Source: Fimbriosthenelais zetlandica
Lineage: Eukaryota
Assembly: GCA_977030845.1 (NCBI GenBank)
Contig: OZ365111.1
Span: 19,592,001 to 19,656,000 of the forward strand
Length of the DNA stretch: 64,000 nt
Direction of reading: 5' to 3'
Position 1 is the first letter of the stretch. Every line of letters starts with the position of its first letter. Under the pieces are notes generated by a model. The model did no database searches, was not told where the DNA came from, and saw nothing but the letters and a program-made list of their open reading frames with translations. Below, one piece after another: positions 1 to 64,000 of this stretch. A program made the position numbers and the translations under genes.

Positions 1-619
1 CAGATTGGGACAGGATGAATTAACGGAATTAACACAGACTGGATCGCTGATTTCAACCTAATTATTCAGAATTTTTCACCTTAATTTGGTTCCAATCCAT
101 ACAGTTTCAAGCGACTGTCATTTTTTTCCATCCTAGTTTCATTTCACTTCCGTAGAGAATTAAGTGGGTCTTAGGGTAATTTGGTGTTAATTGCCTGCAG
201 ATTTGTTTAGCTATATAGATCCTGTTGAAGGCAATGTGTGGAGTCAAGTTTGACTCACTAGGAAGCCTTAACTGGCACTAGATATATGTACGGTACTCAA
301 CTCTTAGCCAGATCCTAGATTTGGTCTGAAGCCAGCAACTCTCTACCTATCTTCCACTCGTTTTGTTTGACTCACAGACACAGAGGATCATGAAAATCCA
401 ATAAATTCTTTTATGCCACTGTTTATTTGCTGAATTGAAATAAACATAACCTATTTATGCTCATCTACAGACCAGCATATTTGACCAGGGGGAAGTAAAT
501 ATAATGTATTTCTGACCTGCATTTACTTAAAGCTATCTTTATCATCTATATCCAGAACACAGTGGGAATCTTTGTTTCAAATTGTTAACTACATGTAATT
601 ATGAGATAGCAAAGGATGA

Positions 620-880
620 AATGGTGATTACCTATTGAGAAAAAATTACAGCTGTATTTAGGGGACATTCATTCAATAAGCTCATATAACTGTCGGTATA
701 ATGTTTACAATGATTTTGTTGTTGTATCAAGGATGAACAAGCCATTAGACCCACAGTGAAGATAGTTTTACTTGGATTAGATCTCTGACTCTTAGTGCAT
801 ATATCAGGAGCCAAACCTGCCCATTCTGTGAGGCCGTAAGCCAAAGCTGGCCTTCAGCTCAGACTGAAGGAAGGTCATAG
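620..880 (-). mobile_element. Possible decayed LINE (RT C-terminal region) fragment in WDR20 intron
   Basis: Minus-strand translation contains RPALAYGLTEWAGL, resembling the RPxLEYxxxVW motif downstream of CR1/L2-type RT domains; flanked by stops. Weak, motif-level only. Confidence 0.25.
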
Positions 881-1717
881 TGCTAGTTATAATAGTCAAA
901 AGCTAGCAGCTACTGAATTGATTTTGGAAGGGAAGTGAGCGTTCAATTTTTATCTTAAATTGGGATATGACGTGCTTAATTCCCCTCCCCCCCCCCCCGG
1001 ACACCCTCCGCCAGCTAAAATATCAAGTGACACTTCCTTCAGACAAAAATCTACATCACGATACGTTCAGTCCATTTATTAAGATAACTGAAAAAATTAC
1101 TTTTAAAATAATGAGGGCGGTCCTTTTTTGCAGCTACAAAATTTTAAAGGAAGACGACATGATGACAGGAACATAGATTAGTACAAATTATATACAAACC
1201 CTATATTCGCCTTATAGGGTGTGGGGGAGTTGAGGGAGGGGGTACTTATCGAGAGGAATCAGTTGGCGGGCTGACAGCCCCGTGACTTGGCATCTATCTT
1301 ATTATGGCCCTCCTTAGTTCCCCATCTTCCTCTGTAAATGGAAAGTAAATCTTTTTATCACCTTCACTCTACAAGAGATTATCTATCTTGGCGATGATGT
1401 CGGAGGATGCTAGACTTTGCTATCTTTTCTCCTGAGTTCGTTCAGCTCTGAATCATATCAGACCTGCATATCCCCAAAATACTTGCACTTTTAGCATTAC
1501 TTAGAATATTGGTCAGATTTGTATAGGACAAAGGGGTTAATTCGACTGATTTTGAATTGAAAGATCCCAATTATTCTCTTAGTTCAGTCTAACAATTAAT
1601 TTTACATTATTGTAAGATCGAATTTTTCATGTACGGTATTGTAAAATATCGAAGATACAATCCTAGGCATATTAGCATTGCATGGTTTAAATTTTCCATT
1701 TCTTTCGCTCCTTTCAG

Positions 1718-3001
1718 AGATTGATAGACAAAACAAAGGTGACTTGCATCAAATGGATCCCCAAGTCCCCCAACCAGTTCCTGGTATCCCATGCCAGCGG
1801 TCAGATGTATGTATATAACGAGGAACTCTCATGTGGTGCCACACCCCCAAACTACCAACTCTTCAAGCAGGGCGAGTCCTTCTCGGTTCACACCTGCAAG
1901 ACCAAGTCGACACGGAATCCCCTCTACCGATGGGTGGTGGGCGAGGGCGGGGTGAACGAGTTTGCCTTCTCTCCCTGCTCTCGCTACTTAGCAATCGTCA
2001 GCCAGGATGGCTTCCTTCGAGTATTTGATTACAACTCAATGGAACTAGTTGGCTCTATGAAGAGCTATTTCGGCGGTCTGCTATGTGTGTGTTGGTCCCC
2101 TGATGGGAAGTACATTGTAGTCGGGGGTGAGGACGATTTGGTCACAGTGTGGAGTTTTCACGAAAAGCGCGTTGTCTGTCGAGGTGTGGGACACAAAAGT
2201 TGGATCAACGTGGTCGCTTTTGACCCGTACACCACGACCATTTGTGATAATGAGAGTACAGACTTTAGTGGTAGTGATGACGATTCTAGTAGTCATGCTG
2301 GGTCGCGAAGCAATCACAATCTCCTACAAGACACCCTTCGTGGATCCACCCGATCCAACAGTTCAAAGACTTCAGGTAAAAACTCAGTGGGCGGGGATAG
2401 CAACAAACCCATAGTGTCCTATAGGTTCGGCTCTGTGGGCCAAGACACTGTGTTGTGCTTATGGGATTTAACGGAGGACATATTAAGGCAGCCCGTGGGC
2501 CGTAATAGGACTAGCACGGTGATATCCCAAAATACTAGTAGTGGCCTAACACCAAAAACCAATAGTGTGCCCAATTCTCAACAGAACTCTGTCAGTAAAG
2601 ACAGCTCGGCTGTGGACGGCACCTTACCCCACCCCCCGACCACCTCCGTCTCAACGAGTCTGACTCAGAAATTTGCCACTTTTTCACTGGTGGAGCGCAA
2701 GAAGGACCACGAGAAGAAGGACCACAAACGCAACTCCAGCCTAGCCAGCCGGAGTAGTGAAAAAATGCCCATGCTGAAACAGAACCATGTAAAACCGGTA
2801 GACGATTCTTTGCGGATTTTAGGTACCAACTCGTGTCCACGACTGGAGGATGTGCCACGACTGGAACCACTGGTGTGTAAAAAGATCGCTCACGAGCGGC
2901 TCACTGTGCTCATGTTCAGGGAGGAGTGTATTGTGACGGCTTGTCAGGAAGGCTACGTGTGCACATGGGCACGACCGGGCAAAGTGGTGAGCTCCCAATG
3001 A
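1718..3001 (+). CDS. WDR20: WD repeat protein WDR20/DMWD, large 3' coding exon (upstream exons lie outside the window)
   Basis: Acceptor ctttcag|AGA TTG ATA GAC at 1718. Translation RLIDKTKVTCIKW...KSYFGGLLCVCWSPDGKYIVVGGEDDLVTVWS...KKIAHERLTVLMFREECIVTACQEGYVCTWARPGKV matches WDR20/DMWD as recalled. Stop TGA at 2999-3001 on read-through; internal donor GTG|GTGAGC at 2986/2987. Confidence 0.95.
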   Translation, partial: RLIDKTKVTCIKWIPKSPNQFLVSHASGQMYVYNEELSCGATPPNYQLFKQGESFSVHTCKTKSTRNPLYRWVVGEGGVNEFAFSPCSRYLAIVSQDGFLRVFDYNSMELVGSMKSYFGGLLCVCWSPDGKYIVVGGEDDLVTVWSFHEKRVVCRGVGHKSWINVVAFDPYTTTICDNESTDFSGSDDDSSSHAGSRSNHNLLQDTLRGSTRSNSSKTSGKNSVGGDSNKPIVSYRFGSVGQDTVLCLWDLTEDILRQPVGRNRTSTVISQNTSSGLTPKTNSVPNSQQNSVSKDSSAVDGTLPHPPTTSVSTSLTQKFATFSLVERKKDHEKKDHKRNSSLASRSSEKMPMLKQNHVKPVDDSLRILGTNSCPRLEDVPRLEPLVCKKIAHERLTVLMFREECIVTACQEGYVCTWARPGKVVSSQ

Positions 3002-3065
3002 AATAATTAATCCTCAAAAAATATTATTATTAGTAATAATTATTATAAGATTGAGCCATCGACTG

Positions 3066-3142
3066 TGTTATGTGTATATATGTATGTACGTATGTATGTA
3101 TGTCTGTTGTGGCAGTCGTGATATATTATATATATATAATAT
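3066..3142. repeat. (ATGT)n/(TA)n microsatellite just downstream of the WDR20 read-through stop
   Basis: tatgtgtatatatgtatgtacgtatgtatgtatg ... atatattatatatatataat read directly. Confidence 0.7.
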
Positions 3143-3412
3143 TAATGGACAGTCATGTATTTCCTCCTATATTCAAGTTTAGTACATTCTCTCATTCAGT
3201 TTTGTACCATAGATGTATTATAAAATGCTGTACAATTGTATGGTATGGTGCACAGTGACCCGATTTTAGCATTTCTTACTTCTTATTATTTACCTCTCAG
3301 ACAAAATGTGCTCGTGAATGAATGGATGCCTTGAGTTGTGCTTATCTTGATCGATTATTAGGTGTCTGCCCAACTTCTAAAAATAATCTCATGTCATTGA
3401 CTGGCCTGGCTT

Positions 3413-3651
3413 AAGGGCCATCTCCGCAATCCCGATTTTGAGCCCGATTTTGTTCTGAGAACGGACGATGTGGCCCCTTCAAGATTTATTTTTATTGGTA
3501 ATCTGGTGATCGTATAATTAAGTAATCGGGTCGGCTATTTAGAGTTAATTACAAATTAGATCAACTTTTTCTAGCCAGTTATTTATCAGGCCACTCCCAA
3601 GGATTGTGCTTAAATCGGAGATAAAATTTCGGGACTGTAAAGATGGCCCTT
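3413..3651. mobile_element. About 240-bp MITE-like element with terminal inverted repeats
   Basis: Left AAGGGCCATCTCCGCAATCCCGATTTT versus reverse complement of right end AAGGGCCATCTTTACAGTCCCGAAATTTT; no ORF; clean TSD not evident. Confidence 0.6.
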
Positions 3652-6600
3652 GGTTTCTCGTTTGTCTGAAGGTTAGCCAAGGATTAAGTTGTAAGGAAGG
3701 AATTTTATGGGGTTAACTTAAAGATCTAAGTTATTGTGGTGAGTTACATTACACTCGCCTTATTTCTACATTATCTGTATTGAAAAATTACACAAAATGT
3801 CCATTATTCTAGAGAATTCATAATCAGGAGCAAAAAAACATGCATGCATAAGCAGCTTACAGTAGAAATAAGTAATATATTCTAATGAAAATGAATATCG
3901 GTAGATTATGATAGTAATATATTGATTGGATAATCAACACCCCTCCCTCTCATCGTGTTAAGCTATTTTAGTGGACATCTATAAGACGTATTGACGCCTT
4001 GGAAGCGCTACCACAACTGGCTGGATCAGCTGATCCAGACCAAAACAATGGACATCTATAGTGATTAATTAAGTACCGTTAATTAGGTATTAATTACCTT
4101 GTATTAAGAGAATTAGGAGCTTTGATTCATTCTGTTGTTGTCACTTGAATGAACTTTACTATAGGTATACAAAATCTTGACCTCGCCTATTTTATATTTT
4201 AATGGTGTTTGGTATCTTCTACCGCATGCTCTAATACAGCCTTTTTACAACACTACATATAATCACAGTGATTTTGAACGCCCCTCCCCTCAATCACCCC
4301 TAATAGAATCAATAAATGCCACTATTCTCAGCCCAAGTTTTATGGCTGTGCATCCAGGACACCTAGGAAATCTGTCATAAAAGTAATTAAATATATTATA
4401 AAATGTAATTTTCCGACCAAATGTCAGTATTAAATGTAACATAACTCTTGCATTATAAGCCCCCAAAAAGGTAACAAGTATTAGAATTTTGGTTCTAGAA
4501 AACTGCAAATTTATCCTGAAATTGGTCTCCTCTAACTCTACCAAACTCGACGCTTCAACCCAATTTCGAAATCCAAAATACAATTCCCAAATGAAGATTG
4601 GAGTGAATTTATCTCATTCTAAATCAAGAAAGCATAATCTCTGCCCGAGCTGCAGTGGAGCAGAAATGTTAAATTGAAGAAGGAAGTAATAATATGTAGG
4701 TGTGGTAAGGCTGTATTATGATCATCTCCTCCCATCTTTATACATGCTGCATGTATTGCTTGTTTGATTAACCCTTTAACGTGAGAGGATGCCTTGATGC
4801 CCCACGCCTTCACACACAGACAGACAGGGCCTCCAGGCATTCTTCCTCATTTCTGACATTCCAATATCTCATAATTACCTACAAACATGATCCGTTCTTG
4901 TGCGTGTATATATTATATCTGTAATCGTAGAAGAAATTTTAAGGGATGGATTTTGCCTGAATTCTTGTGTTCATCATTCTTTTTTACCCCTCTGTATGTC
5001 TCTGCTCCTTGGACATCAATGCCACACTGCTCTGTCTTCACTTCTTTGATTGGTTTCTTAGCATCGAGCAAAAATCAATGATATTTGCTCGATGTTCTTA
5101 GCTCGTAATAGCTGGCCTTGTATTAAGCCCTGCTATTAGCAGCTTCCCTGGATAATTTTTCAGTCAAATCCATTATCATACTTCCACAACTAAAGGATGA
5201 AATGGTGATTACCTATTGAGAAAAAATTGTCTTCTAAACGACGGATTACTGGTATCCCTTCCATTCCTTCTTTCCCTCCATTAAATATAATCACCCCACC
5301 CAATATCAATTTCTCGGCTATGGGGTGGATTGGGGTCGTTTGGTCGGGGGTGGGGGTCCATATCGTGTAAAATAAATTGCGGGAAGTCCCCTCAGTTGAT
5401 GTTAAAGTTGTATACATAGTTTATAGAACAAAAAATTATTTCAAAATTATATTACAATTATAATAGGTCCCTTTTTCGTTTTAAGTTTATCAATTTTGAT
5501 ATTGCTATGAATTTTTACTTACACCAATGTAGAAGGCGAGGCAAGAAATATATAGGCCAGTGTGAATATAGCCTAGGAAAAGTATATCCATAGACAAAAG
5601 GTGTTAATTTTTTACCATGTTGCCCCACTTTAGGATGGTCCTATAACTTCCCTTTACTGAAAATAATCATTAGTCCTTTGGTAAGAATCAATTTTGTGGA
5701 AACACGTAGAGAAAGAAATTCCTCAATCCATCAGCAAATGATTCTAATTTGAATATTTCCAATAGTTGACCGCTTCCATCACTTTTTATTATATTATATG
5801 CCCTTCAAAGTCATTTACCTTCATATAACGTCTGCTAACGCCCAGGAGTTTTCCAAAAATAGGTTAGAATCTGAATTATGCCAAGTCATGTGTATGACAG
5901 ATATTTGAATATGTGATACAATTACATGAAGAAAAAAAACCCATTTGAATTGTGAAGATTATTTGCATTTTGTTGTTGTGGTTAACAGAATATTATCTTG
6001 TGTTCTGTTAAAACTCAGTAAATTCTTTATATTTAAAATTTCTCTTCATATGACTGTTTACTAGAGTATGAAATTTTGTCACTGGCAGTAGAGTATGTGA
6101 GGTGCTGAGAGGCCTTCGTTTAGATTTATTAGGGAATTCACATTTCTACGATAAGCATACAAATTGTGATATGATGTTTTACTTGTCTCATCGTCAGTTT
6201 GGAATAGCTCTTTCCAAAACTGGAAAGCTTCTGTTCTTTTTTGTTTGGAACTTGCATCTCTAGATTATATAGAGACTTTGCTCAACAAAAAATAAAGAAT
6301 TTGCATTATATATAACTCATCGCTTCGTTGTTTGTCTTTTGACTGTAGCTTTATTAAATTAATTTAATTATATCCCCATAAATTCTGAAACTGAAGAAAA
6401 AAATAATTTTGGCATTGATAATTAATTTTTGGTGAAATTTGTTTGCTTTTTCTCTCCTGAATCAACGGAAATTAATCGTTAATGAACTTGCTGGAAATTA
6501 AATTGAGAGCTGTGTCGAGCTGTGATTTCAAGTTGGGTGGTTGCTTCAAAAGCTTCATGTTCTTTTTGGCTTACATTTGGGTCTTTTGTAACTGATTAAC

Positions 6601-8117
6601 CTTACCGCCTTTCTTTTTCTATTCTTGCTTTGCTTTCTTCTACAACCATAACCCTACTATTGTCTTAATGTTTTTCCAAGTTTCCAAAGGTGTCATACAT
6701 ACTGTAGTCATGTTGTATTAATGTGTTTACGTGGAAGATGTATTTGGTAGATTTATTTAATTTGAGTTAACGACAATAATTTTTTTAAATTTTATATTTA
6801 GGATCCTATAAGGTTAAGCTTGTGTGCATCGACCGAAAAAATTAATATGAGTGACTGAATTATGTATTCTAATCAGAAGGCACCTGAAAAGGCCCCTTTT
6901 TCCTTTCCAGTTTATTTTAGACATTTCACAGTCACTCGATGAAAACAGTCTATTTGTTGGTCGGTTTCTTTCAGCTTTATTCTTCAAGTTATGTCTAGAA
7001 AAGAGGATATTCGCAGGTGAAAAAAAACACTTTGTGTGCCAAGTTAGAATGGAAATATTAACATGCATTGAAACATGCTTTATACTTTTGTTCATGGATA
7101 ATAAGTCATCTGCACATTATGATCCTATACCCAGTAACATGCCCGTTCTATTCAACACATCATTACTTGCTGTCTATTTCAAATTGATCAGCTTTGTAAT
7201 TAAAAATTCATCAAAAAGATTTCGCAATTGATTTCCATTCACTACCCTTAATCCCCCGTGAATGCGTGTATGCACTACATAATCTGTGGCGTGTTGAGGT
7301 TTAAACTTGAAAATATCTCTCGGTTACTTTAATATCTATAATGTTGAACATATAATAATTATTTATATTGACGACAGTCTCTGTGCATTGCCTACAGTCA
7401 TCGATGACTAAAACACCACTGTGAATTAGGTGGTTGGTCAAGCAATATTAAAGGACAGTTCATTGGGGTGCATGGGATGGGATAGGGGCGATATTTAATC
7501 AGTACACTTATCGATTATGATTTAATTTGTTTTAGGTTACAAACAATTTCACTGACTCAGATATATTTTGACTACTGATTGTCATTATTTGCATACATAT
7601 TTTCCTACCTTACATTTTTAGCATTGACTATCTATCTTTTATGCATGCATCTGAAGCCATATCCCAATGTAGAGTTAGTTGTAACTTTTCCCATTATTGT
7701 TTAGTAACTCCCCTATTGTTTCTTGTCTTTTGCATGAAATGAGTGTGCAAGTTTTTTGTTGCATGTGCATATATAGATGGCTTTGAGTAGGATATAGTCA
7801 AGTATAGTTTAATAGTTTGAAAACCGCTTGGAGTTATAGCGATCTTTTAGTGTGCGGCTTCAGTGGTTCAGTCACACTGAGTCAATTAAAACAAATTCAG
7901 TTTATTAAAGAAAAAAATTTGTGTGTGCATTAAAATAGTTGTTTTCAAATCATTTCGATCAAATTCCAAACTCATTCAGTCATTTTTTTTGCCTTTTTAC
8001 ATGCATGTACGTGGCATCTCTGGCTCCAAAAAGTTTTCATAGCATTGTTTATCAGTGTTTGTAGTAGAGCATGCTAGCACTAATTGCATGGTTGTTGTTA
8101 TTGTCGGTGTTTTGTAG

Positions 8118-8204
8118 GGAGTAAAAGACCAGCAAGGCTACAAAAATGTAGGCAGTCCGCGGTCTACAAGCCACAGCAACTTAAGGTGCAGTACCACTGT
8201 GTAA
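8118..8204 (+). CDS. WDR20: Candidate alternative terminal exon of WDR20 (GVKDQQGYKNVGSPRSTSHSNLRCSTTV*)
   Basis: Acceptor ttttgtag|GGA at 8118 is phase 0, compatible with the donor at 2987; open to TAA 8202-8204; ends in -TTV, like the -TVV ending of spliced vertebrate WDR20/DMWD isoforms (from memory). Confidence 0.5.
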   Translation, partial: GVKDQQGYKNVGSPRSTSHSNLRCSTTV

Positions 8205-11200
8205 TGGATGAAAACATGCTTGTCTGGCAATAAAACTTACAATGGTAACTTAATCATTCTACCATAAAATCTGTAATAATAATTATAACCCTATCCCTGC
8301 CCATATGAACTCTACGTCCCGGTCTAACGTCTGATGAAGCCAGATTATTTCAGAAAAAAGTCAGTGAGAACACCTCCTGAATGTTGGGTTGCTGTCTCTT
8401 TATTGGCTGATGCCTTGATGAAGCATTGCTGACAAGCAGGCCAGAAAATTATGGCCAATGACAATACAGCTGGTCGGATACATATGGCGGGCCATATGTA
8501 AAACTCCAGTCCAAAATTATTTGACTGATTTTAGTTAATTATTCGAGATCTGAATTTGTTTAATAACTTAACTTAATCCATTTTCAATTTAGCTTATGGG
8601 CTTAGAGTTTTCTTCAGTATTTACTTTTTGTTTCATTTCTTAAAATCTTATTTTATTCTTATCATTATTTTCTGCTATTTGTTATATGGTCGATTTTCCT
8701 TTCTATGTTTGTGTTGCTTCATGTGTAATTTCGAGAAAAAAAATCGTAATTTTAAACTCTGGCATGTTGGTATGTTGTATTGCCCGATCTGGTAATTCCT
8801 AAGTTTGCTCAATTAATTCAGTGCCTCGGGAATATTCTTTTAATGATAGTTTAAAATCATTTGTTACTGGGGGGGGGGGGGGGGTCAACGTTTGCTTCAT
8901 TTAATCTATTAATTTTCCACGTTTTTAAAGTCAAATTATTCCCCGATTATACCGTAGGGGAACAATGTTTGGGATTACTATGAAACGCACTCCACTTCAA
9001 TCACTACTGAGACCTCTAGTGTGAAATCTTTGTACTAAGCAGAGCATGCAGAATTCTCGACATAAAGCATACCCACAGTCATTCCGCCTATGGAGAATAC
9101 TGCCTAATTTGTTAGAATTCTATTAACACTTAAAACTACCCCTTCCTAATTGCTTTCAATAATTATTCAATGCATTATAAATGCTTAATTATTTTATTAT
9201 ATGACAATAGTGGACTAGAAGAACAGTGAAGAACATAATATTTAGCTTCGAATTTTCTTGCCATTTCCAATAAAATTTACCGCAATATTCTTTTATTGTA
9301 ATGCCATTAATGTAGTATTTTTCTTTTCAGATAAATATGGAATAACTAGCGTGATGGCATCCGTCCCTTTGCAAGAAATTAGATTGATTGTCACCCACCT
9401 GCTAAGTACTACCCCTTTGAATGCTGTCAACTAAAGACTAACATCTCTCTGATCTCTCAACACTAACCAGGGGCTCAAGCAAGCCTAAATCTGTGGTCAG
9501 GAACATTTTTCCAGAGGACTAAATTTTAAGTTTAGCGATAGGCGAAGAAAAATATTGTAACCCTTCTATGAGAAAATCCACTTGTTAATTCTCAATTTCA
9601 ATTGTGCGAGGATAATAACACCTAATCTGGTGCAAATTTTAGAATGCGAAACATTCCTTCCTTTAGTCAATATTGATTTGCGCGGAAAGAGAACGAAAAA
9701 CATGAAGTATGGAAAACCTTTATGGAGATACAAACCGGTATACCAGTATTCCAGCTAAGATAATTTATCTTGGTTTTACAGAATAACTACAGCACACAAT
9801 TTGGTTACTTTGTTGAGCACCATCATCGCAATTATGCCACCAAATGTCCTTATCGTCACTTATTTGAATCATGTAATCTATTGGATTACTTTGTCATAAC
9901 TGGTATTTGGCCTATAGTCCGCAGACACAAACTGATTGTAGTAAGGTATATATTATATTGATAAAGATAAGCTCAACTTGTGTTATAGTGAGTGACAATT
10001 GTTCATCGGTTAGCAACCACCAAGCCGTTGAAAAAAAATACTTGCTATATCGAATAGAAAAGACGAGCGTTCATCTATTTGGGTAATTTTTTTGGTAATA
10101 TAAAGGAACTCTCTGTAATAGTTTGCTATAATATGTGTACACCTGTGGATGTATATTTTGATAAGTCAACACGGTTCATACTAAACCATAAAATGTCACT
10201 GCTCCTCATTTTGGGAACATTCAGTCGGCATTACTGGTCTTTCCTGGCGGTCAATTTCAATACTAGGGGCCTGAAAATGAAGATTATTTATGTATCACAG
10301 GTTCATATTGTTGTCAGAAATCTGGGCAAATAATTTGTATTCCTTCTATCTTTGTACATTCATCTCCCTTTAGCTTACCTTGCTACTACACCAAACCCAA
10401 AACCTGTATGGAGTGTATGAGTGATAGATGGGGTGGATTTGTAAGCAATTATAATATAATGTTAACTGTTTAACTGCTTGCTAAATCAGTCAATCATTTT
10501 AATGCTTCAAATCGATTAACTTATTGCCATATTGTTAAGTATATATTTAAATGCTTTAGGAAATAAGAACCCGTTTATGTAGGAAGACAATCTTTTCTAT
10601 TAACGTTTTTTGTACCTCAAGACTCTATTGGAGACGCAAATATTCAAAATTTTATTCTTAAATGAGTTTTATAAATATATACAATGGCGATATTAGTGAT
10701 ATGGTTCAGTTTGACTGGCTTTCTTGCTAACTTTGAAGAGGGTACTATGTCTATTATAATAAAGTGCCAGAGTTACTAATATATTCAATGTCAAGTGTCG
10801 TATAGAACCTAAAATCTGCTAGTGCAATACTTTCATGATGATTTAATTTCTTAGAAAAATGGCATGGATTTGTAAATATTATATAGAATTTGCTGTGATA
10901 ACTGTTTGCGTGTGTGATTTCAACAAAACCTTCAGGTATGATATTAAAAACAGGGGATGAATATTTCTCTTCTATTTTATAGGACTTATATAGGTATTTA
11001 CGTCAAAATTCATTTGATCAGTTTTCTTGTGGTATAACGATTTCCCCAAATTATCTTGTTTAACCTTTCTTTCATAGACTACATTGTCTCCCATTAAATT
11101 AAACATTGTCAAGAAGATGTTCGGACTTTATGGAAACGACCTTCATTGTGGCAAAGAATGTTATCTGGTATGTTCCTGTTGGCCCTTGTAAAATCATTTT

Positions 11201-13908
11201 TGAAGTGACTATACCGGTATCTCTTGGCAGGAATTAATTGATTTCTCTTTATAACAATATGAATATCCCCGTTTGTAATATTTTCTCTGGATATTGTGAC
11301 TGGTTTTGTAATAGAACCTGATTGCCAGCTTTTTGCTTTGCCACGATAATCCCAGTAAAAAATATCTTATTTTGTTCGATTTTGGACTTCAGTAGTGTAA
11401 TGAGAGTTAATGTCAATCTACCACATGGTTTGTTGGGGTATGCATGTAGCCATGCATATTACTATACATAATTCTGTTGAGTTTATTTCGCCAAAGTGAG
11501 ATTTTTACGCTACTCAAGAGGAAAGACTCGTCCTATGGTCATTAGATTAGTTACTGCTAATTATTTGTTCATGATGTATTAAGTGTGTCAGGGACATAGC
11601 GACTGTTACTGGGTACACATGATAAAAAAATAAATGCATTAAATTGTCATGTATAGACCTTTAGAATTGTAAATTAATGATAGGTTATCCCTGATTACTA
11701 ATTACAGAACTTGAAAGTTTATTTTTATTATTATTCCTTTGCTGTCATTTCATTCCATGTTTGTAATTAGGCTGAGATGTATGTCGGGTGTGCAACCAAT
11801 ATAATGGGATTCCTAGGATTTATGTTCATTAATGGTTTGTGTCAAAATGTCAGTCGATTTTCTAGGCCATAGCTTCTCTTTCCTTCTAGACTGTCCCAAT
11901 TCATATTAAAATCACTAAATGATATAATTTAAAATGTGATTGTCTACAAAATTTGAGCCCCATTTTTAGTGAAATATAAATAGAGTGAAAAGACGGAATA
12001 TGTTGTCATATACTGCATTACAAATTTATTGACGAGGCACTTCACAATTAGGCAAGTGAAATTTATTCTCAACAACTTGTTGTGAACGAAGGGTTTTCTG
12101 CCAACCTAATAGATTTGAAAACAATGTATCATGTTTATGCTGATGGTAGACAAGGTTCCTCTATATATTATTAATGCATGCATATAAACAAATTAAATGA
12201 TAGTATATAAATCAAGCGCATTTTGATTTTATACATAAAACACTCTAAAGTTTGCTGGGCTTCATAATTTATATACATGTTGCAACGAACCACTACCATC
12301 AAGGTATTGTAATGTATATCTGCCCGTTCTGGCAGATATAGGCCGATCTATCTTTTGTGGGAAAAAGTTGAGCTTTTTCTATTTGTGGTGGGAAGAAAAT
12401 ACTTTTCCAACAATCCCAATAGAGAGACCTCAGTGCGAAAGCCTCAAAATGTGATAATGTCTTTGAACTATAAAAGAATCATGTGGATTTTTGCTATCAA
12501 ACATTTTTCACTGGCAGTATAATACATTATATGAGACAATCCTTTCAGCTTAAGGCGATCGCGATTTTTAAATCAGTGTATGTACAACAAGAGTGGGTTT
12601 ATCATAATAGTGTCGTCCGTCTATTGTACGTAGATTTTGGTCTAACAGCATGTGGAAGTAGCATGCTTACTGTATCACATACCCACCCCTTCCCTACCAC
12701 ACCCCAAAATCATCGATTAATTGGATTCATGACCTTAACCTCTTTATATTCGATGTAAAGCATATTGTATACATATGCATTAATCTATACATATTATTGT
12801 TGGAACCAATTAAGGAACCCCGTTTCAGAATAAATATACGCTGCTTTTGCTCATGCATAGATTTATCATTGGCTATTGCAGCGCATATTTGTGATGAAAC
12901 AGGCCCCAGGACAGGATTGTTCTCTTTGGTTCTAAGGTTATTTCAGAAGTCCGCTCGAACAATTATATTTTCAGAAGCAAATCAAAAGCATATTTCCACC
13001 CAAATATGCCTCAAATTGCCTAATCGTGTAATTCTCCCATGATTAAATTTAAGACAAGCTTGTTGTATGAAAGATTAAGAAAGAATGAATATATGAAATT
13101 ATGTGTTATTTGTTAGCAAAGTTAAATATCATATCAATTTCGAAGGGGTTGAATCCTGAAGGTTAATTGTACAATTCTTGAAAGTAATAATACAGAATGG
13201 AGTTTTAAACGCCTCATGTAGGCCGATCTGGTGTCCTTAGATAAGTATGATCATCAGTCAATTATAATGGCGAGATCTTTGCGACAAAGGTGCATATTGT
13301 AGGGAAAAACACTATAGGGACGACATTGTATGCAGCTAAATTAATGTTTGCCAGAAACAAAACTGGCTGATGGATGTGTAATGGCGAATGTAAAGCGCCT
13401 AATGTTGCTAGGTGACAGGTCTCATCCCTGTCTCTCTTATAAAAATACAACCATGATCATGCAGCCTCATGTTTAATGTATGTCTAATTATGATGTATGA
13501 TTGATATAGTTATACTAGACGAGGCTGTTATCAGATTATATAATGTTGATTATGACGGTGGATTCGATTCTCCAGAGGTTTTCTGCTGCAAATCTCTTCA
13601 TGGACAGTTAGAGATATGAAAGTAAATTTTGAAACAATCTCTGTAACGAGCGTTCCTTTTCTCATTGCATGTTCATTCACCATGAAAAAGATCCAAATAT
13701 ATAATCCCAGGTAGAGCTGGCTGGGTGGCGCCCATGAGACCTTCAATAGCTTTGAACTCCTGCTGCTGCTAGTGCACCTGCTGCTGCTCCATCTGCGGCT
13801 GCTGCCGCTTATGCCATATATAGGCTAATATAGGCTACCATTTTTCCAGAAATAAAGAATATTTATCAAAATCTAAAACTATGGAGCAGGAAAGTTAAAA
13901 TTGATTAA

Positions 13909-14625
13909 CCCTTTCCTGCCGAGCCCTATAGATGTTACTGTTCCCTCAATACGGGGACCCTGAAATAGCCCTCAAAATAGCCATTTGATCACTTTTTGAC
14001 ACTTCAGATGAATATTTCAATTTATTCTTTGCTTTATACTTTCTATACCAGAATTATCAGCATGTTCTTCTGAGTCCAAACATGTAACCATTATGTCAGT
14101 GGCCCAATTATGGAAAAAGTTACAATGATTTGAATATAGGAGAATTTCAGAAAATCGCATTAAATAAAGATCCATTTTATTTAATTATTTAAGGCAAAAA
14201 ATGAAAAAAAAGAAAAAAAAAATTTAAAAAAACATAAAATTGCCCCCTACATCATTTTTGGCCCTGAATTCAGTGAACTACTTTTTTCAGAAAAAAAATC
14301 ATTTTGTAAGTGGCCATTTTAGTTTCCATGGTAACCGATTTGGGGGCAAAAATGGAATAAGTCACAATTCTGCCGTTGCCATGGCAACAGAAACACTCGG
14401 AATATTCATTTTAAATAATTCTTACCCAGACCTGATTCTCAGCTTCTGAATAAAGTTTACATGATAAAAATCGGATAGGAAATAGAAAAATAATGAATAA
14501 TAACATTCCCATTATTATTTTTATGAAAAACTTCATTTTTCAGTTTCTTTCAGTATTTTGATCTTGTTAAAATGTCACAAGCTAAATGTTTGGAGATTTC
14601 TCAAGAAAGGAAGCTAAAAAATGGG
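13909..14625. mobile_element. Possible non-autonomous piggyBac-like element (TTAA|CCC ... GGG|TTAA)
   Basis: TTAA at 13905-13908 followed by CCCTTT; GGG followed by TTAA at 14626-14629. TIR similarity beyond CCC is poor. Confidence 0.3.
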
Positions 14626-14711
14626 TTAAGTGATGAGGAACAGCCAGAAAAATCCGATTGTGCAGTCGATCATTGTTAGTCAGCAACAAAAAGCTTAAAA
14701 GAGAAAACATA

Positions 14712-15660
14712 GATCCAGAGGGGGTTCGATCCCAGGACCTTTGGCTTTCAAAGCCTAGAGCCTACCATCTGAGCTATCAAGGCTTATATACTGGATCCGT
14801 TTCCCTATACAAGCTAAAACTGGCTGAGTGGCGCCCATTGCCATCTGCTGCTTTGCCATCTGCTGCCATTCCATCTGCTGCTGCTCCATCTGCTGCCGTT
14901 GCATCTGCTTCCGAGGCTTCTGGTGGCGCTGCATCTGCTGCCGAGGCAAAACGTTTATTAAATTATGGGGAATAAATAGTCGGAAAACCAGTTTTTGGAC
15001 TTGATAATCATTAATAAAAATTCTTTAGGGAATGGTGGGTGATTTGAGGCTGCACTGGAGACGTATTACTTTTTGTTTGCAGAATAAGGCGCCAAAAGCA
15101 AAAAAGCATTCTCCCAAAGGGGATTCGAAAACAGAACCCCTGGATTTGAAACCCAAGACTCTACCATCTGAGCTATGATGGATCATATTAACTATCAACT
15201 ACAACCAGTTCTGTTAACCCCGTTATTGCAGTCTGGCTGGCGAATGTGGCATCCGAGGATTAAGCGATGAAAACCCTCTCTGGTGCTGTCATCTGCCTTC
15301 TTTTAATTGAAATTAATTGTGGGGAGATTTTACTTCATGTCTCAAGCAGAAGGTGGCAGCCTTTTAGGATCCATCTGCTGCTCCTACGTCTGTTGGCGGT
15401 GCATCTGCTGCCGAGGCTTCTGCTGCCGCTGTGTCTGCTGCTGAGGCAATACGTTCGTTAAATTATGGGGAATAAATAGTCAGAAAACCAGTTTTTGAAC
15501 TTCATAACCATTAATAAAATGTCTTTAGGGAATGGGTGTGATTTGAGGGTGCACTGGAGACAGGTAACTTGTTGTTTGCAGAATAAGGAGCCAAAAGCGA
15601 AAACAGAACCCCTGGATTTGAAATCCAACACTCTACCATCTGAGCTATGACGGATTACCT
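14712..15660 (-). mobile_element. Three tandem tRNA-derived (SINE-like) units with a shared body and GCAGATG-rich simple-repeat tails
   Basis: Minus-strand heads with A-box TAGCTCAGATGG at about 14783-14712, 15180-15115 and 15655-15600; B-box-like TTCGAATCCC in copy 2; about 250-bp direct repeat 14930-15180 versus 15410-15655; (CCATCTGCTG)-like arrays at 14825-14945 and 15370-15445. Acceptor stems do not pair, so these are not functional tRNAs. Confidence 0.6.
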
Positions 15661-15733
15661 AGACTATTACAATCCCCACACCCGACCACCACTCCGCCCC
15701 ATGTAAAATTTATGGGAAAAGGGTGAAGAAGAG

Positions 15734-15813
15734 AAACCGATTGGCTAATCGATAGGCTATAAGGTGGGGATAGGGCCCCGTGCACTTATATAGGCCTATA
15801 GGTTTGATACTAC
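15734..15813 (+). repeat. About 80-bp direct repeat, copy 1 (copy 2 at 17084-17162)
   Basis: ttggctaatcgat(a/c)ggctataaggt(g/a)gggatagggccccgtgcacttata..ggcctataggtttg present at both sites with few differences. Confidence 0.85.
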
Positions 15814-15815
15814 AA

Positions 15816-15876
15816 TAGCCTGATCTCGAGCCCCAATTCGCTCCCTGCAGGAAGGCGAGGCTTGTCATACAGGCTA
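15816..15876. mobile_element. 61-bp mini element with TAGCCTG...CAGGCTA inverted termini
   Basis: tagcctgatctcgagcc...ggcttgtcatacaggcta; only 7-bp inverted termini. Confidence 0.35.
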
Positions 15877-17083
15877 TGCTGGCTTGCGTTCACGTTTTCG
15901 CCGCTAGGGCATCTCGGGTCGCCACTGGCGCTCGGGCGCCTCCTTCCATTGACTCCAATGCTATTTGAAGAAATTCAGTCCATTTTGAAAATCCGAAGTT
16001 TTAAATGAATTTTATTGGAACAAAAACCACGTAGACATCTGAAGAGTCTCCCAACTAAGAATACTCCGTTTAATTTGTAATTTTAGACCCATTATTTACG
16101 AAGTTATTCAACTTTTTCGACTTTTAGTGAGAGGGCGCTGTTTAGGTTTTTAAAAGGCCAAATTATAGGCCTGTATACGCTCGGCCGATTTGACAACTTC
16201 GCAGCAATCGGTGTTATCTTCGTTATACATCTGCACTCTTTTGATATTTATCATTAGGGTTCATAAGTTATATATAATCGTGGAGTTCAGCTAAAATAAT
16301 ATGTATTAGGTAGAGAAAAAGCCGATTTAAGTGGACTGGCAAACCGGCTCTGTAGCACACATCCATGTAATCGTGAGTGATTTTTAACATTGCGCCTATG
16401 GGTGATGCACTTTTGATGAATTCAAGGAATTTAGACATGTTAGAAGCATAGCATCGGGCTGGATTTTTAGGAGAATGTTGGGGTGGGTGCCAGGGACAGA
16501 CATGGCTGGGGGGATCGAGCTTGGGGGCCAAATATTTTTAACATTGGAGCCTATGGGCAGTACCTACGCAGTGGGCTATTCCAAGGGATTTTGATGTTAG
16601 CCTTTTACTTAGAATCGGGCTGGCGTTTTGGAGGGAGTTGATGGTAGTGCTTGGGGTAGACATATGGATTTGGGTGGAGGCTGGGGACCGGGAAGGGGTC
16701 CGGGTGTCAAAAAATTACTAGCCTATACACATTGTGATTCAGCCTTGTTCTGGGCGGTTATGGCTAAATTTAAAGTTGCGTGGTGTAGTGCGCCCGGTAG
16801 TCTAGGTAAGACACTGACCGTCAATCAATTATGGGGGCCATAATTAGACCCATTTTTTCCATGGTAGCCGATATTTAGGCTCAAAATATTTCGGATTTAA
16901 AGGTCTTTATTTAAATACATATGTATTAACCTTTTAAACCCTGGCCCAATAGGCCGGTGGTTAGCACCCAAATTTGCTGGGGCACAATTAGTGAAAAGGC
17001 ATCGGACAGATTTGGGGTCTAATTTGCTATAGGCAGAATTAGTGAAAAGGCATCGGACAGATTTGGGGACTGGATCCGGGCCT

Positions 17084-17162
17084 AAACCAGTTGGCTAATC
17101 GATCGGCTATAAGGTAGGGATAGGGCCCCGTGCACTTATAGGCCTATAGGTTTGTTACTACA
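17084..17162 (+). repeat. About 80-bp direct repeat, copy 2
   Basis: See copy 1 at 15734-15813. Confidence 0.85.
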
Positions 17163-19180
17163 TAAAAAAAACTGTAGGCCTACCTATAGTCGGGACTTCT
17201 CCATGGGACTATAATTATGGCATTTGAATGTAAGACAAGTAAATGTTTTTCTTTAAATTTAATTTAAAAATTCCGATTATCCATTTTTTCAGAAAACTCA
17301 GGAGAACAAAAATGTTGACGCCAAGGTTATAATAAAGATTATTTCAGAGTTCGTATAGTTATAGCTATATTCCTATCATGAGGGTCACTTGGAAAAAAAA
17401 AATTACGTTGCCACAAATATGCCACAATTAGACTATAATATAACTGATTGTCTGGTATATCTAGAATCTGATGATTAATCAAGTCGGCAAACAATTCAAA
17501 TGTGGACTATTGTCAGCACGCCTACAAAGGAATCCGTGAAGGTGCGTGTTTTATGGAGACCAATTAAGATTTATGCTCTGAACCTTATATTATCTTGGGT
17601 GTCTTTTATCATATCTAGCCCAACATAAAGTATCTCGTTTTGGCAAACAATACTTAACATACCCGAGCCTATATATCCACTTGATATATGGCCATGATAT
17701 CATACCTTAATCATGAAGAAGCTTTCCGTGAAAGTGGATCCGTGTGGTACTATTTTAATTATTTTCTACTGACGTCGAGTATGACGTTTGTATAAGATCA
17801 AAAGCAAAACAACACATTCTGTAAAGGTTTATGTGACGCATTAATAATAATAATTAAAAGAAATATTTTTAAAAACATGCTGCATTCATGCTGTGATTGA
17901 ACACTTTAAAACACCCCCAGAGCCGTATGACCACTTAATAAATTGGTTATTGTTCTTTCATATCAAATCAATGAGTCGACAGCTAGGTTATAGGCTCGAT
18001 ATTCAACTTTACATTAAGCGCCTCGTGATGCCCTAAACCACCCCAGCCCCTTTCAGAGATGGATTATTGTCACTGAAATGGGGTTTTGGGACGCATTGCT
18101 TTACACTATACCCACCTAACCGTTTTAAAATTGATTTACAGATATTTTTGGTCAAACAAATATTACGTTTAAGGGTAAATGCTTGATGCCACACACACCC
18201 GGACCATTTCCCAGATCCTCAGTATGTCTTTGATTGACATAATTTTTTAAGAATAAGAATTTATTTTTTTTTAAACCACACACGTCATCAGAAAACCAAA
18301 GACGCTACATGTATATGCCCTAATCTTCAGGCCAAAGACGGATCATCAATGACGAACTTTTTAGACAAACGTACTACAGGATTCTATTGAAGTAGTTTTT
18401 CTCACATACAAACATTACAGAAATCTCAGTATCGATAATCATAAGTAGACATTGAGAGTCCTTAAATATTTGATTTACAAGATCTCATACATTATGATCT
18501 GACGAACGTAATGAGTAGTAGTTGGAAAGATAAGGATTACAAGCGTCAAGTGTAGGGTTGGACCATGAAGATAATACTCAAGAATATATCAATGTGATAA
18601 GATGGAACTACATGCATCTTTAATTAGTTTTAGAAAAGAATCAAAACTTTTGTGAAGAAAGTAAAAGAACAATCAACACTTTATTAATGTGTTTAAGTGG
18701 GGTTATGAGGGGGGACGTCCTATTATTCCTTTTCATGGCTTGAAGTGTATTGGTTTGAAACGACAGTTAAGCACAATTAGCATTATTGAGCCAATGCCAA
18801 GGGTTTAAGTGAAACAGCATGGAGTGAAAGTAGGGACAAATCAGGGAATTTGTTTTTTAGTTTTCTTGAGCTTTTAGAAATTTTAGAAAGACTACCGTGA
18901 AGGGAACATTCAGAATAAGACAAGGTGAAATAAAATCAGAAGTCTATACTAACTTTAGGCCTACCTCCCCTCCCTTTTTATAATCAGTAAGATTAGAGAG
19001 GGGAAGGAAAATAAGAGAAAAGGGATGAGCTGGAAAGTAGACCCAAGCACTTACGTACGATGTTACTGATAGCAATTCAGTATCAAAGAGTAAATACTGG
19101 TTATGATAGATCTGATTAGAGAATCTTGGTGAGGTCAAACCCTTGACAATTATGACGACAGACTGGGTCCTGAGACAAGG

Positions 19181-19186
19181 TATAAA
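19181..19186 (+). promoter_or_regulatory. TATA box upstream of the chitin-binding mucin gene
   Basis: TATAAA 95 nt upstream of the ATG at 19276. Confidence 0.45.
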
Positions 19187-19275
19187 TGAGAAGCCAGTCC
19201 TAGGGAGGTTTCAAAGGACAACTAGGTGGGGAAAAGTGGAAATCGGACACTCTTGGTCTTGGTCTTTTCAACATC

Positions 19276-22200
19276 ATGGAAGCTTGTAAGCTGCTGTGCG
19301 TCTTTCTCATTGCTGTCGTCTTTGAAAGTGTCCAGGGTAAGTACCACTTTCATAATATTCAAAAGACAAAACCTGATCACATCCACGCACTTCAACTTCA
19401 ACAATATTTCTCCATAAAGTATTATTGAGAATCACAACTATATTGAGTTGTCGCAATTGGTTTGGATCATATCTGGGAAACAATTCTATATACCATAAAC
19501 ATTTAATTTTTAGCAAATGTTACACATTTTTGTACGAAACCGTTTCTATAGAGAGAAAAAATTGATGCCTGGGTGGGGGCTAATTTTAAATAAAATCCTA
19601 AATCTGCCCCTGCACCAAAGTGCTCGACTGTTACTCTAATCTTGGTAAATGTATACATATAGATTATACGTTAGTTCCTTAGTTCTTTATTTTACATTAA
19701 ATAGTTTTTTCTTTCCTCGGTTTGTTAGTTCCTCAGTTCTTTTTCAATTCACTTTAAAAACAAAAAGGGGAGGGGAATCACTCCATTATTGTAACTTTAA
19801 AGTTAACAAATAAATACACTACCTCCCGAGTCAGCACCCTATTTCAGAAGAGCTTTGCGGGGAGTTTTGTCGGTCAAATAATTAAGTTGGGGGATACAAG
19901 GGCCACTCCATCCCATTTCAGAGCTAGGGTTATACCACGTAGTGATATCCCTATGTACTGTTTGGTACAAAAGCCTGGAACCAATCCTATACTTCCTATA
20001 CTCATTCCATCCCTCCACCAGTGCGACTTCTTCATATTATTTCACCTCTGATACTGATACTCCAGTTATCATAGGGTAAAACATCAGCATTGTGCCGAAC
20101 AAGGCGTTGTTCCGTATTAAACATTTTATCAGAATAACTTTGTACCTTAATAGACATGGCTAGTGTTTCTATTAAAACTTTAAAATGTTTAGTTACGACA
20201 ATAATTAGGCTGGTGACCAAGTCAATATTTAATGTTGTCTGCATAACTTTTTATGCTTCAGGTGCACCTGTGAGTACAAGATGTGTCGATTCATGCCGAG
20301 GTGTTGCTGATGGAGACTACCAGTCTTGCAAGGGGTGCAATGTCTATGCCAGCTGCTCTAATGGGATCCTATATGATGAGAGACCATGTGCCGAGGACAA
20401 TCTTTTCTGGGACGACATATCTAAGAGATGTGAATGGACATCTAGAACATGCGGTGGTGCTCCAGGACATACAACCAACAATCCAACTGTAATACCAGGG
20501 CAATGCGTGTCTGACTGCAGTGGTATGGCTAACGGTGACTACCAGTCATGTATAAGTTGCTATGTCTTTATGACCTGTTCCAATGGTATCAATCACGACA
20601 ACAGACCATGTCCTGACGATCTTGTCTGGGATGATACAGTCAAGCGATGTGAATGGAAATCCGAAACTTGTGGCACTGAGGGATCTAAAACTACAAAAGC
20701 ACCACCACCACCGACTCACCCACCTGGAATTTGTGTAAGCAACTGCAAGGGTATGGCTAATGGAGACTACCAGTCTTGCAAGGGGTGCAATGTCTATGCC
20801 AGCTGCTCTAATGGGATCCTATATGATGAGAGACCATGTGCTGAGGCCAATCTTTTCTGGGACGACATATCCAAGACTTGTGAATGGACATCTAGAACAT
20901 GCAGTGGCCCAGAACCTACACCCACAAAAGCACCACCAACATCTACAACCACAAAAGCACCACCACCACCGACTCACCCACCTGGAGTATGTGTAAGCAA
21001 CTGCAAGGGTATGGCTAATGGAGACTACCAGTCTTGCAAGGGGTGCAATGTCTATGCCAGCTGCTCTAATGGGATCCTATATGATGAGAGACCATGTGCT
21101 GAGGCCTATCTTTTCTGGGACGACATATCCAAGACTTGTGAATGGACATCTAGAACATGCAGTGGCCCAGAACCTACACCCACAAAAGCACCACCACCAT
21201 CTACAACCACAAAAGCACCACCACCACCGACTCACCCACCTGGAGTATGTGTAAGCAACTGCAAGGGTATGGCTAATGGAGACTACCAGTCTTGCAAGGG
21301 GTGCAATGTCTATGCCAGCTGCTCTAATGGGATCCTATATGATGAGAGACCATGTGCTGAGGCCTATCTTTTCTGGGACGACATATCCAAGACTTGTGAA
21401 TGGACATCTAGAACATGCAGTGGCCCAGAACCTACACCCACAAAAGCACCACCACCATCTACAACCACAAAAGCACCACCACCACCGACTCACCCACCTG
21501 GAGTATGTGTAAGCAACTGCAAGGGTATGGCTAATGGAGACTACCAGTCTTGCAAGGGGTGCAATGTCTATGCCAGCTGCTCTAATGGGATCCTATATGA
21601 TGAGAGACCATGTGCTGAGGCCTATCTTTTCTGGGACGACATATCCAAGACTTGTGAATGGACATCTAGAACATGCAGTGGCCCAGTACCCACAAACGCA
21701 CCACCACCGACTCACAAGCCTGGAGATTGTGTAAGCGACTGCAAGGATATGGCTAATGGAGACTACCAATCGTGCAAGGGGTGCCATGTCTATATGACCT
21801 GTTCCAATGGTATCAATCACGACAATAGACCATGTCCTGCCGATCTTGTCTGGGATGATAATGTTAAGCGATGTGAATGGGAATCAACAACTTGTGACAT
21901 ACCTACAACCACGATAGCACCAACACCATCTACAACCACAAAAACACCACCACCACCAACTCACAAGCCTGGAGATTGTGTAAGCGACTGCAAGGATATG
22001 GCTAATGGAGACTACCAATCGTGCAAGGGGTGCCATGTCTATATGACCTGTTCCAATGGTATCAATCACGACAATAGACCATGTCCTGCCGATCTTGTCT
22101 GGGATGATAATGTCAAGCGATGTGAATGGGAATCAACAACTTGTGACATACCTACAACCACGATAGCACCAACACCATCTACAACCACAAAAACACCACC

Positions 22201-24574
22201 ACCACCGACTCACAAGCCTGGAGATTGTGTAAGCGACTGCAAGGATATGGCTAATGGAGACTACCAATCGTGCAAGGGGTGCCATGTCTATATGACCTGT
22301 TCCAATGGTATCAATCACGACAATAGACCATGTCCTGCCGATCTTGTCTGGGATGATAATGTCAAGCGATGTGAATGGGAATCAACAACTTGTGACATAC
22401 CTACAACCACGATAGCACCAACACCATCTACAACCACAAAAACACCACCACCACCGACTCACAAGCCTGGAGATTGTGTAAGCGACTGCAAGGATATGGC
22501 TAATGGAGACTACCAATCGTGCAAGGGGTGCCATGTCTATATGACCTGTTCCAATGGTATCAATCACGACAATAGACCATGTCCTGCCGATCTTGTCTGG
22601 GATGATAATGTCAAGCGATGTGAATGGGAATCAACAACTTGTGACATACCTACAACCACGATAGCACCAACACCATCTACAACCACAAAAACACCACCAC
22701 CACCAACTCACAAGCCTGGAGATTGTGTAAGCGACTGCAAGGATATGGCTAATGGAGACTACCAATCGTGCAAGGGGTGTCATGTCTATATGACCTGTTC
22801 CAATGGTATCAATCACGACAATAGACCATGTCCTGCCGATCTTGTCTGGGATGATAATGTCAAGCGATGTGAATGGGAATCAACAACTTGTGACATACCT
22901 ACAACCACGATAGCACCAACACCATCTACAACCACAAAAACACCACCACCACCGACTCACAAGCCTGGAGATTGTGTAAGCGACTGCAAGGATATGGCTA
23001 ATGGAGACTACCAATCGTGCAAAGGGTGCCATGTCTATATGACCTGTTCCAATGGTATCAATCACGACAATAGACCATGTCCTGCCGATCTTGTCTGGGA
23101 TGATAATGTCAAGCGATGTGAATGGGAATCAACAACTTGTGACATACCTACAACCACGATAGCACCAACACCATCTACAACCACAAAACCACCACCACCA
23201 CCAACTCACAAGCCTGGAGAATGTGTGTGTTACTGCAAGGATATGGCTGATGGAAACTACCAGTCATGCAAAGGATGCAATGTCTTTATGACCTGTTCCA
23301 ATGGTATCGATCACGACAATAGACCATGCCCTGCCGGACTTGTTTGGGATGATAATGTCAAGCGATGTGAATGGGTATCAACAACTTGTGACATAACTAC
23401 AACCACGATAGCACCAACACCATCTACAACCACAAACGCACCACCACCACCGACTCACAAGCCTGGAGATTGTGTAAGCGACTGCAAGGGTATGGCTAAT
23501 GGAGACTACCAGTCTTGCAAGGGGTGCAATGTCTATATGACCTGTTCCAATGGTATCAATCACGACAATAGACCATGCCCTGCCGGACTTGTTTGGGATG
23601 ATAATGTCAAGCGATGTGAATGGGTATCAACAACTTGTGACATAACTACAACCACGATAGCACCAACACCATCTACAACCACAAACGCACCACCACCACC
23701 GACTCACAAGCCTGGAGATTGTGTAAGCGACTGCAAGGGTATGGCTAATGGAGACTACCAGTCTTGCAAGGGGTGCAATGTCTATATGACCTGTTCCAAT
23801 GGTATCAATCACGACAATAGACCATGTCCTGCCGATCTTGTCTGGGATGATAATGTCAAGCGATGTGAATGGGTATCAACAACTTGTGACAAACCTACAA
23901 CCACGATAGCACCAACACCATCTACAACCACAAAAACACCACCACCACCGACTCACAAGCCTGGAGATTGTGTAAGCGACTGCAAGGGTATGGCTAATGG
24001 AGACTACCAGTCTTGCAAGGGGTGCCATGTCTATATGACCTGTTCCAATGGTATCAATCACGACAATAGACCATGTCCTGCCGATCTTGTCTGGGATGAT
24101 AATGTCAAGCGATGTGAATGGGAATCAACAACTTGCACAGATAAGTCAACTCCAACACCAAGTCCAACCCCTCCCGTGGGTTGTGCTGCGTCCTGCAAAG
24201 GTAAACCAGATGGAGATTATCAATCTTGTAGCGGCTGCAGGGTTTATGCTACATGCACCAATGGCTTACTGATTGACAACAGGCCTTGTCCCGATGGCCT
24301 CTATTGGGATGACAACAAAAAGCAGTGCGACTGGCATTCCGATACCTGTGACTATTGTGATGATGAGAAGCCAGTCGAACCACCAGCAGACTGCCTCAGC
24401 TCGTGCGTGGGGATGGCAGATGGCGACTATCAGTCATGTGAGGGTTGCACGGTCTATGCTTCCTGTACGAATGGTAACCTCATAGATAAGAGACCGTGTC
24501 CAAAGCACCTTTTCTGGGATGACAAAGTCAAACGCTGTGAATGGGTCTCAAGCACCTGCTCCGTTAACATTTAA
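19276..24574 (+). CDS. Secreted peritrophin/mucin-like protein with 18 chitin-binding type-2 (peritrophin-A-like, 8-Cys variant) domains and Pro/Thr-rich linkers; exons 19276-19336 and 20262-24574
   Basis: Exon 1 encodes signal peptide MEACKLLCVFLIAVVFESVQG with phase-1 donor G|GTAAGT; acceptor ttatgcttcag|GT at 20262 restores the 20156..24574 frame. Repeated C-x3-C-x10-C-x2-C-x5-C-x10-C-x12/13-C-x6-C units with G..W/F-D aromatic motifs, separated by TTTKAPPPPTH-type linkers. Confidence 0.9.
20690..21700 (+). repeat. Coding tandem array A: 4 near-identical 258-bp units
   Basis: Shadow ORFs recur at 20760, 21018, 21276 and 21534 (period 258); sequences almost identical. Confidence 0.95.
21715..24135 (+). 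repeat. Coding tandem array B: 10 highly similar 249-bp units
   Basis: Domain starts near 21729, 21977, 22226, 22475, 22724, 22973, 23222, 23471, 23720 and 23969 (period about 249). Confidence 0.95.
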
Positions 24575-25359
24575 CTTCTAAAAACAAAGGTGAGTTAATA
24601 TCATAAATATCAGATATGTGTAATTATGAATTCTAAGAAATACCAAAAGATAATATCGATTGCATAGGATTGTACAGTAAATCTTTCTTGCATTTATTTT
24701 GAACACATATGACGTTGACTAAAAGCTTCTTATTCTGCTTAAAATTAGATTTCTTAATTAAAGATAGACACATTTTTATTTTTATAGGAAAACAGTGGTC
24801 AAATGGGATAACGCTGAATGCGCCATGCATCAAGAAGGAAAGCTGATCTCAAGACATGCAGATTGAACGAGAGAAAACATGTACTACACACTGCCGAGTG
24901 AAAGACCTTGGGGAGAAGATGCTAAATAAAAACGAGTATTCTTTAGCAGATGCATGTAAAACCCCACTTGCACTAAAATTCCCACCTTTTATATGGAATA
25001 AGAAATATTATAAGCCCGAAATGGGGACAGAATTATTATACATGTAATGAAATAATCATTTATATTAACCATAACTGCTTTGCTTATAATAATTAATTGG
25101 AGTACCATGTGTCTATGAAATTATTACGTTAACAAAACGCCATTATTTCATGCAATGTTATTTGAAACTAGGAAATTAAAGTAAGACAAAGGCAGACAAT
25201 GTGCTTGCTTTTTTTCTATCAAACTGCCAGCCAAGTAATTCACATGGAAATCAAGAACTGCTGTTTGAAAGTCATTTTAATAAATATATTCACATTTCAT
25301 AGTATATATAATTTCAATAATTTTAATACATTTACATGCGATTAATCATTGTTTTTCAT

Positions 25360-28300
25360 CTAATTCTTACTGGGTTTATTGGACCTTGACGTCAAATTAC
25401 CACCCCTCAATGTCTTCTTCTTGGAGCTGTTTAGGCCTGCACTGTTTTCCATGGGAGGTTCGGGGGTAATAGGTGGAATAACAGATGCCCCAGGAAGAGT
25501 GGGCCGTGGTGAGGCGCTGAATTGAGAAGGAGTGGGAGGGGCGGGGTTCGCATCCGCCACAATGGCCAAGGCATCCTTCGTATTAGGTTTTTTCTTTGGT
25601 AGAATTTCTGCAAGAAATATTTAGTGGTTTTGGTTCAGTTATATTCAGTTATATATTTATAGTTATATATTTATAGTTATATTCTCATGCATATTTCCTA
25701 TATGATATGATCGGCATGAACTCATTAATGAATAATGGAGGAAACGTATTCTGGCAAAGAATGATCAAATTCAGAAAATTATTTAAACGATAAACAAAAA
25801 CATTGAAAACGAAGTGTCGGTGGGCAAGGGGCGGGGCTAAACAAATCAAGTGCATATATATCTTGCATTTGAAATATCATCAAATATCATTAAACATAAA
25901 GCTATTATAGTTATATTAATTTTAGCGTTGATTATATGATTGTCTTACGTTCAGGCCTGCAATTGCCCACGTTGTCTAGAAAGCTGGTCAGGATACCAAG
26001 CTCTCCCTGGAGTTTGTTTGTAATGTTAGAAATGATAGCCTCCCGGTCGCCTGTCTTCTCCAGCAGCTCTCCTAAACTTTCCACCAGCACGATGTCCTTA
26101 TCTGCGAACTGCTGTTGCATGGCACGGTCCTCGTCCCAGTCGACGGCTAGCACTCCTGTCATAGTAATAGTACATTGAGTGAGTGAATATTAAACTATGT
26201 TTAACTTGAACAGCATAAGAATAGGTCCCTACTCTTTTAAGCTATCCCAGGACGAGGAGGAAACACGTTGTCGGACACACAGGGAAGCTTGGGGAATTGA
26301 ACTGGTGACTACACACGCATTCCAGTCAAAAATTTTACTGTGTTACAAAAATAATTTATTTTAAATATATTAAATATTTTCCCAATCAAATCTCATGGTA
26401 AATTCTCACCTCTAATTTCGGAATCCTCTTCTTGTAGTTTTCCCATCAGTCGTAGATTTGTATCCATCTCTTCATGCATATTTTCAATGTCCTTTTCCAT
26501 CTTGGTATTGGCCTGGCGAAAACAAGCCAATCATTCCATCAATATACAATCTTTGTAAGCCATTCTCTCAGGCCGGATAAAATTAACATAAAAATTCTTA
26601 CCCTAGTGAAACGATCGTTTTCCTCCAGGACGCGTTTCAGTTTGCAGCCAACTACATAGACCTTCTCCTCGATGTCTCGCACTTCTACTGCTTGGGTTCT
26701 CATCTGCTGCAGCAACTGGCCACGTAGCTGTTTACTTTCGGCTTCTATTCTCTCCTAAAGGAACCAAGGAAAGTTAAAAACACTATAAAACAGACCAAGG
26801 CAGGTGCGTCTACAAAAAGTCACCGGTTTCAAGAGCGCGACCATAGAAACTCCCTTATTTGTTCAAGCCATTAAGGGCAAAATATTTAAGATTTGTTAGC
26901 AAAATCAAAATTGAAAATACTGTAATTTGTGTAAAATACATACTGAAAAGATCGTACAAATCTTGAATACTGAAATACTATTGAAGTCATACCTTGGGGT
27001 TGGCTAGCTTACTGAGCTGGAACTTGATACGTTTCACCTGATCTTCAAGGCTCAGTTTCTGGTTTTTCTTCGCTGAAAGCACGTATTGAACATTCAAAGT
27101 TAGTCATGTCCAACTAAATTTCAGCAATACAAAGTATCTTGTAGCTTTTAAAATAGCCAAATAACTCACCCACTATCCCCTTTTTGACAACTTCATACTG
27201 CTTGTTCATATCCTCGAACTCTTTCTCAAGATTTTCAAAGGTGGGAAGTTTTTCTTCCACTTGAGTTTTCTTCTCTCCCAGTTCCTCATCCATGGAAGAA
27301 ATGTCTTCCTGCATACAAGAAATTTATTCACATGGTCTATCGGACATTTCTTATGTTACTAACAAATGTTAATACAATACTGTATATTCAATAAGGTTAT
27401 TTCTTGAATAAAATAAAATTTGTTGAGGGAGACGAAAATGTGTGCAGTGCACCAAACATGTTCACAATTCTAGGAGATTTTGTACCTGAATTGATTTAAT
27501 TTCTAATTCATATCTCTCCTTCAACTCGCTGTATTGAGAGGACTGATGTTCCAATTCTTCTGTAAAAGTCTTAATACCCTCGTCGGTTTCTTTAATCTTT
27601 TTCTGAAGGTCGGTGCCCTGCAACATTAGAAAAATAATATATAAACCATCATTTTTTCTACAAACAAAAAACTGAGGGAGATTTTCCATTGGATAATATA
27701 AGAATACCCCCTTTAAGTAAATCCCAAGAATTCTTTTTATTCGTATGGAGGAAAAATATATCACTTTAATTTTTAAAAGAGTCACGTTCCAGGTACCGGT
27801 ATTAAATATAGATCGAGTATGGACAAAGATCAAGGGCGGCAACAATGGGCTGATTAAACAGAAAGTGTGACGATAACTCGCATCCGTCGCGTCAAAACAG
27901 CAAGTCCAACATCCAAGTATCCGCCAGTAAATCATCATTGTTCCTTTTCGACCTTCGAAACATTACTAGAGTGAAGAACTTTCCTTCTAATCCTTGACTT
28001 AATTTGGACATTTTCATACTGACCTCTCTCGATAGTTGTTCATGTTGAGTCTTGCCATCACGGATACGTTTGTTCATGTCGACCATTAATTTACCGGACT
28101 CAGTTTTGACATCGTCCACTTGCGTTGTCACCGCCTCCCTCTTGGTTTGCATATCCATTCTTGAAAAGAAAGAAAAAAATATGATCATTTATCATCCAAT
28201 ATATCAACTACATAAGCACCAACGACAAAAAGATAGTATGCTTCAACTCAAGTGCAACAAACTTTCAGATTCTGAGAATAAAACACTTGTGAGATAACAA

Positions 28301-31300
28301 TATATTCAGCAGTGAATAATTATTTTTCCTCCATGGATTTAGTTTGTTAATGTGTAATACATGTACATCAAACCAAATAATTTTGAACCAGAATTAAATT
28401 GTAATAAATAAAATTCTTGCTGTTTATTAACAGACGGTCTTATATTGTACAGAAGTCAATACAAGTCGAAACAATTCACTCCAAAAAGACAGATTTCATA
28501 GATATAAGTAACTTTGAACACACAAAATTAATTGGATGACACCATTTTCACACGATCAAAATATTTCAGTTCTCTCTGAAACTTAATCCTATACACACAA
28601 TATATCTGAGTTTAATAAAGCCATCTTAACCTGGAGTTGGTCAAAAATTAAAACTAAATTTCTTTTTGAAAACGATTCTCCGCCAAAGTATACCCGATCA
28701 AAAAAAGATCTGTCGTCTCTCGTCAAAAATAGGCTATATACATGTTAGTGCAAATTGGGGATTTTCTTCGCCAATAGGGATTTTTTTCATGTCTGCGTTT
28801 TGACGATGGATTAGTTATTTTTGTTCAGGTAAGCAAAGGAAGTGCATTATCAACATACCTTTTCATTGAAATACTATATAATTACAATATGTAGGCATTG
28901 AAATGATCAGGTTCGTAATATGTCAAATTTATGTCCCTAAGTTTTGGTACGAAACATGCTGATGCGATATAAGTCATATAGTTTGTGTATTTTCACAATG
29001 ATATTTACTTCAATTCTTATTGGAGTTTTCTGCTACAAACTATGAATCAAAGCTCCCGCCTACGATGAACCATGATTGTGAGATCAAATGCAAGTCGACC
29101 TTGCTTTTTTAAATCATCATTAGCACCTACTAACATATAAGTTTCACCCTGTGGCGATACGGCATTACGTTCCCATTTCATATGGGATTCCATTCGTTCA
29201 ACTCTAAGCCTAAAGAGGAGCAACACCAATATTAAGAATCGAACTTTAGCAACTATTATTTCATGGAATCCCACATATATTTCATGTAAATGGTATAAGA
29301 GTGCATAAACGAATAATTAGGGATAAAATGAAGTAGTATTGAAGATAAAAATAAGATGCGTAAAATCAACTGTGAATGGTAAATAGAGTGGATAGTGCGA
29401 CATATGGATACGACTCAAAATCCGCCGACATACATGTATACGGTATATATAAACACTACATATTTTTCCAAACATATTTCTATTGAAACTTTGGTTAAAA
29501 GAATCTAAAGATAGATTATAAGGCTTACCTATCTCTTCTTTCATTGGAGAGTTGTTCACGTGCCTCTTCAATCTGCTTAGCCATTGTAGACATAATAGCC
29601 CTGTCGATGAAGGAGAGAGAATATTATATATTAAATGTTAAATACCCAAGATAAAATGGTCAAAAATGGTCGGAAACGAACCTGTGTTGGTCAGCAATCT
29701 CTTCCATTTTGTACTCCATATCGACATTCTCCTGGGATAACTCTCCTATCTTCTCAGCTTTCTCAGCCAGCTCTCCTTTCATAGCTTGTAGTCTAAGATA
29801 CAAGTTACACTTACAGTCAATTATTATCAAGTGATAATTTGAAATTTAATGATATTCCCAGCAGTATTTATACACATTGTAAAGGCGCCTGAGCTGGTGT
29901 CATTTCACTATAGTATACATATAGCATAGTAGCATACGTCCTTGGGATAAATTCTCCGGTCTGCAGGTGGCATTAGACAATTTTCTTTTTATGTTTTCTT
30001 TCTACCAGAGTTCTCAATTTTCTCATTTAAAATGGTAATCTTCTCTTCCACATATAAAACATTTGTGGTGATACGATATCAATAGATTTGTACAACATTG
30101 CACTACTATAACACGTTAAAAGTCAAATAAATCATTGCATGTAATCTTGTCATAGGCTTACCGCATATTGGTGTCTCTCACTCGTTTCTCATCAGTGCGT
30201 TTGATTTTCATTTTCGTCTGTAAGTCTGTATGAAAGAGAATAAATTAATTGAAGACTTCATGAAGAGTAATCCAGTAAAATCATCAATTCCGAAAAGTTA
30301 GAGAAGTAACGGTTTACATTATACAACTTACCTTCAACTAATGTTTCCTTCTTTGTGCTGAGCTTTTCATTTTTAGCTTCTTGTTTAGCAATTTCTTTAT
30401 CGAGCTGTAAATAAAGGGAAAATTACAATTACCCGGTAGTAATTCATTAACGAAAGATACCAACAAAATAAATAAGGTAATGTTATTTAAATTGGAACGC
30501 TCACCTCTGTTATTTCATCATCGAGTCCTATTTTCTGTCGCTCCCACTCAGCTTGTTCAATCACAGTTTTCTGGCCAATTTCCTCACTGAAATTTATGGA
30601 AGTTTCACATTCCTTAACTTTCAAAAAACTTTCTGATGCAGCTGCAGTAGTTGGATTGCTGGTAATTAATAAGTACAATTAAAAAAACTTTTTATGAATC
30701 TAATTTCAGGCAGCTAGCTTACCCTTTTACTTTTAGCTGTTCGTTGGCACGCTTTTCCCGGTTGAGTTGTTCTTTAAGGGCACGTTCCTGTCCTTCCATT
30801 CTTGCCTTCGAAGTTTCAAATCTTCGGATTGTCTGTCCAAATAACAATTACATTGTATCTTTATCATAGATGATCAAAGTCAACATATGAATGTATTTGG
30901 GATTACTTTCACACAATACCTTTCTGATATTATCCAATTCGTGTTCACTTTGCTGGACATTTTCATGTACTGTGTCAACCTCCCTAAAAAATCACCAAAG
31001 AATATTTGTTCATGAACTTCATGTACGGTACTTTTCATAACTAAGAAATGGGGGACAGATATTAGCAAATATCAGGCAAATTAATTATATTTACTTGGTT
31101 CCCTTGGTTTTTAATGAATACCAGGAGTTTTCCCAGCCCGGGAGACACATTAAAAATTATCGGACTTTTCCCGGTTACCAGGCCCTGTGGGAACCATGTA
31201 TTTAGGTTTATATTGCTTTAAATTGTATTCTATAAATGCATATCTGGTCGCAAATTATGGATTCATTTTACCAAAGAGATATTATATTAAAATACAGATC

Positions 31301-33618
31301 TGTGGAGACTTACTTCTTTTTATGCACATTGGCTTCTTTTTGTTCTCTTGTCTTCAGAGTACTGTCAAACTGCAAAAATAACCATGGATGTCTCAATTGT
31401 TCATCATGCCTAGCAGAGACGGAAAATGACCGCAAGTTTTAGATCTTTAACATTAAGATATCATGAAAAATAATCATTAGTAATTTAGAGAAGGGGGGCT
31501 ACTTACAACAGCTTTCTTCAGACGCCTCTTTTCCATTCTCGCATCTGCTCGTTCCTGGACCAGGTCTTCCTTCAACTGCATAATGCTGTCTTCAAGATCA
31601 ACTATCTGGAACAGATTGTAATGAGAAATTTTTAAAATAAATTTAACACGAGTTCATAGACATGAACTTGAAAGTGAATTTTCCAACAATTTTATTCGGG
31701 ATTTTTGAAAATAGGAAAGTGATTTCTTGCAATCAATTGATTGATTGAAGAAATTCAGAGAAAAGCTCTTATAGAAATATCTTTTTGGGACTTGCTAGAA
31801 ATAAGTAGTTATAGGTCGTACTCACCTTTTGATTCGTGGTTCGGAGTTTATCCCTCGTTTCATTGAGTACAATCTGCTGGCTAAAGATGAGAAAAAATAA
31901 AAGCATTATATAAGCACTGGATTATGAGTTACATTTTGAGGCTTTACCAACACTCTTATCTTCTGGATACATCATAAAGAAGTCACTCAGTTTAAAATAG
32001 TTTGTTCGTTCTTACCTTGCCTTTTCTGCCATACGTTGGTTAAGCTGAACAATGATATTTTCATGCTCTTTCCGCACACTGTCTCTCTCTGGGCTGCAAT
32101 GGAATGGATGGGGCATATTCAGATGATTAAAATTTAATATGAGGTAGGCCTACCATACCGTGGTAGGCTACTGTACATACGGTACGTAAATTTGCACTTA
32201 TCGTACCTAACACTATAATAGTCTAGACATTCAATCTCTATTAAACCTAATTTTGGTTTTAGTGTTAAATTAAATTAATTTTGTTTTACTCACTGAAGGT
32301 TAGCATTTTCTTGCTCCAAATCATTATGTCGTTTTTCCAAGTACTCGATGTTTTCATTGATAGCCTTTAGTTTTTCTTGAAGTCTAGTGAGTTCTGTTGC
32401 ATTTGACTCTCGAGCAGAAGCAACCGCAGCTATATGGAGAAGAACAAATATATTATGATGATATACGGTATATTGAATCTGTTAAACAAAAATAATATTT
32501 TATCGCTTGTAAAATATAATATGCTAGAACTAAAAATATATTTATTAAATTTAAGGCTAATGTCAAACATTTAGGCCAATTATTGCCAATTATAACTTAC
32601 CTGCAATTTCAGCACGAATCTGCCCGGGCAGAGCCTGTAGTTTACTGCGAATCACACTAGCGTTAATTGTTTCAGTTTCCAAATTGTCATGGACGTGGGA
32701 CCTCTCAAATTGCTAGAAGAATATATAGGAAGGTAGTAATAGTAAGCCTGTCAGTATGATATGTAGGCCTACAACGCATTGCTCTCACTCTCAAATTGAA
32801 GTTTAACTTTAGACTTTCTTTAGTTTCTGAATTCCACAGCCATATATAATGATAGTTTACCTTGATTAATGATTTACTCCCCTTCCCTAGTGATACTGAT
32901 AGCGATAAACTAGACTAGAGAATTGGGCATCTAGATACCGCAATTTCAACTGCATTTTTTTTCTTTTTTTGTTCTTACCAGTTCCTGCAAGGCCTCAACA
33001 ATTCTGTCAATATTTTCTGAATCTTGCGTCTTGAACTTAAACTCGCTAGTTTTCATACGATGTTCTGTGGATAAAAAGTAGAAATTATCATACTAACGTT
33101 ACTACATTCTATTATTAGGCTACATAGACTGTAAGTGTAACTGTAAGACATAGAAATAGATTTCTATTTCTATAATATTAGACTATATGATTAATTTAAG
33201 ATAGGCCTATTATGGCCAATATGGGTCTACTGAGCTGACCAGTCAGTGGACCAGTGGTAGGCCTATATGGCTATATATAGTATAATATAATGGCTATATG
33301 CCTATATCGGTAGATTAATCGAACCTGATCAAACTTAGCATAAAATAATCCTGGGGCCAAAAACCTAACTTGGGGACATCAATTTTCAACTGGGGGCCTG
33401 GCCCTGGGCAGGTGCTTGTCTTGTGAGCGTGGCCGGGCATGTGCCTCGATCTTCCGTGGCGAGCCTCAGTCCTCACGGCTCACCTCCGGTCCAACTTCCC
33501 AAGTTTCGCGAAGTATTTTAAACAGTTTCTCACACTTACCTAACTCTGTAAGATGCTGGACAGCATTATTCACGCCGGTGACATCACTCACAGTGAATTT
33601 AGATGACATTATAGACAT
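25360..33618 (-). CDS. CCDC175: CCDC175-like long coiled-coil protein, about 23 exons
   Basis: Phase-consistent GT-AG exons reconstructed, e.g. 33618-33540, 33064-32979, 32712-32601, 32429-32294, 32093-32016, 31880-31826, 31605-31507 ... 26155-25949, 25607-25360. Translation (HDNLETETINASVIRSKLQALPGQIRAEIAAAVASARESN...QLNQRMAEKASQQIVLNETRDKL) parallels vertebrate CCDC175 as recalled. Coiled-coil assignment could be confounded with CCDC178-like paralogs. Confidence 0.75.
26250..26320 (-). mobile_element. Short SINE-like fragment in CCDC175 intron
   Basis: Minus-strand B-box-like GTTCAATTCCC; shares CGAGGAGGAAACACG with an intronic stretch near 37950. Confidence 0.25.
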
Positions 33619-34332
33619 TTCTGAGCTGTATTCTCTAGGAACGGATACCGCTGCTGGAGTATGTTTACGATACTCGGTATCCTAGGACGCCATTTTCTTC
33701 CGGAAGTAAAGATTTTAGTTCCATTTCCGGCCGCTTGAGGGCAGCGCTTTCAAGGCAGATATTGCGAGCTTGTAAGCTAGGCTGTTTAACCTATCAAGTA
33801 TCGCTAAAATCCTGTTTAGCACCAAATAAAATTAATTTGAATCTGCACGCGTCTAATTGTATGGACACCAGTGTAACTGTGTTGTCTGTCCCATTTTAAA
33901 TACCGGTACTTTACACCCATCTTGGGCCCATCTATTAGGCTACAAACACCATAGAACTAGTTCTATGTTCTATGCAAACACCACCTAACGTACTCGGCCT
34001 ATAATGTTTGTATCAATTTTATTGCAGACACAATGAGAGCAAACATCCACAATTTAGCCTAATATTAGTAATAGGCTTAGCCTTAGGCCTACATTGCAAA
34101 TATGGTACAGTTAGCATAGATTGATTTAGCCTAATAAGTCAGCAGAACCTATCTGCCTGATAATTATGTACAAACACTGTAGGCTTTTAAAGTCAGAACT
34201 AAAGCATGTAAATGTATTAAACAAAGAATTTATATATTAATACATTAGGTAGGCCTAGTATAGACCTATTAAAGTACGATAACATTATTCGTTAGGAAAA
34301 TTTTATAATAGTCTATTGCATTCTTTTAGCTC

Positions 34333-37300
34333 TCATGTTTGTCCCTCAGAAGGTTGTGATTGTTGCTGTTGCAGCTGATGTGTATGTAGAGCTGAGAGGA
34401 TGGACATCACGGAGCTCGTGGAGAGGTTGAAGGGCTGCAGTATTTCATATAGTTCAGCGAAACATGGCACTCCTAAAAACAGAAAAATTCACAATGTATA
34501 TAATCTGTATTCACAATTTACATAATCTGTACCGGTATTCAAAATTTACATAATCCGTTACGAATGAAGAACTTCATTATTAAAGATATGAGTTGAACAT
34601 TTTGGTTAAATTGTTTCCGTTCCATATCTGAAGGCCTACCAGGTAGGCCTACGCTACTAATGAAGCCAGATAGTTTACGGATTTTGTTTTTGCTTTTATT
34701 TGAATGCAATAAAGTAATATGGTAAATAATAGGCAATGTGAGCGGTATTGGTAGGCTATAGAGACCTGTATAGTTGATGTTAGCCAGCTGGGAGGGGTGA
34801 GGTAAATCGTGCCAGGTAAGGAGACATCCCAGTGTCTGTATGTCCGTGTGTTTGAGAGGTACTCCCCGTAGATAATCCACGAGAAGCTGGCGAACCCCTG
34901 AACAAAATAAATACAAACATGAATCTACATTCAACTTGTATTAAAGCAGAGATGGTGAGTTAGCCAATGCCTGATGCGTTGGAACAAATTTAGGAAATAT
35001 GCTGACAATTTAGCTTACAAGGACTTATAAGAATATTTTTTTTAAACTGAATGTGTGAAAACTCTTGCATCTAGTAAGGTCTATATAATTTGCTCGTATT
35101 ATTCTTCCAGAAATATGTGAAAGAAATTGTGGAAGAAAATAACCACCCAAAATGTTTATGAAATTTACCATTTTTATCCTCCAGAAGGTTTTGTATATGT
35201 GAGGATATGGAAGTGAGTAGCTCGGGGCTGATCAGGCGGGGAACCGGGTTCCCATTCTCTCCTCCGCCGCCACTCCCACGTCCTCCTCCCGACGGGCACC
35301 TGCCCTCCAGCCACCGGTAGAAGGCAGTCATGATGCGCACCTGCCAGAGGCAGAGAGGTGCACCAGTGGTGGGCGGGCACCTGACCAGGTGCTCCAAGGC
35401 GATGTAGGAAGCCAGGACCTCGGGCTTCTCCTGGCTGATGCACTCAAAGAGGACGCGCGACAAAACCAGCTGGTTCTCAAACTCCTGGAAAGATCGTGCG
35501 GAAAAGTTTGGAATTAGTGAGTGTTTTGGTCCTGAGTAAGTGACAGAAAGAGGGTACGGACAGATGGGAAGAGAGGGGAGGGACATGGATGGTTGGGGGA
35601 GAGTGCGACAGAGAGAAGTGGGGAGATGCGGTTGGGAGGGGGTCATAAAAAAATGTGTAAACTATTTTGTATTCCCGAGGAATATATTTTGAGAGAAATA
35701 AATCCTTGCTTTACCTTCGGGTGGTTGGAGAAGCAGAGATATTCAGCGAAGGCGAGGATGAGGGGGTCTGAGGAGAGAGTCTTGATGTCTGAGGACTGGA
35801 TGATTTTACCACTTGACTGGTCTTTGGTCAGAGACTGAGACAGAACGCTGTGATAGCCTTTAGGATCATCTTGGTAGGACAGATGACCAGCTCTCTGTTT
35901 TACATAAAGATGTCCCGGGCCTTCTAGAATATTCCTAAAATACAAACAAGTGTGAGGAAATATCAAGGACAAATATGATTAGTATTTTAAAATTAATAAA
36001 TTACAATTAAATCGTCGTATAATAAGAAATGACATCTTTCTTACTTTAGATTGGACCAGTTGGTACTCGTGAATGCTACCTGCCAGTATCGGGGACCAAG
36101 CACCTTCACCTGCAAGAAACATTTTTGCTTTAAGATGTTTGAAACAAATTTGGACAAACAAAGGAGTTTCTTAAGGAGGGTGGGGTGTACATTCTTACCT
36201 CCTTGATAAGATCAAGTTCCGGTAGAATGCAGGGTGCCATTGTCTTGTATGTTACATTTCTGTAAAAATCCGAATCCTGGAAAAAAAACATCAGATTATC
36301 AGATATGAATCTCATTTGAGTTCGTTGAAGTTTCCAATAACTTGAGTAAGAAATGTACTACTAAAATATTCGGCACTTACTTTGAATGTTATTTCAATGG
36401 GTGCATAACAATATTGATTGGAGTCCACGTCTCTTGGGATAAGAACTCTGGGTTCTGCTGCCAGGACATACAAATGTCGGAACGCTTGCAAATGATACCT
36501 GTAAATAAATTAATAATGAAATTATTACTGATTTTATTTGGACATTTTCAGCTACCACCCATCCATTAAAGCTAGGTTTGTATTAAGAGTACATTGCAAA
36601 CACATTATTATGAAAAAATCCTCTTGAATTTGAAAAGCTAAGAATATTTGAGTTAGTGTCCGTACCTGTTGTCATTGCTATGGATGGGGAATTTAGGGAA
36701 GAATGCCATGACCATGGCAGCCACGGCCTGGGGTGAGGTTGAAAGAGAGTACCGACCTCCACCCAGGAAGAGGAGACCTAAAGCCAGGCTGGTGGCCATG
36801 TGAGAGCCATAGAGGACATAGCTATAGGAAGGCCCCACTCTAGAGCGGAGATATCGGCAGAGACGTAACACCTCCAGATTCCCTGTACCAGACATTACCT
36901 ACAAACGGTAAAGTTCATGATCATAAGCTTCTATTGAAGACATACAGTAATGTTCATGAACAGCTTCTATCAAAGGCATACAGACAGTAAAATTCATGAA
37001 CAGCTTCTATCAAAGGCATACAGACAGTAAAATTCATGAACAGCTTCTATCAGAGACATACACTATCTCATGCTCATTAATAGATTCTATAACAGGAAAT
37101 GTATACTCACCATAGCTAGAGAGAGTACAATGACAACCAGACAATTTTCTACAGTACTTCTCCCTGCTTGTTCCACCAGAGAGGCTTTACTCAACATTAG
37201 TGCTTTGTTGGCACGCTCAAGCTGAAAATATATCGCATATACTTGATCTACAACCCTTGGAAGTAAATGCAGGGACTTATTGTGAAATACAAGTTTTTCT

Positions 37301-40300
37301 ATTAATGTGTGTATTTATAATGTCAACGAGTTTCGCTAGGGAAGAGAAAACACCCTTACCAGACAACGGAAGGCTGCCTGGTTGGCCGAACCAGCGAAAC
37401 GCAAAGCCAGGGCCATACACGAACCAGCTACGATGTTACAGTAGGCCTGACTAGAAATTTAAAATACACAAATATTTAGAACAAACATCATTTATTTATT
37501 TGAAAGCCTCAAAGCTAAAAAGAGGTAAAAAAAGATTATACTGGGCATATTGGTGTTTCATTTTAATGAAACTTAATGAACAAAATTCCCAAAATAATAA
37601 TAAGTTACCTCATAGTTTCAAAATCTATATCACACGTTGGGTCAGCTTTGTAGTGTGCTTTGCGGAATGCGTACTTCTCCACGATCTACGAAGCAAGAAA
37701 ATATACATAAAAAGTTTAATTCCTGGTATTCTATCAATAATTTTAAAAAACACTATCATGTGGAGTTTAATGGTGGTTAATATATTTCTGTGTGGCAATA
37801 AATGGCTATAGAATTTCAAACCTCAGGAATGTTACTGTTGATCCATTCGGAGGTCGGCTGTATATGATCCCACATCACAAGTCCTCGAGAAATCATCTGG
37901 AAAATTAAATGGTTTAACGTGCATCTAATATGAGCCGGATTCAAATGGGCGAGGAGGAAACACGCTGTTGGCATCAGAGATACAGACTATTCTTCTGGAT
38001 AAGTAGTAATAAAGGGACTTTCACATTTCAGAATTGGAGCCATGGCTGACATTTTATAACACAAAAGCTGTTTAGGGAACTGAGAAAAATGAAAAACGAA
38101 TATGAACTGTGCTAGTACATACTCTCAGCATGAGGAAGTCTGGGCGGACGAACTCCAACAAAAACTGTGTATCTGGAGCCGTGAGCCATTCAGCAACAGC
38201 ACTGGAAGAAAAAATTTATATTTATATGGCAACATTTAGAACATTAACATTTGTCCTTATCTTTATTCATATAACCATTATGAACATTTTAGATTTTGTG
38301 AAGATCTCAGATTTTATTATGAAGATTTTAGATGTTAAACCATAGCAGTTTGTCCCATAAAATTGAAAAGCCCACTTTTAGTTTAAGCTCAAGATACAAG
38401 AATAAGGACACACCTATTGTTCGTTTTGAAGAACATCATGCCGAGAGCTAAAGTTGCTCCTGGTGACGTCACATCCACATTGACGTAATCACCCTCTTTG
38501 ATCTGGTAACTAGGAGACTTGTACCTCTCTTTGTTAGCTCCTGTCTGAAAAACCAAAGACCAAATTAATAAATATAAAAAAATAAGTTCACTCTTTAATG
38601 TCTTTAAGATGTATGGTACTAACAAAGCTCTTCTTAGGTCAGGGCTCTACATTGATTTTCCAATTACAGAAATGTTAATTCTTTTTGGTTTATGATTTAA
38701 GATGAATTGCAATAAAAAGCAATAAACCTTCAATAAATGGGTGAACAAATACTAACCAATGGCCGTTTATGGGCGCCCACCATGTAATGATAAAGTTGGT
38801 CAGCCATGTTGAGATCGGAGAGTCCGATAGCCTCGCTCCCTCTCTGCAAAAATGGACAGTTATATGACACTACATCAAGGACCAGATCAGGGGCATTATC
38901 TTTATGAATGTCTAAGAAAAAATACCACCATATAAAATTACCAAAATAACATTAAATAAATTTCTCAATTAAACTTACCCCAAGCATAACATTACCAAGG
39001 GCCATGCCTGCCGCTAGGGAGTAGGATTCACGGTCAGAACTATTCTCCATCTCTGGTCCAGGGGGACGACCTGTAAGGTAAAAGAAAAATATACAAAAAT
39101 AGTAATAAACTTATAGATGCAAGCCACATATAGTTTTTCATTTATAATAAAAAAAAAAAAAATTTAAAATCCCTCAAAAAATAGATCTATATGCACATAG
39201 ACAGAGAACCCATTGGAAAATCTTTTTGTAATTCCTTACCAATCTCATTTAAGAGGACTTCAGCGATATGCCTATGGGCTGTTCCTTGATAGACAAGTCC
39301 CACCCCTAGGACAGCAGCCACTTGTACATTGTGAGGAATGTCCAGTTCTGTGGAGGTCGGAGGGAGTAAGGCAGCAACATGGATGCTCAACAGTCGCGTG
39401 GTAGCCACATCCATTGTCCCTCGCCTGAAGTGAAGAAATATTTTTATTGAACAGTATTCCATGTTAAATGAGTAATAAAATTGAAACAGGATATGTTGTA
39501 AAATTTAAGGGTTTGCATAGTCAAACACATAAATGAGTCTTTATAAATAGTCCTATCTTCAAACACAATTGAAATGACAGACAATAAAAGAAGCATTCCA
39601 AAATAGATAAAAAAATTTAAATTAAAATGAATACATTTTGAGATACATACTTTCCAGCAGAAACACCGAGGAGGAGACCCACACTGGTCATATCGTGTCC
39701 CTTCAGCAGGTAGTCGTGGACATTGAGGGTAGCGAACCGTGAGAGATGACCGCCCAGACCCAGCCCCATGAGGAAGCCGGCATGTTCGTTAGACAACTCG
39801 TTATTCTTAGGCTTGTTATAGGTGATCCACGTGGAGTCCAGCTAGAAACGATTTATTTCATTTATTTCAGAGTATCTGGGATATATATCTTGTATTTTTT
39901 TGGGAGAAATTAGTTTTCGGAATAATAATATAGTCAGGGTTTTTATAGGTTGAAACAATTGGAAAAGCTAACTGCCAATTCAGAATTGGCTCGCTGATCC
40001 TGGCTGACCCGTGGGCAGTGGCGGAAGGGTTGGGGTTCTAGTCTAAAGCATTAGACATGCATCACTGCTTTTGTCGGGGCTGTGTGTGCGGGGGGGGGAG
40101 GTTCAATCTATGTTAGGGGCTTAGCTTTTGACATAATATGTGCAGGTTTGGTCACGCCTCACTGCTCTATGACTAACCAGTGGACAGTTGGGATATGGGG
40201 CAATTATGGTTAGGGCTTATATGGGATTAGGGTTATTGAGGGTTGAGGTTATTAGGGCTAGGACTATGAGATTAGGGTTATTGAGTTTGGGGTGGGGGAT

Positions 40301-43300
40301 CAAGTTCCAAGTCTCAGCTTTTGGTCACACTTCACTACTCATGACTGACTGGCAGTTGGGATTATGGGATTAATATTATCGAGGGTTAGTGTTAGTGGGA
40401 GCGAGTTAGCTTCTATCCAATGTGACTCTATGTTGATTATGTAAGCAAACTTGGTAGTGTGCAGGGGACGGGACCTGCGGGATTCAACTGCAGCCTGCAG
40501 CACGGCACAGTCCCTCATTTCAAAAATGAGTGAATGCGGAATGGTTTATTAACGTCCAGTAAACATTATTTAATTTTAAGATGAGAAACTAACCTGAGAG
40601 GAGTTAGCAATACGGAGGCCAGCCGCGACACCGTTATGGAAATGTGGCCATGCGCTCATGTTGACAGGGGTGTCAATGATTGACAGATCCACGGTGGTGT
40701 TCCTGTCAAAGTACAAGAAAAAAACATTATTTTTTATTACGTTCCTTCCTTTCTTTCTTTGTCTGTCATTTTTAATGCATTATTTCTAAGTTTTTCCCCC
40801 AAGTATTTTGTCTTATTTCACTTATTTTACTACTACTCTTTGAACTAATTTGGCTTGCGATAATAAAAATTCTCCAAATTAACAAAGGATTATTAAGAAG
40901 ATCTTATTTTACTACTACTCTTTGAACTAATTTGGCTTGCGATAATAAAGATTCTCCGAATTAACAAAGGATTATTAAGAAGATCTTAGTAGAAATTTTA
41001 TTTTCCAACTCACCGAGGCGGACTTCTGCCTGTGAGACAGAGTTTTGGGAAAGGCAGCGTCTCTGTGGGTACGGGATGGTAGGTGGAGAGGGTAAGCATC
41101 CCCCTGCCCACCGGCAGAGCCATGGTTCTGATACAAATGGCAAATAGATGACGCTCCTGTTCCTCAATGAATTCATGATCGCTAGTGGAAACAAAATAAA
41201 TCAAAATATAACATTCTGAGGTAAGCCTGATCGACATGATATAATTAAAACATCTTAATTGAATTAATTCATCAATAAAATGTATAGAAGTATGCACCCT
41301 TGGTAGAGATTTTAACTTAAATTTCGTTAAAGTTAATTTTAAGTTATTATAAACCATTATTGGTAATTTGGTACCTACCTGACTTCAGGCTTTTGAGTTA
41401 GTGCTATTCGAACAGGTCGTGAAGACTGCAGAAGACGACGCACCTCCTGTATCCGCAGATCCTCACTGAATCGAAGTCTTAACAACTGAATAAAAAACAT
41501 GCAGACATTTCAAAATGATGGTAAACATAGTAAATTCATTCATTTACTTTCCGATTGAAAAACAAATTCTCATCTGAAATTTTAGGATTGAAAAGAATGA
41601 AATTTGAAAGATTATGGTTTTATCATGAAGCATTATTTTCTCACCTCTTTATCCATGAACTCCATGCCATCGTCCTCCTCTCGGTTAATCTTACACTGTA
41701 GACCAATCTCTCGGCTCGGTTTGTACTGATGGGTGTCATGCCTTTCACGTTTCTGGCGAGCTAAATCCTCCCGTCCTGGATTCAGATAAAGGTAGTACAC
41801 GTATACAAAAAATCGAAAAAAAATCACTGACTCGGATTCCCTCAAAATAAACCACCTTCAAATAAAAATATTACTCACCTATAAGTACATAAGCTTCTGG
41901 GGGCCAGGAGGCAGGTGGGTTGTGCCTGCAGTGATAGATTGCTTCCTTCAGTGGAAGAGAGACCCCGAAATTAACACTGTCTTTTATACGTCCCCCTAAA
42001 ATCATAAAAAAGGTGCGATTTCCAATTACTATTATGATAGTATTATTATCAGGTTTAAAAATTAATTCAGATACACATATACCCTGTGGAAAAATAGAGT
42101 AACTCGCCTAGTTTGACCATGGCCATGACAGCTCGTTCATAGAAGTTAGCGTCGTCCATAGGAGCATTTATGTTGGAGGAAAAGAATTCAGAAGCCTGCA
42201 TGGGTCTATGTCCTGAATAAAAACATTTAAGAAATTAATATTATCATTGACAAATAATCATTAATTCAATTGGCATTCTTTATCTGCATTCGGCTTTGAA
42301 GACCTAGCTTTATGATTTGTTACTGACTTAAGAGTCTATCTTCACATAATCTTATATTATTAACTTATCTTGAAGCATATTGAATAAAATCAATCTTCAA
42401 GATTTACTTGGAAATCATATTTTGTCACAAAAAATCAGCTATGAACCAATACGGAGAGGTAATGAAAAAATAAAATATTCATACGAGGGGCAACAAGATG
42501 GCAGGGGTTCATGCAAATCTGTTTAATTATTTCAGTATTAATTATAAATAATGCGTTTAAACTTTGGGTTAAAGTTAACGAGTATATCACAGATTTTTAG
42601 ACAATCAAATTGCTGCAACTTAGTAGTCACCGACAAAAGCAAGCTGAATCATTAGGCAGTAGGAAGCCTGCATGGTACTGTCGTGGAAGACATTCATTTT
42701 TTTTAAATATTATTTTTATATATCCAGCCAACAGGGAGCAGGAGGAACAGCGTTACAAGTGAGTGATTTCGTGAGCACAGGGAAGATAAGGTGCAAAAGG
42801 CTTTCCCATTTATTCTTTCAGGAAAGAGAGGAAATGCAGACACAGGCAACCACAACACTCTCTCACCAGAAAAGGAACCATCTCGTTCACTATTTATTTC
42901 TGGAGAGTCTGGCCAACTATCCGATGTATCGAGGTCTGAAATATTTTCATTAGCGCTGGGAATTTAATTTTAACTTATATACAATACCATTACATATGCG
43001 AGGATTTCTGAACTGTCAACTCATTTAAAACAAATAATCCATTCGCGATTTAGAGTACTTTAATGTACAAAATTTACTTAAATGAAGCAAGACATGATTT
43101 TGTTAATGAGTTTGTAATTACCTGCTGCTGAGATTCGTCGCAAGTATTTCTGGAAGGTTTGCTGATTTGATAAATCTTCTCCCCGGGTTAACGCCAGATA
43201 GAGCTACAAGATAATACATTTTAATCGATTGTTATCATATGTCATATCATAGACATGTGCGATCTGCTTTACTGCCGCATTACATGGCTGGATTGGAACC

Positions 43301-46300
43301 GATTTTCTGAATAGAGGTGGGTGTTTTAAATTTTCGTCAATTATTTTTTTTTTAATTTCATGCATATGGATAGTATAAATGATCTGTGGGCTCGCAGGCA
43401 GCAAGTGGTATGCAGTAACCTGCAGTACCAGTTCCCGCCACCAGGTGCTAACGCAAGTACATAGAAGCTCCACCCGGTGGCGCACAAGTGACTGAGCACT
43501 GAAATCATTTATACTTGTAGACAGTGTGTGCAACCATATACATACTACAAAAGGCTATCAGGATCTAATGCAATGGGTAAATGATATAGGTTACATACAG
43601 CTATGATGCTGGAGGTGGTCTTGGAGATGTTCTTCACGTAAGGATAAGGAGGGAGGGCTTTGTCCTGCAGTAAGGACGTCAACCAGTGATATATACTGGG
43701 CGGCTCCCGAGTCATGAACGGAGGCAGGCTCAGCTGGTCTACCACTTCTAGAAATCAGAAAAATTATTGTTTAATTTACATAAACTTGTTTTCTTTTTTC
43801 CATGACTGATACAATTTGGTCAATGGCGGAATGAATAGTCAATTTAGTCTTATTTTTTCAAAAGTCGATCCTAGCAAATAGACAAATTATTCAAACTAAA
43901 ATCACTTGATTACAATAATGTTTTGAGGTAAAAGATACATTACTTTCACACCAAACTTTGAAATAACTTCAATTACCCACCTTGGGGAATGCTGGAATTT
44001 TTATCATGGACTAGGTTGAAAAGGTGTGGGAAATCTCGGCAGTAATGGTCTACATAGAGTTCACAACGCATGTCACTGAAAACAAGACAATAAATACAAG
44101 GTTGCAAAATACTAGACCGCGAGAGAAATGAGAGAAAATAAAAAATAATATCAACAGAAAATTCAAAGAATAGTAAATTCAAAAGTTACCTTGTAAGAAG
44201 TGTCAGAAGGCTCGCTAGATTAGGTAACTCATGTGTGTACAATGTTTCTAACTTGGTGTCCTGCAAAAAATCAGTTGCAAATATTAACTTGGAACTATCG
44301 GAAGAATTGGTGCATATGTGGGATAATCATGAGTAGTGGACATACAAAATTTATATTTGAAAAATGTATCAGTATATTTAAGATTGATTTTTCTGTAGGC
44401 TTCCTTACTGGAAAGTTAGAACCTGCGATTTCAGAACTACTAAGAATTAAAAAAACAATTTTTGTGCTTATTCTAGAACCTAATATGGAAGTAATATGTT
44501 TTAGAGAAACAGATATTTCCTTTACCTCATAGACTAGATGTAGAGCGAAGACGAGAGCTGGGAGGTGAGAGAAGAGAGGAGCAGACAGGTCTATAGCCGT
44601 GTTTGTAGGGCCCTCTGTCGGAGTCCTTCTAGCGACAGGCGTGGGAGTTAAACCAGAGGAGGAGCCAGAGGTACTCAACATGAGCTGATGGTGGTCCGAG
44701 GACAAAAGGTACTCCCAGTCCTACAACAATATTATAGTTAAACAGTAATCAGAGTATCACTCAAGTAGTTCATTACATTAATAATTCGATACCAGAAATT
44801 TAAAATAATCTGGCAAAAACCAGATGAATTAAATAACGATAAATATAGATTTATAAAAGTGAATGTATAGAAAGATTTGTTACCTCATCTGAACCTTGAT
44901 CGGATGGTTTTGCCTTCTTAGGCATCACAACTGGAGACAGGGACTTGTCCATGCTCTGATGGCGGAGGAGAAATACATCATTTTTATTACGAATGGATTT
45001 AATTCAATATAAAATTATCTGAATATCTCTGTTATAATCACTAACACTGAAAATCAAAGGAAGGAAAATTTATTTTAAATTTCTTATATATTTTAAAGAT
45101 AAATTATTTTTCTTGGGAATTATATTTAGGAATCTTATAGGAATTTCGCACCTGGTAGATGAGATGGAGACTGTTGTTATCATAGCCTACCAATCCTAAC
45201 AGACAGCAGGTAAACTGTACCCACTCTGACTGACCGTTAATACTGCCCGGAGCGTTCCTAGTACAGTACCAGCGGACCAATGTTGTCATAGCTACATCCT
45301 TAGGTAACATCTGCTTGATGGCTTCCAAGCTGCGGAGCACTGAAACCATTGAAAACAGGGGTAAAACATACTGCATTCAGGGGCGGATAAAGGTTATCAT
45401 AAAGCCCAAGGAGTGGGTTGTGAGTGTGGGGTTAGGTCTTTGATTCTATTTATAATTTCTTTTAATGAAATAAAGATTTTTTTTACCGAGTGGGGAAGAT
45501 GCAAGCTTGGGTAGGGACGTGCGGTAGAGTTGGCCATCCATCAATTCCTGAAATAAATTTTTAAATTTCTTTTTTAAATTCCAAAGACATATAAATTCCA
45601 TATTATCAATATGACCATAGACTTCGAACAAAAAATCACTTGGGTTAAACTTCCTTCTTTTTAATTTCATAATATTTACCAAAGTGACTCGACTGTTCAC
45701 TGCATCCCGGAGGCCGGCTATGGAACCAGTGGCTATGCTGTTCTGGAAACTAACATCTTCTGTCATAGAACCTTCGAGAATAGAGGAGGAATCCAACTCG
45801 GTGGGCACAGGCGACAAAAATCGAACCTGGAAAATAAAATGCAATGGCATGAATATATTCCGAAAACCCCGAATAGGGACTGATCACGTTTAGGACGTAC
45901 TCCTTTATCAGACGGGTTTCTGGTCAAACCTTAACTGTTTTTTAATAGATAAGTTCAAGATCAATAAGGATTAGGACCGACATAGAGAAACTTACAGAAA
46001 CAAAAGGCCAGGTGTGATTTAGATAAAATTTGGGTTAAGGACGGCAGTCCTAATTTTTAAAAATATATTCCATGCGTTAATAACCTCAATTATTTTAGCG
46101 TTCATGTCGGCGTAAATTAAAATGCTTGAAATATTTTAGTTCCACCCACCTCCTCGTCAAATCTAGCGTCCATGGCTGAAGGAGGTCGGCTGGAGGTGAA
46201 GGGTCCAGTCTGGTTTAGTGGACTGCCGAATGGCGTACTGGGCTGAGGCTGGGTCTTCAACACAGGCGGCTGTAACACCAGGCTAGTGGAGATGTTGAGA

Positions 46301-49300
46301 GGTGCAGGCAGTCCAGCCACGTGCACTTGGTTCATCTGTAGTGTTTTTTAAATGCATTTTTATTCAGGAGGCACATGGAACAATGGAAATAATGGTAATG
46401 TGGACTATCGACTTTTTTCCAGAAAATCGCGGCCTGCGCGATTTTTCTATAGATTTCTATACAAAGCAGTGGCTTATATATGGATTTTAACCTGAGCGGC
46501 CAGGGGTCCGGTATTCTATCAAATTAGCTCGTTAAATCCATGTAAGTAAATGAACATATTATACTTTTTGTACAACATTTATAATATACTTTTGAAATAT
46601 TAGAAATTTTATGTAAGTACCTTGGTGACACCACTGTAGAGGACGAGGTTATAGTTCATGTCAAGGATCAGATTCATATTCAAAGTCTGGAAAGGAATAA
46701 TTTAAAGTGGGAAATTTAATTTTAAAATGGAATATTTCAATAAGATTTCTTGCCTAAGGTTCAATTCCGACAGGGACCTTTTTCACTTTTAAACAAACGA
46801 ATACGTTAAGAGTCCATTACCTTCAAAGGGACAGCATCTCTGGCTTGGAGTAAAGTCACAGCGCCAAATATAAGCTGAGTCTTGTCATTGCTCTCCTCAA
46901 ACTTAATACACCTGAAATTATAAAATAAAATGAAATTGATTGTGAAAGAAAACAATTAGCCCCATGTCCCATTAACCAACAACTATTTTCAGATTGATAA
47001 AGGTTCAAACCTGGCTACATATTGCCATAATGGGAATACTCACCTGAGGTGGTTGCGGAACAGGACAAGATAGCATAAGTACTGCTGACCACAGAAGTCC
47101 ATACTCAAGAACACTTTGTTTGCTTTTCCAAGTGAACCATCTCTGGAATGATAAGGAAATAAATGTTACTTGCGTAGAAATTACAAGATATTAGATTAAA
47201 ATAATATTTAATTGCAGATTTCTTTCGAGATTTTTAATCCAGACTGTAATATATGTGGAGTATGAATTGTAATTCATGCATTTGAATATTAATGTTTAAG
47301 AATGTTTAATCTTTACCTGAAGAATCCAACATTTTCTGTCCAGAGATGGTCAAGGCAGATCTCAGGTATGGGAGGGTCGGAGGGCTCCAGTACTGAAGTT
47401 TCAGCCACGGAAGCGGAAGCTGAGGCTGAGAGAGGAGTTCGGGGACAGCCTGCCGGAGAGCGGCAGGGTGAGGGGGTCTGTAGGCGGAATAGGCTGGCTG
47501 CAGCTAGCGATGGCGACTGTGAACGACTGAAAAAGTATTAAAAACCAGTTATAACATAGAATACCAACCATATAAATTTCAGTTATTTCCTTATCCGTTT
47601 CATTCAGCCTTCAAAAATTACATTTTATACAGTATATGTTTACAAGTACATATATTATTTTTACAGCTAAGGTTCAGGACAGTATTCTGGAAGTATTCCA
47701 ATAATAAGGTGTTTTTTTTACCTGAGCATGGCTGCTTTTGAGAATGAAGGACTATTGATACGCGACTGGCTAGCTGAAGGTGAGAGTACGCGACTATTGA
47801 AGCTCCTGGAAATAAGAGGTTCTAGGTACAGTCCAACAAAATTCAATTTTTTTCAATTTTTTTTTTAAGGCAACTTGCAACCCCAGGTATAAAGGTGTTT
47901 TCGGAGGTAAGTGTTAACTTACATATAAGATTCCACTAAAAATTAAAGGTGGGTGATGTCTCAATAGAGAGAAGTCAGTTGATAAACACAATGATTCACA
48001 GAATCAGCCATTTATAAAAGGCGCAATTTGGCTTAGTATATATGGGACAATTATGTTGTTTATATCCGAATAAAAAAAGTCTAGTTATTTTGGGTACCTT
48101 AGAGGTGAGATTCCTGGAGATTGGCTGGACACAGTGAGCCTGGAGAAACCTGAAGCGGAGTGACTAGTGATGGGACTGGTTCCTACAACCCCGGGCATCA
48201 TACTGCTCTGGTTCTGGTAGGTGTCTGCTGGACCGCTACCATACGCTAGATAGCCCTCCTATAGGACACGTGCCAAGAAAATAGGTAAATTTAAAATTAT
48301 ATAATGACTTCAATTAATTCTGTGTTTAAAAGGATTTATAATAGTAAATTAAATAAATTGGTGATATTATTTTGATTTGATATTATTTATGACCTCTTAT
48401 GTACTTTTTTTAAATTAAGGGGATGAAATAGACGGACATATGGCGATGAGAAAAAACAAGAAAATGTCCACTTAGAACGATTGACAACTATAATTGATTT
48501 TGAAAAGAGATATAACAGATCAATGTTTATAGAATGTAAGGTCTCTTATAAAAAATAATATTAGAAAGAGATGGAAATATTGACGAAATAGACAATGTAT
48601 GGCTTCGTATACAAAATTTAAAAAAAAAAGATTTTTAAATGAAATATAACCTCTGGTTTTGCCCGTCTCAGTGACCACACCGCATGCCTTGAGAGAAGAG
48701 TGTCGTAGGTTACCACTAACGAAGGTTCATCACTCGTGAAGACGATATGCTGGGTTGCCTCAGTGACAAACGAGACCTTAGCTATAATATTTGGTTACAA
48801 AAAAATCAAAAATGTTAAGATTTAAACAGTTAATACCTCCAGTCCAACATACATTAGAAAGATTTTACTCCCCAAAAAGATCAGACATTTGGTTCATTTA
48901 ATATAGCATTAATTTGGGGTGTGAGAAAAAGACCGTTGTAGAAATATAATTTAAGATGAAAAATTTAGGACTGAGATATTTGGGTTCCTACCTCCAGTCC
49001 TACATATAACTGGTGCCACTTCGTCCAAGGGATGTAGCATGCTAAAAAGAACGGGGAGATGTGGTGTTCCATCATTCCTGGAAGAGAGGATATTTTATTA
49101 TAAGGATTTTCTTGCATTGCTGTTCAGAGAAAAAGACAATGAAATAGACAACCCTCTTGACAATCATTTACTTTAAAGTACATACAGTAGTACTCATAAT
49201 TGAAAATATCACTGGTGAAATCATACCACGTAGGAGTTATGGATAATTTACCTTTTAGGAGTTTTTGCAAGATCTTTCTTAACGTCTGCACTAAATCTCT

Positions 49301-50384
49301 CAAAAAGGAGTCCATATTTCACTGACCAGGATTTGGATACCTGAAAAATGACATGACGTATTTTAGAGGTAAATTTCCCTCAGAATCTTCATCGGCTAAA
49401 ATGCAAATCATTTCTTTGTTTCTAGAATGCGGAAAGCCTTACCGTAAATGGTAACGCCGTCACGTAGTCTTTGCCATCGGTGGAGAAAATGTTGACTGAG
49501 AAATCTTCGACAATACAAATGGCCTTCTGCTCTTTTATCTTTGGTTGCAAAGATTCCAGGGTACCGGTACCCTCAATTATGCTTCCTTCAGGCTGATCTT
49601 CTAGCAGGTAAAAAGTGCACCACTTGGCCTGTAAAGTGAAAAAAAATCATAATCCATGTCATATGCATAGAAAATGACCGAGTAGTTTATTTTTTAATTT
49701 AGATTTATTTTGAATCTTTCTATATACGGTAGAGCTACCTTGTACTTACTAATCGTTTCTGATATCCCGTACAATAAACAACATGTGTACTTATAAACAG
49801 GTAGGCCTAACGCACATTGTAAGTAAAAAAAATTTTTACTCACGTCTTGTACGGTGGTGTCCACGGTGAAGCTCTTGATGACTTTTCCTGCACCATCAAG
49901 GGAACCTTTACTCCAGACCACAGTCTCTTCATTAATATACAGCTCCTCATCACAGTCATCAGATTCATCGTTCGACCGCAGTCTCCACCAATCCTTCTGT
50001 GGAGGAGTTTAAATACAAATTGACATCTTACCTAAGTTATTCATGCAAAAGATCGAATATACAAGATAGTATAATATTAGACCTACATAGATAAATACAG
50101 TTTTTATGAATATATAATAATTAATATACGATAGTGTACCGGTACGTAAGATTCTGTAGTGGCCTATAGGCAGGCAGGCCTATTTCAAAGTGACAGCCTT
50201 GACGGACAAAATGTGTTACCTTAACGCTCCGGGATATTGAGAAATCTTTGAGAGTCTTGACGACAGGCAAGCCATGGTCAACTAAGGATTCGGTCTGCAC
50301 CTGGAGTGGGCATCGGCCAGGATGAATGTTAATATAATGCCGACCAAAGGGCACAAACTCGTCGCTCTCAGAGGCCGAGATCAT
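34333..50384 (-). CDS. ANAPC1: Anaphase-promoting complex subunit 1 (APC1), multi-exon; non-coding first exon ending at donor 50607
   Basis: Start MISASESDEFVPFGR; exons encode DEELYINEETVVWSKGS, TLSTYHPVPTETLPFPKLCLTGRSPP, LLPPTSTELDIPHNVQVAAVLGVGLVYQGTAHRH, DRESYSLAAGMALG, NVDVTSPGATLALGMMF, GNLEVLRLCRYLRSR, YHLQAFRHLYVLAAEPR, all diagnostic of APC1 including PC repeats. Stop TGA at 34335-34333. Confidence 0.97.
36912..37090. repeat. Intronic minisatellite, 40-bp unit, about 4 copies
   Basis: cagcttctatcaaaggcatacagacagtaaaattcatgaa starts at 36961, 37001 and 37041, with degenerate flanking copies. Confidence 0.9.
40821..40986. repeat. 82-bp tandem duplication at an ANAPC1 intron boundary
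   Basis: cttattttactactactctttgaactaatttggcttgcgataataaa.attctcc.aattaacaaaggattattaagaagat at 40821 and 40903. Confidence 0.9.
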
Positions 50385-50606
50385 TTCGGTCCCCGGAGTA
50401 TCCAGGGTGATGTTTGACGGACTGAGAAACGGGCACCAACTTCTGCAATGTCAATGAGCGATAATAGAGGTATTTGTACATTCTCCCAGCATTGGGGAAC
50501 AGTGCCAGTGGTGAACTAGAAGAGCTACAAGGTTTGATGCAAGACATACGCAATTAATGTGAATTCTTAATCAACGTATACATTATTCCAATGAAGGTAG
50601 ACTTAC

Positions 50607-50987
50607 CAGACTTCGAATCTCTGCTTATCAATTTGTTATGCACTATCATTTATGATTACGGCAAACTTTTCATGTTTCACTCTTGTACTTCCCGCTGGAC
50701 CGGAAGTACAATCTGCGGGATTGAGAGTGTTTTCATCTCTGATTTATACGATGAATATAATCATTACATAATATTTTGATGTAAATTAAAATGTTTATGT
50801 AACTTTCAAATATTTTAAATAGAATTCCAATATCGGACTTAGCCAGAAATAGTTTCGGATATTTTCATATTTACTTTCTGCCGACAACCGGAAGTGATCC
50901 TGGCGGAGTTTGGCCGTTTGGGCACGTTTGACGGCCTGCCAGTGACAATTTTGGGTCCAAATTCCTGCAGTAACCACCAAAGCAGCA
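50607..50987. promoter_or_regulatory. Bidirectional promoter between ANAPC1 (-) and ADPGK (+) with ETS/GABP-type motifs
   Basis: Divergent genes under 400 bp apart; CCGGAAGT at 50700-50707 and 50888-50895. Confidence 0.65.
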
Positions 50988-53900
50988 ATGGCATATAGGG
51001 CAACTGTGATAACAATATTCGTGGGTATTCTAGGTATATATTTTTTCAGGAATGATGTCGAAGACGATCTCAAGGACCATGTCCTAAGCGCTTTGTTGAA
51101 GGCAGAAAAGAAAGTACCGCCCAATCCACAAGTGAGGGTTGCTGTAGGTTTTGGAGCCTGTGAAGATGTTGTCGCTGATGGGGTCAAAGTTCTTAACGAA
51201 GTAGGGGCTAAAGTACCTGATGATCCTGCTCATTTTGATGAAATATTGAATTTGGAATCGCTGGAAAAATCATTTGCATATTTCTTCAAATATGGAGCTG
51301 CTTCTGAGTAAGTTGCCTTTGACTTTTTTATTGTCAAATTCTAAAATTAAAAAGAAAAAAATACCCAGTAGGTTGGTTGAAAAAAATAGAAACTGTACCT
51401 GTCTACAGGTACTATAAATAAGCAATTAAATCAATTAGAGACTGACTATGATTTCAAACACTTGTGTCTTGTCAGATGTCTTGATATTCAAATTGAAATA
51501 CAATTATATACAGTTCCTTGAATGTTAGGGAATTAACTTGATTACCATTTCAGGCGTTACGTGCGAAACAACGAATTGTTTGATAAGCTTGTGGACGCTT
51601 CCCTCACGCTTCCACGCACCTACAAGACCCTGGGCGGCAATGCTCCTGTAATGGCCGGCAGGTTCAAGAAAGAAGGCCTCAGTGTCCTCTTGGCAAGCAC
51701 CACCTCGCCCGAATTGAGCAAGCGTATTGATCCCGAAATAAAAGGTGCACCATTTTATATGACCAGGCCTAAATTCCCAATCCATTGTTTGCCAGACCAG
51801 ACCACTGAACAAGTTTACAAATTTTTACTTGTATTCATAAAGAATAATAAAAAAAAACCTTTAAAATATTAGGCCTCGAGAGGGGAGGCCGGGAGAGTTG
51901 GGCCAGGGGGAGGGTTGGGACACCCGTCTTATGAGGCCATTGCCATGCAGTGAGGCATCAGCGGTGCCATCTATTGGAAGCCTTTAATACCACACGCATG
52001 TGACGTTAGTGACGTTGAAACCAGACTGAGTGCAATTGTTTTAGAAGCTTAGAAGTGATTTTGGAGATTTCTTGTAAAAACTGAGGTTTACGGATATGCT
52101 TTTATATTTTCAACATATACGGTAGTGCACCTTTATAAAAGGTGACTTGGCAGCATTAGATAGCATTTATGGGACTGCTTCTATTGTGAAACCGATTATA
52201 TTCCTGTGGAAAAAATTCTGAGAGAAAATGTGGTTAAGAAAAAAATGGCCGGTGTAGTGAGACTTGGGCCAGCCAATGTAGTAGAGTTGGGCCACACACA
52301 AGGACCAGTGGACCAAGTCTCCCCAAGTCTCATCTCTCCCCCTCCACACAAAAAAGGCTGTCCCATCTCTCCCCCTCCACCAAAAATTTCTGTCCCATCT
52401 CTCCCCTACTAAAATGAATGCTGACCCAACTCTCCTCCATCATGGCCCAAGTCTCACCACCCTGAGGGCCAAAATTAATCATTATTTAAATGAGCTGTCA
52501 ATTATTTACTTCTGATTTATTTACTTTCAATTTTTGAAAGGTACATATATAAAATGTTATTGTTTATATGGATATGGAGAACAGTTTCCTAGCCCACATA
52601 TTCTAGCAGTTATGTTGAAAAATATGAAAAGTGGCCCAACTCTCCCGACCTCCCCCTATATATAATTAATATATTTTATCATATTGCAAGATCGAATCGT
52701 TTTGAAAATTAATAGATCTCTTTTGTTCCAGTCGTCGGTCCGCAGTTGGAGCGTGATGATATTCACTTGCTTCTGGAGTATGCGAAAGGTCAAACCTGGG
52801 GACCGTACACTGCTCCTCGCGCCAACAGGTTTGTTCCTCCAACAATTTACCAGTCCACTGGTCCATGCAAAAGTTTTAATATAATAGAGAAATGGAACGA
52901 GACAGCAATATGGCGGGAATAATGGCACGATATCGTTTGTGCGGATGAATATGGGACGAACCGAAGGTGAGTCCCATATTCATCCGCACAAACGATGAGT
53001 GCCATTATTCCCGCCATATTGCTGTCGAGTTCCATTTCTATTTTATTATATGCGCTATTTAAATGAATACTTTATTCATTTTTACATCAAGACTTAGCTA
53101 TTTTTTTTTGAGACTTGCCCTTATTTTGAGACCTGCAAATTTTTTGTTTGAGACCTGCCCTTGTCAAGTCTTGGTTACCAATGTCAACAAGTCGCCCTCA
53201 ACCATCGCCATCCACTTCGCTCGCCCGTTAAACAATTGGCAGAATAACTCAGTAAAAGCTAGCTAGATATTTTTTAAACTTCACAGGCCGGTGTAAAAAG
53301 GTATGGGAAATTGTTTTTCTGCATTGGATTTAGCAGCTTTGATACTAACACGACAAAATAATAACAAATAGGCGGGCGATATTAGGTGATCGCAACGTCC
53401 GATGCGGCGATATCGCTACTTTATGATTTTCACTCTTGAAAACCACGATCAAACACTATTGAAATTCACCTACCGTCCTTCATCATGCCATGACAGGGAT
53501 AAGAAGGGCTGGCCTTTACACTGGACTCATTGGTTTTAAGACTTTTTGATCAGAAAATATGCTGATGGTCGAATTTGATTTTGGGTGCTGGGTAAAATTG
53601 ATGCGGGAAGCCACTGTCACTGACACTGCAGTGCAGCTGCAGGGAAGCCTACGGCTACGGGCAGGCTATGTCTAGCCTCTAGGCCTATCTAGGTTGCATG
53701 GGGGTGCTCTATCTAGGCCTAACTTTTGAGATTTTTTCATGGACACTAAATTTAGAGAGGAAAATATATATAATATCAATGTGCGGCATGCCTGGCCCTT
53801 GCCACGGCACAGGGAAGCTATAGGCTAGGCCCCATCATCTGGGGCTAGGCTGCGTGGGGGCTAGGGCTAGGCCTACTCTCTGGTTTGGTTTTTCATGGAA

Positions 53901-55291
53901 AATGAATGTGAACGGGCAAATGTCATATATTTATCAGGATTTTACATAGAAAGGCGTCAAAATTATTTTCTTTTTTTTGTTTTTTGAAGGATAAAATCAA
54001 TTTCGGCCAATGTAAATTAAAGCCACATAAAATGTCATAAGAAAAAAATAGTTCCGGTCCGTATGGAACGGGAGTTCCATACGGAAAACCGTATGGCACC
54101 CCCCTATATGGCACTTTCAGATGGAATGCGCATATAATAAAATTACGTATGCTCTAGTAATATCAAATCATCTACTTTGCTTCTCCATAGTCCCTTTAAA
54201 AATATGGCACGTCCCCGAGAAATAAAGGAGCCTTTGCCAATGATTTATTAATAAGAATTTCCTTTTTGTATGATTGTCTTATTTAGGTTTATAGTTCACA
54301 GTGATGAGAATAATCCTTATCTACGATCGATGGAATCCTTCATGGAGGAGGTGCTGATCTTTTCTCCCAATTTACTTGTAGTCAGCGGACTACAAATGAT
54401 GGATAACTTCCCTTTTGCCCCCGGTAAAAATTTCGATTTTAGTCATTCAGAAATTCTACAGTTGTCTGCTCGAATTAACAACAAAGGATTATAATTACAT
54501 CTTGACGTTTTAAATATTTGGAACAATAGTGATTAATTTGTGTGGCATTACACTTCAACCAGTGCGTAAATTTATGCACTGTTCTTTCTAATGAATACTG
54601 GCAACATATATGATTTTTTTTTTCAGGCGAGAGGCTGGATCGTTTACTGAAGCTCGAACGGTTCCTTCAAACCGTCCCCCAAGACACCCTCATGCATTTT
54701 GAACTGGCCTCCTTTGCTGAAGAATCCTGCTTCCGTGATGTGGTCGATAACGTTGTCTACCACGCAGATTCCTTAGGCATGAACGAGCAGGAGCTTCCCA
54801 ACCTTCACAGTATTCTCACCAACGGTTCAGTCAAACTCATATCAGATCCTTACCCTAGGATAGCTACCAGCTTAGACCACATGAGGGCGGTGTACAAAAT
54901 CCTCCACCAGAGACCCTTAGGTAAAGGTGAGCGCCAAGTGAGCAGGATCCATGTCCATACCCTGGCCTACCAAGCCATCATGACAGCCAAAGGTTCCGCC
55001 TGGAAAAATACCATGTCTGCTACAGCCAAGGCCTCGCTCACTGCCAACCGGCATGTATGTGGCTCCAACTTTATTCACACCGACAAAGCCCGTCTACTCA
55101 TGGATGAGTCGTTTAGCACGAGTCGTGAGGATGGGAATAGAATGCCCTTCCAGGCTGATCGACCAGTGTCCTGCTGGAGTGAGGACGATGTTGAGATCTG
55201 TGTGGCTCCGAATTTAGTTTGTACTGAAGTGGTGCAGACAGGAGGAGGCGGAGATAATATCTCATCCGCTGGACTTGTACTTCAAATTTAG
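50988..55291 (+). CDS. ADPGK: ADP-dependent glucokinase; exons 50988-51307, 51554-51744, 52732-52828, 54287-54423, 54627-55291
   Basis: N-terminal hydrophobic anchor; motifs VAVGFGACED, LGGNAPVMA, DDIHLLLEY, APRANRFIVHSD, LVVSGLQMM, HFELASF, DSLGMNEQEL, RIHVHTLAYQ and ribokinase-family GGGDNIS. Exon phases are consistent (exon-2 donor is the non-consensus GTGCAC). Confidence 0.96.
51882..52655. mobile_element. About 775-bp MITE with 24-bp terminal inverted repeats in ADPGK intron 2
   Basis: Left GGGGAGGCCGGGAGAGTTGGGCCA; right-end reverse complement GGGGAGGTCGGGAGAGTTGGGCCA (1 mismatch); internal subterminal copies of GAGTTGGGCC/CCCAACTCTCC. Confidence 0.85.
52885..53045. mobile_element. About 160-bp fold-back (hairpin) element in ADPGK intron 3
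   Basis: About 70-bp arms AGAAATGGAAC..GACAGCAATATGGCGGGAATAATGGCAC..ATCGTTTGTGCGGATGAATATGGGAC inverted around loop GAACCGAAGGTGA. Confidence 0.85.
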
Positions 55292-55309
55292 GTGTTTTTT
55301 TTTCATTTT

Positions 55310-55426
55310 CAGGGCCGGTGCGGGTGGGGGAGGGGAAATCCCCTAAGAAAAAAAGGCAGGGCGTAGAGAAAAAAGGGAAGGATGATCACACCCCGCTCTT
55401 GAAAAAATCCTATATGTCCGGCCCTG
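55310..55426. mobile_element. Small MITE-like element just after the ADPGK stop
   Basis: Termini CAGGGCCGG ... CCGGCCCTG (9-bp perfect inverted repeat); TSD not evident. Confidence 0.45.
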
Positions 55427-57082
55427 CTTTTGACAAGTTCAAGTTTTTCAAATTTACTTCATCCACAAAAAATGTGATAGTTACTGTACTTACATGTGAT
55501 TTTTTTTCCTGTTGAACATTCCCTTGATTCATTTATGTGATTTTCTTTTGATTTGTTGCATACTGTTACAATGATTGCAATCTTGTCAAAAATTTAGAAC
55601 AGTCGTATGTGAAACTAGTGGTAAACTTGTGAAATATTGAATCTATTATACATGTATATACATTACCTGCCATTCATTTTTGTCTCAGTCCCAATAACCC
55701 ACTAGTGCACGGGTCCAAGGTTAGATATTTACTTTAGTATATTTTGTATTACTTTACTCATATAAAAAATATCGCAATGTCAATGTATACACTGTGAGAA
55801 TGATGTGTATTGATATAATTCAAACTATTTCTTGCTAGTTTAAACTAGCCAAATGACAGTATGGCAATGCGGAATACATATATCTCTATTTTTATTGGGT
55901 ATGCTGGTGAAATAAGAATAAAAATGGTGGTAGGTGCTTTGGTTATATATACAGTCAAAATGGTGTATTAACAGTAGGCCTACCGGTATTATTATTCATG
56001 AATATGGAGTAGAAAATCGTAAGATTTACTTGATCATTATAGTGACATACTATATTGAATGAAATGAGTTTATTTCGCATTCCATGTTTATTGAGAATCT
56101 GGTGACAACAAAAAGAATTTAGTTCAAAAGCAATATGGGTTCAGCTATGTATCTATATAAAAAAATAGGCAATATTAGCTGGTCTAAATTGCATTTATTC
56201 CCTTTTAACTTGAGTACTGGTAATAACGGATAACCTTTAATTTTTGGATAACCTTTAAATAACCTTTAAATATGACTATTTATAGCCTGTCTAGTTTAAT
56301 ATGGCTTCATGCGTAACCTAGCAGGACGCTGTTAATATCTTTATTGTACTTAATATTAAAATTAAATATAATTTTTTGTATATTTTCTGCTTATTAATTT
56401 TATATTTAATAGTGTTATTAAAAAGCCAGTGAATGCTCGTGTCAACTAGTGAAATGTCGACGGAAACATGGTCAATGTTTTCGATAATCCATTTCATTGT
56501 CAACCTATGTATTCCATTATTATCCAGTGAGTGTGAATAAAAAAGATAATACCTGAACGGGTATTAGAGGGTAAAGCTATAAATAAGACAGGGTGCTCAA
56601 TTTGGAAGGTGATCCCATAGGAGACCATAATAATGCCATATATTTTTCATGTTATTGTTACTTGTGATAGTCCTGTCGCTACTTACACAAATTTTTATAT
56701 CTTTATCCGTTATTTATCATAGGTCTACTGATTGAATACGGTAATCAGTTAATTAGCTAAATTTACAATTAATTCAGAGGTGTTAAATTCCAAGAAATAT
56801 TTACTACTTTGATAAATTGATTTGTGATTAATCATATAATTTATACGGAAAAACTGTCTGAGTAGAACCTGGCCTGTGATTTTTCAGTTTTAATTTTCAT
56901 AATTATATTTTTGTAATTTCCCAACTGGAAGTGCCTATAAATCTGTCTAATTGTTGACAATAAAAATGTTATAAATAAATAAATCGGAAAGTGCTTCTGA
57001 ATATGTGGAGCGCACAACATAATATTCTATCTGCATGCACTGCATGCAAAGATACAGGAGGCGGGAAAATCTTTGTTAGAAA

Positions 57083-57140
57083 GTCACATGATTATCACGT
57101 GATAGTCAAGGACGTCATACACTTTTGGAGTGACGTCACT
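57083..57140. promoter_or_regulatory. HAP2 proximal promoter with palindromic E-box and CRE motifs
   Basis: TATCACGTGATA at 57093-57104 and AGTGACGTCACT at 57129-57140, both perfect 12-bp palindromes, 65-115 nt upstream of the ATG. Confidence 0.5.
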
Positions 57141-57205
57141 TCCCGTATCGGTGCAGAGAGGATGGCGAATCCTTCATTGTCCTTGGGAAAACTAGAAAAA
57201 GAAGA

Positions 57206-60200
57206 ATGAAGACGGACTATATTCGTGGCAATCTTTTTCTCCTATTAACAACAATTGCTGGATTATTTCTTTCGCAGTGTGGCCGTGTATTTTGCGATTG
57301 GGAGTTGAAAGGGACTGCACATGTGACATCATGCCTGGCCCTGGGACCAGAGGCAGAGGCAGGGAAGAAAGAGAGGTCAAAAAGCCAGAGTTATCTAGAG
57401 AACTGCAGGCGAGAAGTAAAAATTCATGTTGACATGAAAAATATTGGAAAAGTATGTGTTATATACTAACTTCTCTGAAATTTATCATGCCTCATTAAAG
57501 AAATATTGGGAAATTCGTTTGGTCTGAAAAGACAAAACTTTGTCAAAAGTCTCACTCTGGCAGTCTGGGCAAGTGCCAGCAGAGAGTGTAGCCGTAGGAA
57601 GATTATCCTACACTCGTTGGTGCCAGTGCCAGTGCCAGTGGCCAGTGCCCTGGCCTTGGTGGCTTTGTTGTAAGGTCTTGTTAGGCCTACTTGTAAATCT
57701 AACGATAAATTTTTGTATACCGAATTATATAACATACGGTACATGAATAATAATAATTATTTATAATTTACAATTATATTTATCAGGTACAGAATGAGTC
57801 TGGGTTTATTCTAATCAAAGACGTCTTTGATGAAGCCGTGAAGAGCCAGGTCAGGTTGCTCAACCCACTAGTGCTCAGAGTGAAACAGAATCATTTGCTA
57901 TGGAATTATCCATTCAAACATATTGTGGTAAGATTACTCCATTGAATGATTTATTCCTATTTTCCTATTTTCTAGTTTCATAATACTAGTCCTACAGTTA
58001 CATTGGACTACATGGAGAATGAGTTTAAAAGTTAAAAGCCAGCATTAATTAGAAATGCATGATGGCATGGTCTTTTTGGTTAGCATTTTCTTCATACACA
58101 TGTACAGAATTTTTCTTGTAAATAACCCTATGTCTATGCAGCACAGTGAATTCATTTTTGCATTCATATCTAACTCAGTCTGTCAACAACAAACCATATG
58201 AAGCAGTATACCACCATGAGACATCTGATACAATGGTAGCACAATGTGACTCAAAGGGTATCACTGACACAGCCTGCGTGGAGGACCGACGTCCTGGGTC
58301 AGCCCAGCCAGTAAGTTTAAAATTCATAATAATTTTGAATTTAGTTGATTTATACTTCAAATCTTTAAAAAATGGTGAATATTAATTAAGCTCAGTTGAA
58401 GATATGTAGTGTATAGGCGTACGTACGTATGCTTTAACAAATCTAAAGAAGGTGAATGAACAATTAGAGGTTTATTATTAAAAATTCAGAATAAATACAG
58501 TGTAACACTGTGAATTTCCCTTACTACCATAGACACTACTACTGAGTTATCATAAAAGCTAAATAGCTAAAACCAAACCAGATTATAAAATCTATCATAC
58601 CGGTATTTGTATAAATTACAGTGTTTAATACCTTTCCCATTGCATGCTCTATAGGGATTCTGCTGCTCTTGTGATAGGCATACTTCAGGGGAAAATGAAC
58701 GTCTGCGAGGTGGACAGACCTGCGGTGGGAAAGAACCCCATCTGAGCATACATTGTCTACGATTCGACCCTCTTTGGTATGCTTCATACAATCTACTGAT
58801 ATCTTTCTTCGAAAAAATCAATATTTTTGTGAATTATTTTTCTTTTCTATTTACAGGTATTCAGTGAATAATATGAGTGAGGGGATCCTAGATCATAGCC
58901 TTAGTCTTGGAGTGTATTTAAGATCGGACATACCTGGTGGCAATCCCAAGTGGATGTCTTTAGCCGATTCTGAGGAGATAATACTGCAAACCCTGAAGAA
59001 CACTTTTGAAGCGAAGAACAAAAAGGCAAGTGCTTCATTGATTGATTTTCGACTTAAGCTCCATAATCAATGGATGATATTTGATTTTTGATTTTATGTC
59101 TATATTATTGTTTTTCATTTTATGAGACAGATTCACGCAGTATATCAACAGGTGTCATTTCCTAAAAGAGGTCCTCTCAATGCAGCAAGTGATTATCTTC
59201 TCATCCCTGAGCCAATTGCAATAGCAAGGCCTGAAGGTGTACATAAGCAAATTCAAGTGAGTTCAGAGTAAATAATTTGGAAATCAATACAAAATTAGTT
59301 GTTCAATGATATTATCTTAGAAAAGGGAGGTGTACTAATTTTTTTAAATGTTTATACAGTACTAGAAAACTTTCAGAAAATTTTCTTATTTTATCTTTAG
59401 GCTGGACCAGAGGAATACTTACTAATAAAGAAAGGAATGCTGACTGAAAGTGGATCCGTTTGCGGGAAAATAGGTGTTAAACATGCAGCCTTTATAAATC
59501 AGAAGAACAGGTGCAACCTCCTCCCCCAAAGGTATAAATGTAGGAAAGAATTATAACCAGATTTTTATGATATTTATCGATATTATCTCACTACATCAAT
59601 TTATAACTAGTCATAATGTTACCAGTAATCATTAATAATCCCATTTCCCCTGCCAGACTAAGCTTTAAAACTCCACTAAGCCATTATAATATCATCATGA
59701 CATACCCAGGAGAGTTTTACTAGACATCCTCACACCTCAATGATAAACCTCGTTAAATCAGGCAGCGTTTATCTTTAGAGATCAAGTATTCAGTTGCATT
59801 ACCATTCTGATGATTCATATAGAATAGAATTATAGGAATATACTGAATCTATAACCTCCTGTCCAGCTCGCCAATTACAATCAGCCAAAAACCTGTGTAC
59901 ATAACAAAACCCTCTGTGAGAGAAAGATGTGTATTGAGAGGCAGACTGAAAATCATAGATGAGTACCAAAGTTACAAAAAAAATACATAAAATATTTACA
60001 CAAAAACTTAATATATAAATCATTCGTTTCTTAATGCCTGTTACTCTATGTTAAAATAAACTTTGAAATTTAAATATTTCAAAAATTAACTTTTTGACAT
60101 AATTCCTCAGGCAAGGACTAAGTGCTTTCCAAATGTAGAAAAAATAAAATCTTTAGTTCTAGGCCCATAGACACCAACTCCACACCTAAATCCATCTTTT

Positions 60201-61748
60201 AGTAATTCCTATTCCACTATGTGTAAAGTGAACATTTTCAAACTTCTTTCTACACTCTTGTCTCTATGCAAGGAGTCTCTAGTAGGCCTACTTAATTACT
60301 GTCACAACACGGCCCTTCTAATCCTTCAGTCCTGCACCCACCCAGCCAACCTGTTACCATGGCAACTGGAGTTAGTCACCCTAGACCTGACCATAACCCC
60401 TGGACCACACCACTAAGCACTCACCAGTTAGAGTCTCCCCCCTAGACTTGACCACAAACCCCTTGGCTATATTTATTCATTATTCTTTTGGATAATCACT
60501 TATTGTGTCAAAGTAATCAATTTCAGGCTAATGTTTTTAAATATGAGAGAACAAAACTAAACTCTGGATAGGTCTTACAAATTGTAGATTCAGATATTCT
60601 CTATCTTATACTTAACTTAATTCTCTCAGTGCCAGGAGAGGCATATAAGTTTCACTGTTACATGTGGACTCAAATGCTTCAATTACCAGAGATGTTTCAT
60701 TGCTTTCATTCAAAAGAAGCTGAACATTTCATTTTGCAATCAATCTTCTCATTAAATAGAGGCCAAATGTTGTTATGATTGACCAGCAGAGTTATTCACT
60801 GAACAGTTCAAATACACAATAGGATTAATGAAAGAAAGACTTAGGCAAGTCTCTCTCCAATAATCCTGACCCCCCTCCAAGTTGCCAGTGGAGGGCGGGG
60901 GGCTGCTGCAGGTGCTACCTTGACCCCTAGCTCCAAGTGACTTTGACCTTTGTCTTAAATTGTGTGTATTGAAAAGTATAAATAGAAAAAAATACTGAAC
61001 TGCATAATGCAATACATGTATGCAAAGGTCTATTTTTGTGCTTTTTTTGTCTAGTACATACTAAGCTCTATCTTTAAAAATAAACTTGCCAGAGTGAAAA
61101 AACATGAAAATATTGACCAAAATGGAAAATATTAAAAAATTCATAACAAATCAACTTATGAGTGGAATGCATAATGCGATATAGGTATCAACAGCTCTTT
61201 TTATGTACTTGAATTCATCTAATTCATTTTAAGCTTTATCTTTAAAAATAAACTTGCTGAATTAAATAAACTGAAAATATTAGGTTAATTAGTTTTTACA
61301 TCACTGTAACGTCATCTTACGTCGTTTCAACCAACTACAAAATATATTTCTCATATATGCCTCACCCACTGACTGCTCATGAACCACGTGTTATCACTCT
61401 TGAATATTTTTAATCTGGCCGAAATAGCATTTAAGTGATTTCATACCCCTGACCTAATTCCATGTAACTAATTAGGTCAAAGGTCAAATATGTAGGTCAA
61501 CTTATAGTCCATCATGTATCTTTACACTACATACCATTCATCTTATTCTAGATCCGCATGGGTCCAAAAAAATTACAATCAAATTTTACCAATTTGGCTG
61601 CTTTGGTGACGTCATATGACGTCATGTGATGACGTATGACATCCATTCATCACATGTGACCACTCCTTACTATGGTCTACAATATGTGTGAAAACCAGAT
61701 TCCTACCTCTAATATAAACCCGTTTTTCATCAAAAGTCTAACTACAAC

Positions 61749-61793
<45 letters not shown>

Positions 61794-63899
61794 AAAAAAA
61801 AAAATAATAGTGTAGAACAACGAGCACAAAATCTAAAACCCCATTTTCCCCATAAAGGGGAAATGGGATTAATTATTTTTCCTATATTTAATTAAGAAAT
61901 TTCTTTCTCTTCAGCTGTCTTGACAATCAACCTAATGACTTTTGGTCGCACGATAAGGTAAGAAGGCTCCTGCAATAATATTCATTCCAGGAACTCATGA
62001 TGCATGAAATAATCGAACCTAAAATGTTCATTCAAAAGAGATACATGTATTGTTAAAAAATCTCCCATTTATTCATTCTAGGAGAAGACTGACAAGAGTA
62101 AACGCAAGTACTTTCTGTCATCTCGTGGCAATCTGGCTGCAGACGCTGTCTCATTGCCGCGCGGGGGACAACCTGAGAAATCTGTACAATTTGCGTTTGA
62201 AGACACATTGGTGAGTAAGATACAGCTCGAAATCAACGCTGAAAGACTGACACTGCTTCACCCTGGGTAAGTTCTGACCATTGGACATCAGATTATCCTA
62301 TAGGAATAAAGTGGTTCTTAACTATATAGACAAAGGTGTAGAAATGTCTTGCAAAAATTGATTGAATCTAAGTAGTATATGGAATCTACTGAAGACGCAG
62401 GCAAAAATATTTGTAAGTAGTATAATGAAACTGGAAATCTTTACAGGGAATGATGAGTATAGAGGCATGTGCTGCTTTCAAACTTCCTACTAAATGATAA
62501 AATTTCTTGTAAACTATTAAAATTGTATTAAAATCACATTCTTGCAGATCACATGGGGTTTTGATTGAGGCATCCAGTTGGAGTCGTACTGGGAGCGTGC
62601 TGATCATGGTTCACTTTCAGAACAGAGGTCTGGTCGCTGAGAACTTTACAGTTCAGCTCACTTCATGTACACATGATACAGCCAAGTTCACATCCAAAAT
62701 TCTCAAGGTTGCACCCCATCAGTCTAATCGGGTTGCTTTTGTGCTTGAACCACTAAGGAAAAGTGCAAGCAAGGCTGCATGTCTCGGTATGAAAAACCAA
62801 ACTGAATTCATTTGGTCCAACCGGACTGGTTATGAAAATCCATTTTTTTCGTCCAGACATGGGAAAATGAGAATGGTATTTTTAAACTTTTACTATGCAG
62901 ACAAACTGTATAGGTCTTTGTAATATTTTCCAGTTGGACTACTGAACCACAACGAGAAATTGATTGCTTATAGAGAAATTACGATGAATATTTTTGATCG
63001 ATGCTTCTGCATAGAGATGTGCCAGTGCTCCGTGAGTATATATATCGGGAAAATTAAATGTTTAATACTTCAAAAATCATGTAGAAACTCAAAATAATAA
63101 AAATCGACAGTGTAATTGATAGAAAATGGAAAGTTATGCACTTAATAAATAAAATTTGTATAATTCTCAGTGCGTCAGAGATGGAAGATACGACTGTAAA
63201 ATGATGTCACGGGATATGTATCAAAAAGCTGGATTTAGAAATGTCTTGCCAAGTAAGATACAAGCGCCCCGGGTACAACCAGCTGCAGCTCTCACTTTAG
63301 AAATAATATTCATCTTCCTACTCGGCTTCCTCTTAATAGGTATGTCAGATAGAATTTATCTCCAAAATATAAACCAAATAAAATTTCTCGGATTTTGGAA
63401 AAGCCTAATGGGAGTAATCATAAACATTTTCACCCAAAATAAAATATCATAAGGCTTCCAATGTTTATGATAATCATATTCCACTCTTTAGGAATAATAA
63501 AGATGATTTTGGGGATCTACTGCTCAGTGCGCATTGGCCAGTTTGGACTCGCATTATGCTACAGTCATAACGTCAGGTAAATTGTGGATGGGGACATATT
63601 TTCCAATATTTTGAAAAAGAAATATTAATCACGGATAAAAGAATGCGTTTGGTTCCGCCTTGTATGATTTGGTTTTGTTGGCTAGAGGCAGTTTAAAATA
63701 TATTATATTTCTTTATAGAAGGCAAGATGAACATGCAATGCCCTTATGGAAAGAAGCACTCGTGAATGTGTTCTTTGTCTTCTACGTATTCATCTATCCC
63801 CTTCATCTCTTGGCCACCAAGAAAAACTTTTTCTTATTACGTGATAGGATAAAGGTAGATCATGAAAGATCAAAAAGATTCCTGACAATTTTGAATTGA
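57206..63899 (+). CDS. HAP2: HAP2/GCS1 (Hapless 2) fusexin, about 688 aa, 14 exons: 57206-57451, 57787-57927, 58179-58310, 58655-58776, 58857-59025, 59131-59256, 59401-59531, 61915-61957, 62082-62266, 62548-62786, 62934-63031, 63171-63339, 63492-63576, 63719-63899
   Basis: All junction phases match and lengths sum to 2067 nt (689 codons including stop). Signal peptide; hallmark motifs NNKPYE, GFCCSC, RLRG, HCLRFDPLWY, CGKIGV.HAAF.NQ.NRC, SCLDNQP, KIQLEINAE, Ig-like domain III with N.GLVAENF, Cys-rich stem CFCIEMCQCSC and C-terminal hydrophobic segments. The last exon could instead splice beyond the window. Confidence 0.92.
61330..61815. mobile_element. Repeat-derived insertion ending in a poly(A)-rich tract in HAP2 intron 7
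   Basis: AGGTCAAAGGTCAA and GACGTCAT-rich motifs typical of non-autonomous Helitron/Helentron-like elements of marine invertebrates, then about 50 nt of near-pure A at 61752-61803. Family assignment is uncertain. Confidence 0.35.
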
Positions 63900-64000
63900 A
63901 TTTAATGTTGTCTCCTTAATGTTAAGCAATAATACATATGTTTAAATGTCTAGGCGTTTGGAACAAAAACATGTGAGGCCATGGGATCTGGACTTGGCAA

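What the first reader, a model, noticed from the sequence alone, without database searches (positions are those of the whole stretch)
57206..63899. Complete intact HAP2/GCS1 gamete-fusogen (fusexin) gene in an invertebrate animal genome
Seen: 14 exons with matching phases give an uninterrupted ORF of about 688 aa with a signal peptide and the diagnostic GFCCSC, HCLRFDPLWY, CGKIGV and SCLDNQP motifs. It is invisible in the ORF track as a unit because the exons are small. Established: HAP2/GCS1 is the class II fusion protein that fuses gametes in plants, algae and protists; it is patchy in animals and absent from vertebrates, and I know of no functional demonstration in a bilaterian. Inference: this lineage may retain an ancestral HAP2-based sperm-egg (or other cell-cell) fusion system.
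Basis: partly seen in the sequence, partly recalled or inferred. Interest (0 to 1): 0.9.

Follow-up and report, generated by a model that had tools for sequence, protein, structure and literature searches.

The report
Intact HAP2 gamete-fusogen gene in a worm
This stretch holds a complete, unbroken 14-exon gene for HAP2/GCS1, the ancient virus-like protein that fuses gametes in plants and protists. It sits in a spiralian (probably annelid) genome, and because HAP2 is already catalogued in an annelid and other invertebrates it is a new family member, not a new discovery.

Summary
Fourteen exons at 57206-63899 (+) splice with matching phases into one stop-free 688-codon frame. All four quoted motifs are present.

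It is a genuine HAP2/GCS1:
- Exons 4, 7 and 10 each hit Pfam PF10699, in the same order as the profile.
- The only credible PDB hits are HAP2 structures.
- The spliced protein matches a profile built from 14 HAP2 proteins as one continuous domain (211.5 bits, E 1e-66, residues 63-533).
- It keeps 16 of 17 conserved cysteines and the residues that are functionally critical in Chlamydomonas (E137, R191, C196, Q361).

Neighbouring genes (WDR20, ANAPC1, ADPGK) are ordinary animal genes whose best named hits are spiralians, with an annelid first.

HAP2 is not new for this group. Structural papers from 2018-2019 already use the Capitella teleta (annelid), Saccoglossus and insect HAP2 sequences, and they note the short fusion loops of annelid HAP2.

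Not testable here: expression and splicing (no sequencing runs were listed), dN/dS (no orthologue could be fetched) and the fold (the spliced protein could not be submitted).

Exons 13-14 have no homology support, and exon 14 adds an unusual second hydrophobic segment.

Verdict: a new member of a known kind, of modest interest.

The parts
57131..57138 (+). Palindromic CRE-like octamer TGACGTCA, 68 bp upstream of the start codon. A CACGTG E-box lies at 57097-57102. Possible core promoter elements.
   Evidence: 5 copies in the window against 0.42 expected. Position read. A role in transcription is inferred only.
57206..57451 (+). Exon 1 (aa 1-82): start codon, signal-peptide-like N-terminus (about aa 1-24) and the first two conserved cysteines (C43, C67).
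   Evidence: The HMM alignment starts at residue 63.
57787..57927 (+). Exon 2 (aa 83-129), domain I/II beta strands.
   Evidence: Covered by the continuous HMM alignment.
58179..58310 (+). Exon 3 (aa 130-173): NNKPYE motif with E137, the equivalent of Chlamydomonas E126.
   Evidence: (HMM 102-142).
58655..58776 (+). Exon 4 (aa 174-214): GFCCSC, two short polar fusion loops (DRHTSGENERL and GGKEPHLSI, at 58673-58750), R191 and C196 (equivalents of R185 and C190), and HCLRFDPLW.
   Evidence: PF10699 positions 115-156, 24.7 bits; PDB 7s0k; 45.7 bits.
58857..59025 (+). Exon 5 (aa 214-270). It ends at the GC donor of intron 5 (AAG|GCAAGT).
   Evidence: The 4/5 junction (LW|YS) and the 5/6 junction (NKK|IHAV) both align without gaps to HAP2 homologues.
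59131..59256 (+). Exon 6 (aa 271-312).
   Evidence: Its codon-usage score in the model frame is poor, but the homology alignment is continuous.
59401..59531 (+). Exon 7 (aa 313-356): CGKIGV..AF..Q..RC, the start of the classical HAP2-GCS1 signature (ij loop).
   Evidence: PF10699 positions 250-288, 30.8 bits, above the 27.4 cutoff; six PDB HAP2 entries, the best two at E 0.002 and the other four at E 0.4-0.7..
61915..61957 (+). Exon 8 (aa 356-370): SCLDNQP with Q361, the equivalent of Chlamydomonas Q379. It follows the 2.4-kb intron 7.
   Evidence: (QSCL conserved across the junction).
62082..62266 (+). Exon 9 (aa 371-432), end of domain II / linker / start of domain III.
   Evidence: HMM 361-410.
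62548..62786 (+). Exon 10 (aa 432-511), core of the Ig-like domain III with C472 and C510.
   Evidence: (PF10699 positions 384-446, 27.5 bits). One search gives beta-sandwich look-alikes, a lead only.
62934..63031 (+). Exon 11 (aa 512-544), end of domain III and start of the cysteine-rich stem.
   Evidence: the alignment ends at residue 533; C541.
63171..63339 (+). Exon 12 (aa 545-601): stem (C553) and the first half of the transmembrane helix (from about aa 585, at 63291).
63492..63576 (+). Exon 13 (aa 601-629): second half of the transmembrane helix (to about aa 611, at 63523) and the start of the cytoplasmic tail. Reading through its donor gives a stop straight away, so a 629-aa form is also possible.
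   Evidence: No homology support: splice sites, open frame and G+C only.
63719..63899 (+). Exon 14 (aa 629-688): tail with net charge +5, containing a second hydrophobic segment (aa 641-662), then the TGA stop.
   Evidence: No homology support. This is the least certain part of the model.

Best explanation
This is an intact nuclear gene for a HAP2/GCS1 orthologue, a type I membrane protein of the class II ('fusexin') fusogen family, native to a spiralian, probably annelid, genome. By homology to the Chlamydomonas, Arabidopsis and cnidarian proteins, the product would sit in the sperm plasma membrane. After gamete adhesion it would insert the tip of domain II into the egg membrane, trimerise and fold back into a hairpin that merges the two membranes. 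Shown here: the gene structure, family membership, and retention of the disulfide framework and of the E-R-Q network that holds the fusion-loop tip together. Inferred, not shown: transcription, the exact 3' exons, male germ-line expression, the three-domain fold and fusogenic activity.
For: The 14-exon frame is uninterrupted.
Pfam PF10699 is hit by exon 4 (24.7 bits, just under the 27.4 cutoff), exon 7 (30.8 bits) and exon 10 (27.5 bits), at profile positions that run in order.
PDB sequence searches with exons 4 and 7 return only HAP2 structures: 7s0k, 5ow4, 5mf1, 6dbs, 6e18, 5ow3. Only 7s0k and 5ow4 reach E 0.002 with exon 7. 7s0k scores E 0.05 with exon 4, and the other four score E 0.4-0.7.
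blastp of the spliced model against a full-length intronless red-algal HAP2 (L006, 566 bits to Pfam) gives 26% identity over residues 112-516, E 3e-28, and reads straight across the exon junctions.
A profile built from 14 HAP2 proteins matches the model as one domain: 211.5 bits, E 1e-66, residues 63-533.
A six-frame search of 55300-64000 finds only the modelled exons, on the + strand and in order.
45 of 59 highly conserved columns are retained, including 16 of 17 cysteines, E137, R191, C196 and Q361. These correspond to Chlamydomonas E126, R185, C190 and Q379. R185 was shown there to be essential for fusion and to pair with the strictly conserved E126 (PMC5332557).
There is a C-terminal transmembrane helix and a net basic tail.
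Flanking genes are ordinary animal genes (WDR20, CBM14 mucin, ANAPC1, ADPGK), so this is not contamination.
HAP2 is expressed only in spermatogenic cells in Hydra (PMC2766252).
Against: There is no transcript evidence: no sequencing run was listed in either of two searches.
No orthologue from a close relative was recovered, so purifying selection is untested.
In relatives whose ADPGK exon is 74-89% identical, no HAP2 lies within the 1.4-10 kb available downstream of ADPGK.
A search of 1.84 billion representative proteins with exon 10 found no true relative.
The two fusion loops are very short and mostly polar, so how the protein inserts into the membrane is unclear.
Exons 13-14 rest on splice sites and an open frame alone. 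Exon 14 adds a second hydrophobic segment that none of the 14 HAP2 homologues has.
No HAP2 has yet been shown to act in fertilisation of any bilaterian.
Confidence: 0.8

Rival explanations
1. A true HAP2 homologue that has been co-opted for something other than sperm-egg fusion, for example somatic cell-cell fusion (as EFF-1/AFF-1 does in nematodes) or an adhesion role, while fertilisation uses other factors such as DCST1/2.
For: A fertilisation role for HAP2 in bilaterians is unproven. The fusion loops are short and polar. The tail is unusual, with a second hydrophobic segment. DCST-type factors overlap with HAP2-bearing lineages.
Against: Wherever it has been tested, HAP2 is gamete-specific. 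The residues needed for fusion in Chlamydomonas are retained. Short loops are typical of poriferan, cnidarian and annelid HAP2, and the cnidarian protein is reported to take part in fertilisation (Ebchuqin et al. 2014, seen here only as a reference).
Confidence: 0.1
2. A gene that looks intact but is no longer used: silent or at an early stage of decay, in a clade where HAP2 is being lost.
For: HAP2 has been lost many times in animals. It is absent from the syntenic position in five related assemblies. No transcript evidence could be obtained.
Against: No stop or frameshift occurs in 2067 nt spread over 14 exons. All 13 introns have good splice sites. 16 of 17 conserved cysteines and the E/R/Q triad are intact. 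Chance alone would not preserve this.
Confidence: 0.07
3. Foreign DNA: a contaminating protist or symbiont contig, or an endogenised viral class II fusogen, rather than a host gene.
For: HAP2 is far more common in protists and plants than in animals. The closest sequences retrieved were algal or unnamed.
Against: The gene lies 1.9 kb downstream of ADPGK on the same strand, in a window with WDR20 and ANAPC1 whose best named hits are spiralians. Its small AT-rich introns and exon/intron G+C contrast fit a host gene. It matches the HAP2 profile, not a viral family. Identity to every retrieved non-animal HAP2 is only 21-27%.
Confidence: 0.02

Closest known systems
Capitella teleta (annelid) HAP2, ELU07639.1, as used in Fedry et al. 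2018 and Baquero et al. 2019
   Same: It is a bilaterian, spiralian HAP2. The literature says annelid HAP2 has deletions in the fusion-loop variable region, which matches the short loops seen here.
   Different: No direct comparison was possible, because the sequence could not be fetched. It cannot be a close relative in domain III: a search of 1.84 billion representative proteins with exon 10 found nothing related at E <= 0.001.
Cyanidiales red-alga HAP2 (PDB 7s0k; metagenome locus L006; closest named relative Cyanidiococcus)
   Same: Colinear over the whole ectodomain, 26% identity, E 3e-28. Shared motifs: NNKPYE, GFCC.C, R.RGG..C, HCLRFD.LWYS, C.KIGV..AF.N...RC and QSCL.
   Different: The algal gene has no introns, has longer and more hydrophobic loops, and has a cysteine-rich tail. 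The window gene has 13 introns and shorter polar loops.
Chlamydomonas reinhardtii HAP2 (PDB 5mf1, 6dbs, 6e18)
   Same: The E126-R185 salt bridge, C190 and Q379 have counterparts here: E137, R191, C196 and Q361. The R-to-C spacing is identical.
   Different: The Chlamydomonas protein has long amphipathic-helix fusion loops, an algal cystine-ladder insert and a mucin-like region. None of these is present here.
Cnidarian HAP2 (Hydra, Nematostella)
   Same: It is an animal HAP2 with a multi-exon gene. Hydra expresses it only in spermatogenic cells. Nematostella is the one animal for which participation in fertilisation has been reported (cited).
   Different: It is non-bilaterian. An amphipathic helix is predicted in the Nematostella loop region; nothing comparable is evident in the 11- and 9-residue loops here.
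Other fusexins: nematode EFF-1/AFF-1 and viral class II glycoproteins
   Same: They belong to the same structural superfamily. A language-model search with the algal HAP2 lists them just behind HAP2 clusters.
   Different: The window protein shows no sequence-level match to those families. Only PF10699 is hit.

Membership tests
HAP2/GCS1 (Pfam PF10699) | Match to the family profile at or above the curated score | tested here: met
   The tool only accepts single exons. Exon 7 scores 30.8 bits and exon 10 scores 27.5 bits against a cutoff of 27.4. Exon 4 scores 24.7 bits. The three hits fall at profile positions 115-156, 250-288 and 384-446, in order. The whole spliced protein scores 211.5 bits, E 1e-66, against a profile built here from 14 PF10699-positive proteins.
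HAP2/GCS1 (Pfam PF10699) | Conserved ectodomain cysteine (disulfide) framework | tested here: met
   16 of the 17 cysteine columns conserved in at least 85% of 14 homologues hold a cysteine in the model. The one exception lies in the cysteine-rich stem, where the alignment is ambiguous.
HAP2/GCS1 (Pfam PF10699) | Tip-organising residues: the Arg of the cd loop, its Glu partner in strand b, and the Gln of the ij loop | tested here: met
   R191, E137 and Q361 align with the conserved columns. Their role is defined for R185, E126 and Q379 in PMC5332557.
HAP2/GCS1 (Pfam PF10699) | Type I topology: signal peptide, large ectodomain, single transmembrane helix, positively charged cytoplasmic tail | tested here: inconclusive
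   A signal-peptide-like N-terminus, a strong hydrophobic helix at about aa 585-611 and a tail of net charge +5 are present. Exon 14 adds a second hydrophobic segment (aa 641-662) not seen in 14 homologues. No dedicated signal-peptide or transmembrane predictor was available.
HAP2/GCS1 (Pfam PF10699) | Class II three-domain fold (domains I-III), trimeric hairpin after fusion | not testable with these tools
   The spliced protein has no reference that structure prediction accepts. The only support is indirect: a colinear alignment with a protein essentially identical to PDB 7s0k.
HAP2/GCS1 (Pfam PF10699) | Hydrophobic membrane-insertion loops or helix at the domain II tip | tested here: inconclusive
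   The loops are DRHTSGENERL and GGKEPHLSI: short, with L190, L203 and I205 as the only hydrophobic side chains. The literature reports similar deletions in Porifera, Cnidaria and Annelida.
HAP2/GCS1 (Pfam PF10699) | Expression in the (male) gamete and requirement for gamete fusion | not testable with these tools
   No sequencing run was listed for either query.
FF fusogens (EFF-1/AFF-1, PF14884) and viral class II glycoproteins | Match to those family profiles | tested here: not met
   None of the ten exon translations hit these families at E <= 1.

The most novel reading that the evidence does not exclude
This spiralian keeps a working HAP2 whose membrane-facing tip has been pared down to two short, nearly non-hydrophobic loops, and whose C-terminus carries a second membrane-embedded segment. 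If so, it would fuse gametes by a partner-dependent or otherwise altered insertion mechanism. Its absence next to ADPGK in related assemblies would then mark a lineage-specific retention among relatives that have moved or lost the gene.
Probability: 0.12. Interest if true: 0.6.

Novelty: new member of a known kind. Interest (0 to 1): 0.3.

Why it matters
Whether any bilaterian still uses HAP2 to fuse sperm and egg is an open question, and the vertebrate fusogen is still debated. Each intact bilaterian HAP2 is a possible entry point, especially in an externally fertilising worm where gametes are easy to obtain. This gene adds one more such candidate, with a checked exon model and intact functional residues. 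It does not change the picture: annelid, hemichordate and arthropod HAP2 genes were already known, and the same experiment could be done with them.

Tried and rejected

2. Two sequencing-run searches (RNA, then any kind) listed nothing. Splicing and expression therefore could not be checked, and read laying was never usable.

3. Synteny route to orthologues for dN/dS. Relatives were found through the last exon of ADPGK and five loci with usable downstream sequence were fetched: L001-L003 with 10 kb downstream, L009 with 6 kb, L007 with 1.4 kb. Three more were fetched with little or redundant downstream sequence: L004 (1.5 kb), L008 and L010. tblastn and blastn found no HAP2 and no alignable non-coding DNA. 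Two other places had no retrievable DNA.

4. The metagenome scan with an exon-4 alignment gave two loci, one a full-length red-algal HAP2. It was a useful reference but not an animal relative.

5. The last homologue search, with a mixed profile (A5), gave 21 HAP2 proteins, none closer than 27% identity. No annelid or other animal HAP2 was retrieved, so no tree was built.

6. MAFFT alignments of the separate exon pieces to the algal protein misplaced most pieces. Only the three well-placed pieces were kept.

7. Language-model look-alikes of exon 10 were adaptin or coatomer appendage beta-sandwiches. This fits an Ig-like domain III but is only a lead. A PDB sequence search with exon 10 gave one chance hit.

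8. Rfam found nothing in the window.

Pfam on the whole protein, structure prediction, fold search and exact look-ups were therefore left out.
Full report
**The observation**

I read 56800-64000 and rebuilt the exon chain by hand. Fourteen exons join with consistent phases into 2067 nt: 688 codons plus TGA.

From the window's base composition, 688 consecutive open codons have a chance probability of about 1.5e-21. The four quoted motifs sit at residues 174-179, 206-215, 333-338 and 356-362.

Twelve introns are GT-AG. Intron 5 uses a GC donor in the classic AAG|GCAAGT context. No GT alternative keeps the frame. The junction it creates (NKK|IHAV) aligns without a gap to HAP2 homologues.

Every exon is richer in G+C than the intron that follows it (0.437 against 0.318 overall). 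A codon-usage score trained on two other genes of the window prefers the model frame in 12 of 14 exons.

**What it is**

The exons were therefore tested separately.
- Exon 4 hits PF10699 (HAP2-GCS1) at profile positions 115-156, 24.7 bits.
- Exon 7 hits positions 250-288, 30.8 bits.
- Exon 10 hits positions 384-446, 27.5 bits.
- The curated cutoff is 27.4 bits, and the three hits are in order.

Sequence searches of the PDB with exons 4 and 7 return only HAP2 structures: 7s0k, 5ow4, 5mf1, 6dbs, 6e18 and 5ow3. The scores are modest. 7s0k and 5ow4 reach E 0.002 with exon 7. 7s0k scores E 0.05 with exon 4. The other four score E 0.4-0.7.

To get full-length references I scanned metagenome contigs with a two-sequence alignment of the exon-4 region. 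This recovered an intronless 759-aa HAP2 that scores 566 bits to Pfam. It belongs to a Cyanidiales red alga; its closest named relative is Cyanidiococcus.

The spliced model, kept in the sandbox, aligns to this protein over residues 112-516 at 26% identity, E 3e-28. Conserved residues run straight across the exon 4/5 junction (LW|YS) and the exon 7/8 junction (Q|SCL).

A profile built from 14 Pfam-positive HAP2 proteins retrieved matches the model as one uninterrupted domain: 211.5 bits, E 1e-66, model residues 63-533. The same profile, run against every stop-free segment of all six frames of 55300-64000, finds only modelled exons 3, 4, 7, 8, 9 and 10. They are on the + strand and in profile order. 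Nothing turns up in the 2.4-kb intron 7.

**Functional residues**

- 59 alignment columns are conserved in at least 85% of the 14 homologues. The model keeps 45 of them, including 16 of the 17 cysteine columns.
- E137 (in NNKPYE), R191 and C196 (in R-G-G-Q-T-C) and Q361 (in SCLDNQ) occupy the columns of Chlamydomonas E126, R185, C190 and Q379.
- In Chlamydomonas, R185 is essential for fusion (a lysine there also works). It forms a salt bridge with the strictly conserved E126 and, together with Q379, holds the ij loop under the fusion loops (PMC5332557).
- The two loops flanking R191 are only 11 and 9 residues long (DRHTSGENERL and GGKEPHLSI) and are mostly polar.
- It is also what Fedry et al. 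2018 report for poriferan, cnidarian and annelid HAP2 (PMC6089408).

**Topology and the uncertain 3' end**

The N-terminus looks like a signal peptide. A strong hydrophobic helix spans the exon 12/13 junction (about aa 585-611). The tail has a net charge of +5.

Exons 13 and 14 have no homology support, because tails are not conserved in this family. Reading through the donor of exon 13 meets a stop at once, so a 629-aa protein with an 18-residue tail is an equally viable product. Exon 14 adds a second hydrophobic segment (aa 641-662). None of the 14 homologues shows such a separate segment. I leave this unexplained.

**Host and context**

Other genes in the window:

| Gene | Position and strand |
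|---|---|
| WDR20 | 1.7-3.0 kb, + |
| 1472-aa protein with 18 CBM14 chitin-binding repeats | 20.2-24.6 kb, + |
| ANAPC1 exons | about 35-45 kb, - |
| ADPGK, last exon ending at 55291 | + |

The best named WDR20 hits are an annelid (Lamellibrachia, 70%), then nemerteans, molluscs and a brachiopod (63-67%). Unnamed assemblies reach 85% and 95% identity.

A note by another agent on this genome describes a giant cuticle collagen "of the kind known from these worms' coats", filed under an annelid reading. I take the host to be a spiralian, probably an annelid. The gene is native, not contamination.

**What could not be shown**

- Selection: I looked for orthologues next to ADPGK in five related assemblies (74-89% identity in that exon). 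No HAP2 and no alignable non-coding DNA was found in the 1.4-10 kb available downstream. In those species the gene is therefore either elsewhere or absent.
- Close relatives: searching 1.84 billion representative proteins with exon 10 found no true relative. The last homologue search returned only HAP2s at 21-27% identity. The gene appears not to be represented in the protein collections available here. This genome's proteins are probably not in them at all, since the best WDR20 hit is 95%, not 100%.
- Fold: the spliced protein could not be submitted for structure prediction.

**Comparison with what is known, and novelty**

- Steele and Dana 2009 (PMC2766252) established HAP2 in sponges and cnidarians, divergent copies in some arthropods, multiple losses, and sperm-lineage expression in Hydra.
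- Baquero et al. 2019 list HAP2 sequences from Capitella teleta (annelid), Saccoglossus kowalevskii, Tribolium, Acyrthosiphon and Orchesella among their alignment inputs (PMC6327110).
- A 2022 review and a 2026 preprint still say HAP2 acts "probably in some invertebrates" and is "present in some metazoans", without a bilaterian functional test.

**Verdict**

- Observation: confirmed.
- Identity as HAP2: confirmed.
- Gamete-fusion role: plausible but untested.
- Novelty: a new member of a known kind.
- Interest: modest. It rests mainly on the gene being a clean candidate for the still-missing functional test in a bilaterian.

Noticed in passing
window 20156-24574 (+): A single 1472-aa open reading frame made of 18 CBM14 (peritrophin-A) chitin-binding domains, separated by Pro/Thr-rich mucin-like linkers in near-identical tandem repeats (Pfam 359 bits).
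   Followed up: partly
window 57131-57138, 61607-61614, 61617-61624, 25387-25394, 38464-38471: The palindromic CRE octamer TGACGTCA occurs 5 times against 0.42 expected. One copy lies 68 bp upstream of the HAP2 start codon, and two lie 10 bp apart inside intron 7.
   Followed up: partly
window 59532-61914 (intron 7), especially 61757-61806: Intron 7 is about 2.4 kb, while the other introns are 80-344 bp. It holds a roughly 50-base A-rich run, which suggests a retroposon or other repeat insertion. It contains no HAP2-like coding segment.
   Followed up: partly
L001 10643-20642; L002 and L003 10691-20690; L009 2183-8242: In related assemblies (ADPGK last exon 75-82% identical), the region downstream of ADPGK holds no HAP2. 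In L001 the next recognisable gene is an adhesion-type GPCR (7tm_2) on the opposite strand. The ADPGK-HAP2 adjacency is therefore not conserved, or HAP2 is missing in those species.
   Followed up: partly
window 63753-63818 (aa 641-662, exon 14): A second hydrophobic segment lies downstream of the transmembrane helix. It is not seen as a separate segment in any of the 14 HAP2 homologues examined. It may be real or an artefact of the unverified last exon.
   Followed up: partly
window 35074-35646 and 44298-44705 (-): Exons of an ANAPC1 (anaphase-promoting complex subunit 1) gene on the minus strand.
   Followed up: no
L006 5299-7578 (metagenome contig Ga0078972_1002451): An intronless 759-aa HAP2 from a Cyanidiales red alga. 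In the 45-residue exon-4 region it differs by one residue from the crystallised protein 7s0k.
   Followed up: partly

What the first reader, a model, noticed from the sequence alone, without database searches (positions are those of the whole stretch)
58655..58776. HAP2 fusion-loop region is very short and lacks bulky hydrophobic residues
Seen: exon 4 reads GFCCSC-DRHTSGENE-RLRGGQTC-GGKEPHL-SIHCLRFDPLW. The candidate structural Arg (CGA 58706-58708) and partner Glu (NNKPYE, GAA 58200-58202) are kept, but the two intervening loops are only about 9 and 7 mostly polar or charged residues. Established: in Chlamydomonas and Arabidopsis HAP2 these cd-loop segments carry Trp/Phe/Leu/Ile amphipathic helices that insert into the target membrane, whereas nematode EFF-1 has a polar tip and acts bilaterally. 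Inference: this HAP2 may use a non-canonical, possibly bilateral or partner-dependent mechanism, or may no longer be a fusogen.
Basis: partly seen in the sequence, partly recalled or inferred. Interest (0 to 1): 0.7.

Follow-up and report, generated by a model that had tools for sequence, protein, structure and literature searches.

The report
HAP2 sperm fusogen with polar tip
This animal's single, intact copy of the ancient sperm-egg fusion gene HAP2 keeps the framework that holds its membrane-piercing loops. The greasy residues that do the piercing in every studied HAP2 are gone, so it probably grips the egg membrane in some other, still untested way.

Summary
Window 58655-58776 (+) is exon 4 of a single-copy, 14-exon, 688-aa HAP2/GCS1 gene (57206-63899). 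This one exon encodes strand c, both cd loops and strand d.

**Scaffold kept**
- Glu137-Arg191 pair
- all 14 conserved ectodomain cysteines
- the ij-loop signature

**Fusion-loop residues lost**
- The GFCC-to-LW segment is 41 aa here. It is 43 aa in T. cruzi, 46 in C. merolae and 56 in Chlamydomonas.
- The positions of the experimentally defined membrane-inserting residues of the solved HAP2s are deleted here or hold Gly, Thr or other polar residues.
- Only Met148/Val149 in the bc loop stay non-polar.
- Among 44 distinct HAP2 cd segments, none from an animal, this one is the most polar. It has no aromatic residue and the lowest amphipathic-helix potential.

**Ruled out:** a hidden exon (both loops lie in one exon) and a second HAP2 copy.

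a non-canonical, partner-dependent or bilateral mechanism stays plausible but untested. "No longer a fusogen" is disfavoured by the intact scaffold.

**Not available:** animal orthologues, RNA evidence and a 3D model. Short loop 2 in annelid HAP2 is already published; loss of the non-polar residues is not, as far as I found.

The parts
57206..63899 (+). Whole HAP2/GCS1 gene, 14 exons, 2067-nt CDS, 688 aa. Exons: 57206-57451, 57787-57927, 58179-58310, 58655-58776, 58857-59025, 59131-59256, 59401-59531, 61915-61957, 62082-62266, 62548-62786, 62934-63031, 63171-63339, 63492-63576, 63719-63899.
   Evidence: The model was built from splice sites and reading frames. All introns are GT-AG except intron 5, which is GC-AG. 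blastp of the spliced product covers residues 56-534 against HAP2 proteins, with E down to 3e-31. There is no RNA support, because no sequencing run was listed.
58179..58310 (+). Exon 3: end of strand b with the NNKPYE motif (Glu137 = GAA 58200-58202) and the bc connection. The bc connection includes the FL3/variable-region-1 equivalent HHETSDTMVAQ, with Met148/Val149 just before Cys152.
   Evidence: Alignment to C. merolae-like and trypanosome HAP2 and to PDB 5OW4/7S0K. There are 14 residues between Glu and Cys here, against 9 in T. cruzi and Chlamydomonas and 17 in C. merolae.
58655..58776 (+). Exon 4 (the finding). It runs: strand c (GFCCSC), cd loop 1 (DRHTSGENE-RL), Arg191 (CGA 58706-58708), alpha0 remnant (GGQT), Cys196, cd loop 2 (GGKEPHLSI), strand d (HCLRFDPLW).
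   Evidence: It is the only copy in the 447-Mb assembly.
59401..59531 (+). Exon 7: first part of the ij-loop / classical PF10699 signature (C333-GKIGV-..AF..Q346..C350).
   Evidence: Pfam positions 250-286 at 28.4 bits. PDB matches to 7S0K, 5OW4, 5MF1 and 5OW3. Alignment.
61915..61957 (+). Exon 8: second part of the ij-loop signature (C357-L-D-N-Q361..D-F-W).
   Evidence: Alignment. Conserved columns C357, L358 and Q361 are kept.
62548..62786 (+). Exon 10: domain III core.
   Evidence: Pfam PF10699 positions 384-446 at 27.5 bits. Own-genome hit L003.
63171..63339 (+). Exon 12: stem and start of the transmembrane helix. The hydrophobic stretch covers residues about 579-616.
   Evidence: Kyte-Doolittle 19-residue window, maximum 2.95.

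Best explanation
**Shown.** Exon 4 encodes the complete fusion-loop segment of an intact, single-copy HAP2/GCS1 gene of an invertebrate. Other notes of this scan, which I did not check, call the animal a worm. The conserved framework that positions the loops is kept. That framework is the Glu137-Arg191 pair, the disulfide cysteines and the ij-loop signature. The loops themselves are cut down to 9 and 7 polar or charged residues.

**Inferred.** The protein still works as a class II-type, trimer-hairpin gamete fusogen. Its domain II tip cannot anchor by inserting bulky non-polar side chains. Contact with the egg membrane is therefore most likely shallow and mainly polar. It would use lipid head groups, perhaps with divalent-cation bridging through its Asp, Glu and His residues, and/or a partner protein on sperm or egg. 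The few remaining aliphatic residues (Met148, Val149, Leu190, Leu203) would add only a little. On this reading it sits at the polar extreme of the already known hypervariability of the HAP2 membrane-contact surface.
For: **Family identity**
- Pfam PF10699 is matched above cut-off by exons 4, 7 and 10.
- PDB HAP2 matches.
- Full-ectodomain blastp to HAP2s.

**Intactness**
- Clean 688-aa ORF with consensus splice sites.
- 14 of 14 highly conserved ectodomain Cys columns are kept, as are E137, R191, Q346 and Q361.
- Single copy in the assembly.

**Loss of insertion residues**
- In the alignments, C. merolae L194, L195, L210 and L211 fall in gaps.
- L197 and F213 align with Gly.
- W147 aligns with Thr.
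- Only L148 aligns with a non-polar residue, Met148.
- These eight residues were shown by mutagenesis to be needed for trimer formation in C. merolae (PMC9279424).
- The Chlamydomonas residues W173, F177, F192, W193, L197, L200 and I201 fall in insertions absent here (PMC6327110).
- T. cruzi L167, L168, I183 and F184 have no non-polar counterpart here. T. cruzi V129 corresponds to Val149/Met148 (PMC6089408).

**Quantification**
- Most polar of 44 distinct cd segments, with the lowest hydrophobic moment.

**Precedent**
- The HAP2 tip is highly variable, and deletions in loop 2 are known in annelids, cnidarians and sponges.
Against: - No structural model could be made or inspected, so the exposure of Met148/Val149, Leu190, Leu203 or the ij-loop Leu352/Leu353 at the tip is unknown.
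- No orthologue from any animal could be fetched. It is therefore unknown whether the polar loops are conserved (functional) or a recent change.
- No RNA data were available, so neither expression nor the splice model is confirmed.
- T. cruzi HAP2 binds liposomes with only five modest non-polar residues per protomer. A shallow canonical insertion cannot be excluded.
- The head-group, cation or partner idea has no direct evidence here.
- The comparison set contains algae, plants and protists only.
Confidence: 0.45

Rival explanations
1. Canonical unilateral insertion with a minimal, shallow non-polar patch, as proposed for T. cruzi HAP2. Met148/Val149 (bc loop), Leu190 and Leu203, multiplied by three in the trimer, would suffice to hold the egg membrane.
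For: T. cruzi HAP2 has a cd segment only 2 residues longer. It uses V129, L167, L168, I183 and F184, and its ectodomain decorates liposomes. Val149/Met148 sit at the V129 / C. merolae L148 position. Viral class II proteins can anchor with one or two bulky side chains plus head-group contacts.
Against: There is no aromatic residue and no apical aliphatic residue in either cd loop. Leu190 and Leu203 align with positions outside the fusion loops defined in C. merolae. Ile205 aligns with the conserved, probably buried, Ala of the SAHC motif. The segment has the lowest hydrophobicity and lowest hydrophobic moment of 44 sequences.
Confidence: 0.2
2. EFF-1-like bilateral mechanism. HAP2 is present on both gametes and fuses by trans-oligomerisation, without inserting into the opposite membrane.
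For: The polar, net-acidic tip resembles the acidic cd loop of EFF-1, which acts bilaterally (PMC8784728). Arabidopsis HAP2 worked only bilaterally in heterologous cells, and Tetrahymena needs HAP2 in both partners.
Against: No expression data were available. In Hydra, HAP2 is restricted to spermatogenic cells (PMC2766252). The tip here has mixed charges rather than being uniformly acidic. Sequence membership is HAP2, not the FF family.
Confidence: 0.1
3. The gene is a relic, or has taken on another role such as adhesion, and no longer drives fusion. Loss of the non-polar loop residues would reflect relaxed constraint on the tip.
For: HAP2 was lost from most bilaterians. 21 of 64 highly conserved columns differ here, including the near-invariant GDF motif, which reads Q277-V278-S279. 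No close relative was found among 1.84 billion representative proteins.
Against: No stop codon or frameshift occurs across 14 exons, and splice sites are good. All structural cysteines, the Glu-Arg pair and the ij-loop signature are retained. That pattern is not expected under neutral decay.
Confidence: 0.15
4. Artefact: a wrong exon model or an assembly error hides the true hydrophobic loop sequence.
For: There is no transcript support. One intron uses a GC donor, and the 3' end of the model is uncertain.
Against: Strand c, both loops and strand d are contiguous inside one open exon. That exon aligns end to end with Pfam PF10699 and with 7S0K. An in-frame stop lies directly upstream, and intron 4 is only 80 nt. 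No second exon-4-like sequence exists in the genome.
Confidence: 0.03

Closest known systems
Trypanosoma cruzi HAP2 (PDB 5OW4; Fedry et al. 2018, PMC6089408)
   Same: Very short cd segment (43 aa against 41 here) and no amphipathic fusion helix. The bc connection is thought to reach the level of the tip. Same Glu-Arg pair, cysteines and ij-loop signature.
   Different: T. cruzi keeps L167/L168 at the apex of loop 1, I183/F184 after the Arg, and an extra disulfide in loop 1. Here those places are deleted or polar, and only the V129-equivalent (Met148/Val149) is non-polar.
Cyanidioschyzon merolae HAP2 (PDB 7S0K; PMC9279424)
   Same: Best sequence match for exon 4 (49% identity). Same NNKPYE, R-x-RGG and HCLRFD-LW motifs. 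Three-loop layout (FL1, FL2, FL3).
   Different: Eight mutationally validated non-polar residues (L194, L195, L197, L210, L211, F213, W147, L148). Here four of them are deleted, two are Gly, one is Thr and one is Met.
Chlamydomonas and Arabidopsis HAP2 (PDB 5MF1/6E18/6DBS, 5OW3)
   Same: Same family and same scaffold. R185-E126 corresponds to R191-E137, and Q379 to Q346.
   Different: They expose ten (Chlamydomonas) or four (Arabidopsis) bulky non-polar residues on fusion helices. Here there is no helix-forming amphipathic stretch: maximum hydrophobic moment 0.27 against about 0.8 in Brassicaceae HAP2.
C. elegans EFF-1 (FF family fusexin)
   Same: A class II-type fusogen whose cd loop is polar or acidic and is thought unable to insert into lipid (PMC8784728). 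This is a functional analogy for a polar tip.
   Different: A different family by sequence; only HAP2-GCS1 is matched here. EFF-1 is somatic and bilateral. The tip here has mixed charge, is rich in His, and keeps the HAP2-specific Glu-Arg salt bridge.
Annelid, cnidarian and sponge HAP2 as aligned by Fedry et al. 2018
   Same: These are reported to have significant deletions in variable region 3 (cd loop 2), as here.
   Different: Their sequences could not be fetched, so residue content could not be compared. For Nematostella an amphipathic helix was predicted in the variable region. None is predicted here.

Membership tests
HAP2/GCS1 (Pfam PF10699) | Match to the family profile above the curated cut-off | tested here: met
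   Exon 4: 28.5 bits. Exon 7: 28.4 bits. Exon 10: 27.5 bits. Cut-off 27.4. The own-genome search gave 33.6 bits.
HAP2/GCS1 (Pfam PF10699) | Conserved ectodomain cysteine pattern (disulfide framework) | tested here: met
   All 14 ectodomain Cys columns conserved at 98% or more in 50 HAP2s are Cys here: C43, 67, 152, 162, 176, 177, 179, 196, 207, 333, 350, 357, 472, 510.
HAP2/GCS1 (Pfam PF10699) | Strictly conserved Arg (cd loop) and Glu (strand b) salt-bridge pair | tested here: met
   R191 and E137 occupy the invariant columns. The bond itself is inferred, not modelled.
HAP2/GCS1 (Pfam PF10699) | ij-loop signature C-x-K-I-G-V ... A-F-x-x-Q ... C ... C-L-x-x-Q | tested here: met
   C333, K335, I336, G337, V338, F343, Q346, C350, C357, L358 and Q361 are all present.
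HAP2/GCS1 (Pfam PF10699) | Type I membrane protein: signal peptide, large ectodomain, one C-terminal transmembrane helix | tested here: inconclusive
   The N-terminal hydrophobic leader was judged by eye. There is a strong hydrophobic stretch at residues 579-616. A second, weaker hydrophobic stretch (641-662) in the modelled tail, and the unconfirmed 3' exons, leave the topology open.
HAP2/GCS1 (Pfam PF10699) | Non-polar fusion loops or helix at the domain II tip, required for liposome binding and fusion in all studied orthologues | tested here: not met
   At sequence level the apical residues of both cd loops are polar or charged and include no aromatic. All validated insertion positions of four orthologues are deleted or polar, except Met148/Val149.
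HAP2/GCS1 (Pfam PF10699) | Three-domain class II fold and post-fusion trimer | not testable with these tools
   The spliced protein has no reference and was not typed, so it could not be folded. Only sequence alignment across residues 56-534 supports the fold.
HAP2/GCS1 (Pfam PF10699) | Male-gamete expression and requirement for gamete fusion | not testable with these tools
   No DNA or RNA run was listed for this stretch.
FF family (EFF-1/AFF-1) | Sequence membership in the FF family | tested here: not met
   hmmscan of the exons against Pfam-A returned only HAP2-GCS1 for the fusogen exons.
FF family (EFF-1/AFF-1) | Bilateral requirement (fusogen needed in both membranes) | not testable with these tools
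   This needs expression data and fusion assays.

The most novel reading that the evidence does not exclude
A bilaterian HAP2 has given up hydrophobic insertion altogether. It would fuse gametes through a polar, His- and acid-rich tip. That tip might bind a protein receptor, bind lipid head groups through divalent cations (as Ca2+ does between the two fusion loops of rubella virus E1; recalled from memory, not checked here), or act in trans like EFF-1. This would be a natural intermediate between insertion-type and EFF-1-type fusexins.
Probability: 0.3. Interest if true: 0.75.

Novelty: new variant of a known kind. Interest (0 to 1): 0.5.

Why it matters
HAP2 is the only known broadly conserved gamete fusogen. 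In every orthologue studied so far, a hydrophobic domain II tip is required for membrane binding and fusion.

A naturally polar-tipped but otherwise intact HAP2, in one of the few bilaterian lineages that kept the gene, would do two things. It would provide a natural test of whether hydrophobic insertion is obligatory for this class of fusogens. It would also point to unknown partners or cofactors in animal fertilisation.

If the residual aliphatic residues turn out to suffice, the gene instead defines the minimal membrane anchor that a class II fusogen can work with.

Tried and rejected
**Searches for relatives**
1. phmmer of the domain III exon against 1.84 billion representatives gave only two low-complexity non-HAP2 proteins. 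Neither the window's own protein nor any close kin is in that library.
2. The search for homologous proteins with the exon-4 open frame was blank. The length filter allows only 39-122 aa.
3. To obtain a long query by reference I scanned metagenome contigs with an exon-4 alignment. This gave 14 loci, mostly red-alga-like. I used the 708-aa ORF of L013 as query. I then used a mixed alignment that included the window's exons as rows. These searches gave 58 HAP2s from algae, plants and protists, and no animal that I could recognise. P0046, the only comparably polar one, lies on a gene-dense, intron-poor contig next to a histidine-biosynthesis gene, so it is not from an animal.
4. The viral-contig scan found nothing.
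5. The ESM Atlas look-up of exon 4 gave scores of 0.79 or less and was uninformative.

**Reads**

6. The look-up of sequencing runs listed no run, DNA or RNA. Two earlier attempts were unanswered. Read laying therefore could not be used.

**Structure**

7. Structure prediction, trimer modelling and fold search were left out. The spliced protein has no reference, and I did not type a long sequence. The tool also returns no coordinates from which to inspect the tip.

**Other checks**

8. The weak exon-4-like hit on contig C22 (E = 0.75) has no HAP2 motif and is chance.
9. The supplements of PMC6089408 hold accession numbers only, not sequences.

**Considered and rejected**
- A cassette exon in intron 3 or intron 4 supplying loop residues. 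It is impossible for the cd loops, and the bc junction aligns without a gap.
- A paralogue with canonical loops. None exists in the assembly.
Full report
**What is at the coordinates.**

Window 58655-58776 (+) lies between an AG acceptor (58653-54) and a GT donor (58777-78). The peptide matches Pfam PF10699 (HAP2-GCS1) positions 115-157 just above the curated cut-off. It also matches residues 157-202 of the solved Cyanidioschyzon merolae HAP2, PDB 7S0K.

**The gene.**

From reading frames and splice sites I built a 14-exon model, 57206-63899, with a 2067-nt CDS and a 688-aa product. It has no internal stop. Thirteen junctions are consensus GT-AG or, for intron 5, GC-AG.

- The product aligns with HAP2 proteins over residues 56-534, with blastp E down to 3e-31.
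- Exons 7 and 10 also reach the Pfam cut-off.
- Exon 7 matches all solved HAP2 structures.
- A six-frame search of the whole 447-Mb assembly with PF10699 and with exon 4 finds only this locus. One weak hit elsewhere carries no HAP2 motif.
- The gene is therefore single-copy, and no paralogue with canonical loops exists.

**The scaffold is kept.**

I aligned the product with 50 HAP2s from red and green algae, plants, trypanosomes and unidentified protists.

- All 14 ectodomain cysteine columns conserved at 98% or more are Cys here.
- The invariant strand-b Glu is E137, encoded by GAA 58200-58202.
- The invariant cd-loop Arg is R191, encoded by CGA 58706-58708.
- The ij-loop signature is present: C333-x-KIGV, F343, Q346, C350, C357-L, Q361.

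In Chlamydomonas the equivalent Arg185 bonds Glu126, Gln379 and ij-loop carbonyls, and so holds the two fusion loops out towards the target membrane (PMC5332557). Overall 43 of 64 highly conserved columns are retained. One notable loss is the near-invariant GDF motif, which reads Q277-V278-S279 here.

**The loops.**

Profile alignment against the PDB printed the homologous segments of the solved HAP2s. From GFCC to LW the segment lengths are:

| Species | Length (aa) |
|---|---|
| This window | 41 |
| T. cruzi | 43 |
| C. merolae | 46 |
| Chlamydomonas | 56 |

The experimentally defined membrane-contact residues, and what stands at those positions here, are:

| Orthologue | Validated residues | Source | What stands here |
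|---|---|---|---|
| C. merolae | L194, L195, L197 (FL1); L210, L211, F213 (FL2); W147, L148 (FL3, bc loop) | PMC9279424, | L194, L195, L210, L211 fall in gaps; L197 and F213 align with Gly185 and Gly198; W147 aligns with Thr147; L148 aligns with Met148 |
| Chlamydomonas | W173, F177, F192, W193, P196, L197, L200, I201 | PMC6327110, | All lie in insertions that this protein lacks |
| T. cruzi | V129, L167, L168, I183, F184 | PMC6089408, | Only V129, two residues before the bc cysteine, has a non-polar counterpart (Val149/Met148) |
| Arabidopsis | I171, F172, M175, I176 | PMC6089408, | In the alignment of Brassicaceae HAP2s most of the fusion-helix segment falls in a gap here |

The three aliphatic residues inside exon 4 probably do not sit at the apex.

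- Leu190 is next to the conserved Arg.
- Leu203 is two residues before strand d.
- Ile205 is at the conserved Ala of the SAHC motif.

The loop apices DRHTSGENE and GGKEPH(L) are polar or charged. With the bc stretch HHETSD, the tip region holds four non-conserved His and six acidic residues.

**Is this unusual?**

Among 44 distinct cd segments the window stands out on each measure.

- It has the least favourable Wimley-White interfacial sum, +11.6 kcal/mol against 8.9 or less for the others.
- It has the joint-lowest favourable contribution, also when the bc loop is added.
- It has no aromatic residue.
- It has the lowest hydrophobic moment, 0.27 against 0.34-0.84.
- It has the lowest maximal 7-residue hydrophobicity.

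One protist HAP2 (P0046) comes close, but it keeps Val, Ile and Leu in loop 1. With an ectodomain ILMFWYV frequency of 0.30, one or fewer such residues in the 16 apical positions has P = 0.025.

The comparison set has no recognisable animal. This is the main weakness of the test.

- *An extra exon.* It cannot supply loop residues. Strand c, both loops and strand d are one uninterrupted exon. An in-frame stop lies directly upstream, and intron 4 is 80 nt.
- *Hydrophobic residues from another loop.* This is only weakly met. The bc loop is 5 residues longer than in Chlamydomonas or T. cruzi (14 against 9 residues between Glu and Cys). It carries Met148/Val149 at the FL3 position.
- *The ij mini-loop.* It has Leu352/Leu353. 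In the solved structures this element underpins the cd loop rather than reaching the membrane, and other HAP2s also have non-polar residues there.

**What could not be done.**

- No sequencing run, DNA or RNA, was listed for the gene. Expression and splice junctions are therefore unconfirmed.
- The window's protein and its close relatives are absent from the protein libraries.
- The three homologue searches reached no recognisable animal HAP2.
- The spliced protein has no reference and I did not type it, so no model was made.

**Mechanism.**

*Shown:* an intact HAP2 scaffold with a polar, short tip.

*Inferred:* the protein is still a class II-type fusogen, because neutral decay would not spare every structural cysteine, the salt-bridge pair and the ij-loop signature across 14 exons.

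- Without bulky non-polar residues, stable insertion as seen in algae and plants is unlikely.
- I favour (0.45) a shallow, mainly polar contact, by head groups, cation bridging or a protein partner.
- The rivals are a T. cruzi-like minimal insertion (0.2), a relic or neofunctionalised gene (0.15), an EFF-1-like bilateral mode (0.1), and an artefact (0.03).

Other notes of this scan call the animal a worm. They also mention a DC-STAMP-like candidate fusion protein elsewhere in the genome. These are unchecked leads only.

**Novelty.**

- Extreme variability of the HAP2 tip is published, as are deletions in loop 2 of annelid, cnidarian and sponge HAP2 (PMC6089408).
- A 2022 review still states that the hydrophobic tip is critical regardless of species (PMC8784728).
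- I found no description of a HAP2 lacking non-polar residues in both cd loops.
- I rate it a new variant of a known kind, of moderate interest until orthologues, expression and a model are examined.

Noticed in passing
window 54614-55288 (+): A long open exon upstream of HAP2 encodes the C-terminal half of an ADP-dependent glucokinase/phosphofructokinase-type protein (Pfam PF04587, E = 7e-74). It is the neighbouring gene on the same strand.
   Followed up: partly
window 59026-59130: Intron 5 of the HAP2 model uses a GC donor (AAG|GCAAGT) instead of GT. The frame and the homology across the junction fit, but there is no transcript evidence.
   Followed up: partly
window 59149-59157: The G-D-F motif, which is 86-100% conserved in the 50 compared HAP2s, reads Q277-V278-S279 here. 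This is a second marked departure from the family consensus, away from the tip.
   Followed up: no
window 63753-63818: The modelled cytoplasmic tail contains a second hydrophobic stretch (residues about 641-662, Kyte-Doolittle maximum 2.0). This is unusual for a single-pass HAP2. Exons 13-14 are the least certain part of the model. Read-through of the exon 12 donor would give a different short tail.
   Followed up: no
window 61600-61810: Inside the 2.4-kb intron 7 there is a cluster of TGACGTCA-like (CRE-like) palindromes (about 61605-61650), followed by a 50-nt poly(A) tract (about 61755-61806). It may be the remnant of a retroposed or mobile element.
   Followed up: no
L020:3001-4875 (protein P0046): An unidentified intron-poor protist HAP2 (Logan SRR22388183) has the next most polar cd segment in the sample, with a fully polar loop 2 (DNGPKQ). 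Polar cd loops may therefore occur more than once in the family.
   Followed up: partly
window 62549-62785 (+): The 79-aa domain III exon has no significant match among 1.84 billion representative proteins, apart from two low-complexity false hits. This HAP2 lineage appears to be unrepresented in the protein collections.
   Followed up: yes
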